Source: a virus
Lineage: Duplodnaviria > Caudoviricetes
Strand: one strand, 5' to 3'
Length of the DNA: 58,349 nt
IMG/VR virus record: IMGVR_UViG_3300009001_000013
Coordinates: 1-58,349 of that record
The notes beneath the pieces were generated by a model. The model did no database searches and was not told where the DNA came from. It worked only from the letters and a program-made list of their open reading frames with translations. Positions 1 to 58,349 of the stretch are shown in pieces (the stretch's first letter is position 1; each line of letters starts with the position of its first letter). Position numbers and translations under genes: made by a program.

Positions 1-180
1 CTCGTCGCTGTAGTTGTTGCCCATGCTCTGGTCACCAAAACGAACAAGAACTCCGTTCTCTTGACCGGGACCAATGGTGCTTACCACGGCAGCTTTCTTC
101 GTGCCATGGCCTCTGGTTAACTTCGGCTTGTTTACACCAGCGAATCCTAACCTCTTTGCTTTCTCTGCAGCCTTAGACAT
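1..180 (-). CDS. Partial CDS (5' part; runs off the window start), small basic protein with a K-x-A-V...V-R-F-G-D motif (DUF5754-like)
   Basis: ATG at 180 reads MSKAAEKAKRLGFAGVNKPKLTRGHGTKKAAVVVSTIGPGQENGVLVRFGDQSMGNNYSDE with no stop; TATATTTG promoter directly upstream. Not in the ORF track. Family recalled from the motif only. Confidence 0.65.
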   Translation of the reverse strand, partial: MSKAAEKAKRLGFAGVNKPKLTRGHGTKKAAVVSTIGPGQENGVLVRFGDQSMGNNYSDE

Positions 181-184
181 ACTA

Positions 185-192
185 CAAATATA
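185..192 (-). promoter_or_regulatory. Bacteroidota housekeeping -7 promoter element TATATTTG
   Basis: Plus strand CAAATATA = minus strand TATATTTG (TAnnTTTG consensus), 4 nt before the ATG at 180. Confidence 0.7.
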
Positions 193-210
193 GCAACATG
201 TTGTGAATGT

Positions 211-504
211 TTATTTTACTGGTAGTTCAGAAGACCTGAGGCTAATATGAGTCTCGTGAATTCCGTACTCACCCTCCGGTATAACGTGAAGGCAAATAGC
301 TCCGTCAGGTTCAATGATGGTAATCTCATAACCCTCTGGACCCACATTCAATGTTTCGTATGTAGCATAGCTAACCCCGTCGATTAACTCGCACTCCTCA
401 AACTCAGATTCAGCTGTGCAGAAGGTTATGTACTGAGCTACTCTGTCATCATTCCAGACAATCGGAAGCTCAATGCTTTCGTCAACTTCGATATAATACG
501 TCAT
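211..504 (-). CDS. Hypothetical acidic protein, possible fibre chaperone
   Basis: 97-aa ORF coupled by a 4-nt ATGA overlap to the RCC1-like gene. Confidence 0.55.
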   Translation of the reverse strand: MTYYIEVDESIELPIVWNDDRVAQYITFCTAESEFEECELIDGVSYATYETLNVGPEGYEITIIEPDGAICLHVIPEGEYGIHETHISLRSSELPVK

Positions 505-1712
505 GATACTGAAACTAAAACCATATTCGACTGCTGACCTTCTACTGGGATTACTCTATTAATGGTAAGCCCATCAAACATGCTCAAATCCTCAATAGCC
601 GTTCTTGACGCGCCCTCTAATATTAGTTCGCCTTCAGTAATGTTTGCAGCAGTGTGTCCTGTTACGTATGTCTTACCGTCCTTGACAAATGCAGCCCCAT
701 AACCAGACCTAGCTCCAGCCCCGTAAACCTTAGTGAATCCAGTGTAAGTACCATCTCTATCCCACCCAGAAGTCTTTGAGCCAGTCTCATCCCACTGGAC
801 ATTGCTGTTGGCATATCCAGCTCTATACAGATATCCGTTATCGGTTACGATATGACCTGTATACCTCCCAAGACCAACAGAAACCACATCGTTCAATGTG
901 CCACCACCAGCAATTGTTGTAATTATTGGGGTCGTTGTCGAACCCGACTTGCCTAAGCTATTGCCATTGTTGTATCCCCAGACGTAAAGACTGCCATACC
1001 CATCACCCGCTGTTGCTTCAGTAATCGCTCCACCTCCGTCAAACCCAGCTGATATGTCTATTGCATTAGTCACGCCAGTAAGCTTTGTAAGTGTTGATGT
1101 GTTACCGCTAGTTGTTCCTTGTCCAGTTCGATAACTAGCGTTGCGACCAGCCACATAAACTTCTCCGCTATCATTCATAATGATGGTGAAGTTTTCTCCC
1201 CTTTCTACTCTAGTCCAGTTTGTTGCGGTCCCTACTTTAGTCCAGCTGGTTGTGTTCGTGTTGGTTCCATTTCCGGCCTGCTGATAGTAGTTATAACCCA
1301 AGTGATAATACTCCCCGTTTTTTATTGCGGCAAACTCAAACCTACCCCCAGCAATATCCTCCCAGTCAGTATCGGTACCAAATTGAGTCCACGTTGTTTG
1401 AGTTCCATAGCTGTTGTAGCTACCACTCCTGTTAAGCATCCACAACGTTCCGTCGCCTTTTAGGGCCCAAAAGTTAAAGTAGTAATTTGAAACCACCTTA
1501 TCAAAGGTGTGTGCGGTTGAACTTGTGAGTGAATACTGCTCTGGACCTAAGTCCGAATCAACGCCAACAAGGTTGTACACCCAAGTGTTTACAGCGTCCC
1601 CAAACATGTAGGTTCCAGCTCCTACGCTTCGGCCTCCAGCCGGAACGTCAAGACCTGATATAGAAGCTATGTTAGCCATTGATAATCCTGAGTATTCTGA
1701 AATGTCTGGCAT
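501..1712 (-). CDS. RCC1/BLIP-II-like beta-propeller protein, probable receptor-binding/fibre tip
   Basis: Repeats such as ALKGDGTLW, WEDIAGG, GEVYVAGRN, LYVWGYNNGNSLG, WTKVGTATNW; located in the fibre cluster. Confidence 0.75.
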   Translation of the reverse strand: MPDISEYSGLSMANIASISGLDVPAGGRSVGAGTYMFGDAVNTWVYNLVGVDSDLGPEQYSLTSSTAHTFDKVVSNYYFNFWALKGDGTLWMLNRSGSYNSYGTQTTWTQFGTDTDWEDIAGGRFEFAAIKNGEYYHLGYNYYQQAGNGTNTNTTSWTKVGTATNWTRVERGENFTIIMNDSGEVYVAGRNASYRTGQGTTSGNTSTLTKLTGVTNAIDISAGFDGGGAITEATAGDGYGSLYVWGYNNGNSLGKSGSTTTPIITTIAGGGTLNDVVSVGLGRYTGHIVTDNGYLYRAGYANSNVQWDETGSKTSGWDRDGTYTGFTKVYGAGARSGYGAAFVKDGKTYVTGHTAANITEGELILEGASRTAIEDLSMFDGLTINRVIPVEGQQSNMVLVSVS

Positions 1713-1726
1713 GTCCGGTCATCAAA

Positions 1727-2767
1727 TTACGCAATCTTGACATACTCTGGAGATGGGTCAAACCAAATGATGTAGTGATTCACTGACGATATGACTACAG
1801 CATTTATAACATAACCCATGTGTCGTCTGTAAACACCCGAAGTAGTTGGTGGGGCTAGAGTTAAAACGCCAGCACTAGATGGGTCCAGATAAAGGGGGTC
1901 TCCATAACTACTGCTGAATGTTCCGTTCACAGCAGACTGAGGAATCGCAACCATACCTCGGACATAAAAATTTCTGCTTCCTTGACCCCCAGTTACTGTA
2001 ACAACTGTAATACCTGCAATTTGGTTTATGTTAGTAGACGAACTAGAAGCATCTAGCAAGTCTGGGGCTCCTGCCGATTGCATAGTGTGAACCTTGAAGG
2101 CTGTAACGTCGCCAGCCTTAGTAAAACCCATTAGGTCTCCTGCACTATTTCCAGATGCGCCCATGTACGGACCATTCTCTGAACCGTCATAAAACTCCCC
2201 GAACCTAACGTTTGCGTCTGGCTGATACTCTAGGTATCCCGTCACACCCAATTCCGTTCCGTCAAACCTAAGGTTTCCCTCACCGTTAATTGTATTGGCT
2301 GTACCCGAAGCCGTAAGGAGGAAGTTGTCCGTATTGTTGTTTATGGTGACACCCCCACTAGCGGAAGCCCACTCAAGGTTTACGTCTGAGCCGGAGACAG
2401 AGTTGACCTGCAGAACCTGATTAGCCGATGGCAGTCCTGCGGGGAAGAAAAGGTTCTGGTCTGCAGACGCAGACGAGTTTGCCATCAAGCAAACATAATC
2501 AGTACCTACAGCACCTGCGAACAGCTTAAGACACCCCTGCGCACCAGAAGTATCCTCAAGGATTTGCATGCCGCCAGAAAGAGAAGTTGTAGAGGCTCCG
2601 GCATCGCTTGAGAACATGCTAAAAACGTTGTCCCCTGACGAGTTTTGAAAGAAAAGCCCAGAGCTTCCTGACGCAAACGTAAAAATTCTGGTGCTGGACG
2701 TTGCGGTTAGGTTGGTTGTAGCTAGGTTACCGTCCTCTTCAGTAAGTATTTTTTTCCAAGTGGACAT
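1727..2767 (-). CDS. Virion fibre/spike protein
   Basis: S/G/T-rich; N-terminal STWKKILTE anchor; LPSANQVLQV and INGEGNLRFDG fibre motifs; C-terminal LYLDPSSAGVLTLAPPTTSG cement-like domain. Confidence 0.7.
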   Translation of the reverse strand: MSTWKKILTEEDGNLATTNLTATSSTRIFTFASGSSGLFFQNSSGDNVFSMFSSDAGASTTSLSGGMQILEDTSGAQGCLKLFAGAVGTDYVCLMANSSASADQNLFFPAGLPSANQVLQVNSVSGSDVNLEWASASGGVTINNNTDNFLLTASGTANTINGEGNLRFDGTELGVTGYLEYQPDANVRFGEFYDGSENGPYMGASGNSAGDLMGFTKAGDVTAFKVHTMQSAGAPDLLDASSSSTNINQIAGITVVTVTGGQGSRNFYVRGMVAIPQSAVNGTFSSSYGDPLYLDPSSAGVLTLAPPTTSGVYRRHMGYVINAVVISSVNHYIIWFDPSPEYVKIA

Positions 2768-2776
2768 GGGCTGCTA

Positions 2777-2956
2777 TTATTTAGCAACCTCCATAGCCTC
2801 GGCTGGCTGCTTTTTCTGCTCTGCTTTTTGAAGCCGTTCGAATTCCTTATCGACCTTCTCTAATAGGGCGCTTACTATTTTAGCGTCAGCGGCCTTTATA
2901 GTTTGATTTTCTACTGATGTCTTTACGATGTAAAGTTCGTTAAGCTCTAATTTCAT
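2777..2956 (-). CDS. Small helical hypothetical protein (59 aa), possible fibre assembly chaperone
   Basis: Manual translation MKLELNELYIVKTSVENQTIKAADAKIVSALLEKVDKEFERLQK...; fills the gap between fibre genes; below the ORF-track cutoff. Confidence 0.65.
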   Translation of the reverse strand: MKLELNELYIVKTSVENQTIKAADAKIVSALLEKVDKEFERLQKAEQKKQPAEAMEVAK

Positions 2957-2974
2957 TGTAATGATGTTTATGGT

Positions 2975-3148
2975 CTATTTGGACTTCAATTGATTTTGTA
3001 GCTTTTGCACTACGTCTGCCAACAAAAGTACATCCTTCCCGTCAAATTTGCAATCATGCAAAACCTTTAGGATGAATGTTAACTCTTGTTGGGTCAGGGT
3101 GTCAGTGGTAACCCCACCGACATCCCTGCCCTTACCAAGAATAGGCAT
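2975..3148 (-). CDS. Small hypothetical protein (57 aa), possible fibre assembly chaperone
   Basis: Manual translation MPILGKGRDVGGVTTDTLTQQELTFILKVLHDCKFDGKDVLLLADVVQKLQNQLKSK; starts 2 nt after the upstream stop. Confidence 0.65.
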   Translation of the reverse strand: MPILGKGRDVGGVTTDTLTQQELTFILKVLHDCKFDGKDVLLLADVVQKLQNQLKSK

Positions 3149-3150
3149 TA

Positions 3151-4425
3151 TTAATCGATATACAAGTACAGGCCTTTAGTTCCTGAACCGCCGGTATTGT
3201 AGAAAAGCGCACCAGTAGGCATGATAGCAGATGTTGGGTCAGCAGTCCCTTTAGTCAATGCCGCTACACCCATGCTCGGGTATGAAGCAGCAGCACCGTC
3301 ATCCTTAAACTCCCATCCAGCAACTCCTGCGCTGCTGTCCTTCCAGAGGAAGTTCGCTCTGTTGGCTGCGGTGGACGTAGTGTCCACAATAAGACCAGAT
3401 GAAGTGGCGTTGGCAGCCGATTGAGCACCATCCGCTACCAAGATTGTCTTGTCTTCAACAGTCAAAGTCTGAACATCAACTGAAGACGTTGCTCCGTTTA
3501 CAACAAGGTCACCATAAATCGTAACTACTGGGTCACCGTTATTGGTTGTTGCTGCAGCAATCTTCATTACGTCTACAGCAGCGTTCGCAGTATAACCAGA
3601 TGACGCTCCGGGATTTGATGCTTTGAAGAAGATGTCACCACCAACCCCAGTACCCGTACTAAGACCTGACGTGAATGTGAGGTCGCCACCACTCAAGTCA
3701 GTATCTCCAGAAGTAGCAGCATTGACACCACTCATGGATATCATAGCAAGCAAGTTCTGGTCTAAGTCCAGCGTTGGGACTGTGGTACTTCCGTCACTGG
3801 TGATGTTGTCTCCGCCAATAACGGACGTAACCGTACCAATATTGCTCGTGTATCCAAGGCCGGTGACGAAATCATAAATCTGGTCACCTGTAGCAAGAGC
3901 AGTTCCATTGTTTGCCACCGCACCCGTTACGATTGTCAGCGCTGGGGTTGACGTGCCGTCAGCAACAGTTAGCTGGTTAGTCGATGCTGAAGAAACTTCA
4001 GTGACAGTACCTGTGTTCGTTGTGTACCCAAATCCAGTAACGAATGTGTGAATCTGGTCAGCCGTAGCAAGTGCCGTACCTCCATCTGCAATAGCCGCTG
4101 TCTTAGCTCTTACCGCTCCAGTTCCGTTTGATGCAGACAGCTCGATAGTTACACCATCAACAGTAACTTCAATTTCGTTCGGGTTAGCCGTAATACCATC
4201 ACCGCCAATTACATTCAGCGTGGGGTTTACTGTAGATGTTCCGGTTTGGGTCATACCCGCTCCAGCAGTAACTGACGTTACAGTACCCTCGGTGCTGCTT
4301 AAGCCACTAATCGCTGTCTGAATCGCGTCATAAACCGCGTCCTCTGAGGGAACTGTGGTGGTTACGCCATTCGTTACGGTTTGTGTAATGTCAGTCTCAA
4401 GTAAGACTCTTTTCCAATCTGCCAT
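3151..4425 (-). CDS. Virion fibre protein with an internal ~58-aa duplication
   Basis: T/G/A-rich; ADWKRVLLE N-terminus; three GTVT(S/E)V motifs; duplicated GTALAT(A/G)DQI..FVTG.GYT.N.GTVT; GDLVVNG...LTVEDKTI fibre motif. Confidence 0.75.
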   Translation of the reverse strand: MADWKRVLLETDITQTVTNGVTTTVPSEDAVYDAIQTAISGLSSTEGTVTSVTAGAGMTQTGTSTVNPTLNVIGGDGITANPNEIEVTVDGVTIELSASNGTGAVRAKTAAIADGGTALATADQIHTFVTGFGYTTNTGTVTEVSSASTNQLTVADGTSTPALTIVTGAVANNGTALATGDQIYDFVTGLGYTSNIGTVTSVIGGDNITSDGSTTVPTLDLDQNLLAMISMSGVNAATSGDTDLSGGDLTFTSGLSTGTGVGGDIFFKASNPGASSGYTANAAVDVMKIAAATTNNGDPVVTIYGDLVVNGATSSVDVQTLTVEDKTILVADGAQSAANATSSGLIVDTTSTAANRANFLWKDSSAGVAGWEFKDDGAAASYPSMGVAALTKGTADPTSAIMPTGALFYNTGGSGTKGLYLYID

Positions 4426-4464
4426 GATTTTTTGCTTAGAATTTCGTTGCTAAGATACAGAGTT

Positions 4465-4998
4465 TCAGGTTACCCCAAAATAAATATTATCATCTTCGTC
4501 GGCATACATGCCCCCCGCAAAAGCAGCTGGTGGACTAGCTACAGGGAATCGTTTAAACTCTACGACACCATCGAGGTTAACGTGACCGGTACCATTTGGT
4601 GTAAAGATAATATCCTGATTACTCGTAGAGACGATAGACTGTCCGTTGACATCTAGGTCGCCCCCTAACTGAGGAGTCGTGTCTTCAACTACGTTTTCTA
4701 ATCCGGAACCGCTACCACCTACCGCAGTCCAGTTGCTTGTATTTTGCCAATCACTATCATCTACTAACTGATACTTGTCTTCAAGCCCAACAACAGATTG
4801 ACGCGGACCATCGTATACGTACAACGTATCGTCGTTACACATATAAGCCAAGTATGGAGATGAGCGATTCGCCTCAGACAGACTATTCCTTTCGGATACG
4901 GTATTGAATATACCAATACCCCTAGTCTGCTGGAGAGCTAACTCAAGCAGCTTTGCTGAATCTGATGAATGCGATAAGGGGCCGTTAAACTCTGGCAT
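4465..4998 (-). CDS. Short fibre/structural protein
   Basis: VVEDTTPQLGGDLDVNGQSI motif common in phage fibre proteins; operon context. Confidence 0.65.
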   Translation of the reverse strand: MPEFNGPLSHSSDSAKLLELALQQTRGIGIFNTVSERNSLSEANRSSPYLAYMCNDDTLYVYDGPRQSVVGLEDKYQLVDDSDWQNTSNWTAVGGSGSGLENVVEDTTPQLGGDLDVNGQSIVSTSNQDIIFTPNGTGHVNLDGVVEFKRFPVASPPAAFAGGMYADEDDNIYFGVT

Positions 4999-4999
4999 A

Positions 5000-7339
5000 T
5001 CAAGACTCCGTATTTCTTAGTAAGTAATAAGTACCTCTGAGGCCAACGTTGGCTAATGCAGTGTACAACCTCAATACATGAAATGGAATTTTATTGCTCG
5101 CAGTTCCAAATTGAATCTGCAAGTCCAGCCCTTCTTTTAGGAGCCAGAAATCGCCTGTAGTCTGTGGTGGTTCTTCTATTCGTTGCGTGTAGTTGTTTCC
5201 CCCAAAGTCCTCAAAGAAGTCTTGGTTTAAGTTTCCACCTCCAGTCAAATCCTGATAGCCACCACTACCGTCAGAGAAATAGTATGAAGGGACAAACACA
5301 TATACGTAGTCGTTGACAGCTTGAGTATTTGGGACAAGCATAGAGACGCTGAGCTGAGATGTATTAGCATCTGCCAAATCTCCCGTAGACGTTATGTTTT
5401 CAGGGTAACTAGAGATTCCGTTGTTGGAAGTAACCCCATCGTACATATTCTGAAAGTCCGAGTCGCTGCTAGATGCAGTTAAAGCTGTTGAGCTCATAAT
5501 CATCTTAACAGGAACTCGGTTCACCGTATATGAGGCTGTCTCAAAGTCGCAGTGTGTAGAGCTTAGCGTAGAGTATGGTCTGACATTGTCCCACACTTTA
5601 ACCTTGTACGTATTCGAATCCCCAATGGCAACGTTGCCGTCGTCAATGTTGATTGTGAATAAACCTGTCCTCCCGTTAGAATCAAGAGACTCTGATGAGA
5701 TGTCCGTAACGCTACCGACAAGAGAATCATTCTCATCAAGAACTGCGTAGCTATCAAGCCCTACTCCGGATGTCTCCACCTCTACCTTGAACTTCAGGTT
5801 GCTCTCTCCATTGTATAGCTGCCTGTTAGAATCCGTCTCATCACTAGATACCGTAGCTGTTGCGTTTGTGGCTCGCTGCAAGCTGATACCGTTACTATTG
5901 CTTACGTTAAGAAGCCTAGGGGGAGTGTATGATGGATTGTACGTCACCTCAGAACTGAACACCTCACCCTGTCCATTATCAGGTTCTTCAGCGCTCACCT
6001 TCCAAGTGATATGCTCGTTAGTTGGGTTCTCCGTAGCAAAGGCAAAACTGTACAGCTCACTGTGAGTATAGCTTGCGCTTGAGCCCGTGACGCCTGTCTC
6101 TGTATGAATAAGGCTAAACGAGCCAGTACCAATCTTCTTGTAAAACTTGAACGTAATAGTCGAGCCCTGAGATGTGTTAGGGTTTGTGACGGATGCTGTA
6201 ACCTGAGCTGTCGCATCGGTAATGGCGGTATCGCTGTAACCGACGTTGCTTGGGTTCAGGGAGATTGATGGAGCTTGAATTGTGCCAAGCTGGACCAATG
6301 CCTCTCTAATGATATCTAACGCTGTCTTTGTCCCATCCCCAACTACAATGGTGTCATTGTGTGAGAACTTGCCGAAGTTACCCCCGTCTGGAAGGAACAC
6401 GCTAATGGCCGTGTCAAGCGTCTCGTCACCGATGTCAGTAAATGATAACGCTCCACTACCGTCAGTCGTCAGGGCTTGGCCTGACGTTCCGTCTGCTGTT
6501 GGCAGGGTATAAGCTGACTCAGCTGTGTTTGTGCTAGAGCCTATGAAAAATTTACCCTCAGGAAGATTTGGGACGTCGTTGCTACGACCGCTACCATAAA
6601 CCATTCCACTACCACTGGTCTCATGAGACTTGAGTACAACACCAAGGTTCTGAATAAGATTCGTTCCAGTGGGCTTCACGTTTGTGTATCCGCCAGTCTC
6701 TCCTACGTAAACGACATCACCTGCCGCAAATGCAGACGTATCTACATTCTTAATCAACCCAACTACTAGTGCCTCGCCCTCTGCTTCATCAGCGAGGGTT
6801 TCATTGAGCACAAAGGTGGCTGGCATTGCAGAGGTGGTGTCTGCTCTTGCTGCAATAACGTAAGCGAGCTGACCTGATGGGTTGGCTTCAGTAACGGCGT
6901 GAACCGGGGTACCCTTTACGAGCTCTCCTCCAGACACATTCTTAACGGTCTGAGTTACGTTGTTAGCGTCTGACGCTACGTCAGCATTGACCCAGTTAGT
7001 ACCATCGTACTGAAGCACCTGTCCGCTCGTCTCTGAAGTGAGGGATACGTCGGGTATCTCCCCTAAGGCTTCTACAGTTCCTGCCGGACCCTGCTCACCC
7101 TGTGGACCTTGCGCTCCATCGGCTCCATCGGCACCAGCCAGACCCTGCGGCCCCTGCGGACCCGTAGCCCCAGCCGGACCAGCACCAATAGCACCAGACA
7201 CAGAGATATTATTGGTCACCGTCGGAGTGACCGAAACGAACTTAGTTGTCGAGCCAGTCTTTACGATAGTAACTGAAATCACATCCCCTGCGACACTAGA
7301 TACCTTCAGTACGTTTGGTTGGTCTACGCTTACTGGCAT
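5000..7339 (-). CDS. Collagen-repeat fibre protein
   Basis: Gly-X-Y run GPAGATGPQGPQGLAGADGADGAQGPQGEQGPAG; SGQVLQYDGTNWVN; LPTADGTSGQALTTDGSG; beta-rich C-terminus. Confidence 0.8.
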   Translation of the reverse strand: MPVSVDQPNVLKVSSVAGDVISVTIVKTGSTTKFVSVTPTVTNNISVSGAIGAGPAGATGPQGPQGLAGADGADGAQGPQGEQGPAGTVEALGEIPDVSLTSETSGQVLQYDGTNWVNADVASDANNVTQTVKNVSGGELVKGTPVHAVTEANPSGQLAYVIAARADTTSAMPATFVLNETLADEAEGEALVVGLIKNVDTSAFAAGDVVYVGETGGYTNVKPTGTNLIQNLGVVLKSHETSGSGMVYGSGRSNDVPNLPEGKFFIGSSTNTAESAYTLPTADGTSGQALTTDGSGALSFTDIGDETLDTAISVFLPDGGNFGKFSHNDTIVVGDGTKTALDIIREALVQLGTIQAPSISLNPSNVGYSDTAITDATAQVTASVTNPNTSQGSTITFKFYKKIGTGSFSLIHTETGVTGSSASYTHSELYSFAFATENPTNEHITWKVSAEEPDNGQGEVFSSEVTYNPSYTPPRLLNVSNSNGISLQRATNATATVSSDETDSNRQLYNGESNLKFKVEVETSGVGLDSYAVLDENDSLVGSVTDISSESLDSNGRTGLFTINIDDGNVAIGDSNTYKVKVWDNVRPYSTLSSTHCDFETASYTVNRVPVKMIMSSTALTASSSDSDFQNMYDGVTSNNGISSYPENITSTGDLADANTSQLSVSMLVPNTQAVNDYVYVFVPSYYFSDGSGGYQDLTGGGNLNQDFFEDFGGNNYTQRIEEPPQTTGDFWLLKEGLDLQIQFGTASNKIPFHVLRLYTALANVGLRGTYYLLRNTES

Positions 7340-7348
7340 GGCAAATCG

Positions 7349-7777
7349 TTAGGCAGTTACAGATACATCCTCGTTAACTTTTAACGTGCCATAAATTAAA
7401 GTAGCAACAGTGGGAGTGGCGAGGGGGCTGCCCTCACTATCGTTCACCACCTTTTGCTCCACGTCGTATGCATAGAGTCCTGATGGCATTGTCTTCATAG
7501 TGGCGGCTGACACCGTCAAGTCAATGTACCCGGCAGTAGCGTCATCACTATCTGCTGTAACCTCCGCCTTGAACTCAGCGGAAGATTCATTTAACACAAG
7601 GTTTCCCGTATCGGTTTCTCGAACCTCAAACAGAAACACATCTGCTTCCTGAAATGCGGCAACAGGTGGAGTGTCTGCCGTAGTCAGGGTCAGCCGCAGC
7701 GAAAAGGTGTCACCCTTTCTACAGATAACATCAACGCGCTGAGCTGTATCTAGATTGATTTGTGTTGCTTTAGCCAT
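7349..7777 (-). CDS. Structural adaptor protein (BppU-N/LtfC-like Ig fold)
   Basis: RKGDTF...GYIDLTVSA..T..MPSGLYAYDVE...LIYGTLKV pattern; overlaps the portal stop. Confidence 0.6.
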   Translation of the reverse strand: MAKATQINLDTAQRVDVICRKGDTFSLRLTLTTADTPPVAAFQEADVFLFEVRETDTGNLVLNESSAEFKAEVTADSDDATAGYIDLTVSAATMKTMPSGLYAYDVEQKVVNDSEGSPLATPTVATLIYGTLKVNEDVSVTA

Positions 7778-10223
7778 TTCCGAAGAGCTCGTTAATTACG
7801 TCTTGATTATTTTCTGGTGCAGATGTTGGGAGTTCGCCACGCTGACCTTGTCGCTGAGAGATTAGCTTGGACTGCTCGATGGCTTGCTTTACAACACGCT
7901 CATCTTTCCTGTCCTCTTTAAGTGTTTCAATTTTCTCCCGGAACTCCTTATCGTCAGTCTTGAACCCGAGGCTTGCCTGAGCTCTAATCAGTTCAAGCTC
8001 CTTTCGCATTTGATGGAGCGAAGCGGCGACCTGAACTTCAACCTGACCCTTGAGCTGTATTTTTTGAGCTTCCATCTGAGCTTCCATTTGAAGCTTTTGC
8101 ATTTCCATCTGAGCGGCAGATTGCGCAGCTTGAGCATTTGCCTGAGCTTGTAGCTGAATATTCTGTTGCTGCTGAGCTTGTAGTTCCGCCATGCGCTTCT
8201 TGCGTTTAACAGCCAGAAGTCTCTGCGCTTGGTCAATGTCCTTTAACTGACGAATAGCTATTGCGTCTTCGAGGTCGATTTCTTTTTGAGCCAGCGTAGC
8301 TTGGATGTTTTGTTCCAAGAAGACTCTGTCGTCGTCAGACATTTCTTGAGTCACCCTAATGCCAAAGTTGTACATAGGCAAGTCATCGAAAGATGAAAGC
8401 AGCTCCATGCTCTTGTCTCCTATGGCTTTAGAATAAACTCTATAGAGAACAGAGTCAGATGGAATTACTTGTAAGCACTTAACAATGTCTTCGCAAACTC
8501 TCCTATACAGTACGATGCTTGCATTCGTGATGTCGTAAAGCGCGTTGTTTCCAGCGGCAATAGCCTGCTGCTGGACTCCTACAAGAGCATCACCCTTTGG
8601 TGTGCTTGCATCCATAACCTCGTTGATTCCAGTAGCATCGCGAATCATTCTAAGGTAGTGGTTGTACAGGTTGATGTACTCGTTGATATTCCTGATGCTG
8701 TTCTCAATTGAACGAATCGGAGGGTTCTGAAACCCGCCTTCAACATTCTTGCTCCTGTAGTAGAACACACCGGTCTGCTCATAGATATCTTGAATCTGCA
8801 GTGGTTGAAGCTCCCCGCCTCTCCCAAGCTGAACATTCTCCAAGCCTTCGATGTCAACCAAGATACCGTCAGGCTTAGCCTTAGCAACGGCCTGTTGTAT
8901 CTTGAGGTGGGTAAGCTGAAGCTGGTCGGCAAAACCAATAACACCACCAACAATAGACTTTGGCTGCATCTTCCTCAAGTTCGTGCATGACACACTATAG
9001 GAAAGCCTAGCCTTGGTTAGGTCATGAATATTCTTTGGGATGTTCTTCTTAATCCCATAGTTGTAGACCATGTCAGTCCCGTAGATGTAGCTACCGCCAT
9101 ACACAGTCTGATTCTCCATCTTGTGTGGCTGCCGGTCATACACCGAGCTGTTGGGCATCTTGTAGTCATTCCCTTTAAAGTAGAACCCGCTGTTGCCAAA
9201 CTGAGATTCTTTACTCTCATAGTAGACACAGTCAACGGATAGGAATTCAAAATCCATAATGTCGATGAGGTAATCATCGTACCCGTAAGTGTAACGCCTA
9301 GAGTTTCTGTCGTATGACCTGTTATGAAAAGCTGAGGAGTCGTTGTAATTCTTGTGCATTACGGTCTTCCCTAGGTTTTCGTACTGCTCTTCTGTGAGCT
9401 GACTACCCGCCTGACGCTTCAGTTCTTGAATGCTGACTCTCTTAATGTGTGCACCGTATACGATATCCGACATGTTCGGGTCATCAGTATAGCTATGCAA
9501 AAAGAAAGCCGGGTCAATGTACTTCGTGGTGATTCCGTAATTGGGGTCATTCTCCCTCTTCACTACAGACATTCCGCAGACTACCAAATCCTCTACAGCT
9601 CTTCGGTATACGTTCTGGTCGAACTCGTTCCAATCTAGAGTGAGAGCTGTTCCCAGCTGAGCGGCAATCTCAGCGTTAGTCTTCATGTTTTGGTCCATGA
9701 AAATCTCCGCCTCCTCAGTTGTGTCAGGAAGAATTGACGGGTCAATCATTGGCTGAAGACCCATAGCCTTTGCTTCCATAAGCAAGTCTTTATCCATGAT
9801 GGACGACTCTACTTCTGCAATAGCTCTGTCTTTTTCACTTTTACTTACGGGGTCGATAGCCTCGACAGCCGGATACGGTTTTCTGGAAAGGATGCGATTT
9901 ACCACAACCTTAACGAACTTAGGTACGATTGGGACTGGGCTCCAGTCCAGATTCAGTAAACTCCCGTCACCATTGTTGGGGTCAAGTGAATTCAGAATCT
10001 GCTTGTACACAGATGTGTCTTGCGTTCCGTTAGCGTAGTCACGATTCTTTTCGAAATCGTACATACGTCTACGAAACAAAGAAGTCTGGTCTTCTCCGTG
10101 ACCCCACTGCGACTCAATGGATTTTGCAAACTTGAGTCCGTAAGCTTTACCCGCCTTTTCTTCTGGTGACGCAAAGGGGTCTGGGAAATTCCCGTACTTG
10201 TTATTTTTACTCCCTTGGGTCAT
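7770..10223 (-). CDS. Portal protein
   Basis: 817 aa, directly after TerL; NLDWSPVPIVPKFVKVVVN, TGINEVMDASTP and a Q-rich C-terminal barrel typical of P22/crAss-like portals. Confidence 0.9.
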   Translation of the reverse strand: MTQGSKNNKYGNFPDPFASPEEKAGKAYGLKFAKSIESQWGHGEDQTSLFRRRMYDFEKNRDYANGTQDTSVYKQILNSLDPNNGDGSLLNLDWSPVPIVPKFVKVVVNRILSRKPYPAVEAIDPVSKSEKDRAIAEVESSIMDKDLLMEAKAMGLQPMIDPSILPDTTEEAEIFMDQNMKTNAEIAAQLGTALTLDWNEFDQNVYRRAVEDLVVCGMSVVKRENDPNYGITTKYIDPAFFLHSYTDDPNMSDIVYGAHIKRVSIQELKRQAGSQLTEEQYENLGKTVMHKNYNDSSAFHNRSYDRNSRRYTYGYDDYLIDIMDFEFLSVDCVYYESKESQFGNSGFYFKGNDYKMPNSSVYDRQPHKMENQTVYGGSYIYGTDMVYNYGIKKNIPKNIHDLTKARLSYSVSCTNLRKMQPKSIVGGVIGFADQLQLTHLKIQQAVAKAKPDGILVDIEGLENVQLGRGGELQPLQIQDIYEQTGVFYYRSKNVEGGFQNPPIRSIENSIRNINEYINLYNHYLRMIRDATGINEVMDASTPKGDALVGVQQQAIAAGNNALYDITNASIVLYRRVCEDIVKCLQVIPSDSVLYRVYSKAIGDKSMELLSSFDDLPMYNFGIRVTQEMSDDDRVFLEQNIQATLAQKEIDLEDAIAIRQLKDIDQAQRLLAVKRKKRMAELQAQQQQNIQLQAQANAQAAQSAAQMEMQKLQMEAQMEAQKIQLKGQVEVQVAASLHQMRKELELIRAQASLGFKTDDKEFREKIETLKEDRKDERVVKQAIEQSKLISQRQGQRGELPTSAPENNQDVINELFGNG

Positions 10224-10247
10224 TGATTATTCTTTGGGGCTCAAGTG

Positions 10248-10255
10248 CAAATATA
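10248..10255 (-). promoter_or_regulatory. Bacteroidota -7 promoter element TATATTTG upstream of the portal
   Basis: CAAATATA on the plus strand in the TerL-portal intergenic gap. Confidence 0.65.
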
Positions 10256-10275
10256 ATCATCCAAGGCCAGCGGGA

Positions 10276-12390
10276 TTATAGCTTATATCTTCGGAAGAAA
10301 GTCTTCTCCTCAAAGTTGGTTGGTGGTTTCTTCGGCTTTACTTTTTGAGCGGCCAACAACGCAAGTCCGGAGCTTATCGACAAGTCAAACTTTGTACGCT
10401 TGTCAATCTTAAATCCAATCCAGTCTTCTAGCGTTCTGTTGAAGTACATCTTTCCTCCGTCGCCACCCTCGTTGAAACCAACGTGGTTGTGTATATAGTC
10501 TTCGATGGCCGAGGCGTGAGCCTGTATCACATCTTGGGAATTAGAAGGAATCCCTTTAGTCTTAACATTCACCGAGCTATTTGCTGCACGAAGATGCTCC
10601 GGCCTGTCCATGACATATCCGTCGTAACCTCTTGATTCAAAGTATCTTACGATTCCGTATTTGTTGTTTTCTATTAGGAGTGGGTATCCGTAAAAGACTG
10701 CGGCCATTAGCACATCCTCGTAGAATATCTTAGCCATCGGAGGTCGGCTGGCATACTCAGCAACAAACATGTTACTGGCATCAGACAAGTTAAACTTGTT
10801 GTATATATGGCAGGCGCCTTTAGACCCACGACTATCCACTGTGGCATCAAGGTCATAAGAGTCAACACCTCCACAGCCCATGTGAGTGTTTGGCGGTACG
10901 TACTTCCCTCTCTCTGTTCGCAACACACTACGCTCGTCCTTATCAGGCATCCAACACACGTACCATCTACCCCGAGTGTCAGGATGGAATATAACCTTAC
11001 TGTCCTTAACACCGCCCTGCCATTGGAAATTACCTCTGACTACGGGGTTCGGGTACAAAGAATCGTTATGCTCAATCTGCTCGTAAATCTTTCCGATGTT
11101 GAATAGCGAGCCTTCTACGCTATCCCTGAATGCTTCATCCGTTGTGAATGGGAATTGCCGAATTAACTCGTTCAACTCCTTGGCATCATGCTTCAGTGAC
11201 TCCCTCTCATTCTTCAAAAACGTCTTAGCACCGAAGGCCATTGTGTCGCCCTCTAGTGTTTCTATTGGTGAGTCAGGGTCGTTAACGATGGGATTACCGT
11301 ACTTATTAAAGAAACCCTCAAGAGATTCGTAGGCGGGAATGAACAGCCTATACAGGCCAGACGCAGTTCTGCCATTGGCGTTACGCTTGGCTGGGTCGGA
11401 GTCAGCCCACAACTGTTTGTACTCTTCACCTCCCTTATCCATAGGATTGACGGTACTACCGACAAGAGCCTTACCTACAATACGACGGCCAACAATAAGA
11501 CAGGTTCGCTCAATTCTCCAAGCTTCGCGAATATCAGAAGGCTTCTCCCATTTACCAGCTTCATCAAGGTAGAGCATGTGTAGCTTCTCACCGTCGTAAG
11601 CATTGTTTGTAGTGTTCTTCCAGTTGAGTACTGTGTTGAGCGCGTCACCGACGGAAGATGTCTTGTTACTCTTGGTAATTCGCTTGGATGGTTCGCGGAA
11701 AGCCAGCTCCATGCGTGGGTTAGTTGTACCATCTTGAATCGGTTTAAAGAAGAATGGGTAGTGCCTAAACATAGACACCGCCTTCTTCATGAAGATATTC
11801 TCCTGAGCATCTTTACCAGTCTTCGACTGAATGCCAAGAAGTTTGTCTTTAACCTGAGTAGCCTCGTCAACAAGAACAGAAGAACAGATATTAGTGTACC
11901 CAGAGCGGCGACACTTAGTATAAAGCTGACCGATACAACGAGGGTCAACTTCGCACGCAGCCATGTGGAGAAAGATTTCACGCTGAAAGGAAAGGTACGA
12001 AGGGTATCCAATATCAATTTTGGTCCACTGTAATAGCATATAGTGCCGCCCGGTAATGTACGTAGGTGTACCCTGATTGTAAAACCAAAAACCTTCACGA
12101 CGCCTTCTAAACTCCTCTTCGACATATGAATGAAATCTCTCTCGAAACTCCTTCGGTGCCTCTGCCCACTCGTCCATACTTCTAATCCGGGACAACTCCT
12201 TTGGCATAGGTGTCCTTTCCCACACCTGCATACCTGCCTCCAGACCTTCACCTTTGATTCCTTTCTTGGGTAGTTGGGGAAGAGCAATGTGAATCCCACC
12301 AAGTTCGATAATGTCTCCGACTGTACCGTTGGGACATATCTTGATAACCTTGTCATCGTATCCTTTAACATCGAGTAAAGCATCCATCAT
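10276..12390 (-). CDS. terL: Terminase large subunit
   Basis: Walker A-like KCRRSGYT, Walker B LYLDEAGKW, VGSTVN coupling motif, nuclease GGVDSYD, LIENNK, FDLSISSGLAL. Confidence 0.93.
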   Translation of the reverse strand: MMDALLDVKGYDDKVIKICPNGTVGDIIELGGIHIALPQLPKKGIKGEGLEAGMQVWERTPMPKELSRIRSMDEWAEAPKEFRERFHSYVEEEFRRRREGFWFYNQGTPTYITGRHYMLLQWTKIDIGYPSYLSFQREIFLHMAACEVDPRCIGQLYTKCRRSGYTNICSSVLVDEATQVKDKLLGIQSKTGKDAQENIFMKKAVSMFRHYPFFFKPIQDGTTNPRMELAFREPSKRITKSNKTSSVGDALNTVLNWKNTTNNAYDGEKLHMLYLDEAGKWEKPSDIREAWRIERTCLIVGRRIVGKALVGSTVNPMDKGGEEYKQLWADSDPAKRNANGRTASGLYRLFIPAYESLEGFFNKYGNPIVNDPDSPIETLEGDTMAFGAKTFLKNERESLKHDAKELNELIRQFPFTTDEAFRDSVEGSLFNIGKIYEQIEHNDSLYPNPVVRGNFQWQGGVKDSKVIFHPDTRGRWYVCWMPDKDERSVLRTERGKYVPPNTHMGCGGVDSYDLDATVDSRGSKGACHIYNKFNLSDASNMFVAEYASRPPMAKIFYEDVLMAAVFYGYPLLIENNKYGIVRYFESRGYDGYVMDRPEHLRAANSSVNVKTKGIPSNSQDVIQAHASAIEDYIHNHVGFNEGGDGGKMYFNRTLEDWIGFKIDKRTKFDLSISSGLALLAAQKVKPKKPPTNFEEKTFFRRYKL

Positions 12391-12572
12391 AAAACTTGAC
12401 CATACCGAGTACTTCTGAAGCTCGGCATACCAACCTTAGTATTCTTGGGTGTCATATAGTCGCCGCACTTATTACATTTAATATCGTGTCTGACATTCCC
12501 GTCAATCACTTTAATTGATACGCTGTGACCCTCTTGTTCGAGGTCACATTTGGAGCAGATGAACTTTGCCAT
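12387..12572 (-). CDS. Small zinc-ribbon protein (FmdB-like)
   Basis: CSKC and CNKC pairs; overlaps the TerL start. Confidence 0.7.
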   Translation of the reverse strand: MAKFICSKCDLEQEGHSVSIKVIDGNVRHDIKCNKCGDYMTPKNTKVGMPSFRSTRYGQVL

Positions 12573-12574
12573 GA

Positions 12575-12709
12575 CTATCTACCTTGACCAGTGTACCCTT
12601 TCTTGTACAGCTTGGATGCTTTGCATTTAGACACTTTCGTTTTTGCATGTACCCCTTTACGTCTCACCTTGTGCTTCTTGGCGTAGAGGCTGATTTGCTG
12701 CTTAGCCAT
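12575..12709 (-). CDS. Very basic 44-aa protein
   Basis: Manual translation MAKQQISLYAKKHKVRRKGVHAKTKVSKCKASKLYKKGYTGQGR; exactly fills the gap in the operon. Confidence 0.65.
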   Translation of the reverse strand: MAKQQISLYAKKHKVRRKGVHAKTKVSKCKASKLYKKGYTGQGR

Positions 12710-12714
12710 TTTAT

Positions 12715-13008
12715 TTACTTTGAGTATTTCTCAGCGAATCCCCCGCTGTAGTCTTTCTGTTCTTGAATGCCGTTATCAGACTGCAGGTCTTTAACCATTT
12801 GCTCCAAACGTTGTCGCTCCACCAGAAGCTCCTTGCAGTCCACCGCCGTCTGCTTGATGGATTGAAGTTCAGCTTTTCTAGCAGAGCCACCAGCTTCAGG
12901 GTCAACAGGTCTTTTAACTTCATCAATCATATTGTTTATAGCAATCTCCATAGATACCATCAATCTCTTGGCCGCTTCTACTGTAGTGAATTTATGCTGT
13001 CTTGACAT
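12715..13008 (-). CDS. Probable terminase small subunit
   Basis: Helical 97-aa ORF upstream of TerL ending GGFAEKYSK; call is mostly positional. Confidence 0.55.
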   Translation of the reverse strand: MSRQHKFTTVEAAKRLMVSMEIAINNMIDEVKRPVDPEAGGSARKAELQSIKQTAVDCKELLVERQRLEQMVKDLQSDNGIQEQKDYSGGFAEKYSK

Positions 13009-13579
13009 AACTGATATCCTCTAGTCTCATCCTGTAAACAATAGACTCGTCATCCAGCTTCATCTTGTAGTCTGAGTCTTTGTCAAATCCGACAACATCC
13101 CCAACCTTTACACCTTGATTCATTAGCTGTTGATGTGGCATGAAGACCACAGCCTCTCTATCATCGCGCTCCTTTACTTTAAGGTCGATGATAATCCCAG
13201 AAGGCGTTACTTCTTCTTCAACCTTCTCTTCAACTGGTTGTACGAACACCCATTCCGACAACATATGAAGCACCCCTTCTGAGTCCCTGTGCGCAATAGC
13301 ATGAGAGCCGCGAGGGTTCTCTTCATCGTACACAACAAGGTAGTTGTCGTCACCGAGCGATAGCGTCTTGTTCTGGGTAACATGGTGATGGAAGAATAGT
13401 AGGTCTCCCTCTCTCACTCCTGTCTCAATAACATGAGGAGCAGACACAACGCGCCCATAACAAATGCGATGGTTAAACTCGTCGAATCGTGAATCAAGGA
13501 AAATCTCTTTGTCACCGAGCTTGACTGTATCCTCAGTCTTCTTCGGTACGTTTACGATAAAGTGCCGTAAAGCTTTCAT
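12992..13579 (-). CDS. GroES-like co-chaperonin (two-domain)
   Basis: VFVQPVEE...TPSGIII and GVKVGDVVGF, plus an N-terminal GRVVSAP...GVREGDLLFF repeat. Confidence 0.75.
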   Translation of the reverse strand: MKALRHFIVNVPKKTEDTVKLGDKEIFLDSRFDEFNHRICYGRVVSAPHVIETGVREGDLLFFHHHVTQNKTLSLGDDNYLVVYDEENPRGSHAIAHRDSEGVLHMLSEWVFVQPVEEKVEEEVTPSGIIIDLKVKERDDREAVVFMPHQQLMNQGVKVGDVVGFDKDSDYKMKLDDESIVYRMRLEDISYVKTA

Positions 13580-13812
13580 TCAAAGTTGCAATCGTATTCA
13601 ATTAGAATCGGCTGGTTCTCAACCGTCTTCCAAATATACGTTGAATCTTCGTCCTCTAGGTAAACGTGGTATCTTCTTACGTTGTACTTGTACAGTGCGG
13701 CGTCATCTTCTTTGATTGCTGAGACCCTTCCTTTTCCTGCCTTCATCCCAATGTAATATGCCATCGCGTCCTTCGGGTTTGGCCCGATGACAATCTTTCT
13801 AATAATGTTCAT
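13576..13812 (-). CDS. Hypothetical protein
   Basis: 78-aa ORF (IIRKIVIGPNPKDAMAYYIG) coupled to the GroES-like gene by a 4-nt overlap. Confidence 0.7.
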   Translation of the reverse strand: MNIIRKIVIGPNPKDAMAYYIGMKAGKGRVSAIKEDDAALYKYNVRRYHVYLEDEDSTYIWKTVENQPILIEYDCNFE

Positions 13813-13817
13813 CTCTT

Positions 13818-14105
13818 TTAGTTTAATGAGAACTGAGTCAGAAAATCCTCTGGACCTTCGTCGTCTAGGTCTGTAAATGCTTTCACTTGCAAATGCATAA
13901 ACTCGGAGAATTCTTCTACGTCCCTGCAGTTGTGACCATAGGCCAAGCTCCAGTTGTTTACGTCTTCGCTCTCCTCTTCGAGCACCCCAAAAGCCGCAGT
14001 GTATACTAGGTCTCCAGAGTGTCTGTATTTATTTACGACCTCGTCGATTTGTTGCATGAGGTCTTGGACCTCAGTGAACATAGCTTTCTTTAGTACGTCA
14101 TCCAT
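13818..14105 (-). CDS. Hypothetical acidic protein
   Basis: 95-aa ORF in the operon; TAACTTTA promoter variant 4 nt upstream (14110-14117). Confidence 0.6.
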   Translation of the reverse strand: MDDVLKKAMFTEVQDLMQQIDEVVNKYRHSGDLVYTAAFGVLEEESEDVNNWSLAYGHNCRDVEEFSEFMHLQVKAFTDLDDEGPEDFLTQFSLN

Positions 14106-14121
14106 AACCTAAAGTTACGGA

Positions 14122-14961
14122 TTATGGAGCAGGCATAACTTGAACCGCTGAAACTGTAGAGCTTGAAGTTGTCAGGTTTGCATTAACAAGCCAGTCTGTA
14201 GAATCCACGGCCAAAACCTCTACCACGTCACCTACGTTGCCTCCTTTGCTTGATGCGTCAGGGTCTAACTGAATTGCGTTTATGCTTTGGTCTTTTGCCT
14301 GAGTCTGCACTCTAGACTGACCCGTAGCAGTATTCGAGGTGACAACAGCCTTGCCATAAACGTAATCACCTGATGCTGCAATAATTTGAGTTCTCCCAGT
14401 ACCCGTCACGCTCTTAATGATAAACTTAAACACGACTCCGGGATTGGCAGATGGCAATGTAATATCCAAACCAGAGCTTGCATCCACAAGATACGTGTTG
14501 CCAGAGTCAGCTGCGGTCAGAGTTGTATCTACACTAATAGTGTTGATTGTTTCGTCTCCGCGTCCAATCGTAATTGTATTACCAGTACGACTGTATGCCA
14601 AACCATCTGTAGCTGCAAACGTAACTGTAGTGCTAGAAGAGTCAGCCGCCGTGATAGTAATGGCTGGCGCTGCGCTGCCTGAGAGTGTTGTTGTTACCGT
14701 CTCGTTAGAGGGGAACGACCTGTACTCCACCGCCTTTGTGGAAGAGTTCCACACCAATGCATTTCCGCTGGAGCTAGAACCAGTGACGCTATCAATCTGA
14801 AGCGTAGCAGCCTTAACCGTTGTCGTGGAAAGTGACAGTGCAGATGAGTTTCCTACTCCGTCTTCGATTACCTTTAATGATGTGGTGAGGGTGGCTGCAT
14901 CGGATGTCTTGAGCATTCCTTGATACGTATCTTTCACCCTAGTGCCAGCAAGAGTTGCCAT
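14122..14961 (-). CDS. Structural/fibre-like protein
   Basis: S/T-rich; MATLAGTRVKDTYQGMLK N-terminus; TLTAADSGNTYLVD...ITLPSA fibre-type C-terminal domain. Confidence 0.65.
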   Translation of the reverse strand: MATLAGTRVKDTYQGMLKTSDAATLTTSLKVIEDGVGNSSALSLSTTTVKAATLQIDSVTGSSSSGNALVWNSSTKAVEYRSFPSNETVTTTLSGSAAPAITITAADSSSTTVTFAATDGLAYSRTGNTITIGRGDETINTISVDTTLTAADSGNTYLVDASSGLDITLPSANPGVVFKFIIKSVTGTGRTQIIAASGDYVYGKAVVTSNTATGQSRVQTQAKDQSINAIQLDPDASSKGGNVGDVVEVLAVDSTDWLVNANLTTSSSTVSAVQVMPAP

Positions 14962-14977
14962 GTTCTTAAATTTACAG

Positions 14978-14985
14978 CAAATATA
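14978..14985 (-). promoter_or_regulatory. Bacteroidota -7 promoter element TATATTTG
   Basis: CAAATATA on the plus strand, 16 nt upstream of the ATG at 14961. Confidence 0.6.
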
Positions 14986-14991
14986 CAGCTA

Positions 14992-15429
14992 ATGAGTAGA
15001 CACCATCCGGTGCGGCAGAGGCGACAATTCAGCAAACTCAACAAGCGTTACGTCAAGAGGAACGACCTTAAGAAGCTATCACTGGTCCTGCGAGATGTAA
15101 AAGCGAACTACGACATAGGGCAAGCCGAGGTCGAATTCCTTTTGTTTGCCTACGATTACGAGTTCTTCACCGTTAACCATATAGCTAAGTCCCTCTCGAA
15201 GAGCAGGAAGAAACTGTATGAAAGGACCGTCCTTCCCTTGAAAAACAAAGGGTATGTAGATATAGTGTATCACGCCAAGGAAGTCGATTCGTATGTCAAT
15301 GCACTATTCGACGAGAAACTAGGCAATGAGCACCGACTGTCTTTGTCCCAGTCAGGTAGACTTTTAGTGCAGCGGATATACAGAAAGCTAGAGGGCGGTG
15401 AGCCTATTACCTTGCCGAAGAGCTCCTAG
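14992..15429 (+). CDS. Winged helix-turn-helix (MarR-like) DNA-binding protein
   Basis: EVEFLLF...FTVNHIAKSL...LPLKNKGYVD...LSLSQSGRLLV wHTH pattern; ATG 14992 preferred over the track start at 14920, which overlaps the divergent gene. Confidence 0.65.
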   Translation: MSRHHPVRQRRQFSKLNKRYVKRNDLKKLSLVLRDVKANYDIGQAEVEFLLFAYDYEFFTVNHIAKSLSKSRKKLYERTVLPLKNKGYVDIVYHAKEVDSYVNALFDEKLGNEHRLSLSQSGRLLVQRIYRKLEGGEPITLPKSS

Positions 15430-16099
15430 CCTCCGAGTACTCTCTTTCAAATCTATCGTTGTATCCCAGAATCTTTGAGATATAATCGCTGGTCTCAAGG
15501 GGTAGCATTTCAATCCAATCAAGGGAGTTGTAGATATCAATCCCTTTCTCTTTGGCCTCGTTGAGTATTCTTACCGTAGCCGTAGGTCCGAAGTTGTATG
15601 CGGCTAATGCCTTGGCCGCCTTGACTTCGTCGTTTCCGCGATTCCAATCTCTGCCCATAAGAGACTCCATGTACACTTCTTGTGCTTCAACAGAATGTTC
15701 TGGGTTAAAGGCGTCGAAGTCTGGTCGAATCAATCCCCGCTCCTTTAAGTACTGCTCCGTTCCGGGCATAATCTGAGCCAAGCCTCTAGCTCCAGCAGGA
15801 GACTCTGCCATCGGATTGAACCTAGACTCTTTGTATCTCTGCCTATCAAGAAGCGTCTGGTACCAATCGTCTTCTTTAGGTTGAGGTTCCTCTCGTACTT
15901 GTTGTCCCGGCTCTTCAGGAAACGTAGCAAAGAACATTTCATTAAGCTTAGGAGGGTCACCAATCTCCCCACCTTGCTCCATGTTGCGCTGAATAGCTGC
16001 CTCTTGTGCGTGTGCCTCACGCGCTGTATCGTGCGTACCCAGTACTCTATCGCTCTTACGTGAGATGAGCTGGAACTTGTTGCCTCTTTTAACAATCAT
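15407..16099 (-). CDS. Lytic transglycosylase (SLT domain)
   Basis: ESRFNPMAESPAGARGLAQIMPGT, ALAAYNFG and ETSDYISKI motifs. Confidence 0.9.
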   Translation of the reverse strand: MIVKRGNKFQLISRKSDRVLGTHDTAREAHAQEAAIQRNMEQGGEIGDPPKLNEMFFATFPEEPGQQVREEPQPKEDDWYQTLLDRQRYKESRFNPMAESPAGARGLAQIMPGTEQYLKERGLIRPDFDAFNPEHSVEAQEVYMESLMGRDWNRGNDEVKAAKALAAYNFGPTATVRILNEAKEKGIDIYNSLDWIEMLPLETSDYISKILGYNDRFEREYSEARSSSAR

Positions 16100-16114
16100 T
16101 TTTTTTGCTTCTCA

Positions 16115-16141
16115 TGCAATATTACGAAATTGATGAACGTT
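16115..16141 (+). promoter_or_regulatory. Degenerate copy of the early bipartite motif
   Basis: TGCAATAT-N15-CGTT, 34 nt upstream of the ATG at 16176. Confidence 0.4.
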
Positions 16142-16175
16142 GTATGAGCAGACAAACCCTTAAACCTATTTCGTT

Positions 16176-16622
16176 ATGAAGAACATCCTTTTAATCCTTG
16201 CCCTCGTTCCCGTGCTTGCAACGGCACAGGGAGACATGCACTTTCGCATCATCGCAGACTACGAACGCAACCTACTGGCATCCGTGTACAACGACAGTAT
16301 GGAATGGGTTGTGTTCATCGACGACTTGTACGAATCAAAGGATAGCGTGTCCTTCAGTCAAGTAAGCGAAGGAAGCACGTCGCTGGAGTACAAAACCAGA
16401 GAGCTAGGTGTACACCACTTGCTTCTTCGTAACAAGATTAGCGGTCAGGACATTGCATACGTGGCTATGAGAATCGACTACCACACACGAAGCTTCCGGC
16501 TCCGGAGAGGAGGTGTGTTCACTATGTGGATTCTAGAACCCAATGAAGAACATGCTGTTTACGCTCCGACCAGAAACAACAAGATTGATAGCCCCTTGTT
16601 TACTCCGGGACTACTGAATTAA
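16176..16622 (+). CDS. Secreted hypothetical protein (moron-like, opposite strand)
   Basis: Signal peptide MKNILLILALVPVLATA|Q (Gln at +1, typical of Bacteroidota); fills the gap between two minus-strand genes. Confidence 0.7.
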   Translation: MKNILLILALVPVLATAQGDMHFRIIADYERNLLASVYNDSMEWVVFIDDLYESKDSVSFSQVSEGSTSLEYKTRELGVHHLLLRNKISGQDIAYVAMRIDYHTRSFRLRRGGVFTMWILEPNEEHAVYAPTRNNKIDSPLFTPGLLN

Positions 16623-17830
16623 AACGAAGCTCTAACCCTTTGGTTCCTTCTCATAAGAGCGTTACGCAAAGGGCTGTAAGAAACGTCGTATGACTTGTTT
16701 CCTTCGCTGTCATAACCACGATGACGAACTCTGAAAGGGCTGGATGTATCTACGGTGCGTTCAGCCTTTTCTCTCATCTCGTCACTTACAGTAGCTGTCA
16801 TAGGCCCCCCGTCAACTTCTCCTCCACGACGCATGTATATCATGCCCCCGTTCTTCATGTCCTCTTGAATCAACCTACCTCTACTGTCATACCTAGGAAC
16901 GCTTTGTCTGGCTCTTTGCTGAGATTCTCTTGAGCGCAAAGCATCCGATGCGGCAGAGTCTGCTGCATCAATAAAGTATTGATTGTCAGCTCCTTCGAAT
17001 GTTCCTCTGGAGTCAAAGCTTCCGTCCTCACCATACTGAGGTCCTCTTTCCTGAGACCCTCTCTCATCCATAAACTGACTTACAAATTTTCTTGATTTTT
17101 CTGTGTCTTGAGATAAGTCCACTCCTTTCTCTTTAGCCATTTTTGCCAACATCGAAATGTCTCCCGGCATCACTGTTCTATCCCCTACACCGCTCAACAC
17201 CTTTGCTCCGCTATACCCCGGAAACCCTGCTGCTCGCACATCATCGCTAGCGTCATAAAACCTAGCCGTAGGCATTGTTGCTTCAGCAAATTCCAACGCT
17301 CCGTGGAAGTCACCAATCTTTCTGTCCGTCATATATCTAGCTGCGGTAGCCAACTTCTCATCGTCAGACATATTCGCCAACCCTTGGAAATTCTTGTTTC
17401 CCGATTCAATCATTTGATTGATTGCGTCTAACGCCTGCTCGGGGTTGCTCCTCATGTGGCTCACAACTCTTGCTGCATACTTGTTATACTGCTCGTCAAT
17501 AGAACCTTCTCCAGAAAGATAGTCTTGACCGAATGAAGAGTTTCTGAGCTTCTGCTTAGTTTCTTCATCCAAGTCGTCAAGCCTGCCTGACTCCGGCAAG
17601 CTAAAGTTGTATGCGTCAATCTTTCCTTTAGATTGAGCCTCCATCATGCCTTCGTTGTTACGGTAGCTTGGAGTAATAGTCGTCTGTGTAGTTTCGTATG
17701 GGCTGCCGGGCTCCTTCTTCGGGTCTCCTTCAATCTCAGTACCGTTTTCAGCGTATTGCATCTTGCCACCGAAGGCCATGCGCAATCTATCAACGGCTCC
17801 GCCGTTACCATATTTTCTTCTGTACTCCAT
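16619..17830 (-). CDS. Hypothetical protein, probably internal virion protein
   Basis: 403 aa with repeated KYGNGG/AFGGK/MKNGG/MRRGG motifs; own late promoter. Confidence 0.6.
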   Translation of the reverse strand: MEYRRKYGNGGAVDRLRMAFGGKMQYAENGTEIEGDPKKEPGSPYETTQTTITPSYRNNEGMMEAQSKGKIDAYNFSLPESGRLDDLDEETKQKLRNSSFGQDYLSGEGSIDEQYNKYAARVVSHMRSNPEQALDAINQMIESGNKNFQGLANMSDDEKLATAARYMTDRKIGDFHGALEFAEATMPTARFYDASDDVRAAGFPGYSGAKVLSGVGDRTVMPGDISMLAKMAKEKGVDLSQDTEKSRKFVSQFMDERGSQERGPQYGEDGSFDSRGTFEGADNQYFIDAADSAASDALRSRESQQRARQSVPRYDSRGRLIQEDMKNGGMIYMRRGGEVDGGPMTATVSDEMREKAERTVDTSSPFRVRHRGYDSEGNKSYDVSYSPLRNALMRRNQRVRASF

Positions 17831-17834
17831 ACTG

Positions 17835-17842
17835 CAAATATA
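17835..17842 (-). promoter_or_regulatory. Bacteroidota -7 promoter element TATATTTG
   Basis: CAAATATA on the plus strand, 4 nt before the ATG at 17830. Confidence 0.7.
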
Positions 17843-17853
17843 ATCTTAAGCTG

Positions 17854-18243
17854 TTATCTCAAATCAGTGTCGTGCTTCTTGGAGCCTTTGACAAAGCTGT
17901 TGACCCTCCCGAATGCCCATTGGTTCATACTCGTTCCTTTTCTGCTTCCTCCGCTCATCCAAGCCCCCTGACCTCTCCGGAATACCTGCCTCAGTTTCCC
18001 TACGGAAATGCCTGAGGATTCTGCCTTGGCGTTCAGGGTTTTCATCACAGCAGAGCTGAGGGCTTTGGCTGAGACCTTGCCGCCTGCCTTCATTTTCTTC
18101 AGGTCAATCTTCTCACCCTTCTCGTAGGCTTCCTTTCTTTTGTTCATGTTAGCTGCCCACTCTTGGTCACTGCCACTATTCGGCATACCGGTGAAATATT
18201 TCTTAGGCCACCCCTTCTCGTATGGCTGAGTCTTTTTACCCAT
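17854..18243 (-). CDS. Basic protein, DUF5824-like
   Basis: SGISVGKLRQVFRRGQGAW...SMNQWAFGRVNSFV motif, recalled from the DUF5824 family. Confidence 0.6.
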   Translation of the reverse strand: MGKKTQPYEKGWPKKYFTGMPNSGSDQEWAANMNKRKEAYEKGEKIDLKKMKAGGKVSAKALSSAVMKTLNAKAESSGISVGKLRQVFRRGQGAWMSGGSRKGTSMNQWAFGRVNSFVKGSKKHDTDLR

Positions 18244-18421
18244 GGCTTGCTACTTTAAACTTCGCTTCCTCTACGGCGCCGGGGTGAGGCTTATAGTCCC
18301 CCTTCATAAGATAGTATCTACCCTGCTCCTCCATCCAATGATACCCAGACGGTGAGGGAACAGATACCTTATCGGATGACACCTTAAGCTTAGGTCGTTC
18401 TGATTTTCTAGCTGTCTTCAT
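18236..18421 (-). CDS. Small hypothetical protein
   Basis: 61 aa, PSGYHWM...YKPH; overlaps both neighbours. Confidence 0.65.
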   Translation of the reverse strand: MKTARKSERPKLKVSSDKVSVPSPSGYHWMEEQGRYYLMKGDYKPHPGAVEEAKFKVASHG

Positions 18422-18645
18422 CCCTGTAGCTTCTTGGCAGCTGCGTCAATGACTGACTTATTCTTATTCGACAGGAAGTAGGTGGACGCAACGCGCACCA
18501 AGAAATCTTCGCTAGGGTTTGCGTCAGGCGCCATCTGCTTGAGCATACCTCTAACTACTTCGACCTGTCTCTTAGCTGATTCAGATACAGCTTTAGTCTC
18601 CGGCTTTTTACCGCCGTTCTTTTTACTTACCCTACCGTATTCCAT
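18418..18645 (-). CDS. Small hypothetical protein
   Basis: 75-aa ORF directly after a TATATTTG element. Confidence 0.65.
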   Translation of the reverse strand: MEYGRVSKKNGGKKPETKAVSESAKRQVEVVRGMLKQMAPDANPSEDFLVRVASTYFLSNKNKSVIDAAAKKLQG

Positions 18646-18649
18646 AGGG

Positions 18650-18657
18650 CAAATATA
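18650..18657 (-). promoter_or_regulatory. Bacteroidota -7 promoter element TATATTTG
   Basis: CAAATATA on the plus strand, 4 nt before the ATG at 18645. Confidence 0.7.
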
Positions 18658-18658
18658 C

Positions 18659-18925
18659 TTATTTAGTCAGACCCCAATTGTAGTTGCTGTCCCCCACATA
18701 CACCTTGTAGTCAATAGACCTGATGAACAGATTGAGGTTGTCTCTTTGCTTCTTAACCTTAGCCGGTGTCTTGAATGCGTGCTGAATAAGGCGGTCCCTA
18801 TGAATCTTAGAACCCCAGATTAAACTCTTGTCGTTGCCGGCCAGCACAACATCCTTGATGCGGTACTCGCGCTTTGCCTTGCCGTCATACAGGACTACGT
18901 CACAAAGGTGGATTGGGTCTCTCAT
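18659..18925 (-). CDS. Hypothetical protein
   Basis: 88-aa ORF, co-oriented, tiles the region. Confidence 0.55.
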   Translation of the reverse strand: MRDPIHLCDVVLYDGKAKREYRIKDVVLAGNDKSLIWGSKIHRDRLIQHAFKTPAKVKKQRDNLNLFIRSIDYKVYVGDSNYNWGLTK

Positions 18926-18951
18926 ACTTACTTAACGAAGCAAGCTAGAGA

Positions 18952-19308
18952 TTATTGCTTCAAGTCCCAAACGACTTTCTGAATCTCTTCAAAGGGTGTG
19001 CCGAGCTTAAAGCTTATGTCTGCTGCGAATTGATAAGCTACCTGCCCGTCTCTATAAACCACAACCAGTGGTACAGCTGAGATGCTTTTCTGGATATGCT
19101 CTGGCTGACTGGATAGCAATCCAAATCTGTACTCACAGCCCCTTAACTTTTGTAGGTCTCTACGTGTGTTGTAGTCGTTCCACTCAGCGTTAATCTGAAT
19201 TACTACAATGCTCGGCCCGTCATAACTATACGGTTCCACCATGGTCATGCTCTGTGCGCTACCATATAGAGGTAGGCAAAGGAGCAGGATTGAAATCAAA
19301 CGTCTCAT
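18952..19308 (-). CDS. Secreted thioredoxin-fold-like protein lacking CxxC
   Basis: Signal peptide ...YGSA|Q; VVIQINAEWN and ISAVPLVVVYRDG resemble thioredoxin beta1/W and cis-Pro motifs. Confidence 0.6.
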   Translation of the reverse strand: MRRLISILLLCLPLYGSAQSMTMVEPYSYDGPSIVVIQINAEWNDYNTRRDLQKLRGCEYRFGLLSSQPEHIQKSISAVPLVVVYRDGQVAYQFAADISFKLGTPFEEIQKVVWDLKQ

Positions 19309-19592
19309 CTTCTTTTGGCTTCGGTGCTCAGTTCATACAACCGTGCCTCGATAAGGTCCAGCTTCTGACCGTTCTCCTCCACCTTCTTCTGAGTATTCAT
19401 GATGGTCTCCCGGACTAATTTGTCCTTGAGGTCATACTCAGTGCGAGACACCTCTGGCTCTGGTAACTGCTTTGCCAGCTCAATCTCTGATTGGAGTGCA
19501 AACCACATGCTGGCTACCGTCACCACAAACCCGATGACTAAGACGACTGTCTTGATATCCAATGTCACCTCGGTACTCTCGCTAATCTTCAT
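19305..19592 (-). CDS. Single-TM coiled-coil membrane protein
   Basis: Hydrophobic VVLVIGFVVTVASMWFAL followed by a coiled coil; coupled to the next gene. Confidence 0.65.
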   Translation of the reverse strand: MKISESTEVTLDIKTVVLVIGFVVTVASMWFALQSEIELAKQLPEPEVSRTEYDLKDKLVRETIMNTQKKVEENGQKLDLIEARLYELSTEAKRR

Positions 19593-19619
19593 CGTGTTTT
19601 CGTTAAGCAGGTTGTCCTA

Positions 19620-19627
19620 CAAAATTA
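19620..19627 (-). promoter_or_regulatory. Bacteroidota -7 promoter element TAATTTTG
   Basis: CAAAATTA on the plus strand, 27 nt upstream of the first late ATG. Confidence 0.5.
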
Positions 19628-19811
19628 TATGAAATTGGGCTATAGAAAATACAGCTATAACCCATTTACATTCAGCGCACAAGCATCCGCGCCACACGAT
19701 TTAATGTTAGAGATTGCCTGTGTCCAAGTGTCTCGAAACGTTGGTAGACACAGTAGCTTACGTGAGGGTTCCTAAAAGCCCTCGACGTGAGCGTTCGTCG
19801 CTAAGCTTATG

Positions 19812-19842
19812 CGAAGTTACACGAAAAAAATTAGAAAGTCAA
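19812..19842 (-). promoter_or_regulatory. Candidate -33/-7 promoter TTG-N20-TAACTTCG heading the late arm
   Basis: Minus strand TTG (19842-19840), 20-nt spacer, TAACTTCG (19819-19812); followed by a hairpin at 19756-19792. Confidence 0.5.
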
Positions 19843-20254
19843 GTCCTTTGATTGATTAAGAACTCGATTAACAGCTTGGCTACAGTCAATGAGAATAAGC
19901 CAATGATAGTGTAAGCTACGTACAGCATGAGGTTGGATTATGCAAAATTCGCATAAAGGTACGATGGGGGCTTCGCTCAAGCAAATAGGGCTGAGTTGTA
20001 CAGATGGTGGGGATTATACATACACACGCACGGTTCGCCAGCCAAACCGAAACCGATTGCCGAGACCCACCCCCCGAAACTTTTCCGAGGTTGCGCCAAA
20101 ACTTTTAGCTTTTTGGTTCCGGCATACGACCGACAGCGATTCATGGGTCATGCACTAAGGGACACAGCGCCAAGGGACAATCCCCTAGCCCTGATTCACA
20201 CGAACAGGAACACCACCACCACAGGGTACGCACCCAAACTTTTTTGCACCTATA

Positions 20255-20292
20255 CACAATAACATCAAAGCGATATACGTTCTACTACTGAA
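20255..20292 (+). promoter_or_regulatory. Early bipartite motif copy 1
   Basis: CACAATAA-N15-CGTTCTACTACTGAA. Confidence 0.65.
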
Positions 20293-20309
20293 CGCGATAG
20301 CTAAATAGA

Positions 20310-20729
20310 ATGTCAAACCAACCTAACACATTGATTATGAGTGAGATGACCAACAACAACAACGGAGTAGCCGCATCTGTAGAGATGGCTGAGATGATGC
20401 TCAAGAACGCCAGAGTGATGGCCGAGGCCGCCTTCGGGATGGCGAAATTTAACCTTGACTCTGTCAAGACTGAGCTGAGTGTCGCTGAAGAGCGGCTGAG
20501 CATTTACGACGGCATCAGCATGAAGAGTGAGACAGGGAAGCTGAACCACCGAGACGCCAAGGATTGCGTAGCCAACATCAAGGAACGCATGAGCATCGCT
20601 GAGCGTGAGATGGAGGCTAGCCGAGACGTGATGCAGAGCATCCGACGAGCACACATCAACGTGAAGGCCACGATGGGCTACGGAGACCTCCAAGGCTTGC
20701 AGGGATGCCTTGAGGCAGATGCACAATAA
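20310..20729 (+). CDS. Early hypothetical coiled-coil protein
   Basis: First plus-strand ORF after motif copy 1; start may be 20337; the stop lies inside motif copy 2. Confidence 0.65.
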   Translation: MSNQPNTLIMSEMTNNNNGVAASVEMAEMMLKNARVMAEAAFGMAKFNLDSVKTELSVAEERLSIYDGISMKSETGKLNHRDAKDCVANIKERMSIAEREMEASRDVMQSIRRAHINVKATMGYGDLQGLQGCLEADAQ

Positions 20730-20761
20730 TCAGGAAGCGAGAAACGTTACCACTATAGAAA
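20722..20761 (+). promoter_or_regulatory. Early bipartite motif copy 2
   Basis: CACAATAA-N15-CGTTACCACTATAGAAA. Confidence 0.75.
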
Positions 20762-20802
20762 CCAAGGGGAGGCAACTCCGTCTCCCCACAAATTCAATTC
20801 AG

Positions 20803-21711
20803 ATGAAGAAGAAAGTAGATGTATACCAGAAAGTGACCGACCGAATCGTAGCGGGATTGCAAACCAAGGGACTCCAATGGTTCAAGCCTTGGAGCGTGAA
20901 CGGGAGCATCGAGCACCCAATTAACAACGCTACAGGCCGTGCCTACAAAGGCATCAATGAGCTGTTCCTCACCATCGAAGGTCAGGAGAAAGGCTACGAG
21001 TTCAACGAGTGGTTGACCTTCAAGCAGGCTCAGGCCAAAGGTGGCAGTGTCCGCAAAGGCGAGTCCGGCACTGAGATTGTGTTTTGGAACATCGTCTTCA
21101 AGGGGGAGGACGGCAAGTTCTACCGCAAGATTCAAGATATCCCTCAAGGCATGGCGTTCGACAAGATTTTCAGCCCACGGCTATGGAACGTCTTCAACAT
21201 CGCTCAGTGCGACGATATCGAGCCACGCCGACCAAAGGCAGAGCCTACAGGTGAGTTCAACCCCATCGAATCGGCACAGGCTGTGTACGAGGCCAAGTAC
21301 CCCAAGGAGCAACGTCCCTCGTTGGCTCACGGCGGAGCGAGCGCGTTCTACAGCCCAAGCAAGCACCACGTGCAGATGCCGAAGCCTGAGACGTTCGTCA
21401 CCAACGACGACTACTACAAGACTCTGTTCCACGAGTTGGTGCACAGCACAGGCCACGAGACCATCCTCAAGCGATTGGAGAAGGTAGCTGCATTCGGCTC
21501 CGAGGCATACAGCAAGGAGGAGTTGGTCGCTGAGATTGGTGCGCAGTTCCTCGTAGGTCTGACAGGCATCTCGCCCAAGGACGATGAGGCCAACAGCCAA
21601 GCCTACATCAATGGGTGGGTCAAGAAGTTGCAGGACAAGCCAAAGATGGCTCTGTCAGCCGCGAACAAGGCGATGAAGGCAGTGAACTTCATCATGGGGG
21701 ACGAGGAGTAA
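20803..21711 (+). CDS. ardC: ArdC-like antirestriction / ssDNA-binding protein with C-terminal zincin domain
   Basis: YQKVTDRIV, WFKPW, PINNATGRAYKGIN, WLTFKQAQAKGGSVRKGE, VFNIAQ, FHELVHSTGH, YSKEELVAEIGA; ATG 20803 lies downstream of motif copy 2. Confidence 0.9.
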   Translation: MKKKVDVYQKVTDRIVAGLQTKGLQWFKPWSVNGSIEHPINNATGRAYKGINELFLTIEGQEKGYEFNEWLTFKQAQAKGGSVRKGESGTEIVFWNIVFKGEDGKFYRKIQDIPQGMAFDKIFSPRLWNVFNIAQCDDIEPRRPKAEPTGEFNPIESAQAVYEAKYPKEQRPSLAHGGASAFYSPSKHHVQMPKPETFVTNDDYYKTLFHELVHSTGHETILKRLEKVAAFGSEAYSKEELVAEIGAQFLVGLTGISPKDDEANSQAYINGWVKKLQDKPKMALSAANKAMKAVNFIMGDEE

Positions 21712-21726
21712 TCCTCTCCCCAACCC

Positions 21727-21808
21727 GGCCTGTATCCGCATACCACACTGCGCAGACGTGCGTGGTGGCAGGGGGGATGCTCACGAGGTTCGAGTCCTCG
21801 ACAGGTCA
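21727..21808 (+). ncRNA. tRNA-like element (acceptor stem and T-arm, no D or anticodon arm)
   Basis: GGCCTGT/ACAGGTC 7-bp stem plus discriminator A; CGAGG-TTCGAGT-CCTCG T-arm; interior folds as one long arm. Confidence 0.6.
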
Positions 21809-21838
21809 CAAAGCGTTAACGAATTTTTACAAGTAGGA

Positions 21839-21878
21839 CATACTAAAGCCAAAACTGAATCCGTTCTACTATCAAAGA
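21839..21878 (+). promoter_or_regulatory. Early bipartite motif copy 3 (variant)
   Basis: CATACTAA-N15-CGTTCTACTATCAAA, with an upstream TTAAC box at 21816-21832. Confidence 0.55.
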
Positions 21879-21886
21879 CACACACT

Positions 21887-22126
21887 ATGAAAGCATTTCC
21901 ATCAACACCAATCGCATACGCAAGCCTTCCCTACAAGGGAGTCATCAATCTGAACGAGCCGTTCATTGCGACCATCCAATTTGAGACAGGCAGTGCGTGG
22001 GGAAGAGGAGTATGGGATTTGACCAAGCGGTTCAATGACGAGACTCACATGGACAATTGGGTCAACCTGATGTGCCGCAAAAAGGGATGGACTCTCGACG
22101 AGACCTACCTCCTGTACAACAAGTAA
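21887..22126 (+). CDS. Early hypothetical protein (79 aa)
   Basis: ATG 21887 (MKAFPST) follows motif copy 3; the track's longer start overlaps the tRNA-like element. Confidence 0.65.
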   Translation: MKAFPSTPIAYASLPYKGVINLNEPFIATIQFETGSAWGRGVWDLTKRFNDETHMDNWVNLMCRKKGWTLDETYLLYNK

Positions 22127-22142
22127 AAAAAATCAGCCTGCG

Positions 22143-22182
22143 CACAATAACAAGAAACTCTTCTGCGTTATCACTATAGAAA
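22143..22182 (+). promoter_or_regulatory. Early bipartite motif copy 4
   Basis: CACAATAA-N15-CGTTATCACTATAGAAA. Confidence 0.75.
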
Positions 22183-22202
22183 GCAACATTAACACCATCA
22201 TC

Positions 22203-22481
22203 ATGAAAGCAATTCAGATAGACACCATGACCATCGGTCAGCAGTTCCTTCCCACTATCTTCAATGGAGACCTGTCTCACCTGCGCCCATCCGAGGAAAC
22301 TCTGATTGAGCAAGAGCATCACGACTACTTCCTGATGGGTGAAGAGAAATTCGGGGAGCGATTGGTGAGCATTGAGTACGAGTGCACTTCAAGTGACCGA
22401 TACATCTGCAAGTGTGACCTGACCCGACTCATCTCCGAATGCGTGGAAGTGAAGGTCATCGCAATGGTCAAGGAAGATTAA
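22203..22481 (+). CDS. Early hypothetical protein
   Basis: 92-aa ORF between motif copies 4 and 5; LPTIFNGDLSHL, C-x-C-D-L. Confidence 0.7.
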   Translation: MKAIQIDTMTIGQQFLPTIFNGDLSHLRPSEETLIEQEHHDYFLMGEEKFGERLVSIEYECTSSDRYICKCDLTRLISECVEVKVIAMVKED

Positions 22482-22500
22482 CAGCCGTTAACAACCTAAG

Positions 22501-22539
22501 CACAATAACAGACATCTGTCCGCGTTATTACTAAAGAAA
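22501..22539 (+). promoter_or_regulatory. Early bipartite motif copy 5
   Basis: CACAATAA-N14-CGTTATTACTAAAGAAA, upstream TTAAC box at 22478-22494. Confidence 0.75.
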
Positions 22540-22565
22540 GCAATTCAATTTAATCCTTTTACATT

Positions 22566-23729
22566 ATGGAAAACAAAGCATTGACACCCCAACAGAAAGC
22601 TGTAGTTGTACAGCTCGGCAACCTCCTCAAGGAGAAGAACCTTAACACCGAGTACCGCGTATCCACCGCCATCTTCGCAGAGTTTGCCCGCAATACAGCC
22701 AACACATTTGGCATCGTCCCAACTCCCGGATACTACACGCCGATGGAGATGCAGGTCAGCAAGGCACGCCGGAACGCTCTAGGTGAAGCTCTCGTCACCA
22801 CTGCCGAGCAATTCGACGAGCAGGCAGATGAACTCAAGACAGAGTGGGGCTACTACCGAGACATAGTAGTTGAGTTGATGGAGACCGAGTGCGACTTCCG
22901 AGTTTCTACCTACGAACTCCGGAGCATCATCCGCAAGGTTATTCGTGGCTCAATAGACTACAGGCAGTGCCAAGACCACAACGACGAGGTCAAGCGTGGA
23001 ATCAAGCGAGCCAAGTACCTCAAGAAGGTCAAGTTAGGTGACCCGTTGCGCAATGGCGTATCCGATGACACTCCGGTGTACGAGTTCACCGACGCTATGT
23101 TCGACGACCACATCCCTGAGTTCAACAACGTGCTGTTCATTGGGCATCAACTGCGAGTCGTCAAGGACAATGATGACAACACGTACAGCATTCAGAAACT
23201 GAATGGAACGTGGAAGTACCTCACCTTCACTGAGAACCTGCGCGACACCGTACTTCAGTTGCCCAAGCGTTTGGAAGATGCGGAGAAGCGTGCTGTGCGT
23301 GAGGCTATCGACCTGAGCAAAAAAGGTTTGTCTATCGCCAACGACCTGTTCACATCGTCGGAGGTGCTTGCGCTGGCTAACGCCCAAGGTGTCGAGCTAC
23401 CTGAGGTGAGCACCTTCGCAGTGTGCCGAGTCTCAGCAAACGGGCGCGAACCGTACAAGACTATTGCTTCGGGAGAGGTAAACGAGACCACAGCTATCTA
23501 CGTGGCCGAGAAAAACCTATCGTTCAGTGATGCCTTGAACCTCTGTAACATGATGAACAAGCAATTGATTCACGAGAATGCCGTTACCCGATTCACCAAC
23601 GCTGTCAACACAGCGCAGGAACTCCTTGAGTCTAACAAAAAAGACTTGGCCGAGGCTCAACAACTTCAGGCTGACTTCGTTCGACAGCTTGAAGAGTTCC
23701 GACAAACAATCGTGGAGGTAGCACAATAA
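22566..23729 (+). CDS. Early hypothetical protein (387 aa, C-terminal coiled coil)
   Basis: Long ORF between copies 5 and 6; the stop lies inside copy 6. Confidence 0.8.
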   Translation: MENKALTPQQKAVVVQLGNLLKEKNLNTEYRVSTAIFAEFARNTANTFGIVPTPGYYTPMEMQVSKARRNALGEALVTTAEQFDEQADELKTEWGYYRDIVVELMETECDFRVSTYELRSIIRKVIRGSIDYRQCQDHNDEVKRGIKRAKYLKKVKLGDPLRNGVSDDTPVYEFTDAMFDDHIPEFNNVLFIGHQLRVVKDNDDNTYSIQKLNGTWKYLTFTENLRDTVLQLPKRLEDAEKRAVREAIDLSKKGLSIANDLFTSSEVLALANAQGVELPEVSTFAVCRVSANGREPYKTIASGEVNETTAIYVAEKNLSFSDALNLCNMMNKQLIHENAVTRFTNAVNTAQELLESNKKDLAEAQQLQADFVRQLEEFRQTIVEVAQ

Positions 23730-23761
23730 GTGCTACTTCCTCACCGTTATAACTGTAGAAA
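23722..23761 (+). promoter_or_regulatory. Early bipartite motif copy 6
   Basis: CACAATAA-N15-CGTTATAACTGTAGAAA. Confidence 0.75.
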
Positions 23762-23779
23762 CCCTAAAAAACAAGAACT

Positions 23780-24259
23780 ATGGGATTAGATATGTACCTG
23801 ACTCGCAAGCACAACGTGCGCAATTGGAGTCACAGAGAAGACAAGCAGTACACCGTGACTGCGGAGTGTAACGGCAATGCCATCCCTTTCTTAGGAAGCA
23901 TAGGAAAGATTACCTCAATCAACGAGGAGGTGATGTGCTGGAGGAAGGCTAACGCTATCCACGGATGGTTTGTTGAAAACGTTCAGGATAACAACGATGA
24001 TTGCGGAGTGTACGAGGTAACTCTTGCCCAACTTCAAGAGCTACGGCACCTGTGCATCGAGGTTCTCCACGACCGAACCAAAGCAGAGCAGCTGTTGCCA
24101 TGTGTTCAAGGATGTTTCTTCGGAGGAACTGAGTACGACGAGTACTACTTCGAAGACCTTGAGAACACAGCCATGGTCATTAACAAGCTAGTGCTTGAGG
24201 CAATCGCAGCCAAGGCGAAGGAGCACTCAATGTGGTACGAATACAGCTCATCATGGTAG
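23780..24259 (+). CDS. Conserved phage hypothetical protein (MGLDMYL / WRKANAIH family)
   Basis: MGLDMYL...WRKANAIHGWFVENVQ...GCFFGGTEYDEYYFEDL...YSSSW, a widespread phage early-gene pattern. Confidence 0.8.
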   Translation: MGLDMYLTRKHNVRNWSHREDKQYTVTAECNGNAIPFLGSIGKITSINEEVMCWRKANAIHGWFVENVQDNNDDCGVYEVTLAQLQELRHLCIEVLHDRTKAEQLLPCVQGCFFGGTEYDEYYFEDLENTAMVINKLVLEAIAAKAKEHSMWYEYSSSW

Positions 24260-24339
24260 TCGATAGGGAAGCGAGAGGGAGATACATGGAGGAGCTGTGG
24301 AAGCAAATCGAGTCTCCCTCTCAATCGCTCCCCGACTAC
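24256..24339 (+). other. Long imperfect hairpin, candidate ncRNA or processing site
   Basis: GTAGTCG/CGACTAC, GGGAAGCGA/TCGCTCCCC, GAGGGAGAT/GTCTCCCTC nested stems. Confidence 0.5.
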
Positions 24340-24424
24340 GTCACTGAATGCAGATGCTTGGACTTCGAGGCAAAGCTGAATCTCGGATGGCCTGACCCAC
24401 GTTAACACCGGTTAACAAACTCAG

Positions 24425-24463
24425 CACAATAAACAGAAACCCGTGGCGTTAATACTGTAGAAA
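24425..24463 (+). promoter_or_regulatory. Early bipartite motif copy 7
   Basis: CACAATAA-N14-CGTTAATACTGTAGAAA, upstream TTAAC box at 24402-24418. Confidence 0.75.
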
Positions 24464-24482
24464 CCCACATAATTTAATTGAT

Positions 24483-24698
24483 ATGAGCAAACCATTTGAA
24501 CTTACCACATCAATCATGATGTACGAAAACGGAGAGATAAACGAGGTCAACGATGTGCTTGAGCTGTTCTCCGCACTCATCAAGACCGGGTTGGCTTGGC
24601 AACTCCAAGGCTTCTTCGGAAGGACTGCCCGTCACCTGATTGACATCAACGCAATTGCCGAGGACGGCACAATAATTTACGAGGAACTCCCGTTCTAA
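24483..24698 (+). CDS. Conserved small phage hypothetical protein
   Basis: YENGE...ELFSALIKTGLAWQLQGFFGRTA pattern; its 3' end runs through motif copy 8. Confidence 0.75.
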   Translation: MSKPFELTTSIMMYENGEINEVNDVLELFSALIKTGLAWQLQGFFGRTARHLIDINAIAEDGTIIYEELPF

Positions 24699-24707
24699 CT
24701 ATAGAAA
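24668..24707 (+). promoter_or_regulatory. Early bipartite motif copy 8
   Basis: CACAATAA-N15-CGTTCTAACTATAGAAA. Confidence 0.75.
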
Positions 24708-24724
24708 CGCAAAACAGATTTGAT

Positions 24725-25072
24725 ATGATGACACTCAAAGAGATTAAGGCCACGGCCAAAGAGATGACAGCAAACAAACGAGCAATGAACACTAAACACA
24801 CCCCCGGACCGTGGAAAGCAGCTGAATGCGGCAGTATTGAATTTAAAGATGGTTTTGTGGGCGAGGCCTACGATTACAACCCCGGTCATTACGGAGAAAA
24901 ACAAGAGGAACTGCCGGTAATGGCGAACGCCCGCCTGATGGCCGCCGCGCCTGAATTGTTGGAGGCGTTGAAGAAATTAGCACAACACACCCGCAAAGTG
25001 AACGGTATTTATTCTCCAGAATACAACAAGGCAATATGTTTAGTCAAAAAAATCGAAGGCGATGAAGAATGA
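24725..25072 (+). CDS. HTPGPW...ANARLMAAAPELLEAL family phage protein
   Basis: KHTPGPW and ANARLMAAAPELLEALK motifs. Confidence 0.8.
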   Translation: MMTLKEIKATAKEMTANKRAMNTKHTPGPWKAAECGSIEFKDGFVGEAYDYNPGHYGEKQEELPVMANARLMAAAPELLEALKKLAQHTRKVNGIYSPEYNKAICLVKKIEGDEE

Positions 25073-25310
25073 ACACACGCCCGGGCGGCCGTGGTATTAC
25101 GAGACACAACAATTCAAAGCCGACTTAGTAGCGGCATACACAAATCGTAAGGCTACAACCTGACCAACGAAACTCAAACGTCAGGGCGTAACCTGTCAAG
25201 AATTTACAAGCGAAAATGAACGATTACACAAGCGACTGTTGCGGAGGCAGTCCGTGACTACCTGCGAGACCTGACGCAAAGTGTAAAGGGAAACAGCCTC
25301 AAAGTGTAAA
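25062..25310 (+). pseudogene. Possible gene remnants
   Basis: MKNEHTPGRPWYY...(33 aa, 25062-25163) and MNDYTSDCCGGSP* (25216-25257) look like truncated gene starts. Confidence 0.35.
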
Positions 25311-25326
25311 ACGAATACTTAATATC

Positions 25327-25620
25327 ATGAGCTACGAATCATTTAAGAACAAAGAAACATGGCTCCTCAATGTGTGGGGATACATCGACGAGATTGCCAA
25401 CGAGTGGATAGAAAGCGACCAACCAAACGGAGCACACGTATCAGAAATCTCAGCAGACTACTGCAAAGAAAGCTTCATTGACATGGTGCGGGACACACTA
25501 AAGAAAGTTCCAAACGGAATCATCTCAGACTTCATCGAAGATGCATTGAGCACGATTGATTGGAGGGAGGTAGCAGAAACCGTGAAGGATACTGTACGAG
25601 AGCACAATGATGACCGTTGA
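25327..25620 (+). CDS. Early hypothetical protein
   Basis: N-x-ETW-L-x-N-V-W ... IDWREVA pattern common in phage early genes. Confidence 0.7.
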   Translation: MSYESFKNKETWLLNVWGYIDEIANEWIESDQPNGAHVSEISADYCKESFIDMVRDTLKKVPNGIISDFIEDALSTIDWREVAETVKDTVREHNDDR

Positions 25621-25810
25621 AGACATCAAGAAGAAGTATCTGTTAGGATATCATACCAAGGTGGTGCAGTTGGAATGTATCGAGATGCTTGACAAGGACT
25701 GGGTGAAGATGTTCACCGATGCACTAGAGGAATGTCCTCAAAAGAAAGGTGTGGTATTAGACTGCATCGAGTATAAGTTTAATGAATTAACTAAAAAGAA
25801 AGAGTCATGA
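25607..25810 (+). CDS. Hypothetical protein
   Basis: 67 aa; overlaps both neighbours. Confidence 0.6.
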   Translation: MMTVEDIKKKYLLGYHTKVVQLECIEMLDKDWVKMFTDALEECPQKKGVVLDCIEYKFNELTKKKES

Positions 25811-26031
25811 CAGACAACAATCGAACCTTCAGCCTGAGTTCAAACCCCGGAACCAAGTCCGGTGTACTGCAAATCGAAATCGGTAACACCATACTATCGG
25901 TGACTACCATCGAGGGCATCAATGAGATAGTCGTGTTCAGCAAGGATAGCAAGGACACTATCTCTGAAAAGAAAGCTGTTACGGATTTCAGTGAGGTCAT
26001 CCACATGATATGGAACCTAGAAAAACTCTAG
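25807..26031 (+). CDS. Hypothetical protein
   Basis: 74 aa; ATGA coupling. Confidence 0.6.
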   Translation: MTDNNRTFSLSSNPGTKSGVLQIEIGNTILSVTTIEGINEIVVFSKDSKDTISEKKAVTDFSEVIHMIWNLEKL

Positions 26032-26037
26032 GCCATG

Positions 26038-26076
26038 TACAATAAAGGCAAAGACGACACGTTAGTATGTGTAGGA
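26038..26076 (+). promoter_or_regulatory. Early bipartite motif copy 9 (variant)
   Basis: TACAATAA-N14-CGTTAGTATGTGTAGGA, heading the recombination/replication genes. Confidence 0.55.
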
Positions 26077-26120
26077 TGGCTCGGAGTCATCATCAGTTTA
26101 ATCATCATAATTCTAGTCAC

Positions 26121-26336
26121 ATGAAGATGCAAGAAAAAATCGGTGGGCTGTCCGTAACACGCCAATTCCAACTCCACGACAGGGAGACTGTATGTAAGCT
26201 GTTCCTTAACATCTGCAGGCAGTACGACCTCGGCAACATGACCGAAGGTGAGTTTGTTCAGAAATGCATGACGCTCAACGACGATGCGGAAAACTTAGGC
26301 ATCATTGATGACCCTCTAACTGCTTGGGAATCATGA
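26121..26336 (+). CDS. Hypothetical protein
   Basis: ATG 26121 (MKMQEK) preferred because the track start lies inside motif copy 9. Confidence 0.55.
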   Translation: MKMQEKIGGLSVTRQFQLHDRETVCKLFLNICRQYDLGNMTEGEFVQKCMTLNDDAENLGIIDDPLTAWES

Positions 26337-26596
26337 GCGCAAGCAAAATGTTTAAAACTTTGTGCGCTAATCTGTTGAAAAGCTCACGAAAAACCTCGAA
26401 CTTCGCCCAACAAGCAAACGCTGAACGTGAAGCCTACAAGAACCTGATAAGGCAACAGAGCGTATTGTTAGATGAGTACGAAGACTTACTTAAAGCCTAT
26501 GAAAAGAACGACGAAGAAGGCACTGATAGCAATGCCCCTTCTGATACTAGCAGCACTAGTTCAGCCGATAGTATTCCTGCAAAGGAGAATGCTTAA
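26333..26596 (+). CDS. Hypothetical coiled-coil protein
   Basis: ATGA coupling at 26333. Confidence 0.55.
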   Translation: MSASKMFKTLCANLLKSSRKTSNFAQQANAEREAYKNLIRQQSVLLDEYEDLLKAYEKNDEEGTDSNAPSDTSSTSSADSIPAKENA

Positions 26597-26624
26597 ATCA
26601 ATCCTAGAGTTTATTGAATCCTAA
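26499..26624 (+). CDS. Candidate overlapping 41-aa membrane peptide
   Basis: MKRTTKKALIAMPLLILAALVQPIVFLQRRMLKSILEFIES: basic N-terminus and hydrophobic core; ends 11 nt before the next gene. Confidence 0.4.
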   Translation: MKRTTKKALIAMPLLILAALVQPIVFLQRRMLKSILEFIES

Positions 26625-26635
26625 ATATCAGTTAA

Positions 26636-27181
26636 ATGGAACACAAGTTTAAAACCCTCAACATTCGTGGTAAGAATTACGTTGAAGTCCACGAACGTAT
26701 CAAATTCTTCCGGCAAGAAAACCAGTACAAGAACTGGACTATCTCAACGGAAGTAACCATGACAGATGACAGAGAAGAGTGCATCTGTAAGTGCATCATC
26801 GGAGATACAGAGCAACGTGTGATTGCCACAGGTCATGCACATGAGGTCAAGGCATCAAGCAACATCAACAAGACATCCTTCATTGAGAACTGCGAGACAT
26901 CAGCAGTAGGACGTGCACTAGCTATGCTCGGAATTGGCATCGACACTAGCATCGCTTCAGCCAATGAGGTTAAGGATGCAATTAAGAAGCAAAATGCTGA
27001 CAAACCAAGCAAACCCAGCGAGCCAACAGCTAACAACAGCAAGCAGGATTACGACAAGGCTGTTACTTTCCTGAAGAATTCTAAAGACCGAGCAGAGGCT
27101 TGGACTAAGATTGAGAAGCAGTGTAAGACTAAGTTTGATGAGGAGCAATACAACAAGCTCGTCGAATACGTCAACGGATAA
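26636..27181 (+). CDS. Single-strand annealing protein (Rad52/Sak-like)
   Basis: IRGKNYVEVHERI...ATGHAHE...SFIENCETSAVGRALAMLGIG; next to an exonuclease. Confidence 0.7.
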   Translation: MEHKFKTLNIRGKNYVEVHERIKFFRQENQYKNWTISTEVTMTDDREECICKCIIGDTEQRVIATGHAHEVKASSNINKTSFIENCETSAVGRALAMLGIGIDTSIASANEVKDAIKKQNADKPSKPSEPTANNSKQDYDKAVTFLKNSKDRAEAWTKIEKQCKTKFDEEQYNKLVEYVNG

Positions 27182-27945
27182 TGCTGAGTATCAAATTAGC
27201 TGAAGCTGTAGGCAAGGGGCATCTCTCATACAGCTCTATCAAGTACGCACTTCAAGACATGAAGTTGTGGGAGATGTACATGAGAGGACAGCTCTTCAAG
27301 GAGAGCGATGCGCTGACCTTCGGGAGTATGTACGACTGCCTCCTGTTCACACCTGAAGAGTTCGAGAAGCAATTCATGGTGATTGACGACGAGAAGAAGT
27401 GCGCAGAGATTGGTGGCCGTGCACCACGAATGACCAACAAGTACAAGGAGTGGGTCAAGCAGTGGGAAGATGACGCCGAAGAGAAAGGAGTAAAGCTCAT
27501 CGGGATTCAAGACTACAAGAAAGCCCACGAGATGATTGACAGACTAAAGGTTAGTGGTGTGCTTGAGCAATACCTCATCGGCGACTACCAACACGAGTTC
27601 AATCAAGAGATAAACGGTATTCCTGTTCGAGGATTCCTCGATTGCTTGAACAAGGAATACATAAGCGACCACAAGACTACCCGTAGTCTGTCTTCATTCA
27701 GGTACGCTGTTAAAGATTATGGCTACGACATTCAAGCCTACATCTACTGCACTGTACTCGGACTTGACAAGTTCTATTGGGTAGCGCAAGAGAAAGCTTA
27801 CCCGTATGCCATCGGTGTATTCGAGGCAAGCGAAGAGACCCTTGAACGGGGCAAAGAAAAGTTTGATACAGCTGTTGACCGAATCAATACGTACTTGGAC
27901 AACAACATTCAGACTGATACGTTCTACATTAAATCAATCATCTGA
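27181..27945 (+). CDS. PD-(D/E)xK exonuclease (RecE/ExoVIII-like, DUF3799)
   Basis: LSYSSIK, ALTFGS, VRGFLD, SDHKTT, YGYDIQAYIY, VAQEK..PY. Confidence 0.85.
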   Translation: MLSIKLAEAVGKGHLSYSSIKYALQDMKLWEMYMRGQLFKESDALTFGSMYDCLLFTPEEFEKQFMVIDDEKKCAEIGGRAPRMTNKYKEWVKQWEDDAEEKGVKLIGIQDYKKAHEMIDRLKVSGVLEQYLIGDYQHEFNQEINGIPVRGFLDCLNKEYISDHKTTRSLSSFRYAVKDYGYDIQAYIYCTVLGLDKFYWVAQEKAYPYAIGVFEASEETLERGKEKFDTAVDRINTYLDNNIQTDTFYIKSII

Positions 27946-28217
27946 TGACACCACATGAATTCATAACCAAAGCGAGCCTTCATTTCGGCTCAGACATGGG
28001 CCAGAAGTGCAAGTTTGGCGGAGCTACCTTTGATGAGCGGTGCATGACTGCTTACTACGCAATCAAGGAACTGCATATGCCTTACAAAGACCTTGCTAAG
28101 GTTATGAATTCTGACAACATTGAACTACGTTTGATGTGGTTGTTCGCAGAGGGTAACATGGGAGTTGTACAATCCCGCAACCGGTACATAAAATTTAATC
28201 AATCCTTTAATTCATAA
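27945..28217 (+). CDS. Hypothetical protein, weak DnaA domain IV-like HTH
   Basis: ERCMTAYYAIKELHMPYKDLAKVMN resembles DnaA R-x-x-A-M-Y-L-x-R-E-L...I-G. Confidence 0.5.
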   Translation: MTPHEFITKASLHFGSDMGQKCKFGGATFDERCMTAYYAIKELHMPYKDLAKVMNSDNIELRLMWLFAEGNMGVVQSRNRYIKFNQSFNS

Positions 28218-28221
28218 AGCC

Positions 28222-28485
28222 ATGGCTGATAACAGCAACAACGTGTATGTGGGGTACACTGAATCCCCACGAGTAACTCAGAAGATTAGCTTCACCTTGG
28301 AGGAGCTTGACAACCTGAAGCAGTATGCTACCTCAAAAGGTCGCGTGTATATCGAAGTCGTGTCTCGTCCTGACCGAGAAGACAATCGTAGAATGAAAGT
28401 ATTCTGCTCTGTCTACGACCCGAACGCACCGAAGGAGCAGCAACGTGCGTTGAACAAGCAGACATCCAACGAAGTACCCTTCTAA
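28222..28485 (+). CDS. Probable single-stranded DNA-binding protein
   Basis: Small beta-rich protein ending EVPF (SSB-type C-terminal tail) in the SSAP/exonuclease operon. Confidence 0.6.
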   Translation: MADNSNNVYVGYTESPRVTQKISFTLEELDNLKQYATSKGRVYIEVVSRPDREDNRRMKVFCSVYDPNAPKEQQRALNKQTSNEVPF

Positions 28486-28573
28486 GGATAGCAGGTAGGA
28501 AAGGTTTCTTGTTTTCCCTTTCCTGAGAGGGAGGTTGTTCGGCAATTTGGAATAATGTCAGCCTCCCTCGTAT

Positions 28574-28647
28574 GCTCCCGTAGCTCAGTTGGACAGAGCA
28601 TTTGCCTTCTAAGCAAACGGTCACAGGTTCGAATCCTGTCGGGAGTA
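28574..28647 (+). tRNA. tRNA-Arg (anticodon TCT)
   Basis: GCTCCCG/CGGGAGT acceptor, D-arm GCTC-AGTTGGACA-GAGC, anticodon arm TTTGC-CTTCTAA-GCAAA, T-arm ACAGG-TTCGAAT-CCTGT; CCA not encoded. Confidence 0.95.
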
Positions 28648-28730
28648 CAAACCCATCGTTATATGCTTAAGCATTCATGATGTAGCAATATTGCATCATT
28701 ATACGCCTAAACAGTCATTAATGATTCAAA

Positions 28731-28993
28731 ATCCCATCACCTTCCATGCATAGCTTACGCCGTAATTAAACTCAACCTTGTCGGGTGAGGTGGGATAACC
28801 AGTCTAGCTCCTTGTGGCCTGCATGGTAGGGTCACTAGATTAACTCTACTTGGAGCGACATGATTAAATCGGGGGCGTAGTGTGAAGGACATTGCCCGTT
28901 ATGGTTATCAAAGACTGACTGCTGGAAAGACAGCGTGTATTCCTACACTCGGGGGGAGTTAGAGGTCGTCCACCTCAGTATTCAGCTCCCCCC
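28731..28993 (+). ncRNA. Candidate structured ncRNA(s) downstream of the tRNA
   Basis: ORF-free region with five consecutive stem-loops or junctions. Confidence 0.45.
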
Positions 28994-29031
28994 ACCGTAG
29001 GATAAAATTGAATTAATTAAACCACAGATAG

Positions 29032-29616
29032 ATGAACATCTTTCAAGACACACTTGACGAGTACTGCCTTCAGATTGGACACAAGCCTGAGAGAAACAGA
29101 CTCAGGCACAACGTAGAAATGCGAGCGGCATTTGCCAATGGGGTCAACCCATTCTTTCATCACGCAGATATAGCTCACCTGTTTGGGTTGGAGCGAACGA
29201 GCGTGTATCACTACATCCGTAGCCACGAGACATACTATATGTCCAGCCCTGACTACCGTAAATGGTTTGCTATTGCATCACAGATTGTGGAGGAGAAAGT
29301 AGATAAAAAAGTACCTTTGCGTGTAAGGCCACAAGGCAAAAACAAAATCAACACGCATGAGCAAATTGACACCATCAAAAGGACTATCGAAGTCCTCGAA
29401 AGATTCCTTGAAAGATTCCAAATCAAAGTCACAGGACGTAAGGCCAAGTCACTACAAGACTGCGGGCAAGGAGGTGTACGAAATGATGAAGGACATCTGG
29501 GGGGAGGAGAAGTACATAGCGTTCTGCGAGATGAACAGCTTCAAGTACAGAATGAGGGCGGGCAAGAAGGAAGGCCAGCCATTGGAGACGGACATCGCGA
29601 AGGCGCAGTGGTATGA
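29032..29616 (+). CDS. HTH protein, DnaA domain IV-like
   Basis: RLRHNVEMRAAF...HADIAHLFGLERTSVYHYIRSH resembles the DnaA C-terminal HTH. Confidence 0.6.
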   Translation: MNIFQDTLDEYCLQIGHKPERNRLRHNVEMRAAFANGVNPFFHHADIAHLFGLERTSVYHYIRSHETYYMSSPDYRKWFAIASQIVEEKVDKKVPLRVRPQGKNKINTHEQIDTIKRTIEVLERFLERFQIKVTGRKAKSLQDCGQGGVRNDEGHLGGGEVHSVLRDEQLQVQNEGGQEGRPAIGDGHREGAVV

Positions 29617-29731
29617 ACAACAAGTAGAATCCCTGCGCAATGGAAAACAAGAGAGTAACAATTTACCCAACAATATATCGCACACAGGAAGCTCACATTA
29701 CGACGTTAGAGTATGTTCTAACGAGGATTAA
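29357..29731 (+). CDS. DUF3310 (SaV / T7 gp1.7-like) protein
   Basis: DVRPSHYK...EV.E.M...AFCEMNSFKYRMRAGKK...DIAKAQWY signature. Confidence 0.85.
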   Translation: MSKLTPSKGLSKSSKDSLKDSKSKSQDVRPSHYKTAGKEVYEMMKDIWGEEKYIAFCEMNSFKYRMRAGKKEGQPLETDIAKAQWYEQQVESLRNGKQESNNLPNNISHTGSSHYDVRVCSNED

Positions 29732-31436
29732 GGAGGGCAAGTCTCAGCCACGTGTTGAGGCTATCCGAAGTGGCGATAAGAAAGCTAAGCAGGAGCTTCC
29801 AGCTGTCTGCTTTAGTGGTGTGTTCTCCGATGGTGTTCGGAGTGACGAAACCTTGAAGTATCATAGTGGTCTTATCGTACTAGACTTTGACCACGTAGAT
29901 TCAGAGCGAGTAAAGTCGGCACTAGCCGGTGACAAGTACGTCATGTCCTGCTGGATATCACCAAGCGGTGACGGAGTCAAGGCATTGGTAGAGGTAACGA
30001 ATACGGAAAGGCATCGTGACCACTATCGTTCTCTTCGTGCATACTTTGACGACCAGTATGGGCTGGAGCTTGACAAGACAGGTGAGAATGAATCACGCGC
30101 TTGCTTTGAATCCTATGACCCGCAAATTGTAATCAAGGAGGAGTACGAGCGATACGGCGGCATGCTGTCTGAACGTTCAGAGAACCAGCAACTTCCAGAG
30201 CTTGGTGGTAAGACAGACTTCAGTAAGATTAATACTGCTGCTAGGATGATTGCCAAGGCTAATGATGGAGAGAAGCATCATATACTAGCAAAAGCCTCTA
30301 CTTTGATGGGAGGATTCATCGCGAGCGGTATCGTCGAAGAGGACGTAGCTCGATGGGTTCTTCAAAGGGAGATAGAGAAGCGAAATCCAAAAGACCTTGA
30401 CGGTGCGCTCAAGACTATTGACGATGGCATCAACAACGGCAAGAACCAACCCATTGGCGAGACGCTAAACGATGAGGAGAGGTTCAAGCGTGAGATGAAG
30501 CTGAATGATGGGGACATGTCCTTCATATCCAGTGATGATATTGATTACGATTGGATTGAGGAGTATGTGTATGGCAACATCCCTCTTGGGATGACTACTG
30601 GTAACTCGCGTGTCGATGAATACTTTGTGTTCAAGAAGGAGTTCGTCATGATTAACGGACACAGTAACATTGGTAAGACTACGTTTGCCTTGTGGATGCT
30701 CGTGGCTAGCGCGATGAACCATGATTGGAGGTGGGTAATCTACAGTGCTGAGAACAGAACAGCGGCAATCAAGATGAAGCTGATGACCTTTGCATTGAAT
30801 AAGAAGATGACTAGCACCACACATCAAGAGCGCAAGGCTGCTCGCAAGTGGGTAGAAGAACACTTCATTGTCATTGACAACAGCAAGACGTATAGCTACA
30901 TGGATGTTATTCTTTTCTGTGAGAAGGTGCACAGGCAGCAACCCATTGACGGTTTGTTTGTTGACCCTTACAACAGCCTCAAGACAGAGATGAGTTCAGG
31001 TCGTGGTATTGGTATGCACGAGTATCATTACGAAGCTGCATCAGAGTTCCTGACCTTCAGCAACAACATGAGTGTAGCTGTATGGGTGAACGCCCACAGC
31101 ATCACTGAGAGTCAGCGTAGAAAGGGCGACGATGGTTTACAGATAGCTCCATACGCAGAGGACACAGAACACGGCGGCAAGTGGGTGAACCGTGCTGATT
31201 GTTTTATCACCTTACACAGAAAGATTCAGCACCACGATGCAATTCAAAGGCGATGCGTAGAGATGCACGTTCGCAAGGTGAGGGAGGTTGATACAGGCGG
31301 TAAGCCCACCCCATTCCTTGAACCATTGATGTTCGAGTTCAACTCAACGCAATCAGGGTTTGGCTTAGCTGGCCCGGAGCCTAAGTTGTTCCCAACACTT
31401 AGTGAAAAACTTGTTGGTAAACAAAGTGAGATATGA
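29640..31436 (+). CDS. Primase-helicase (BT4734/VirE-N primase-like domain + DnaB-like SF4 helicase)
   Basis: LPAVCFSG, HSGLIVLDFDH, ISPSGDGVK; Walker A GHSNIGKT, YSAEN, FVDPYN, VRKVR. Confidence 0.88.
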   Translation: MENKRVTIYPTIYRTQEAHITTLEYVLTRIKEGKSQPRVEAIRSGDKKAKQELPAVCFSGVFSDGVRSDETLKYHSGLIVLDFDHVDSERVKSALAGDKYVMSCWISPSGDGVKALVEVTNTERHRDHYRSLRAYFDDQYGLELDKTGENESRACFESYDPQIVIKEEYERYGGMLSERSENQQLPELGGKTDFSKINTAARMIAKANDGEKHHILAKASTLMGGFIASGIVEEDVARWVLQREIEKRNPKDLDGALKTIDDGINNGKNQPIGETLNDEERFKREMKLNDGDMSFISSDDIDYDWIEEYVYGNIPLGMTTGNSRVDEYFVFKKEFVMINGHSNIGKTTFALWMLVASAMNHDWRWVIYSAENRTAAIKMKLMTFALNKKMTSTTHQERKAARKWVEEHFIVIDNSKTYSYMDVILFCEKVHRQQPIDGLFVDPYNSLKTEMSSGRGIGMHEYHYEAASEFLTFSNNMSVAVWVNAHSITESQRRKGDDGLQIAPYAEDTEHGGKWVNRADCFITLHRKIQHHDAIQRRCVEMHVRKVREVDTGGKPTPFLEPLMFEFNSTQSGFGLAGPEPKLFPTLSEKLVGKQSEI

Positions 31437-31460
31437 TTTGACCGCTTCGTAAATTGTATC

Positions 31461-31934
31461 ATGGCTATTCGCAGAAGAAAGAACCTGACGAAGCCACTGA
31501 AGGGGAGAAAGAAAAGAGACCTCAGCAGAGGCAAAGTAAAGCTTAAGTCAACCCTTGAGACTTACTGCTACGACCAGCTTAAAGAAGCAAAGCTAAAGTT
31601 CGAATACGAGTCCGAAACGTTTCAGTTGGTGGACTCGTTTCGGTATCCGGGTATTTACTACAAGTCAACCAGAGGCAAGGATGTAATGAGCGACGCTACC
31701 AACAAGGTGGTGTTAGCAATTAAGTACACCCCAGACTTCATTAGTCACGAGCATAGGTTTATCATTGAAACCAAAGGATACGTTCCATCCCAGCACACCT
31801 TTCCGTTGAGGTGGAAGCTGTTCCTAAAGTACATGCACGACAATGATATGGATGACTACATGCTATTCATTCCGAAGAACAAAAAACAGGTAGACCACAC
31901 CATTGAAATCATAAAATCCCACATCAATGACTGA
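31461..31934 (+). CDS. Endonuclease I-like / DUF1064-type PD-(D/E)xK nuclease (possible resolvase)
   Basis: KSTLE, FEYESETF, YTPDF, IIETKG. Confidence 0.8.
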   Translation: MAIRRRKNLTKPLKGRKKRDLSRGKVKLKSTLETYCYDQLKEAKLKFEYESETFQLVDSFRYPGIYYKSTRGKDVMSDATNKVVLAIKYTPDFISHEHRFIIETKGYVPSQHTFPLRWKLFLKYMHDNDMDDYMLFIPKNKKQVDHTIEIIKSHIND

Positions 31935-32148
31935 GCAGAAACTCAGTGAGCTTTACCACTACGCAACGGATGAGATACATAAGTTGACCGCCGAGCTGTA
32001 CGAAGAGCTGCACACAGATAAAGGCAGTCCGGAAAAGGACTGGCCTCTTACCCTTGAGAACGTAAGGAACTACAAGAAGGCTGTCATCATGGAGCTTGAG
32101 TCAATTAAGCACGCACTGAAGGAATTTAATGAACAGCAGCTACCCTGA
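31927..32148 (+). CDS. Hypothetical protein
   Basis: 73-aa helical ORF overlapping both neighbours. Confidence 0.6.
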   Translation: MTEQKLSELYHYATDEIHKLTAELYEELHTDKGSPEKDWPLTLENVRNYKKAVIMELESIKHALKEFNEQQLP

Positions 32149-32626
32149 GTTAACCGTCACTGACCCTATGGTTTGGGTGGCTGGAGCACGTGCCATGAAA
32201 ATGGGGCATATCAAGAATAGTATCACGGCTGGCAAGGCTAACCTAGAAGCATTCATCGCTGAGGAAGCGGTATCCAAATACCTGAAGCAAAAGCTTGAGG
32301 ACACTAAGGATTATGACATCCTCTGGGTTCCTGACGGAGAGCCCCTCACTGCAGATATCAAGACAAAAAGAAGGACTAAGCTGCCGTCTCCATACTTTGA
32401 TTGTCACATAGCGGACACGAGTCTGCACCAGCAATGCGATACCTACATATTCACATCGGTCATTCAGGAGGATGAGTGGTGGCGAGTATGGGTGCTTGGT
32501 TGGTTGACGAAGGATGAGTTCTTCTCGAAGGCTAAGCGTGTAAGAAAGGGTGATAAGGATGGTCAGTTCGTAGAGCACGTAGACGGATACAAGTGTAAGG
32601 TGTCAGACCTAAACCTAATGCCATGA
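32129..32626 (+). CDS. PD-(D/E)xK-like nuclease
   Basis: AFIAEEAV...DYDI...ADIKTK...CDTYIF...VWVLGW. Confidence 0.65.
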   Translation: MNSSYPELTVTDPMVWVAGARAMKMGHIKNSITAGKANLEAFIAEEAVSKYLKQKLEDTKDYDILWVPDGEPLTADIKTKRRTKLPSPYFDCHIADTSLHQQCDTYIFTSVIQEDEWWRVWVLGWLTKDEFFSKAKRVRKGDKDGQFVEHVDGYKCKVSDLNLMP

Positions 32627-33207
32627 GTTCATTTGACAAAGACGTACAGGTAGCTGAAAGAATTGAGCGTGCTTGGGGCGACTTTGTCCTGAACCATTAC
32701 CCAGTGTCTCATGTTGAATACAGCGAAGGCAAGGTTCCCGGATGGGATTTGAAGCTAAGGAACTACGATGGGAGAGCGAAGTTTCATGAGGTGAAGTTCG
32801 ACCAGTCTTCAGCTGCACCTTGGCTGAACTACAAAGGAGAAGAAAGAAGAGCGACAGGCAACCTCTTTATTGAATACAAAAACCCACGCTCAGGCAAAGA
32901 CTCTGGAATCATGGCGACATGTTCTGATTGGTGGGTGTACATTGTGAAGGAAGCTTATGAGCTGGTTGAGCTTGCTGAAGTTCACAAGTACAAAGCCAAA
33001 GCCTACATCATAAAGGCAGACCAACTAAAAGAATTTGTGGTGTCGGGCAATTTAACTAGCGTCCCTACCGTTAGGGATACTAAGAACGGAACGGTGAATG
33101 CAGAGGGCTGGCTTCTACCTGTCCATACTTTAAAATCTTCTGACGTAATCTGTTACGAGCAGGATTTTACGACGTATATTAGAGCCCTTTTTTCTTCTAA
33201 CCTTTAA
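32623..33207 (+). CDS. PD-(D/E)xK-like nuclease
   Basis: WDL...HEVKFD...TGNLFIEY...SGIMAT.SDWWVY. Confidence 0.7.
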   Translation: MSSFDKDVQVAERIERAWGDFVLNHYPVSHVEYSEGKVPGWDLKLRNYDGRAKFHEVKFDQSSAAPWLNYKGEERRATGNLFIEYKNPRSGKDSGIMATCSDWWVYIVKEAYELVELAEVHKYKAKAYIIKADQLKEFVVSGNLTSVPTVRDTKNGTVNAEGWLLPVHTLKSSDVICYEQDFTTYIRALFSSNL

Positions 33208-33217
33208 TCCATTTTTC

Positions 33218-35122
33218 ATGGACAACAACCAATTGGTGGACTCCATCCCGTGGGGTCCAGTAGGATACGTCACCTATAAAAGAACGTATTCAAGACAGAT
33301 TAACAACAAGCGCAGTGAAGAGTGGCCGGACACTGTAGACCGCGTGGTCAAGGCGTGCGACAAGCAGCTCAACGTAGGCTTCACTACAGAAGAGGAGCAA
33401 GAGTTGAGAGATATTATGCTGAACCTAAAGGGTACAGTAGCTGGCAGGTTCTTATGGCAACTAGGAACTAAGACAGTCGATAGGCTTGGTCTTCCATCGC
33501 TTCAGAACTGCGCCTTCGTAGTAGTCGATGACCCTATCCGTCCGTTCACTTGGGCATTCGAAATGCTTATGCTTGGCTCTGGTGTGGGGTTCAACATCCA
33601 ACGCGAGAACGTGTACCAGATACCAAAGGTTCAGAAGAAAAGAATTAAATTGGTTAGGAAGGATGAAAACGACGCAGACTTTATCGTACCTGACTCAAGG
33701 GAAGGGTGGGTTGAGTTGCTCAAGAGAACCTTGCAAGCCAGCTTTGAGACTGGTGAGGGATTTAGCTTCGCTACTCACCTCATCCGACCAGCTGGAGCAC
33801 CTATCAAGGGCTTTGGCGGGACAGCAAGCGGAGCGGAAGACTTGGTGAAGGGAATCATGAGCATCAACGAGGTTCTCAATAGTAGAGCCGGCAAAAAGTT
33901 GCGCCCTGTCGATTGTCTTGACATCATGAACATTATAGGTAGCGTCGTAGTCGCAGGTAACGTCCGCCGTTCTGCACAGATTGCCTTAGGTGACCATGAC
34001 GACATCGAATTCTTGCGAGCCAAGCGCTGGGATTTAGGTAGCATTCCTAACTGGAGAGCCATGTCTAATAACAGTGTCATCTGCTCAAACATCGAACAGC
34101 TACCCGAAGAATTTTGGGAGGGGTACAAGGGAAACGGAGAACCATACGGCCTCATCAACCTTGATTCGTCTCGTCGCATGGGAAGAACTAACGAAACACA
34201 ATACCCCGACCCCGATGTTCAGGGATATAACCCGTGTGCTGAGCAAAGCCTTGCAAACTTTGAGACCTGTTGCTTGGCAGAGATTTACCTACCCAACATC
34301 GACTCAGCTGAGGAGCTGTTCAAGGTTGCGAAGTATCTTTACAGGGTAAATAAGCACAGCTTGGCGATTAAGTGCGAGGTCAAGGAGACTGAGGACATCG
34401 TGCACAAGAACATGCGCATGGGCATCGGTGTTACTGGGTATCTTCAAGCATCTGAGGAGCAGCGTCAATGGCTTGGTGAGGTGTATCAGAAAATCAGAGA
34501 ATTCGATGTCGAGTATTCGAGAACTAGAGGATTTCCAGAGTCAATTAAACTCACGACAGTCAAGCCCAGTGGCACGCTGTCTTTACTTGCTGGCGTTACA
34601 CCGGGAGCTCATCCCGGATATTCAGAATACTTCATTAGACGAATTAGAATGGCTTCAAGTAGCGACCTTGTACAAGCTTGCAGGGATAGAGGCTATAGCA
34701 TAGAGTACGTGAAGAACTTTGACGGTACTGAAGACCATGGCACAGTAGTGGTTGAGTTTCCTTGTAAGTTTCCCAAGGGTACCATGTATGCTAAAGACAT
34801 GACAGCTATCGACCAGCTTAACGTCATCAAAAGACTTCAGCAAGAGTGGAGTGACAACAGCGTGTCAGTCACCATCTACTACAAGAAAGAGGAGCTTAAT
34901 GATATCAAGTTGTGGTTATCCCTGAACTACTACGACGTGAAGTCTGTTAGCTTCTTGCTACACAATGACCATGGATTTGCTCAAGCTCCGTTCGAAGAGA
35001 TTACACAAGAGCAGTACGAGGAGATGAGCGCGAAGGTTCAGCCTATCAATAGCCTAGGCGTTCTCGATATGAGCGACATCGAGATTCAGGATTGTGACAC
35101 CGGAGCATGCCCAGTACGATGA
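33218..35122 (+). CDS. nrdJ: Class II (adenosylcobalamin-dependent) ribonucleotide reductase, monomeric RTPR type
   Basis: TYKRTYSR, GRFLW, LQNCAF, VAGNVRRSAQI, NPCAEQ, TTVKPSGT, C-terminal CDTGACPVR; no small subunit gene. Confidence 0.92.
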   Translation: MDNNQLVDSIPWGPVGYVTYKRTYSRQINNKRSEEWPDTVDRVVKACDKQLNVGFTTEEEQELRDIMLNLKGTVAGRFLWQLGTKTVDRLGLPSLQNCAFVVVDDPIRPFTWAFEMLMLGSGVGFNIQRENVYQIPKVQKKRIKLVRKDENDADFIVPDSREGWVELLKRTLQASFETGEGFSFATHLIRPAGAPIKGFGGTASGAEDLVKGIMSINEVLNSRAGKKLRPVDCLDIMNIIGSVVVAGNVRRSAQIALGDHDDIEFLRAKRWDLGSIPNWRAMSNNSVICSNIEQLPEEFWEGYKGNGEPYGLINLDSSRRMGRTNETQYPDPDVQGYNPCAEQSLANFETCCLAEIYLPNIDSAEELFKVAKYLYRVNKHSLAIKCEVKETEDIVHKNMRMGIGVTGYLQASEEQRQWLGEVYQKIREFDVEYSRTRGFPESIKLTTVKPSGTLSLLAGVTPGAHPGYSEYFIRRIRMASSSDLVQACRDRGYSIEYVKNFDGTEDHGTVVVEFPCKFPKGTMYAKDMTAIDQLNVIKRLQQEWSDNSVSVTIYYKKEELNDIKLWLSLNYYDVKSVSFLLHNDHGFAQAPFEEITQEQYEEMSAKVQPINSLGVLDMSDIEIQDCDTGACPVR

Positions 35123-35412
35123 GCAGTAAGGCAAGTAAAGAGTTCATTGCGAACATGAAGATGTTTCGTGTAGAGCAAATCATGCAAGTCTTAGTTGACG
35201 AGGAGGCCATGCTTGCCGATGGGTTTGAGTCCGCCCTGCTTGGTCATACTCAAGGTTCAAACATTGTAGCTGTGTACGACTTCGATATGTGTGTTCACAT
35301 CCTTATGGAACGCGACGGCATGACATGCGAAGAAGCGGTAGAGTTCATGGACTACAATGTCACTGGCTCTTACGTAGGAGAGAAGACTCCAATCTTTATC
35401 TCACTGGTATGA
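35119..35412 (+). CDS. Conserved phage hypothetical protein
   Basis: ADGFESALLG...AVYD...DGMT.EEAVEF..YN..G.YVGEKTP; ATGA coupling at 35119. Confidence 0.75.
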   Translation: MSSKASKEFIANMKMFRVEQIMQVLVDEEAMLADGFESALLGHTQGSNIVAVYDFDMCVHILMERDGMTCEEAVEFMDYNVTGSYVGEKTPIFISLV

Positions 35413-35446
35413 AAAGGATAGAGCATTGCTGGGTCAGCCAGCTTTA

Positions 35447-36631
35447 CTATCTTGGTATTGTTACACCGGCTTGATGCAGGAGTTTCATTACCTTACGGAA
35501 GCCCTCGCCCTTCAAGGCGGGGGTTTCTTCTTCTCTATAGAATGGGTCAAGCTCCGCGCCAAAGCAAATAGTCCCCCATTGAGACAGAACAATTGTGAAG
35601 TCTGTCACAGTAAAGAACCCATCGCCATTTAAATCCCCCTCAAGCCAATCGAGGTCACCGAAATGGTCTAGGCACATAAGTAAATCGTTAGTGCCTACTA
35701 CGTAGTCACCACTAACATCCCCGATACAGAAATCATCATCGTCTGTGTCAACAATGTTTGGTCGTGTGATAGATAGGATTGCATGCATCCGTTCTATCTG
35801 ACCGGCAGTGAAATTATGACGGCAAGAATCAACATAGTAATCCATGTGATTGTCGTGAACGTAGTCTGCCCAAGGTTGTGCCGGGTTCCAAGCCGGTGGG
35901 CATATAGGGTTGTCACATGACCAGCTCACCTTTATTGGGGGAGTGTCGCATACATAGTCTCCAGTCTCAGCGCAGTCACCTAAGTCCTGCCCGCAAAAGT
36001 CAACGGATTTGAATACGTGTTGCAATCCTAGGTAGTGACCAACCTCATGAATCATGGTTTTGTTTTCGTCTCGTGCTCCCCAGAGATGGTCTCCAAGCCT
36101 GCCAAAGACATTAGACCTTATCCATACACCATCGAATGGAGTGGGAGCTTGAGATGTCCATGCAAAACCTAGAATTCCAGAGCAGAACTGCGGGAATATG
36201 TGCACGTTCATATAAATATCTTGGTCCCAAATTAATGGCTCAAGGTAGTTTTCTGCAACAGTCCAGCCGTAGTAGCTGTACGGGACACAGGTGTTGTATT
36301 GAGCCAGTAGCTCTTGTCCCCCTTCCAGCTCATCGAGGTCGTGATACTCTATGCCATGTAAATCAAAGGTGAACAGCGCCTCTTCGAATTCCTCGTTAAG
36401 ATGTTCGTGCGCATCCCAAACAAGGTCTTCACTGAAGTAACTATAGTCATAGATTGAGCTGTCAGTATGATGGATGTGAACGACATAATTAATGTTCTTT
36501 AATGTGACCGGGTCATACAAGAAGCCCATCATCTTGGGCTGAGTCGCCACATCCCCAAATACCACGCAAGAGTCCTGAGCTGTTGCAGACAAAGCAACAG
36601 TTGCCATGACTAGGGCAAGTAGCCGTGTCAC
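35447..36631 (-). CDS. Secreted zinc metalloprotease, M43 (pappalysin/ulilysin) family, with C-terminal dockerin-like Ca-binding repeats
   Basis: Signal peptide; HEVGHYLGLQH; DYVCDTPP; NHMDY Met-turn; FTAGQIERM; GDVSGDYVVGTNDL and GDLNGDGFFTVTDF. Confidence 0.88.
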   Translation of the reverse strand: MTRLLALVMATVALSATAQDSCVVFGDVATQPKMMGFLYDPVTLKNINYVVHIHHTDSSIYDYSYFSEDLVWDAHEHLNEEFEEALFTFDLHGIEYHDLDELEGGQELLAQYNTCVPYSYYGWTVAENYLEPLIWDQDIYMNVHIFPQFCSGILGFAWTSQAPTPFDGVWIRSNVFGRLGDHLWGARDENKTMIHEVGHYLGLQHVFKSVDFCGQDLGDCAETGDYVCDTPPIKVSWSCDNPICPPAWNPAQPWADYVHDNHMDYYVDSCRHNFTAGQIERMHAILSITRPNIVDTDDDDFCIGDVSGDYVVGTNDLLMCLDHFGDLDWLEGDLNGDGFFTVTDFTIVLSQWGTICFGAELDPFYREEETPALKGEGFRKVMKLLHQAGVTIPR

Positions 36632-37074
36632 CTCTTTGACTTTTCAATGGTGCGTCCAGCAAAGTACGCTCCGAACGATGTCAGCATAAGGATTTGGAGC
36701 AGGTCAATGTAGCTGTCTTTTACATTGAACGGCCAGTTGTCCATACTGTCGAACACCATGGTCAGGCAAAACATAACCATAAGTGTGATGAGTGTCACAG
36801 GTCTGATAAGCTTAGCGAGCTTGACATCACTGTTCATGTCTGCCTTCCACCGCTCAGTCACGTTGTTTTGATACGCAATCTCTGCGTCTACCCTAGCCTT
36901 GGCTTCTTCTGGTGAGATGCCGGGCTCTTTGTCCAGTAAGTTCTTTACAATACCAAGCGCACCTTGGTCGGGCAACAGGTCACCTACAGTGTTGAGTATG
37001 TTAGGTGCTTTCTCGGCAAGCCATTTACCAAGGTTTGTGTCCTTAATTTTTTTGTTCTGCTCCATCGAAATCAA
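36628..37074 (-). CDS. Holin (3TM/GTA-holin-like)
   Basis: VTERWKADM.SD..LAKLIRP followed by two hydrophobic helices and GAYFAGRTIEK. Confidence 0.75.
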   Translation of the reverse strand: MISMEQNKKIKDTNLGKWLAEKAPNILNTVGDLLPDQGALGIVKNLLDKEPGISPEEAKARVDAEIAYQNNVTERWKADMNSDVKLAKLIRPVTLITLMVMFCLTMVFDSMDNWPFNVKDSYIDLLQILMLTSFGAYFAGRTIEKSKR

Positions 37075-37525
37075 TGTATGTTATTGTTACCTCATCGCCA
37101 CACTCAATGGCCTCAGCTATTGGTGTATAGATTCTTTTGTATGCGTTTACCGAGCTGCCTACAAACCCATCAGACTGTACGTTCTCTGTCTGGGTGTCGC
37201 CCACCAGCAAGCAGCCACTAGTGTCGTCGTCGTCGTTACCAGCATGAATGAGTATGTATTCGAAGTTCGGCACGTTCCTTACCCATAGCATACCCTTATG
37301 AATATCCCCGAACCTGCTAGAGTATTTGGAATGAAAACCACCTACTGTTCTAAGAGTAATGTCGTATGTACCAGCAGGTATTCTCGTTTCGTGCATGACC
37401 TTTACATCTCTGTATTCATCCTCAAGAGTATAGGCCATGAACTTGCGGTCACCACTTGTGATGTCAAACAACAAGCCTAGCGTGCTGTCTTTCTGGCTGC
37501 TGAATCTTACTACTTCTAATTTCAT
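37043..37525 (-). CDS. DUF5675 family protein, putative endolysin (L,D-transpeptidase-like)
   Basis: STLG, YTLED, RIPAGTY, VPNFEYILIHAGN...TSGCLLVG; next to the holin. Confidence 0.8.
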   Translation of the reverse strand: MKLEVVRFSSQKDSTLGLLFDITSGDRKFMAYTLEDEYRDVKVMHETRIPAGTYDITLRTVGGFHSKYSSRFGDIHKGMLWVRNVPNFEYILIHAGNDDDDTSGCLLVGDTQTENVQSDGFVGSSVNAYKRIYTPIAEAIECGDEVTITYIDFDGAEQKN

Positions 37526-40500
37526 TCTTCTATTGATTCAAGGTATCGTTCTTCCACAAAGAAGCTGGGTCTTACAAGACCAAGATATGTGTCAAGGAAC
37601 AGCTTAAACGATTTGTATTCGCTTGTCTCCATGCTCTCTCTCTTACCTCTGAGGTATGCGTAATAATCTCTAGCGTTCTTCAATTGTTTGGGTAGCTGTC
37701 TGGCCTCTCGCATAAACCTCTTGTAGTCTTCTGGGTAGGAAGATTGCATATGTTTCTCTGCTACTACAGGTTTAATGCTTGACTTGAACTCGTTGGTGGT
37801 TCTAATCTTGTCAAACGGATTGTCTGCCTTGGACACCAACTCAGAGACACGCTCTCTACCCTGACCCTCAGCCAACTCAAGACCATATCTCTCGGCAACG
37901 CTTTCGTATCCAGCGAGAGCAGATTCCGAAGACAACCTCCTATCTCTAGCCAAGTCATCCATCTTCTTAACCAGCGTCTCAACTTCCTTGCTTGACAATC
38001 CGATTAGTTGACCGCTCATCAACCCCAGCTTTAAGAAGTAGTGCATAGTGAGGGCATCCTTATCTTCTGGCCTGACGTAGTATTCCATGCCAGTAGACGA
38101 GACCACCTTGTTGTTCGGCAGGTTAATGTTGGCTATGGTTGTTCTCGCATCATCAAGGAAGTCACCGTATGGACCCAGTCCACGGAAGATGGTTTGCGTC
38201 GCATCCTTTGGCGCACCCTTGTAGTACATGGTTGCCCCCTTGTTAAGTCGAACCCATCTCTCATACCCGTCTTCGTCACCCAAGTTGAAGTCACCCTCTC
38301 TTAAAACATCCATCGGATACCATAGATATCTGTTCATCGCTGACTTGATTCCATTGTCAAGGACTCCGAACGGAGGCAATGGCTGAGCATCGACAGCAAC
38401 CTGCGTAGCAATGTCTCTCCAAACGTTCTCTGGCTCCATCTTCTCTTCTTCCTCATCACCCATGACAAGAGATGCCAGAGCTGGAATGATAATCTTGTTT
38501 ACGTATGCAAACAAAGTGAGTTCAGCAGCGTGTCCGACCAGAGCGATGGCCCCTTCTTTCTTGGCTTGAGCATCGCCCTTCGCAACTCTTATTACGTCCG
38601 AAGAGATGCTTCTCTTTTTGTTGACGGCGAATCTAGAAAATGGCAGTAGAATATTTTGAGCGAGGTAGGCGATACCAGACTTGATTCCCTTCTCTTGTTG
38701 GTAAAGGTCAGCGGCTTCCCTTGGTGTAGATGCGGCTTGGTCTTTACTCACCATGGCATCAGCGTAACTCAGTGCTGTTGCATTGGGGTTAGCTGCCTCC
38801 GCATCCCAATCAATCTCATCAAAGCTTTGGATTACCCCTTCGCTCATGAGCGCGTCAGCGTAGAACGTAAACCATGAAGCTACCGCCGCTACTTTATCGG
38901 TACCCTTGAGGTTCTGCAACGACCAGTTGGTAAACTTCTGAGTGACCTTCAGAACTGCTGGCTCATCAAACGAAATCTTACCTGTGTATGGGTCGATGTT
39001 TCCTGCTTCGTAATCCCTCTGGAATACAGGCGAGTTCTGTAACAGTTTGTACCTTCCGTCATCAAGAGCCATCTTGCTGTCCTTTCTGACTCCAGTCTTC
39101 AGTGTATATGCTGCCATCTCGTACACGGTGCCGACCAGATATGGGATGGCTTGCAGTGGGTTCTTAGTTTGGAACATTACCGAGGTTAGAACCGTGCTTT
39201 GCTTAAGGGTCTGAAAGAACACGCCGCCAAAAGCCTTAATGACCACAGCGTTTCTTACAACGTACAGAGGGTTGATGAATCTAGTTCCTTTGACTCTGAA
39301 TGTAGGCTGAAATACCGGAGGAATCTTGCCCGTATCCTGCTGCACGTACAGCATAATCTTTCTTTCAAGGTCTTTTCGGGCGGACGTGTCAGGGATAAGG
39401 TTCTTCATTGCATCGCTATTCAATGCATGATTGGCAGCAACCACGTCACCAACAGTGTGCGACAATATGATGTTATCCCTTAGCGTTCTCTCGTTAATAG
39501 AGAAGAAGTCAAGGCCAATTCTATTCTTACCCTTAAGTGAACGAGGATTTCTTTCGAAGCTACTGCCCGCAACTTTCTTAGCACCTGATAAGGATGTACT
39601 TGCCAGCTGCTCTTGCAGCGACTTTCGCATTCTAAGAAGGTCATCTACGTCGGTAACACCAGTCTCAGGAATCACCTCAAACGCAGTGTAGTTCTCTTCG
39701 GCCTCTAGTTCCTTGCCCAAGTATCGCTCTACGTAGTTTCTGAACTGAGGCATAAGTGTTGAATGAATGTCGCTCATGAACTGAACATACTCAGCGATGT
39801 CTTTTCTTTCATTCTCGACCTTGCTGATTAGCTCCGGCAATGTTGTCCCACCCCCGAACAGAAAGCTGTATGCGTCTTCAAATTCATCCAGCTCCTCTCT
39901 GCTAAACGTCTGCTGCTGTTCGTAGTAGTCAATCGTTCTACGCATGGCATTTCGAATCTCGATATACCACGCAGCTTCAGCACCTCCTCGCTCGCCCTCG
40001 AATTCTGGCATCTGCCTTGCCATGGAATATAACTGAGCAATAGCGTTGTCCATTTTGGTGGTAACGCTTCCTCCCTCCTCTGTAATTCTATTGACTTCAG
40101 CTTCAATTAACTCTACAATTTGAGCGTGCATGAAGTCAGCCTTAGCAAAACTGTTAGTCATCTGAGCAAGCCCGACAGCTACTCGCAGCTTAGCAAACGT
40201 AAGCCTATCCGTTGGTATGAGGTTGGATAAGTAGGAATTAACTGTGTCGAGCGGCCCGAGCAACACCTTGGCCCTAGCCCTTAACCCTTTAGAATTGGAG
40301 AGCTTTGCGATAGAGCTAGGCATGTCAATCACACCCTTGACAAGCGAGTGCATGTACCCGACACCATAAACAGAATCGTTAATGATGTAGTCGTCTAGCC
40401 TGTAGTCAAGGTTGATGATGTGGTGACGCTTGAGCATCTGAAGTCGCCTCACTAATTGGTCAATGTCCAAGTCGTCTACACTGTAGATTCCTAGAATGTC

Positions 40501-43500
40501 AGCAATCTGGCTGTCCTCAAGAAGCTTTTCGATGTTGGCTGCAATGCGAGGCACAAGTACGTCATAGATGATAGCATCCTTCTGCAGCTCCTCCTTTGTC
40601 GATGCCTGCTCTGCAAGAATCTGGGTGATGATGTCAATGTGCGCTGGATTGTTTTCATCAAGCGCAATCAACTCGCCAGTATCAGGGTGGTTGACGGTGG
40701 GATTGTCATCAATAAAGTTGAGTATAGCGCGACGACTGGAGGATAATCGGCTACGCTCGTAGTTCTTTACCAGTTTGTCATACTCTTCCTGAACGCTTGT
40801 CTTGTTCTTAGCCGCTCTCATCTGAGCTCTAGCCATGAATAGAGATTGTCGTCCAAGCTCTTCCATCGCGGAGTATGAACTCAGCACAGCCCTCAGTGTT
40901 TCAGCATCTGTCTTAGGAAAGGCTACCCCTATGTACGATTCAATCTCTTTATCGAATACAGCCTTTGATTTCGACATGGAACTGATGGTCTGCATCAGGG
41001 TCTTAACAAAGTTTTCAAGCTCTGCCTGTGGAAGCAGGGATGGGTTGATAGCTGCCAACCCGTTGGCAATCTTTGCGTATGTCGTAACGTTTTTAGGTGC
41101 GGCTCCACGTCCACGAACCTTAGCCATCCTCTTGAGTCTGGCTTGCAAGTCTCTTGCGTGTTTAATACCATCCAAGTATCTCTGCATCTCGGCCTTTGTA
41201 TCACGCTGGTCGAAGATGACGGAAATCTTGTCAATGAATGACTGCATAGCATCGAGCCCCTCCTCCTTTATTTTCTTGCCGCTTGTCCTATGAGCTTGTC
41301 TTATGTACTTAACCAACAACTTGACCTGCCCTCGTGTGAACGGAGTCTTAGCATTCTCCTTCATGCGGGCATCAATAAGCTCAATAGCCTTGGCGAGAAA
41401 CTCGTTGAAGGTTTCAGATTTATCCCTAAGCTCTTCGAGAGACTTCTTTAGATTCTTGGCTTTAGTAGACATCTTGCGAGTCTCTGCCGCATGCTTCATA
41501 GCCACGCGCATACCCTCTCTCTTGCCTTGAGTTCGGCCTTGCTTGTAAGCAACAGCTTCTTTATACAAACGCTCGGCTGCCTCCTTGGTCATACCATAAC
41601 CAGTAAGCGTTTCGATAACCTCCTTCTTCACTCTGACAAACGCATCCATCTGTGCGCTCTCGTCAATACTGGTTACGGGATTCTTTCTTCTCTTATCCCT
41701 TTTAACAATTGGTGATGGGTACTTAGCGTCAATCATCTGTGACACCAAACGAATCAGGTTACCCTGCGCCTTACCCTCCTCTTGCACCATGTTCTGTGCT
41801 TTGCCTTTCATCCTAGCCATGCCGTATGGCTGGTTCCTGAGACCGAGTAGAGCGTACCACGCAGCAGCAGCTGAAGCTTTTGGGTTCTTCCTGTCCTTGT
41901 ACTTGTTCTCTGAGAACGTTTCAACAAATGGCTCTAAGTCAAAGCCTCTTTCAGTAGTAAGCACATCTTGAGCTGGCACCTTATCCTTGAACAGGTGGAG
42001 CTTCGGTTGCTTTTTATTGCCGTTCTCGTCTACTTGAATTACAGCCGCAGGGAATATGGCTGAAGCCTCAGCATCCTCTACGAATGTCACATCGGAGTCA
42101 ATCTCAATAGCTCCATAAATCATGCCGGGAGGCACTCCTTGAAGGAACTCTTCCGTGAGCATCCGAGCTACAATAGCCTTGACCATGCTACCACCCTGAG
42201 TCTTGCCTACTTTATCCGTATCAAGCATTTCTTGGATGGCATCTCTAGCCTCTTGATTCTCCTTGAGCGCAACGCCCATGTTGACAAACATCCTATCCGT
42301 AAAGTACTTACGCTTGCCAAAGGTTGATGCCTTGACATCGCCCATGTACTCAAGGATTCTCTCTGCAACCTCAGCTCTTGAACCGTCAATCCTAACTGGT
42401 CGGTCTTTAGGGAATGTCTCTTTAAAGGTGTCGATGAGTAGCTTATTAAATACGGACTCAGCCATCACGCCCTGTTCGACTAGTCTTCTCAGAACAATCT
42501 CAGAAGCTCTAAGCGCACCAGTGTTGCTGAATAGTTTTTCTTGGGTTCCGCTAATCAATGTAAAGAACACCTTTCCGTCTGGCGAAGCCTTACGCATAGC
42601 GTTAATCTTGTCAGCCACAACCTTTGCCTCTTTAGTGTCAGCAAACGCCCACACATTTCCAGACTTGACCGGGTAGAATACTCCACCACCTCCGCTAAAT
42701 ATCAACTCATCATCGAAGTAAACATCCCCAACCATGAGGTTGTCAGGAGATGATGTCATAATAGTCCTATCCTCCAGTAGTTCAAATGCGTCCTGATTGT
42801 GGACGACAGCTCGGCGCATTAACTTCTTGAACTCAGAGTCATCCTTAGCATACTTGTTAGAAAACCTACCAAACTTCTGAGCCTTGTTGGTAGACATGGC
42901 CTCCGTGTTTTTTACGGTCTGGCCCGGAAGAATGTGCTGGAACTTAACTGTGGTTCCATCCTTGTTTACCACAGTGAATCGCTCGTCAGCTGGCGACACC
43001 TTCTCTACATCTTTCGCCAACACCAATGCTCCGATTTGAATTACCTCAGAAGCGGACACGATTGGGTTGCCGTCTCTCTTGTCGTAAAACCAGCTATGTC
43101 TAAATGGATTCATGCCAACCTGTACCCACCCTTCGAGCTTTCCAATTGCAAGGTCGGACATGTTGTACTCCTCGCTATTCATAATCTCTTCAGCCCTGTC
43201 TCTGAGCTGTTGTGGATTGTGGTTGTTCCAATCCCCAAACATCCTAGCGATTGTAGTCTTTGACTTTTCAATGGCTATGTTCAACGCGCCCTTGGCTACC
43301 GAATGAAACTCTACGTTGGTAGCTAGAGCTGTTTGCCCGTACCCAATAGACTTGCCGCCTAGGTTTGGAGCACGTTCATCGCCTCTTGCTCCTTGGTGGA
43401 TAGACACTACCCATACATCGTAATTATCGTAAGCTGGAATATCAAGTCTCAGACCCACGTAGTAGTTGTCAGGAATTTCTTTGTTCAATCCAATGATGCC

Positions 43501-46500
43501 TGACTCAAGCTTGTTGCTAGTTAGTGCCGCACCGATATCAAGTGTGGTTGGCACTTCAGGAACAGTTACAAATGGTGTGATAGGGGTCTCTTCCCTGACA
43601 ACCTGAATGTACTGCTCTTGAGTAATCTCTTGCGCCACGTAATCCTTGAGAGCGTCAACCACCTTGGGGCTTCGCTTCTGTCTCTGGCTCTCATCTAGTT
43701 TTAGCTGTTCTCTTCTTTCGTCTAGCTCTACTTCTGTAACGCCTTCAGCAGCGAGGTATGAATCTCTACCCGGCTTGTCTTCAAGCGAGGTAAGCATAGC
43801 CTGCGCTTTGCCGTTTGCAAGACGTTCAGCGTAATCAAACGCCTCCATGTAATCATTGAGACGGATACCCGCTCCAACTTCTCCCTCACCCTTGACAAAG
43901 AAGACTACGTCTGGTTGATTCTTAAGGGGTGAGTCGGGGTCGTTCCATCCTTCGGGTGCGAATTCAGAATTAAAGTCCAGTCTAGCTACCGGCTTCCATC
44001 CGTTGCCCACGTAAATGTTTTCAAGCTTGGTTGCAAAGGCATCGTAAAACCTACCACCCTCCCTTTGTCTGATTGTTTGCAAGGGCTTGCTAACCGCACT
44101 GAGTTGAGAGTCTGGGTTCTTAAACAGTCCACCCATATATCCGTTAGCCTTTACGTAAGCGCCAGCTAAACCATCTTTGGTCATGAACAGCTTGCCGCCA
44201 TCGTCTAAAATCTGTTGGGCATCTTCGACAGTCATTGGGTCTACCTGCAAGAACATCTTCATCTTGAGCTCTCGCATTCTATCAGTAGCCTCTGCCATTG
44301 CGTTAGCATACCTAGCCGCATCAGTAACCTCCTCGACATCACGCATCCTCGCCTCCATGCCCTGAAGCTTTGGAGATGTCAAGTCCTCAAGCTCTACCAT
44401 CATGGCATTATAGCCAGCCTTGATAGCTGCCGTGCGCACATCTTCGGTAGCCGTTAGCTGTTCGCCTGCTGCCATTTGACCGGTGAGCTTCTGCATTGCA
44501 TCAACTAGGTCTTGGAACTTAGGGTCTGCATCTAATATGTCGATGTCTACGCCGGGGATTGTCTTGAGTGCTTTATTGATGAATGACTTGAGAGTGTTAA
44601 TCAACCCCTTCTTTACGGTGACGTCCACGTTACCTGCGGTCATGTCACCTAACAGCTCAACCAAAAACTCCTCAGCAATACCCTTGTTTTCTTTAATGGC
44701 CTTGCGGATATCACCAGCTTCTCCGTATTGTTTCAGGAAGTTTATATACTTAGCCCTTAGTGGTCCAGTAAGAGACGCAAAGAACGCATCCGCCATTCCT
44801 GTCACAGCTTCCTCTCCGAGAGATTCAATCACGACATCATGGAAAGCCTCATGAAAACCAGTGTTCTGTAAGATGGCAGGGGCGTAGATATGTATCTCAC
44901 CCTTAGACATCCATGTTCCCCTAGCTTCACGACCAGTGGCGGCTTTGAAAGAATCAAGCGTCTTGTGAATCGTAACACCCTTGAGCTTACCTGTCTTAGC
45001 TAAAGCTTTAACAGCCGTAACCACATTCCTTAATGATTTCTGCATCTGAGAACCACTCTTGAATGAGCCGTCGTCAAACTGGTCGATAGTTTCAAACGTG
45101 GTGCTGTTGATAGCATCAAGAACCACATCAGCATTTTCAGCTGTTACGGTTACAGAGTCAGCGTCCCCTTGGAACAGCTCACCATATCCGTTGTATCTCT
45201 TGTCAATTCTAGAGATACCTCTAAGCACTCTATTGGTTTCGCTTTCAATGTCGAGGTCATACTCAAGTCCGAACTCACCGTCAAGCCTACCTCTCTCATC
45301 AAGGAGGGCTGTCATCTCTGCCTTAAGCTTAGCCCTTGTGTCTGCATCTTGAGCCCTACTGTGCTCAATACCAAGCCTAGCAATTCGCTTCTGAATTTCT
45401 TCAATCTTCTGGAATGCTTCTGGGTTTGACTCAGCAAGACCCTCGTAGAACTTTGCTCTGCCTAGCTTTCTGTCCCAAGCCCTAGCAATGGCATCGTTCA
45501 GTTTCTTACCAATCTCTTTTCTCAGCTCCTTGGTTGGTGCATTGTCATAGTCTTCAGCAAGCTTGGTGATTACAATCCTGTCTCTGATGGAATTGGTTGC
45601 TGTTACTGCGAGAGAAGAAGCTCTTAATCCACCCGCAGCTACACCCGCAGCGCCAGCGACCCCGCCTCCAAGAACAACACCCGCAAGCCAACCCTCTTTC
45701 GTTGCGTCCCACAAGCCCTCCATGCTAAACTCCATGTTGGGGTTTACCTTGCTGTTTACGTAGTACTGCCCGGCTGCGGTAGTGCCTTCAGTTAGACCTT
45801 CTTCTACCATACCTAGACCAACACTCTTCATCAAGCCTCTCGCAAAGCTTTCTACGCCCTTGCGACTAGCGGCTCTTAATGTATTAGTAGCAATAGCAGC
45901 ACCAACAAACGCTGGCGCTCCCTCCAAGAACCCCATTACGCTGGTGTATCCAGCCTTTTCAAAGCCGTCCATATCTTGGAACCACTTCTCGTCGCGTACT
46001 TGATTGTAGGTAGACGCCATGCCCATGAATGTGGTAGCTCCAAAAGCTCCCGCATGCTGAGTCCTTTGAGCACGCTTGCCCATCTGAGCAGACACCGTGG
46101 TTCTGCCCTTTTTTAATGTTTCAAGAGTTCTGTTGGCTTCGATAAACTTTCTCTGAGCCGCAACCCTTTCGGCGCCCCTTAGTCCTTTTACAGCTTTTGC
46201 ATAGCCCATACTACGCATCGAGGCGCCCCTAGTTACGTAACCCGAAGCAATAGCAGCACCCATCATAGGCACCGACTCTCCACCAAGTCTAAGTGATTCG
46301 TCAATCCACTGGCTGATAGCTTCGTCAGCAAGCCCCACCTCACCAGTAGACAGCTCCTTTCCTACCTTGTCCATCACGTCGCCAGTCCTATCCCAGTAGC
46401 TTTGAAGTGAGAACGGAAGTCTCTTTGCCGCTTCTTCTGCAAGTCTTTTACCCTCGTCGGCTGACTCAATTAGGTATCGGGAAACCATGTTGTCATCTCC

Positions 46501-47451
46501 AGCCATTGATGCCCACATATCACCAAGCATGTACTTAGCTCCGGCAACATTCTCCTTCCAAGCCTTTGAAACAGTAGCCATGAATCCGGACGAATTGTCC
46601 TTGAGGTACTCGTAACCACCAACGTATGTGTCATTGTTCAAGTCAACCACAACTCCGAACTCATCCATGAGGTATCGCTCGTACTTGGACAGTTCTTCAG
46701 GGTTGTTCTTAACGTAATCAGGAAGCAGCTCGCGGAGCTTTGGCCCGCTCACCATGGCTGCCTGACCGCCGAGTCTTTTCATGGCCTCATTAGCCCTCTC
46801 CTCGACAGTGTATCGCTGGCTCAACACTTCACCCTCCACCTCGTCGCGGCCAAGCATGTTGTTGGTCAGGTCATCACTAGTACCTGCCAGCAAAAATCTG
46901 TTTATCTCAAAGTCTGGGTCTTCAGACTGGTAAAGTAGGTCAACAATCTCTTTCTTGGCTGCGTCTTTTTCATCTGCTGTACGAGCAGAATCATACCGCA
47001 TCATAGAGTCATTAATGAGACTGTTTCTTACAGCGCTACTCCCTTGGTCGAAGGGCGCGAGAAATACTTGGCCTGATTCGGCTACCTCTCTGTATCTGTC
47101 TACGTCAAAGTTCTCATATACGCCCTGTAAATAGGCGTTATCAAGGTCTTCTACGTAAGCATTGAGCAGGTCGGCTGTGTACTCAGGAACAACCCTGTCA
47201 CCTATCCGTGGTCTTTGAAGTAAATCCGAAACTGTAGGCTCTGGTCTTCCACCCAGAACTGTACTCGGCTCTGAACCCAACGAACCCACCTCCGAAATGG
47301 GCTGAGACGGTGAGGCTTCTTCGCCTTGTATCTGCGGCTCTGAAATTTTTTTTTTTTCGTCGTAGTACTTCGAAACTATCTGATTAATTTCAGACATACT
47401 TGCGCCCCGCTGTCGGGCTTCTTCAACTAGAGCCTTAAGTTCTGGATTCAT
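37522..47451 (-). CDS. Giant (3309 aa) internal virion/ejection polyvalent protein
   Basis: Position after nozzle and two ejected proteins; G/A-rich hydrophobic segment; HEAFH zincin motif; GNAT-like segment; helical C-terminus. Confidence 0.8.
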   Translation of the reverse strand: MNPELKALVEEARQRGASMSEINQIVSKYYDEKKKISEPQIQGEEASPSQPISEVGSLGSEPSTVLGGRPEPTVSDLLQRPRIGDRVVPEYTADLLNAYVEDLDNAYLQGVYENFDVDRYREVAESGQVFLAPFDQGSSAVRNSLINDSMMRYDSARTADEKDAAKKEIVDLLYQSEDPDFEINRFLLAGTSDDLTNNMLGRDEVEGEVLSQRYTVEERANEAMKRLGGQAAMVSGPKLRELLPDYVKNNPEELSKYERYLMDEFGVVVDLNNDTYVGGYEYLKDNSSGFMATVSKAWKENVAGAKYMLGDMWASMAGDDNMVSRYLIESADEGKRLAEEAAKRLPFSLQSYWDRTGDVMDKVGKELSTGEVGLADEAISQWIDESLRLGGESVPMMGAAIASGYVTRGASMRSMGYAKAVKGLRGAERVAAQRKFIEANRTLETLKKGRTTVSAQMGKRAQRTQHAGAFGATTFMGMASTYNQVRDEKWFQDMDGFEKAGYTSVMGFLEGAPAFVGAAIATNTLRAASRKGVESFARGLMKSVGLGMVEEGLTEGTTAAGQYYVNSKVNPNMEFSMEGLWDATKEGWLAGVVLGGGVAGAAGVAAGGLRASSLAVTATNSIRDRIVITKLAEDYDNAPTKELRKEIGKKLNDAIARAWDRKLGRAKFYEGLAESNPEAFQKIEEIQKRIARLGIEHSRAQDADTRAKLKAEMTALLDERGRLDGEFGLEYDLDIESETNRVLRGISRIDKRYNGYGELFQGDADSVTVTAENADVVLDAINSTTFETIDQFDDGSFKSGSQMQKSLRNVVTAVKALAKTGKLKGVTIHKTLDSFKAATGREARGTWMSKGEIHIYAPAILQNTGFHEAFHDVVIESLGEEAVTGMADAFFASLTGPLRAKYINFLKQYGEAGDIRKAIKENKGIAEEFLVELLGDMTAGNVDVTVKKGLINTLKSFINKALKTIPGVDIDILDADPKFQDLVDAMQKLTGQMAAGEQLTATEDVRTAAIKAGYNAMMVELEDLTSPKLQGMEARMRDVEEVTDAARYANAMAEATDRMRELKMKMFLQVDPMTVEDAQQILDDGGKLFMTKDGLAGAYVKANGYMGGLFKNPDSQLSAVSKPLQTIRQREGGRFYDAFATKLENIYVGNGWKPVARLDFNSEFAPEGWNDPDSPLKNQPDVVFFVKGEGEVGAGIRLNDYMEAFDYAERLANGKAQAMLTSLEDKPGRDSYLAAEGVTEVELDERREQLKLDESQRQKRSPKVVDALKDYVAQEITQEQYIQVVREETPITPFVTVPEVPTTLDIGAALTSNKLESGIIGLNKEIPDNYYVGLRLDIPAYDNYDVWVVSIHQGARGDERAPNLGGKSIGYGQTALATNVEFHSVAKGALNIAIEKSKTTIARMFGDWNNHNPQQLRDRAEEIMNSEEYNMSDLAIGKLEGWVQVGMNPFRHSWFYDKRDGNPIVSASEVIQIGALVLAKDVEKVSPADERFTVVNKDGTTVKFQHILPGQTVKNTEAMSTNKAQKFGRFSNKYAKDDSEFKKLMRRAVVHNQDAFELLEDRTIMTSSPDNLMVGDVYFDDELIFSGGGGVFYPVKSGNVWAFADTKEAKVVADKINAMRKASPDGKVFFTLISGTQEKLFSNTGALRASEIVLRRLVEQGVMAESVFNKLLIDTFKETFPKDRPVRIDGSRAEVAERILEYMGDVKASTFGKRKYFTDRMFVNMGVALKENQEARDAIQEMLDTDKVGKTQGGSMVKAIVARMLTEEFLQGVPPGMIYGAIEIDSDVTFVEDAEASAIFPAAVIQVDENGNKKQPKLHLFKDKVPAQDVLTTERGFDLEPFVETFSENKYKDRKNPKASAAAAWYALLGLRNQPYGMARMKGKAQNMVQEEGKAQGNLIRLVSQMIDAKYPSPIVKRDKRRKNPVTSIDESAQMDAFVRVKKEVIETLTGYGMTKEAAERLYKEAVAYKQGRTQGKREGMRVAMKHAAETRKMSTKAKNLKKSLEELRDKSETFNEFLAKAIELIDARMKENAKTPFTRGQVKLLVKYIRQAHRTSGKKIKEEGLDAMQSFIDKISVIFDQRDTKAEMQRYLDGIKHARDLQARLKRMAKVRGRGAAPKNVTTYAKIANGLAAINPSLLPQAELENFVKTLMQTISSMSKSKAVFDKEIESYIGVAFPKTDAETLRAVLSSYSAMEELGRQSLFMARAQMRAAKNKTSVQEEYDKLVKNYERSRLSSSRRAILNFIDDNPTVNHPDTGELIALDENNPAHIDIITQILAEQASTKEELQKDAIIYDVLVPRIAANIEKLLEDSQIADILGIYSVDDLDIDQLVRRLQMLKRHHIINLDYRLDDYIINDSVYGVGYMHSLVKGVIDMPSSIAKLSNSKGLRARAKVLLGPLDTVNSYLSNLIPTDRLTFAKLRVAVGLAQMTNSFAKADFMHAQIVELIEAEVNRITEEGGSVTTKMDNAIAQLYSMARQMPEFEGERGGAEAAWYIEIRNAMRRTIDYYEQQQTFSREELDEFEDAYSFLFGGGTTLPELISKVENERKDIAEYVQFMSDIHSTLMPQFRNYVERYLGKELEAEENYTAFEVIPETGVTDVDDLLRMRKSLQEQLASTSLSGAKKVAGSSFERNPRSLKGKNRIGLDFFSINERTLRDNIILSHTVGDVVAANHALNSDAMKNLIPDTSARKDLERKIMLYVQQDTGKIPPVFQPTFRVKGTRFINPLYVVRNAVVIKAFGGVFFQTLKQSTVLTSVMFQTKNPLQAIPYLVGTVYEMAAYTLKTGVRKDSKMALDDGRYKLLQNSPVFQRDYEAGNIDPYTGKISFDEPAVLKVTQKFTNWSLQNLKGTDKVAAVASWFTFYADALMSEGVIQSFDEIDWDAEAANPNATALSYADAMVSKDQAASTPREAADLYQQEKGIKSGIAYLAQNILLPFSRFAVNKKRSISSDVIRVAKGDAQAKKEGAIALVGHAAELTLFAYVNKIIIPALASLVMGDEEEEKMEPENVWRDIATQVAVDAQPLPPFGVLDNGIKSAMNRYLWYPMDVLREGDFNLGDEDGYERWVRLNKGATMYYKGAPKDATQTIFRGLGPYGDFLDDARTTIANINLPNNKVVSSTGMEYYVRPEDKDALTMHYFLKLGLMSGQLIGLSSKEVETLVKKMDDLARDRRLSSESALAGYESVAERYGLELAEGQGRERVSELVSKADNPFDKIRTTNEFKSSIKPVVAEKHMQSSYPEDYKRFMREARQLPKQLKNARDYYAYLRGKRESMETSEYKSFKLFLDTYLGLVRPSFFVEERYLESIEE

Positions 47452-47462
47452 ACTCCGTTAGT

Positions 47463-49310
47463 TTATTCAAAGACTACGAACCCATCGCCATCAATCTTAG
47501 GGTAGGTGCCTTCCATGACGTCCTCAAAGATACGAAGTCTAAGCGCAGCTCGCTCGTTGTATGGGTGGTTACCAATTGCGTTATTGAGGTTCTCAGCATA
47601 CTTCTGTCCAAACTGTGCTGTAAGCATTTGGGTGAATGCACTTTGAGCTTCAATAGACTCCTTGACCATCGGGTCTTGCGTATCCTCAATCTTATACTCG
47701 TCAAGAATTCTTCTTCTGGAGTCATACAATAGTTGAGCTCCACTTCTTTTATTCTTGGAGGGGGCTGCAACCTGAAGGATTGTAGTCTCAACCTCTTCAA
47801 ATGCCTCGGGGTCGTTCTGTCTGTTAATCTGAACAGACTTGATGGGCGTGCCGTCTAGGTCAAGTAATACCCCCTCAAGGATACCCGGACCTGTAGCCAA
47901 GTCAAACCCAACCAAATCTCCATTAGGACCGTAAATCAGATTTTCCACCTCAACCTTGATGTCCCCTGCAGGCATCGTTGTCTCATCAACTTCATTACCC
48001 TGTGCATCAGCGGCAACACGGAGAGCTCTTCCAGATATTACCATCTTATATGAGCGCCCCGGAACACTTGCCTTAATCTTGTATGCGTCTGGCATTGAGA
48101 CAATATCTCCTTCTACGTCGCCGGACTCGACAGATAACGGACCAGTAAATGGTTCGAGTGGACTGTACTGTTGCTCTGGCTCTGGCTCCTCAACCTCTGG
48201 AATCTCGGAAAGGTTCTGCCTTCTGAGTGCAGCTGTTTCTTCCTGAACCTTGATGAGGTTGTAAGCCCTTTCTGCGGATGCTTCCAAGTAAACCTTAAGA
48301 GCGTTTCTAGTGTCAGCGTATTCGCTGTCGCCCATCAGCTTACTCAATTCGTCATCGGACACATCGAACACCCACTCCCCCTCGGCATTTAGTTTACCAG
48401 ATGCCATGTTTCTTCCGTCTGGCAGCGCAGTCTCAAACATAACTTCCCCGTTGTACAGTTGAGCAGCAGCAGCTATGTCGGCCTGACTGAGCTCTGTTGA
48501 GTGAGGTCTATTGATTGCCTTGTAAGCAACGGCCTGAATCGCCTCAAGCATCTCGGGAGTTCTAATTCTCAATCTGGACTGCAAGTCTTTGCTGATGAGG
48601 CTGTATGCAGCCTCTGAATCAATCTGTCCAATCGCGTACCCCTTGTCCCTTACCTGAAGAATATCTTCTTTTCCAGACAGTAACGATTCATAGATGTCAG
48701 CACCTACGTTTTCAGGCATGTAATCTGTTCCTGCCCACAATGTCTGAGGCATGAATACCTCGTCCATGTTGCCAATGTTAGATTGTTGCCACGGCATATA
48801 GCTATCACCCACCTTAACCTCAAGGCTTTTTGTTGTTGGGTTCCACGTGTACTCAGCCTTATTGTATTCGTTATAAAGCTGGAGGTTTTCCTCTACCGTG
48901 CCGGAAAGGTTCTGGAAAGAACCACTAGCAATAGAGTTTCTGGTTTGGGTGTCCATTGCGCTTTTAGCAGAGGCTACGTTTCTGAATTGGATAAACTCAC
49001 CCTTGAGTCTTAGATACTCGTCTACATCGCTTTGGTTCTGAGTTTGATATGCACGAGTCGAGGCTTCCTGCATTTCTCTCAATAGTATCTGACCGCCATC
49101 TCTGTACTTTGCCGCTATCCCTGCTGGAACACTCTCGTCTAAGGCTTTTGTCAGGCCATATGTAGCGTTCAGCCTAGCCTTCCTTTGTTCTTGACGGTCA
49201 TAAATATCCTGAAGACTAAGGCGAATAGACTCGCCCATCTCCTTGCCTATCTGAGCGTAGCTCACGCTAGGAGCTAAGTACCCTGTCTTAAATCTAGTTC
49301 CCTCAGCCAT
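47463..49310 (-). CDS. Probable internal virion protein (615 aa)
   Basis: ATG 49310 (MAEGTRF) overlaps the upstream stop; lies between ejection-type genes. Confidence 0.65.
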   Translation of the reverse strand: MAEGTRFKTGYLAPSVSYAQIGKEMGESIRLSLQDIYDRQEQRKARLNATYGLTKALDESVPAGIAAKYRDGGQILLREMQEASTRAYQTQNQSDVDEYLRLKGEFIQFRNVASAKSAMDTQTRNSIASGSFQNLSGTVEENLQLYNEYNKAEYTWNPTTKSLEVKVGDSYMPWQQSNIGNMDEVFMPQTLWAGTDYMPENVGADIYESLLSGKEDILQVRDKGYAIGQIDSEAAYSLISKDLQSRLRIRTPEMLEAIQAVAYKAINRPHSTELSQADIAAAAQLYNGEVMFETALPDGRNMASGKLNAEGEWVFDVSDDELSKLMGDSEYADTRNALKVYLEASAERAYNLIKVQEETAALRRQNLSEIPEVEEPEPEQQYSPLEPFTGPLSVESGDVEGDIVSMPDAYKIKASVPGRSYKMVISGRALRVAADAQGNEVDETTMPAGDIKVEVENLIYGPNGDLVGFDLATGPGILEGVLLDLDGTPIKSVQINRQNDPEAFEEVETTILQVAAPSKNKRSGAQLLYDSRRRILDEYKIEDTQDPMVKESIEAQSAFTQMLTAQFGQKYAENLNNAIGNHPYNERAALRLRIFEDVMEGTYPKIDGDGFVVFE

Positions 49311-50259
49311 TGTTGTTTGCTTTTTCGAATCTTCTGACCATACTGCCAACGAACTTATGAAGCGAAGTCTTGCCCTTGCCCGCAAGCTCTCTCATTTTTC
49401 TAGCGTCCTCTGGATTAATTACATACTCACCCCCAGTCAGCGCGATACCGACCTCTCTTCCATCCTCGTCAACCACATACATCTCATTGGTATCGTGGTT
49501 AAACTCCCCCGGAGTCTTTTGGACTTTGAGTCCGTCTTCAGCATAATTGTAATCTGGCTGAAACCCTCCAGTATTTAACGGGGAATCTACCCCATCACGT
49601 AATGCACCTGTATTGGGTTTCTTTTTTCCGCCATCAGTGCCAAGATACCCCATAGACTTACCGAGTAGCGCACCAGCACCCAAAGTTGCGACACCTCCTA
49701 CGGCACCAGCAATGCCCTGACCAATTTGTTGCTTGGCCTGTGCCATCTGAGCATCTGCCAAAGCCTTTGCATCATACCCGTACTCAAGGTCTCTTGTTGA
49801 CCTAGCTTCCCTTAGCTGAATTTCTTGCTGTCTTGCTCCAGCTAAGTTAGTGAGCGCTTGAGTTTGAAGCTGCTGCTGGTTCATTGCCTCCTGACTCAGT
49901 TGAGACTGAGCTTGCTGTTGAGCTTGCATGATAGAGCCAAGACCTCTTGAGCCATATTGTTGTGCAGCTTGAGTTGTAGTAGCAAGAGACCTGTTGATGT
50001 CTTGATTTCTCATCTGAAGCAGCCTCTGGTCATACGCATTCTTCACTGCATCGTAGTACTCAGAAGGAGTAGATAAAGAGGGTTGAGACGCCTTTAGTTT
50101 TTCAAGCTCAGCATTCGCTTTTTGTTGCTCTGCTCCAGCCAGCCTCTTGGCTTTAACCCCTTGAGCAATATCCACTACACCCCCGATAGCCCCCGTGATA
50201 GAGCCTACTCCAAGTCCGAGGATATCGCCCATAAGCTGTTCTCCAATCTCTTTAGGCAT
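49303..50259 (-). CDS. Probable internal virion (pilot) protein
   Basis: Gly-rich hydrophobic ends, Q/A-rich coiled coil, PGEFNHDTN...LTGGEYVIN. Confidence 0.65.
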   Translation of the reverse strand: MPKEIGEQLMGDILGLGVGSITGAIGGVVDIAQGVKAKRLAGAEQQKANAELEKLKASQPSLSTPSEYYDAVKNAYDQRLLQMRNQDINRSLATTTQAAQQYGSRGLGSIMQAQQQAQSQLSQEAMNQQQLQTQALTNLAGARQQEIQLREARSTRDLEYGYDAKALADAQMAQAKQQIGQGIAGAVGGVATLGAGALLGKSMGYLGTDGGKKKPNTGALRDGVDSPLNTGGFQPDYNYAEDGLKVQKTPGEFNHDTNEMYVVDEDGREVGIALTGGEYVINPEDARKMRELAGKGKTSLHKFVGSMVRRFEKANNNG

Positions 50260-50261
50260 GA

Positions 50262-53200
50262 TTACTGTTGTTTAGATGTTTGCCCATCGTCATGTAAAGG
50301 TGATGGGGTATAGTTCATATTTACTGCATAAAGTTCGACATCATCTGTGCTGTCGTTTGTTAGCCTTGCTTTAGCGTAGTAGTCTCTCATGTGGTCTCCA
50401 TTAACCTCATCATTAGATACTGCGATAAGTGTTGTGCCAAACAGACCTACTCCCGAGCCATCAATCTGAATAGTCTTCCTATCCAAGACTTTGTTTATTA
50501 CCCTACCTGTAGTGGATGTTGAGTTTAAGCTAAGGATTCTAATCTCATCGCCAATACCAAATGGCAGATTGCTTATTCTGTTTTTAAACCTTACTTGATT
50601 GAGTGACGCCCCTGAAAGCTGGTCTACCTCTCCAAGAACGATAATGTTTGAGCCAGAGGAATCAGATGCTGCATCGCTAACATCCTTTGGAATAACAGTG
50701 TATCGCATACCCTCTCTGTTCTCAAACATCTCTGCCGTAATGTTGGTTGTCTGAGAAGAGTTAGAGATGGTGCCATCCCAATTACTATCACCCTCAAGCC
50801 CAATAGCGTTGTACACCTTTACTGTTGAGGGATTTTGCCTAGACACCAGCTCCACCATGGAGTCGTATTGCGTGCCATAGAAATTGTTATTCGTGTCGTT
50901 AACGTTGTGCCTGTACATCTGCCCATTCTCGAAAGAGAAGAACCTATTATGTAGGTTAGTGTACATCTCAGGGTTAAACGAGTAGAAGCTTAACCAGAAC
51001 CCCTTAGTAGTGCTGTATGCAAGGGTGTGTCCGTCATCATCAACACCGTCAGTAACTGTAATTGATACAGCTGAATCGGTTGAGTCCCCAATTTTAATAA
51101 TGCTTGAGGGGAACGAAACAGAACCATCAGCCGGGTTGATTAACGCAACGCCACGATGCTTGTTGTCCGAGGTTAGTATGTCAATTCTGGCATCAGCTGT
51201 TGTCGTTCTCTTACTGGGGTCAACAAACACCGAGCCCCGCTCTGTAAGCTTGTCAATAAACATGATGGATTCCCCCAAGGTATCCCACTCTGGCAAGTAT
51301 GATTCTGTAATGTTTGCGTCATTCCACTTGATTGGGTCTTTGTCCCAAGTCATCATATTGCTACTTCCGTAGACAGGCTTCACCTTCCCAGAAGGATTCG
51401 CTACCCTTGCATTAACCGGTGGCTTCTGCAAATCCCCAATAGCATCACCATCAACAATAATATCGTTAACGTCTTGAGCTTCTGTAGTAACGACAAGCTC
51501 ATCGTTTTCAGGGTCAATGCCGCATGGGATTCTTGGGGTTGAGTCTCTGAGCAACAGGTCAGCAAATAGACCTTCAAAGAAAGAGCTCATGTGCTTGTCG
51601 CTAATAGGTTCAATACCTTGGCTTGACAAAGCAAACACCTTACCAGCATCCATGTCGCAGAAGTAGGTTACTCCAAACCTCTCGATTACAGACTCTGGAT
51701 TAAGGCCCGGCCCAAAAGCACCGGCGAAGTACGTTTCAGTACCGAGTATGTTAGTGCTGGTAACAAGCATTCCATCACCTGCAGATTCGATTAGCTGTCT
51801 ACCAATTGGGGTGGAGCTAACCTTCTTTTCCTGTAGCGTAAAGATGCCCTCTCCCTTATCAATCAAGTAGCATACAGCACCATTCTTAGAATTGTAATCC
51901 TTATATGGGTATAGAACAGGGTTGAATGAAGACAACATCAACACGGATGAGTCGGATGCAAACGGAGCGCTGTATGTGATGGCAGTGTGCCGTCTGATTT
52001 CTTTTTGGTCTGGTGTTTCAACGAATGGTCTACCGATACTGACAGCTTTAGAATCAAAGAAGTCATTCACAGACTCATCTTCAATTACCCACTTCCTGTA
52101 CAGCTGGTTATCAGGCTCCGTCGGGTTGTATTTATACGTAATAGTTGAATCACCCGTGGGGTTGTAATCATCCTCTGGATTGCTAAGCTGTTCTCTGATA
52201 CGGAGGAATACGTCCCCAGATGTTAGTGTTACTACCCCTTTGTGTATGCTGTTTGCGCTACCTACAGTAGCGTCTAAAGTTGCGCTAACGGTACCGAACT
52301 CGCCCGGAATTTGGAACGAGGAACCTGCTATCGTGTAAGCATACTGCCCATTTTCCAAGGGCCTGATAGTGTCTACAAATACCGTCGATAGGTCAGTGTC
52401 AATCCTGTCTCCAAGGTACAGTCGTTGTGACGAGAAGAAAGTAGTTGCAGTGAGTATGGAAATGTCGAAGGTGGGTGCCACGCTGTTTGACCTGTCGCCC
52501 GCGTGAGTCCTAACGCCACCAACCTCAACAATGTCGTACTGCTTTTTTACTTCATAGTAAATGCGAGATTCCTCTGGCGTTTCTTTTCGAGGTGTGCAAA
52601 TTTCAACCAGACAGTTCTGAGCAAAAAAGTCCTTACCAAGAAGAACATCACCGCGAGAAAACCCCGGTGTGTTGTTGTCTCTTACCGTCAGGAACCATCC
52701 ACTACGTCTGTAGTTTGTTTCGTCATCTCCATCACTATTGTCGGCCAGCCTAATAGGATTCTGGTCATCGTCTTGATAGTACTTGTACGAAGTAATTGCA
52801 AACTCATGCAGTGGTCTTTGAACTACGCCGTTAGAATCTTCATACTGAAGCACCCTAAGAATGTCTCCTTCATTGAACTCATATGATATTTTAGCCCCCT
52901 TGAAATCGCGGTATGAATTTGACTTCCCTTCAAGGCCACGCATTGAGATAAAGACTTGACCGTTGATTCCACCTTCTAACCCCTGAAGAATTGGCCTAGT
53001 CTTAATTCCATCACTTGACCTGATATCAGTAAACTCTGTCTGCTTTCCTGTAGCAGCTTCATTGACTACTACTTGAAGCACCTTGTCGTATGACGTGTTC
53101 TTCGAGTAGACAGGAGCCCATTTCTTAGCCCAATACGGCGGCTCATGAATCAATCTAAAATCAATCTCTGTTTTACCGTTGTTATTTCCCGGCCTGCTTT

Positions 53201-55478
53201 CTCCAAAGTGCTTTACATACCGCTCATTGATAGGCTGAACGCCAGAGGGTCTGTTCCTGTCATCGTAATAAACAATGCCAAAGTCATGGGTTGCTCCAGC
53301 TTTAAACGAACTCACTGCCGCCCCATCGGTAGATATAATGTCAATCGTTGAATTCTGCAAGGTGTAGTTGGTCCAGTAAGAACGAATTGCCCCGTCATTA
53401 GCACTGTAGTCCCTTAGCCTGTAGCCGCTGCCATTTGTTTGAGTGCTGATGTTCGCGTTTACTTGTGACCCGCTGTACAAGTGGTAAGCAGCTAAATCCA
53501 GACACCCACCTCTTTGTTCCGCAGCATAGTCCGGGACGTTAACGTCGCTAGAGGCAACAAAATCGTTGCCGAGAACCTGACCGGTACCAGAGTTAGTATG
53601 GTAAGGCGCTATTACAGTGTCGGCAGAAAGCTCTACACCAAGACACCTTACCTTGCATGTGATTTTTTGTGTGCTTTCGTTGTAAGATGCTCCGTAAATG
53701 GCGAAGGTTCCAGTTCCAGACATCCAAGCAATAAGTCTGTCCTTACTATTTGAATCCGCGCTTGCTCCCTGATAGCCTGTAGTGCCTGCGAGCATTGCCG
53801 TAGCCCCTACCAATTGACCATAATCAAATTGCTCAGGAGTAAGACCAACTACAGCTGGCGAGGTGTTGTTGTTTAACTCACTAACCAATGCCTGCGCAAA
53901 TGACTCTACCGTAGTAAATGACCCTGTGGGGAATTGATGCACGAACTGACATGGTGAGGACATCACCAACCTTCCCACTGCCTGTTGGTCGCTGTCTGGG
54001 TCGAGAACAAAAAGGTTCTGACTGTGTATCTCATCCCCGTTTACATCGTATGTAGTAGCAGGTACAGTCAGTCTAGTTTGAGAGGCGCTACTATCTAAGT
54101 CTGCTGCGAATCCAATCTTGTCGCAGTTAAGGGTAATGTCTAAAGAGCATATGCCATTCGATGAAATGCCTTGAGTGGGGAACTCACTAAGGTCAATATC
54201 AAATGATATTCCGTCTGTAGTTGAGTCACCAAACCGAGCAGTGGTGTACTCGTTATTAAGATAGAATCCGCCTCTGGCTAGTGTGCCTCCGTAGAAAGCT
54301 CTTGCGTTTTCCCAGAACTGGTCTGACCCGGTACCTACATATTCAACCGTTTCGTTCATGGGCTCGTTGTTGACTATCTCAAAGTCAACCTCTGATGCCA
54401 CCTGAAGATTAGGGTGGTACACAGGATAATTGTAAACGTCTGTCTCAACAAGGTTATCAAAGCCCTCTAGATAGTTCCCATAAATTAACCTGCCATTCGA
54501 AACCGCTTGAGCTAATGCTGCCTTAGGCACTGCGTCGTACAGCTTATTGGATTCCTCAGCGGAAGCATACGAGTACACCTTGTCGTTTCGAAACAAGAAT
54601 GCTTGCTGCTCTTGGGTGGGGTCGTTCTTAAGCTCTTTAATTTTCTGCCAAGCCCCATCATTATTTCTTCGGGCAAACACGCGAATCTTATCGACGGGTC
54701 CATCAGAATTTGTTACGACAATCCTGAGCTCATTGTTGTATGACTCCAAGTAGTCAACCGCAGCTGAATTGAAAGCTAGGTTAGTATTGCTGACAGCTAG
54801 GCTGGAGTAAATAGACATGGCGCTTACCTCACCATCGTCATACACATATTGATAAGCGAACTGAAAGCAATTCTCTTTAAGGTGATTCGCCTTGACTGAG
54901 TTGTTAGTTTGAAACTGCCAAGTAATAACCTCTTGTGGCGGCTGCTTACATACCGTGAGGTACTTGTTCTTCTGCTCGTCAGTACCAGAGGTCATCAAGC
55001 TGTTGTAACCTCCGTATAGCAAGCGCGTAGCGTTTACCTTCCTTGGCTCGTTTCTGTTGTCAGTAAAGTACAACAAGTGCTCCTGAAACTGGTTGATGAC
55101 TACATCACCCTTCACAAATCCATCACGCTCGAAGTTGAGCACTGAGTCTTCGTAAAGCTTTACGTAGTTGTCATTGACAGAATCGTACCGATATATACCG
55201 TGGTTTAACTCAGAGTTGTACAGGAAGAAGTAGACGCACTTGCCTGCCTCGCAAGGAACAGCACCAATAACCCTATTGTCACCTGAGCTTGGGATAGCAT
55301 CCGCTGTTGTAGCAGCCGACACAGCTTCGTTACCTTCAACGTTCTTGACAACCCCTTGGTCACCACCATTCTCATGAGCCACGCGGATGTTAAGCGCATC
55401 CGTCATCTCAAATGGCTTTACCAACCTCTCATCTTCATCCTTGTTGAGGTATTGAGGGATAAGCTTTTCTGTCGCCAT
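50262..55478 (-). CDS. Tail nozzle/muzzle (stabilisation) protein
   Basis: LNKDEDERLV...DALNIR, LYFTDNRNEPRKVN, FQFAYQY.Y.DGE.S, GRLIYGNY, FGIVYYD, WLSFYSFNPE, NNFYG typical of crAss-like/P22 gp10-type nozzles. Confidence 0.8.
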   Translation of the reverse strand: MATEKLIPQYLNKDEDERLVKPFEMTDALNIRVAHENGGDQGVVKNVEGNEAVSAATTADAIPSSGDNRVIGAVPCEAGKCVYFFLYNSELNHGIYRYDSVNDNYVKLYEDSVLNFERDGFVKGDVVINQFQEHLLYFTDNRNEPRKVNATRLLYGGYNSLMTSGTDEQKNKYLTVCKQPPQEVITWQFQTNNSVKANHLKENCFQFAYQYVYDDGEVSAMSIYSSLAVSNTNLAFNSAAVDYLESYNNELRIVVTNSDGPVDKIRVFARRNNDGAWQKIKELKNDPTQEQQAFLFRNDKVYSYASAEESNKLYDAVPKAALAQAVSNGRLIYGNYLEGFDNLVETDVYNYPVYHPNLQVASEVDFEIVNNEPMNETVEYVGTGSDQFWENARAFYGGTLARGGFYLNNEYTTARFGDSTTDGISFDIDLSEFPTQGISSNGICSLDITLNCDKIGFAADLDSSASQTRLTVPATTYDVNGDEIHSQNLFVLDPDSDQQAVGRLVMSSPCQFVHQFPTGSFTTVESFAQALVSELNNNTSPAVVGLTPEQFDYGQLVGATAMLAGTTGYQGASADSNSKDRLIAWMSGTGTFAIYGASYNESTQKITCKVRCLGVELSADTVIAPYHTNSGTGQVLGNDFVASSDVNVPDYAAEQRGGCLDLAAYHLYSGSQVNANISTQTNGSGYRLRDYSANDGAIRSYWTNYTLQNSTIDIISTDGAAVSSFKAGATHDFGIVYYDDRNRPSGVQPINERYVKHFGESRPGNNNGKTEIDFRLIHEPPYWAKKWAPVYSKNTSYDKVLQVVVNEAATGKQTEFTDIRSSDGIKTRPILQGLEGGINGQVFISMRGLEGKSNSYRDFKGAKISYEFNEGDILRVLQYEDSNGVVQRPLHEFAITSYKYYQDDDQNPIRLADNSDGDDETNYRRSGWFLTVRDNNTPGFSRGDVLLGKDFFAQNCLVEICTPRKETPEESRIYYEVKKQYDIVEVGGVRTHAGDRSNSVAPTFDISILTATTFFSSQRLYLGDRIDTDLSTVFVDTIRPLENGQYAYTIAGSSFQIPGEFGTVSATLDATVGSANSIHKGVVTLTSGDVFLRIREQLSNPEDDYNPTGDSTITYKYNPTEPDNQLYRKWVIEDESVNDFFDSKAVSIGRPFVETPDQKEIRRHTAITYSAPFASDSSVLMLSSFNPVLYPYKDYNSKNGAVCYLIDKGEGIFTLQEKKVSSTPIGRQLIESAGDGMLVTSTNILGTETYFAGAFGPGLNPESVIERFGVTYFCDMDAGKVFALSSQGIEPISDKHMSSFFEGLFADLLLRDSTPRIPCGIDPENDELVVTTEAQDVNDIIVDGDAIGDLQKPPVNARVANPSGKVKPVYGSSNMMTWDKDPIKWNDANITESYLPEWDTLGESIMFIDKLTERGSVFVDPSKRTTTADARIDILTSDNKHRGVALINPADGSVSFPSSIIKIGDSTDSAVSITVTDGVDDDGHTLAYSTTKGFWLSFYSFNPEMYTNLHNRFFSFENGQMYRHNVNDTNNNFYGTQYDSMVELVSRQNPSTVKVYNAIGLEGDSNWDGTISNSSQTTNITAEMFENREGMRYTVIPKDVSDAASDSSGSNIIVLGEVDQLSGASLNQVRFKNRISNLPFGIGDEIRILSLNSTSTTGRVINKVLDRKTIQIDGSGVGLFGTTLIAVSNDEVNGDHMRDYYAKARLTNDSTDDVELYAVNMNYTPSPLHDDGQTSKQQ

Positions 55479-56284
55479 CAGTATTTAGGAGATTGCTTAA
55501 AGTTCTTACGGATAGTCTTGAGAGCTTCCTCTTGACTGAACGCCTTAAGTCTAGCGTTGGCCTTTCTTCTTTCGTTGTAGTACTCCTGTCGAGCTCTAGC
55601 CTTCTCGCCCATAGGTACGCTGGACTTACGTTCCACCAGCTTGTAATAGATGTATGAGCGAAGAGCTTCCTCCGCTTCGACGTGAACCGTTGGGTTAATA
55701 GACCGAGCCTCATCAGCTACGTATTCAATAACAAGGTCAGTAGCCTGCACACCTGACAGCTCAATCCTGTTCTGGTCGTCATTCAGTCTGTACTGACCCT
55801 CGTAGAAACCACCACCCAACCCATAAATCTGTCCGATGTTGTTCTGGTAGATGTAATTACTAAATACAATGTAGTCATCATCACCAAAGATTCCAGTCCC
55901 TGATGAAGCTGTCTTTGCATCTACTCTGTCGTATAAGCCATCACCGTCAGAGTCAATCGGGTTACCCGCTGCGTCTGTGTCATACTTCTGAGAGTAATTG
56001 ATGTTCTTGTTCTCGCCGAGGACATACACCAATCCGTCTTGCTTAGCTACCCCAACCTTGGTCAGGCTTACAAAGTCGTCCGGCAAGTCAACTGTATCGT
56101 TGGAGTTGATGGTGAGCTTGAGTGAACGAACCCGCTTCAGCATGTCAAACCCCATCTCTCTGATACCTCTCAGCGCGAAGTTTCGAACCACTACGTCAGA
56201 AGCATTGCTCACGTAGTCATCTGAGTCGAGGGTCAACACAAAGTCATTGACGACTTGGTCTACTGTTACTAGATTCCTTGCCAT
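55478..56284 (-). CDS. Tail ring / tubular protein
   Basis: LPDDFVSLTKVG, VIEYVAD, AEEALRSYI; directly upstream of the nozzle. Confidence 0.7.
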   Translation of the reverse strand: MARNLVTVDQVVNDFVLTLDSDDYVSNASDVVVRNFALRGIREMGFDMLKRVRSLKLTINSNDTVDLPDDFVSLTKVGVAKQDGLVYVLGENKNINYSQKYDTDAAGNPIDSDGDGLYDRVDAKTASSGTGIFGDDDYIVFSNYIYQNNIGQIYGLGGGFYEGQYRLNDDQNRIELSGVQATDLVIEYVADEARSINPTVHVEAEEALRSYIYYKLVERKSSVPMGEKARARQEYYNERRKANARLKAFSQEEALKTIRKNFKQSPKY

Positions 56285-56287
56285 CTA

Positions 56288-57025
56288 TTATCTCTTTTGT
56301 GATTGCGTTTCCGCGTAGGTAAAGATGTTGGAGTCACGCAGATTCACTCCGATAAGCCGAGCCATCTCCTCAATAATCTCTGGAGTGTAGTGTTCTGGTA
56401 ACTCAAAGTCTACACTAGTGCTTACGTCGTATGCCTCCTTGTTGTTGCTTGTAGTGAACCCAAACTTCGGAAGGGATACAGTCCTAGCGCCAGTAGAGGC
56501 ATCCAACCCTTCAGGCTGCTTGTAGTACCTGACCTTAATCTTCTTAATGCTCTGTGGATAGATTTCAATCTCATCGTCCAAGAAAGCTACAGGAGCTGTC
56601 TCGGTGGGTGCGCTAAGCTCGCTATTGAGAACGTACTGCAACTTCTCCTCATCGTACTCCACGGGGATTGTGATAGAGGTATTGACGCTAAGTAAGGCGG
56701 ACCCGTCAGTCATGACATTGATGATGCGGGCCAAGTCGTCTGGCTTGGCGAAGTGAGCGCCCGTAGTACGAGTGATGGTACCAGACGTCTTAGAGAATAA
56801 AGCCAAGTCTTCCTTGAGTTGTTTGGTTTCAGACTTATCACGGCCTGAGTCAATACCTCTTTTGCGCATGGCATTGGCATTCATCAATCTCTTGAAAAGA
56901 GCGTTGAACACGTTCATCTGCGCAATGGGAGCAAACGAGTTGAACTCTGTGGGAGTTACAAATCCTCGTTGGTCTTTATTTGCGATGTCTTTTAGTGCAT
57001 TGTAAACCTCTCGAACGCTTGCCAT
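56288..57025 (-). CDS. Head-tail adaptor / ring protein
   Basis: IANKDQRGFVTPTEFN..A..AQ, YYKQP, SVDFELP; position after the capsid genes. Confidence 0.7.
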   Translation of the reverse strand: MASVREVYNALKDIANKDQRGFVTPTEFNSFAPIAQMNVFNALFKRLMNANAMRKRGIDSGRDKSETKQLKEDLALFSKTSGTITRTTGAHFAKPDDLARIINVMTDGSALLSVNTSITIPVEYDEEKLQYVLNSELSAPTETAPVAFLDDEIEIYPQSIKKIKVRYYKQPEGLDASTGARTVSLPKFGFTTSNNKEAYDVSTSVDFELPEHYTPEIIEEMARLIGVNLRDSNIFTYAETQSQKR

Positions 57026-57042
57026 AGTTAGGGAATCTCCAG

Positions 57043-57050
57043 CAAATATA
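57043..57050 (-). promoter_or_regulatory. Bacteroidota -7 promoter element TATATTTG for the tail operon
   Basis: CAAATATA on the plus strand, just after the terminator and 17 nt before the ATG at 57025. Confidence 0.65.
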
Positions 57051-57051
57051 C

Positions 57052-57086
57052 AGAAAAAGAAAGGGGGGCTTATAAGCCTCCCCCTT
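57052..57086 (-). terminator. Rho-independent terminator
   Basis: AAGGGGGGCTT/AGCCTCCCCCTT stem followed on the minus strand by TCTTTTTCT. Confidence 0.75.
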
Positions 57087-57110
57087 CCCTAGTTTATGTA
57101 CGATAGACTG

Positions 57111-57941
57111 TTATGCTATGTCATCCAGCTGGCGTTCCAGCTCAGAAAGAACACTTGAACCTTTATCAGTCATAACAAATCTAGTCATTACTTCGATTTT
57201 GTCCTGACCGACAGGCACAGAAACTATCAACTTTCCAGTATCGAACCACACGACAGCTCCGCTGCGCTGCTCAATGACTTGAAAATCAAACGATTGTGCA
57301 ACAGTAGTTCTAGCCATTACCATCGGGCTGTCAATAAGTCCCATGAACTGTGCTGGATTGCGCTTGGCAGATTGAACCAAGGCTCTCTTGATAGAGAGGT
57401 CTGACTGGTTCGTGTTGATGTTGAGGGCCATAGCTATCGGAAGCAAGTCGTCAATACCCTTAGACTTGATGATTGAGATGGCATCAGTCACAGCAAATTC
57501 CGCTTCAAGCTCCAGCTCAGACCTCTTCTCATCGTTGGCCAGTTCAAAAACAGAACCTCCGTTAATCTTATTATCTGGATGTACGTCCAAGAAATGTTGA
57601 AGGTTAGGCTTGTCGTAAGGAACGGAGAGAATTTTGTTCTCGAACACTACGTGCTCAAGCTTTGAAATTTGCGATTGCTCGTCAACGTAGATTGAAGGCT
57701 CACCCGGACAGTAACGAATCTGCCTCACGGTTTGTTTTTCTTCGTCGTATACGTTTACGTTCTTGCATCTGAGCTTAAAGAAAATGCCTCCCTTGTTACC
57801 AATCATCTGGTAAACTTTTGGGATTCTCTTTCCGTCAGGTAGCTGTCTTTTGACTTTGGCTACTTTCTTTTCAGCTGCCGGTGCAGCATCGGGTGCTTTT
57901 TGTGGAGGTCTACCCGGTGACCTCTTAGTTGCCTGTGGCAT
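57111..57941 (-). CDS. Hypothetical protein following the major capsid gene
   Basis: 276 aa; RQIRYCPGEPSIYVDEQ, NLQHFLDVHPDN. Confidence 0.75.
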   Translation of the reverse strand: MPQATKRSPGRPPQKAPDAAPAAEKKVAKVKRQLPDGKRIPKVYQMIGNKGGIFFKLRCKNVNVYDEEKQTVRQIRYCPGEPSIYVDEQSQISKLEHVVFENKILSVPYDKPNLQHFLDVHPDNKINGGSVFELANDEKRSELELEAEFAVTDAISIIKSKGIDDLLPIAMALNINTNQSDLSIKRALVQSAKRNPAQFMGLIDSPMVMARTTVAQSFDFQVIEQRSGAVVWFDTGKLIVSVPVGQDKIEVMTRFVMTDKGSSVLSELERQLDDIA

Positions 57942-57959
57942 GTTGAATCGAATTTAATT

Positions 57960-58006
57960 AAACAGAGAAGTAATGAAGGGGAGAGCCATTCCCTCCCCCG
58001 CATTAC
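57960..58006 (-). terminator. Probable terminator after the capsid gene
   Basis: GTAATG..GGGGAG / CTCCCC..CATTAC stem followed on the minus strand by TTCTCTGTTT. Confidence 0.55.
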
Positions 58007-58015
58007 GTATCAGAA

Positions 58016-58349
58016 TTATGCAGCCTTAATCAACACGTGCTGGTTAGCAGCGCGAGTGACCAAGCAGCACTCAGAGCGGTAGTTGAACTTAGCCAAGTCC
58101 TGAGTGTCGTTGGTGAATCCGAGGACACCACCACCAGTTACCCAGTGCTCCATCTCACGGCTGTATCCGTTGGTAGCCTTGTAGTTCATCTCCAATGCAG
58201 GAGCCCTGTTACCAGAACGTGGGTCAACAACACTAGCGATTGGAATCATAACGCCGGAAGCAACTTGCTGTCCGATTGAAGTCTGTCCCAAGAGAGTTGG
58301 GTCATTCAACAATTTCCATGCATGCTTGTGGAAGGTGTAACCACCACGA
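58016..58349 (-). CDS. Major capsid protein, C-terminal fragment (5' truncated by the window end)
   Basis: Frame open to the edge: RGGYTFHKHAWKLLNDPT...NYRSECCLVTRAANQHVLIK, resembling the C-terminus of flavobacterial podovirus capsid proteins; followed by a terminator and ring genes. Confidence 0.75.
   Translation of the reverse strand, partial: RGGYTFHKHAWKLLNDPTLLGQTSIGQQVASGVMIPIASVVDPRSGNRAPALEMNYKATNGYSREMEHWVTGGGVLGFTNDTQDLAKFNYRSECCLVTRAANQHVLIKAA

Follow-up and report, generated by a model that had tools for sequence, protein, structure and literature searches.

Promoters of ECF-type (group 4) sigma factors consist of two blocks, with a CGT in the -10 region. The iron-starvation box of PvdS is given as TAAAT-N16-CGT (PMC2235872), a CGT -10 box is described for the ECF-type motif SM6 of Flavobacterium psychrophilum (PMC9723704), and spacers of 16-18 bp have been used in scoring ECF promoters. 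For crAss-like phage phi14:2 (bioRxiv 10.1101/2020.03.07.982082) and coliphage N4 (PMC4496689), early transcription by a non-housekeeping enzyme and late transcription by the host primary holoenzyme have been described.

The locus studied here lies in a whole phage record of 58,349 bp (the window), which probably comes from a clade of ~53-61-kb podophages having a crAss-type muzzle and infecting Bacteroidota, probably Flavobacteriia. Its early genes are preceded by the motif G-CACAATAA-N14/15-CGTT-N3-ACTNTAGAAA-CC, which has ~26 conserved positions. As in ECF promoters, AAT is followed 16-17 nt on by a CGT placed as in a -10 region, the spacer varying by a single base, and the ECF-like AAT-N16/17-CGT geometry proposed in the earlier note agrees with the PvdS box and with the CGT -10 box of SM6. 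Unlike ECF promoters, the motif has AAT rather than the usual -35 AAC, an upstream (-35-like) block of nine conserved bases and an extra block of ~10 conserved bases at the putative start. That block spanning the putative start, the high information content and the single copy per small transcription unit are features of SP6/T7-type promoters, and the SP6 string ends in CACTATAGAA, which two window copies contain. In contrast to promoters of that type, conservation is lacking immediately 5' of the core, an extra block stands ~35 nt upstream at variable spacing, the start base varies among relatives (TATATACA in L071), and the searches detected neither a gene nor a fold for such a polymerase.

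N4 has hairpin early promoters, from which a T7-like domain of its giant protein transcribes, whereas here a stem of at least 4 bp occurs in just 8 of 42 spacers (an interdependent set, many being orthologs) and no polymerase domain was found. The likeness to N4 lies in a giant (~3,300-3,500-aa) virion protein that is ejected along with the DNA and in late genes that fall to the host holoenzyme. Phage phi14:2 shares the Bacteroidota host, the crAss-type ejection module and early genes independent of the housekeeping promoter followed by genes that host polymerase transcribes from primary-sigma-like promoters. It differs from the present case in having a polymerase, gp66, with a conserved DFDID, and no common early motif; here no such polymerase was found and the common motif is strong. 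Given these two precedents, the earlier suggestion that such a scheme reverses the usual order was overstated.

The motif and its copies

The motif sites of the window are as follows.

20255..20295, plus strand: variant copy, exact CACAATAA-N15-CGTT then CTACTACTGAAC, 3.3 bits, before the first early gene
20721..20763, plus strand: full copy, G-CACAATAA-N15-CGTTACCACTATAGAAACC, 44.8 bits, before the ArdC-like gene
21839..21879, plus strand: degenerate copy, CATACTAA-N15-CGTTCTACTATCAAAG, before gene 21887-22126
22142..22184, plus strand: full copy, N15, 43.2 bits, before the 92-aa gene 22203-22481
22500..22541, plus strand: full copy, N14, ACTAAAGAAA variant, 42.0 bits, before the 387-aa gene 22566-23729
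23721..23763, plus strand: full copy, N15, 46.2 bits, overlapping the stop of the 387-aa gene, before gene 23780-24259
24424..24465, plus strand: full copy, N14, 43.8 bits, before the 71-aa gene 24483-24698
24667..24709, plus strand: full copy, N15, 44.4 bits, within the 3' end of gene 24483-24698, before gene 24725-25072
26038..26076, plus strand: degenerate copy, TACAATAA-N14-CGTTAGTATGTGTAGGA

A scoring matrix trained on 45 instances from relatives only (the window was left out) gave 42-46 bits for six copies (20722, 22143, 22501, 23722, 24425 and 24668); the next best window site scored 6.6 bits and the best in 20 shuffles 8.5. Of the nine copies that had been claimed, all nine sites exist, but by matrix score only six are full and three (20255, 21839 and 26038) are degenerate, the latter two falling outside the 22 best-scoring window sites. 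The pattern CACAATAA-N13-16-CGTT occurs eight times in the window, on the plus strand only (0.02 expected from 100 shuffles), seven times at positions named in the earlier note, these being 20255 and the six full copies. The eighth match (3385) lies antisense to the minus-strand gene that contains it and has no downstream half; it is probably due to chance, since in all five relatives searched the copies are confined to the early cluster. The downstream half CGTTNNNACTNTAGAAA, allowing up to two mismatches, was found six times, always on the plus strand (expected 1.59; 0/100 shuffles reached six), and CACAATAA alone eight times (expected 1.9).

Sequence comparison indicates that the degenerate copies are not noise, because relatives have fuller copies at the places orthologous to 21839 and 26038 and the first-gene copy is a conserved variant. 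The sites orthologous to 21839 are near-consensus in L051, L057, L060-L062, L075 and L076, and those orthologous to 26038 read CACAATAA-N15-CGTTGTAG(A/C)TGTATAAA in L057, L060-L062 and L075. The 20255 form, one base shorter after CGTT than the full copies, recurs in L045, L057, L060 and L061, and the leader that follows it is also conserved in relatives. The TAA of the 20721..20763 copy terminates the gene before it, and the relatives' counterpart of the 24667..24709 copy lies directly 5' of the ortholog of gene 25327. Among 51 distinct instances from the window and relatives, 29 have N15 and 22 have N14, and in all 51 an ORF begins with ATG 9-41 nt after the motif; spacer sequences are unrelated among paralogous copies. 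Thus, the motif described in the earlier note is real, plus-strand only and just 5' of start codons, with a spacer conserved in length and not in sequence.

It is also retained in related phages, whereas its absence from them would, by the earlier note, have refuted the proposal. The exact 21-base pattern is present in 22 IMG/VR stretches whose DNA is only 70-79% identical to the window. In each of the five near-complete relatives, 4-7 exact half-motifs lie on a single strand in a stretch of 2.3-5.5 kb, whereas a reversed control pattern gave 0 in the same five. Four complete genomes of the clade (GC 0.431-0.516) have 6, 6, 7 and 6 copies of the same consensus, on one strand in each, with proteins 27-91% identical. 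In every close-clade locus having copies these are on the gene strand only, and the early proteins of genomes sharing the motif are poorly conserved. Among the genomes of 185,579 species the full motif had one match, in an unrelated candidate-phylum MAG, and hence no known host promoter carries the signal in full. A single RNA run was found, with coverage on an unrelated mobile piece only.

Genome blocks and sigma-A boxes

The plus-strand genes form an early block with the motif and a replication block having no motif copies of its own.

20310..26596, plus strand: early gene block with a 139-aa first gene, an ArdC-like anti-restriction protein and ~12 small proteins of unknown function
20803-21711, plus strand: the ArdC-like anti-restriction protein, within the early block
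26636..35412, plus strand: replication/recombination block encoding an exonuclease, tRNA-Arg, primase/helicase, endonuclease and B12-dependent ribonucleotide reductase

The latter block is presumably reached by read-through. The earlier note had distinguished the motif from the Bacteroidota sigma-A promoter, and the distribution of TATATTTG (sigma-A -7 type) bears this out. Seven such boxes occur (expected 1.15), all on the minus strand and on late and structural genes.

185..192, minus strand: TATATTTG box 4 nt before an ATG
10248..10255, minus strand: TATATTTG box before the portal gene
13631..13638, minus strand: TATATTTG box 52 nt before a GroES-like gene
14978..14985, minus strand: TATATTTG box before a 279-aa gene
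17835..17842, minus strand: TATATTTG box 4 nt before the ATG of a 403-aa gene
18650..18657, minus strand: TATATTTG box 4 nt before an ATG
57043..57050, minus strand: TATATTTG box before an adaptor-like gene

TAnnTTTG is absent from the motif sites, no plus-strand sigma-A box lies before or within the early block, and no other promoter-like signal was found for the ~15-kb plus-strand block. The leftward genes adjoining a 1-kb intergenic region have sigma-A boxes and include conserved small proteins of unknown function, one of 61 aa (84-90% identical) and one of 88 aa (70-73%).

Search for a phage sigma factor or polymerase

Pfam searches of all 62 called proteins gave no sigma or RNA polymerase family, nor did NCBIfam, PHROGs, PDB profiles or fold searches. 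Divergent phage sigma factors often escape Pfam; six-frame searches with Sigma70_r2 and r4_2 gave matches in 0/1 and 0/5 records, and the controls were detected. The earlier statement that no cognate sigma or polymerase is visible thus holds for the window and five relatives by profile and fold searches. Three proteins of the ejection region are relevant.

37522..47451, minus strand: virion protein of polyvalent type, 3,309 aa
47463..49310, minus strand: 615-aa protein between muzzle and giant protein, Atlas score 0.91 to the crAss_CARGO2 cluster
50262..55478, minus strand: crAss-type muzzle protein, 1,738 aa (PF25731, E 4.5e-17; PF25729, E 7.6e-10; phrog_14478, E 1.2e-93)

The 3,309-aa protein has an HExxH at residue 867, a GNAT fold at ~1030-1190, a mobile domain at ~1240-1500 and a conserved helical C-terminal module (1894-3309), which is common to BFVD proteins named ART-PolyVal, nuclease or LPD; its homologs carry PF18760, PF18857, PF18838 and PF23802. 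In a comparison with 16 homologs its sole DxDxD (DLDID at 2327) proved unconserved, T7-type motifs B and C are absent by pattern, and its family profile had no PDB match. Models of residues 1000-2110 (pLDDT 74.5) and 2110-3309 (pLDDT 76.9) matched GNAT enzymes and the helical module common to polyvalent proteins, with no polymerase fold across these 2,310 residues, and a gp66- or N4-type polymerase was therefore rejected for that portion. The models indicate a polyvalent ejection protein. In combining a zincin motif, GNAT fold, mobile domain and C-terminal module it resembles the polyvalent proteins of phages and conjugative elements (PMC5512222), a likeness that concerns the giant protein and not the motif; T4 Alt, which modifies host polymerase according to the introduction of that paper, serves as an analogy only. 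The 615-aa protein is possibly a cargo protein (a lead only), and it gave no HMM match to PF25712.

Transcription of the early genes

From these data we infer that the motif is a promoter, where its start site lies and which kind of sigma factor, of what origin, reads it. Our leading, still tentative, explanation is that host RNA polymerase reads the early promoters with an ECF-type sigma, probably encoded by the host. Each small early transcription unit would have its own copy, in which GCACAAT (-35) and CGTTA (-10), 16-17 bp apart, would be recognized by a group-4 sigma on the host core enzyme, with transcription starting in or next to the third block (ACTATAG/AAA), ~9-10 nt after CGT. The sigma would most likely be host-encoded because nothing sigma- or polymerase-like was found in the phage and the motif is near-constant while the proteins diverge widely. 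Late genes would be transcribed by the host primary sigma-A holoenzyme from the TATATTTG boxes. Counting against an ECF-type sigma are the AAT in place of the typical AAC and the third block, which is foreign to ECF promoters; this block and the total length are more reminiscent of promoters used by a phage's own dedicated single-subunit polymerase. Since anti-sigmas usually keep host ECF sigmas inactive, a trigger would be needed.

The main rival, which we consider doubtful, is a phage-supplied factor entering with the DNA, an unrecognised RNA polymerase or sigma-like adaptor packed in the virion, for which residues 1-1000 of the giant protein, the 615-aa and 318-aa proteins by the muzzle or another virion protein would be candidates. 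The crAss-type ejection module, the giant protein adjoining the muzzle and possible cargo protein, and the phi14:2 virion polymerase, which makes early transcripts and leaves middle and late ones to host polymerase, would all suit such a factor. So would the long signal, its constancy across phages of 43-52% GC, its absence from bacterial genomes save one unrelated match and the CACTATAGAA shared with the SP6 promoter, as a dedicated enzyme would predict. Yet none of the 62 proteins belongs to a polymerase or sigma family, the 2,310 modelled residues of the giant protein hold no polymerase fold, its DxDxD is not conserved and T7-type motifs are lacking. A dedicated polymerase usually evolves in step with its promoters, whereas identity of the giant protein is only 45-64% between genomes whose promoter-like motifs are the same; moreover, one-base spacer play is typical of sigma-type recognition and not of single-subunit polymerases. 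The phi14:2 precedent also differs in that its early transcripts showed no common upstream motif.

We regard it as quite unlikely that these are delayed-early or middle promoters requiring an immediate-early phage product (a divergent sigma, or an activator plus appropriator as in T4 MotA/AsiA), with the cascade beginning elsewhere, for example at the first gene's variant promoter or a leftward sigma-A box. T4 middle promoters have two blocks, an upstream box replacing the -35 element, and the motif's layout resembles this; the distinct first-gene variant with its conserved leader, found also in relatives, and the leftward genes with their sigma-A boxes and highly conserved small proteins would provide a beginning. 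However, the first early gene itself has the CACAATAA-N15-CGTT part, the early block lacks a plus-strand sigma-A box, no candidate matches a sigma or DNA-binding family, and the early proteins are poorly conserved despite the common motif. Least probable, indeed very unlikely, is that the motif is not a promoter but an RNA-processing site at which one long early transcript is cut gene by gene, a strand-specific signal for nicking or replication, or a repressor operator. Strand bias and intergenic placement would also suit processing sites, some podophages have bipartite strand-specific nick signals, and a dyad of at least 3 bp in 16 of the 42 distinct, interdependent spacers (mean stem 2.50 vs 2.05 shuffled) could be an operator. 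Against this, the ~15-kb plus-strand block would then have no promoter-like signal, the two blocks, unconserved 14/15-nt spacer and fixed short distance to ATG are promoter traits, and the motif has no conserved RNA structure, Rfam finding tRNA only.

If a host ECF-type sigma reads the motif, the 43-52% GC range of the clade may imply several host genera, all needing the same sigma specificity. The signal matches neither the main promoter type of the host nor any polymerase or sigma gene findable in the phage, and a group of uncultured Bacteroidota phages carries it, long, two-part, promoter-like and near-invariant, before the early genes.

Genome organization and copies of the early motif

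The 58,349-bp record was scored by CheckV as 100% complete and is without end repeats. When its ends were joined (window 1-200 plus 58000-58349), a 72-residue open reading frame behind the TATATTTG box at 185-192 spanned the junction, consistent with an assembly that is complete or circularly permuted. The gene content is that of a tailed phage and falls into three blocks.

Gene blocks of the window
1-19308, minus strand: late block; terminase (phrog_6681, E 3.4e-203), portal (phrog_6547, E 7.1e-196) and fibre-like proteins
20310-35412, plus strand: early/replication block, assigned by gene content
35447-58349, minus strand: second minus-strand block; holin, 3,309-residue protein, 615- and 318-residue proteins and 1,738-residue muzzle

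The plus-strand block, which judged by its gene content is the early region, opens with genes encoding a 139-residue protein and ArdC-like anti-restriction protein (phrog_7245, E 4.4e-71) as well as roughly a dozen small products without known function, followed further along by an exonuclease, a tRNA-Arg, a primase/helicase, an endonuclease and a B12-dependent ribonucleotide reductase. The replication genes detected were those for the PrimPol-type primase/helicase, the exonuclease and the endonuclease; no DNA polymerase was among the 25 Pfam families matched when 52 proteins were scanned together. The 1,738-residue protein is a crAss-type muzzle (PF25731, E 4.5e-17; PF25729, E 7.6e-10). As the cultured phages nearest by muzzle protein (27-29% identity) infect Flavobacterium (68 records), Cellulophaga (15), Tenacibaculum (2) and Maribacter (1), the host predicted from this relationship most likely belongs to the Flavobacteriia.

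The two-part signal preceding the early genes, CACAATAA-N13-16-CGTT, occurs eight times in the window, on the plus strand only, versus 0.02 occurrences expected, and seven of the eight coincide with coordinates in the earlier note. The downstream half, CGTTNNNACTNTAGAAA with two or fewer mismatches, was found six times, again on the plus strand only (1.59 expected), and CGTT is present in all nine copies proposed in that note. A scoring matrix trained on 45 instances from relatives only (window excluded) gave scores of 42-46 bits to six window sites; no other window site exceeded 6.6, and 20 shuffles reached at most 8.5. The copies starting at 20255, 21839 and 26038 failed this test. Fuller copies stand at the sites orthologous to 21839 and 26038 in relatives, and the 20255 copy, ahead of the first gene, is a variant that relatives conserve together with its leader. 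By the relatives-trained matrix the nine copies originally counted are therefore six full copies plus three that are decayed or variant. The leader of the first early gene (20278-20309, plus strand, with AACGCGATAGCTAAATAGA before the ATG) is almost unchanged in relatives, the proteins encoded there being 45-66% identical, and regulation of this first-gene copy may differ from that of the six strong copies. Just upstream of it, three copies of a 14-nt word (consensus approximately GCNCCNAAACTTTT) lie at 20071-20243 (plus strand) in a 1-kb non-coding region.

An extra CACAATAA-N15-CGTT is found at 3385-3411 (plus strand), antisense within the minus-strand gene 3151-4425. As it lacks the downstream half and has no counterpart outside the early cluster in any of five relatives, it is probably a chance occurrence, although the likelihood of CGTT falling at the right distance is only about 1%.

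Directly after its promoter, the leader of the ArdC-like gene contains a 6-bp GC-rich hairpin (GGGGAG ... CTCCCC; 20766-20787, plus strand), which is also present after the orthologous promoter in four relatives (loci L010, L012, L024 and L029) with different loop bases and could be a regulatory or stabilizing 5' structure. In four other relatives (L014, L042, L043 and L045) the counterpart of the 24668 promoter stands immediately before the ortholog of gene 25327. In the window the two are separated by about 620 bp (24708-25326, plus strand) containing gene 24725-25072 (phrog_1273), and part of this piece matches Ralstonia phages (84-90% over 48-56 nt) and unrelated metatranscriptome contigs. 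From these alignments the piece resembles a mobile gene that has entered downstream of a strong promoter. One metatranscriptome run matched 5% of the words sampled from the window, but its contigs cover only 24789-25247, within this mobile gene module, and the tRNA, with 90-99% likeness and loose ends, and are uninformative on transcription starts. The literature on promoters of Cellulophaga or Flavobacterium phages and searches with the motif string gave nothing on the motif.

Conservation of the motif in relatives

At least 16 IMG/VR contigs contain the exact 21-base pattern, in 22 stretches altogether; their alignable DNA is only 70-79% identical to the window. The earlier note had made conservation in related phages a check on the motif, and the signal was indeed present in all five near-complete relatives, each having four to seven exact half-motifs on a single strand within a span of 2.3-5.5 kb; the reversed control pattern gave none in these five. 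Four complete genomes (GC 0.431, 0.471, 0.486 and 0.516) have 6 copies (three genomes) or 7 (one genome), which in each genome keep to a single strand and agree in consensus. Between these genomes protein identity is 27-91%, and many early genes are unshared. The signal has stayed constant despite this protein divergence and an 8.5-point shift in GC content. Among 45 loci having a 73-90% identical primase/helicase, every copy-bearing locus has its copies on the gene strand only.

The motif was absent from 35 loci with a helicase only 36-38% identical and from the first 50 kb of Flavobacterium phage elemoA_7-9A, and k-mer counts gave no analogous repeated word in elemoA_7-9A or the more distant loci. 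Drifted variants occur in two outlying relatives, nACAATAA-N14-CGTTATTACTATATACA in L071 (39.6% GC), which has TATATACA in place of TATAGAAA, and CAATAT-N14-CGTTA..ACTA.AGACA in L068. These natural variants reveal which motif positions tolerate change. A near-full pattern was matched once in bacterial and archaeal genomes totaling 596 billion bases, in a candidate-phylum MAG having no blastn similarity to the window.

Comparison with known promoter classes

The fuller consensus is G-CACAATAA-N14/15-CGTT-A-T-W-ACTATAGAAA-CC, in which a separate upstream block is followed after 14 or 15 nt by CGTT, three weakly conserved bases and ACTNTAGAAACC. The G ahead of the first block is found in 47 of 51 instances. 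As the leading G and trailing CC lie outside the search pattern, their conservation is unbiased; the other positions, including CGTT in this 51-instance collection, were selected by the pattern. The spacing from AAT to CGT has one base of play (N16 in 22 and N17 in 29 of the 51 instances), and about 10 more conserved bases lie 9-10 nt after CGT, where an ECF promoter would begin transcription.

The resemblance to ECF-sigma promoters proposed in the earlier note holds for this geometry, since all 51 instances lie within the 16-18-bp spacer range used to score ECF promoters (PMC7776599). The CGT of the ECF -10 block is also in the motif, and the PvdS promoter and motif SM6 (Flavobacterium psychrophilum, PMC9723704) likewise have a CGT box. 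The usual ECF-type -35 element has AAC, whereas the motif has AAT within ACAATAA; AAT does occur in some ECF groups, as in the PvdS box TAAAT-N16-CGT (PMC2235872). ECF promoters, unlike the motif with its block of about 10 bases there, have no conserved start-site block.

The motif is not the primary promoter of this phylum. The Bacteroidota sigma-A promoter has TTTG at -33 and TAnnTTTG at -7 (PMC7366714), and TAnnTTTG was found at or near none of the nine motif copies, which rules out that identity. On the plus strand TAnnTTTG occurs eight times in the whole window and not at all in 20000-26000, and a sigma-70-type consensus scan of 19000-29000 gave 8 sites versus 11.0 expected. Promoters of the sigma-A type sit instead on the late genes, as the earlier note had it for the structural genes: TATATTTG occurs seven times, only on the minus strand, versus 1.15 expected, with six boxes 4-24 nt before an ATG and one 52 nt before a GroES-like gene. 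Three of the seven (185-192, 17835-17842 and 18650-18657, minus strand) are just 4 nt from the ATG, and given this distance the late mRNAs behind them would be leaderless or nearly so.

A T7/SP6-type promoter is one contiguous block of about 20 bp ending just past the start, whereas the motif is split into separated blocks. G is the start base of the SP6 promoter. The string CACTATAGAA was read in two window copies, and the same string ends the SP6 promoter. N4-type promoters have a hairpin with a 5-7-bp stem. The motif departs from this, since among 42 distinct spacers the best perfect stem was 5 bp in two, 4 bp in six and 3 bp or less in 34. The mean spacer stem was 2.50 versus 2.05 in shuffles, the spacers being mutually non-independent, and Rfam found only the tRNA in the window. 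A short dyad (3-5 bp) is present in 16 of the 42 distinct spacers (window plus loci L009-L030), mostly of the N14 class, and orthologous spacers keep pairing with changed bases (e.g. GCA/TGC versus GAC/GTC).

The crAss-like phage phi14:2 has an ejected polymerase, no common motif before the early transcripts, and middle promoters that resemble primary-sigma promoters (bioRxiv 10.1101/2020.03.07.982082). The phages with the motif are thus no simple copy of the phi14:2 system.

Candidate readers of the putative early promoters

Pfam gave no sigma or RNA polymerase family for any of the 62 called proteins (10 scanned singly and 52 via alignment, the 25 families being all matches for the 52). NCBIfam gave none for the ten virion-block proteins, nor among the best 25 of 44 families for the other 52. 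Six-frame searches with Sigma70_r2 and Sigma70_r4_2, for which 11 and 14 of 14 control genomes were positive, found no match either in the window or in the five relatives searched, of which two carry terminal repeats. The T7-type polymerase family PF00940 was absent from an hmmscan of all 62 proteins; the six-frame PF00940 search is not counted as evidence, as no control was positive; one of these controls, Ralstonia phage RSK1, may itself be without the gene. Across the six frames DxDGD was found just once, within a 268-residue structural protein, and an Atlas lead from the 615-residue protein to crAss_CARGO2 was unconfirmed by the Pfam model.

A virion polymerase would most obviously be sought in the 3,309-residue giant protein of the window (37522-47451, minus strand). 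The crAss-type gp66 family has a conserved DFDxD catalytic loop in a large virion protein; none is conserved in the giant protein. Its sole D-hydrophobic-D-x-D, DLDID at residue 2327, differs in 14 of the 16 homologs aligned, and identity as a crAss gp66-type polymerase was therefore rejected. A pattern search found no T7-type motif B or C in it, and a PDB sequence search with the protein and a 28-member family profile gave nothing below E 0.25.

Features of the giant protein
residues ~390-640: glycine-rich hydrophobic stretches
residue 867: HExxH
residues ~1030-1190: GNAT fold

The AlphaFold model of residues 2110-3309 (pLDDT 76.9, pTM 0.69) is all-helical. Foldseek against the PDB gave no matches at E <= 0.001, and the best VIA-wide matches (Z 7.3) were small helical bundles. 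A PhiM1 ejectosome chain (Z 6.3, rmsd 4.5, 214 aligned) was set aside as below the level of kinship for helical proteins. In BFVD the model matched 117 viral proteins at E <= 0.001, many named ART-PolyVal, nuclease, N-acetyltransferase or LPD and one the elemo 'structural protein'. In the Atlas the C-terminal part matched unnamed viral clusters and one cluster with LPD39 in 55% of its members. On these model comparisons the C-terminal ~1,200 residues are assigned to a helical module that recurs in many polyvalent proteins of phages. The model of residues 1000-2110 (pLDDT 74.5, pTM 0.41) matched GNAT acetyltransferases (Foldseek E 4.2e-4; VIA Z 10.5, rmsd 3.0, 139 aligned residues), which filled both match lists, so that other domains there were weakly tested. 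A domain at 1240-1500 is common to proteins carrying PF18760 or PF18857. Given the HExxH at 867, the GNAT fold and homologs carrying PF18760, PF18857, PF18838 or PF23802, the giant protein is a polyvalent ejection protein as that class is described in PMC5512222, with several effector-type domains that are unrelated to one another. No polymerase was found among the fold matches in the 2,310 modelled residues (1000-3309) of the 3,309. The view that no cognate sigma or RNA polymerase is visible thus extends from the sequence alone to Pfam, NCBIfam, the six-frame sigma profiles and the folds of residues 1000-3309.

Given these results we tentatively prefer, at somewhat less than even confidence, that the early promoters are read by the host polymerase carrying a sigma factor of the ECF type, which the host itself probably encodes. 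Three points favor a sigma on the host polymerase: no polymerase was detected, the geometry is that of ECF promoters and the spacer has one base of play. A host-encoded reader is favored by the stability of the signal versus the diverging giant protein (45-64% identical). That the reader is an unrecognized factor delivered by the phage is possible, if rather doubtful: the length of the start-site block, the lack of full-signal matches in bacterial genomes (one unrelated MAG match) and the crAss/N4 precedent of ejected polymerases speak for it, and the same stability of the signal speaks for the host. Dependence of the motif on an immediate-early phage product seems improbable, and a function other than that of a promoter very unlikely.

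A more elaborate form of the host-sigma explanation, which we consider unlikely, is a crAss-type podophage lineage without its own polymerase that runs its entire early program on a host ECF-type sigma and activates that sigma itself at ejection. In that case the zincin or acetyltransferase domains of the injected polyvalent protein could, for instance, act on the anti-sigma or on the polymerase, and the extra start-site block would let the phage promoters outcompete the host's own ECF regulon.

Little is known of how Bacteroidota phages begin transcription. Among those compared, only phi14:2 has an identified reader of its early genes, and no early promoter motif was detected in it. The phages studied here, at least 16 uncultured contigs, reverse that situation: their early promoter is sharply defined, while its reader is not visible. 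Should a host ECF sigma turn out to be the reader, a lytic phage would be relying on a stress sigma, which is unusual; a reader encoded by the phage would be a transcription factor or polymerase missed by current profiles and fold libraries. In this clade the motif is a practical marker of the early region and of the gene strand.
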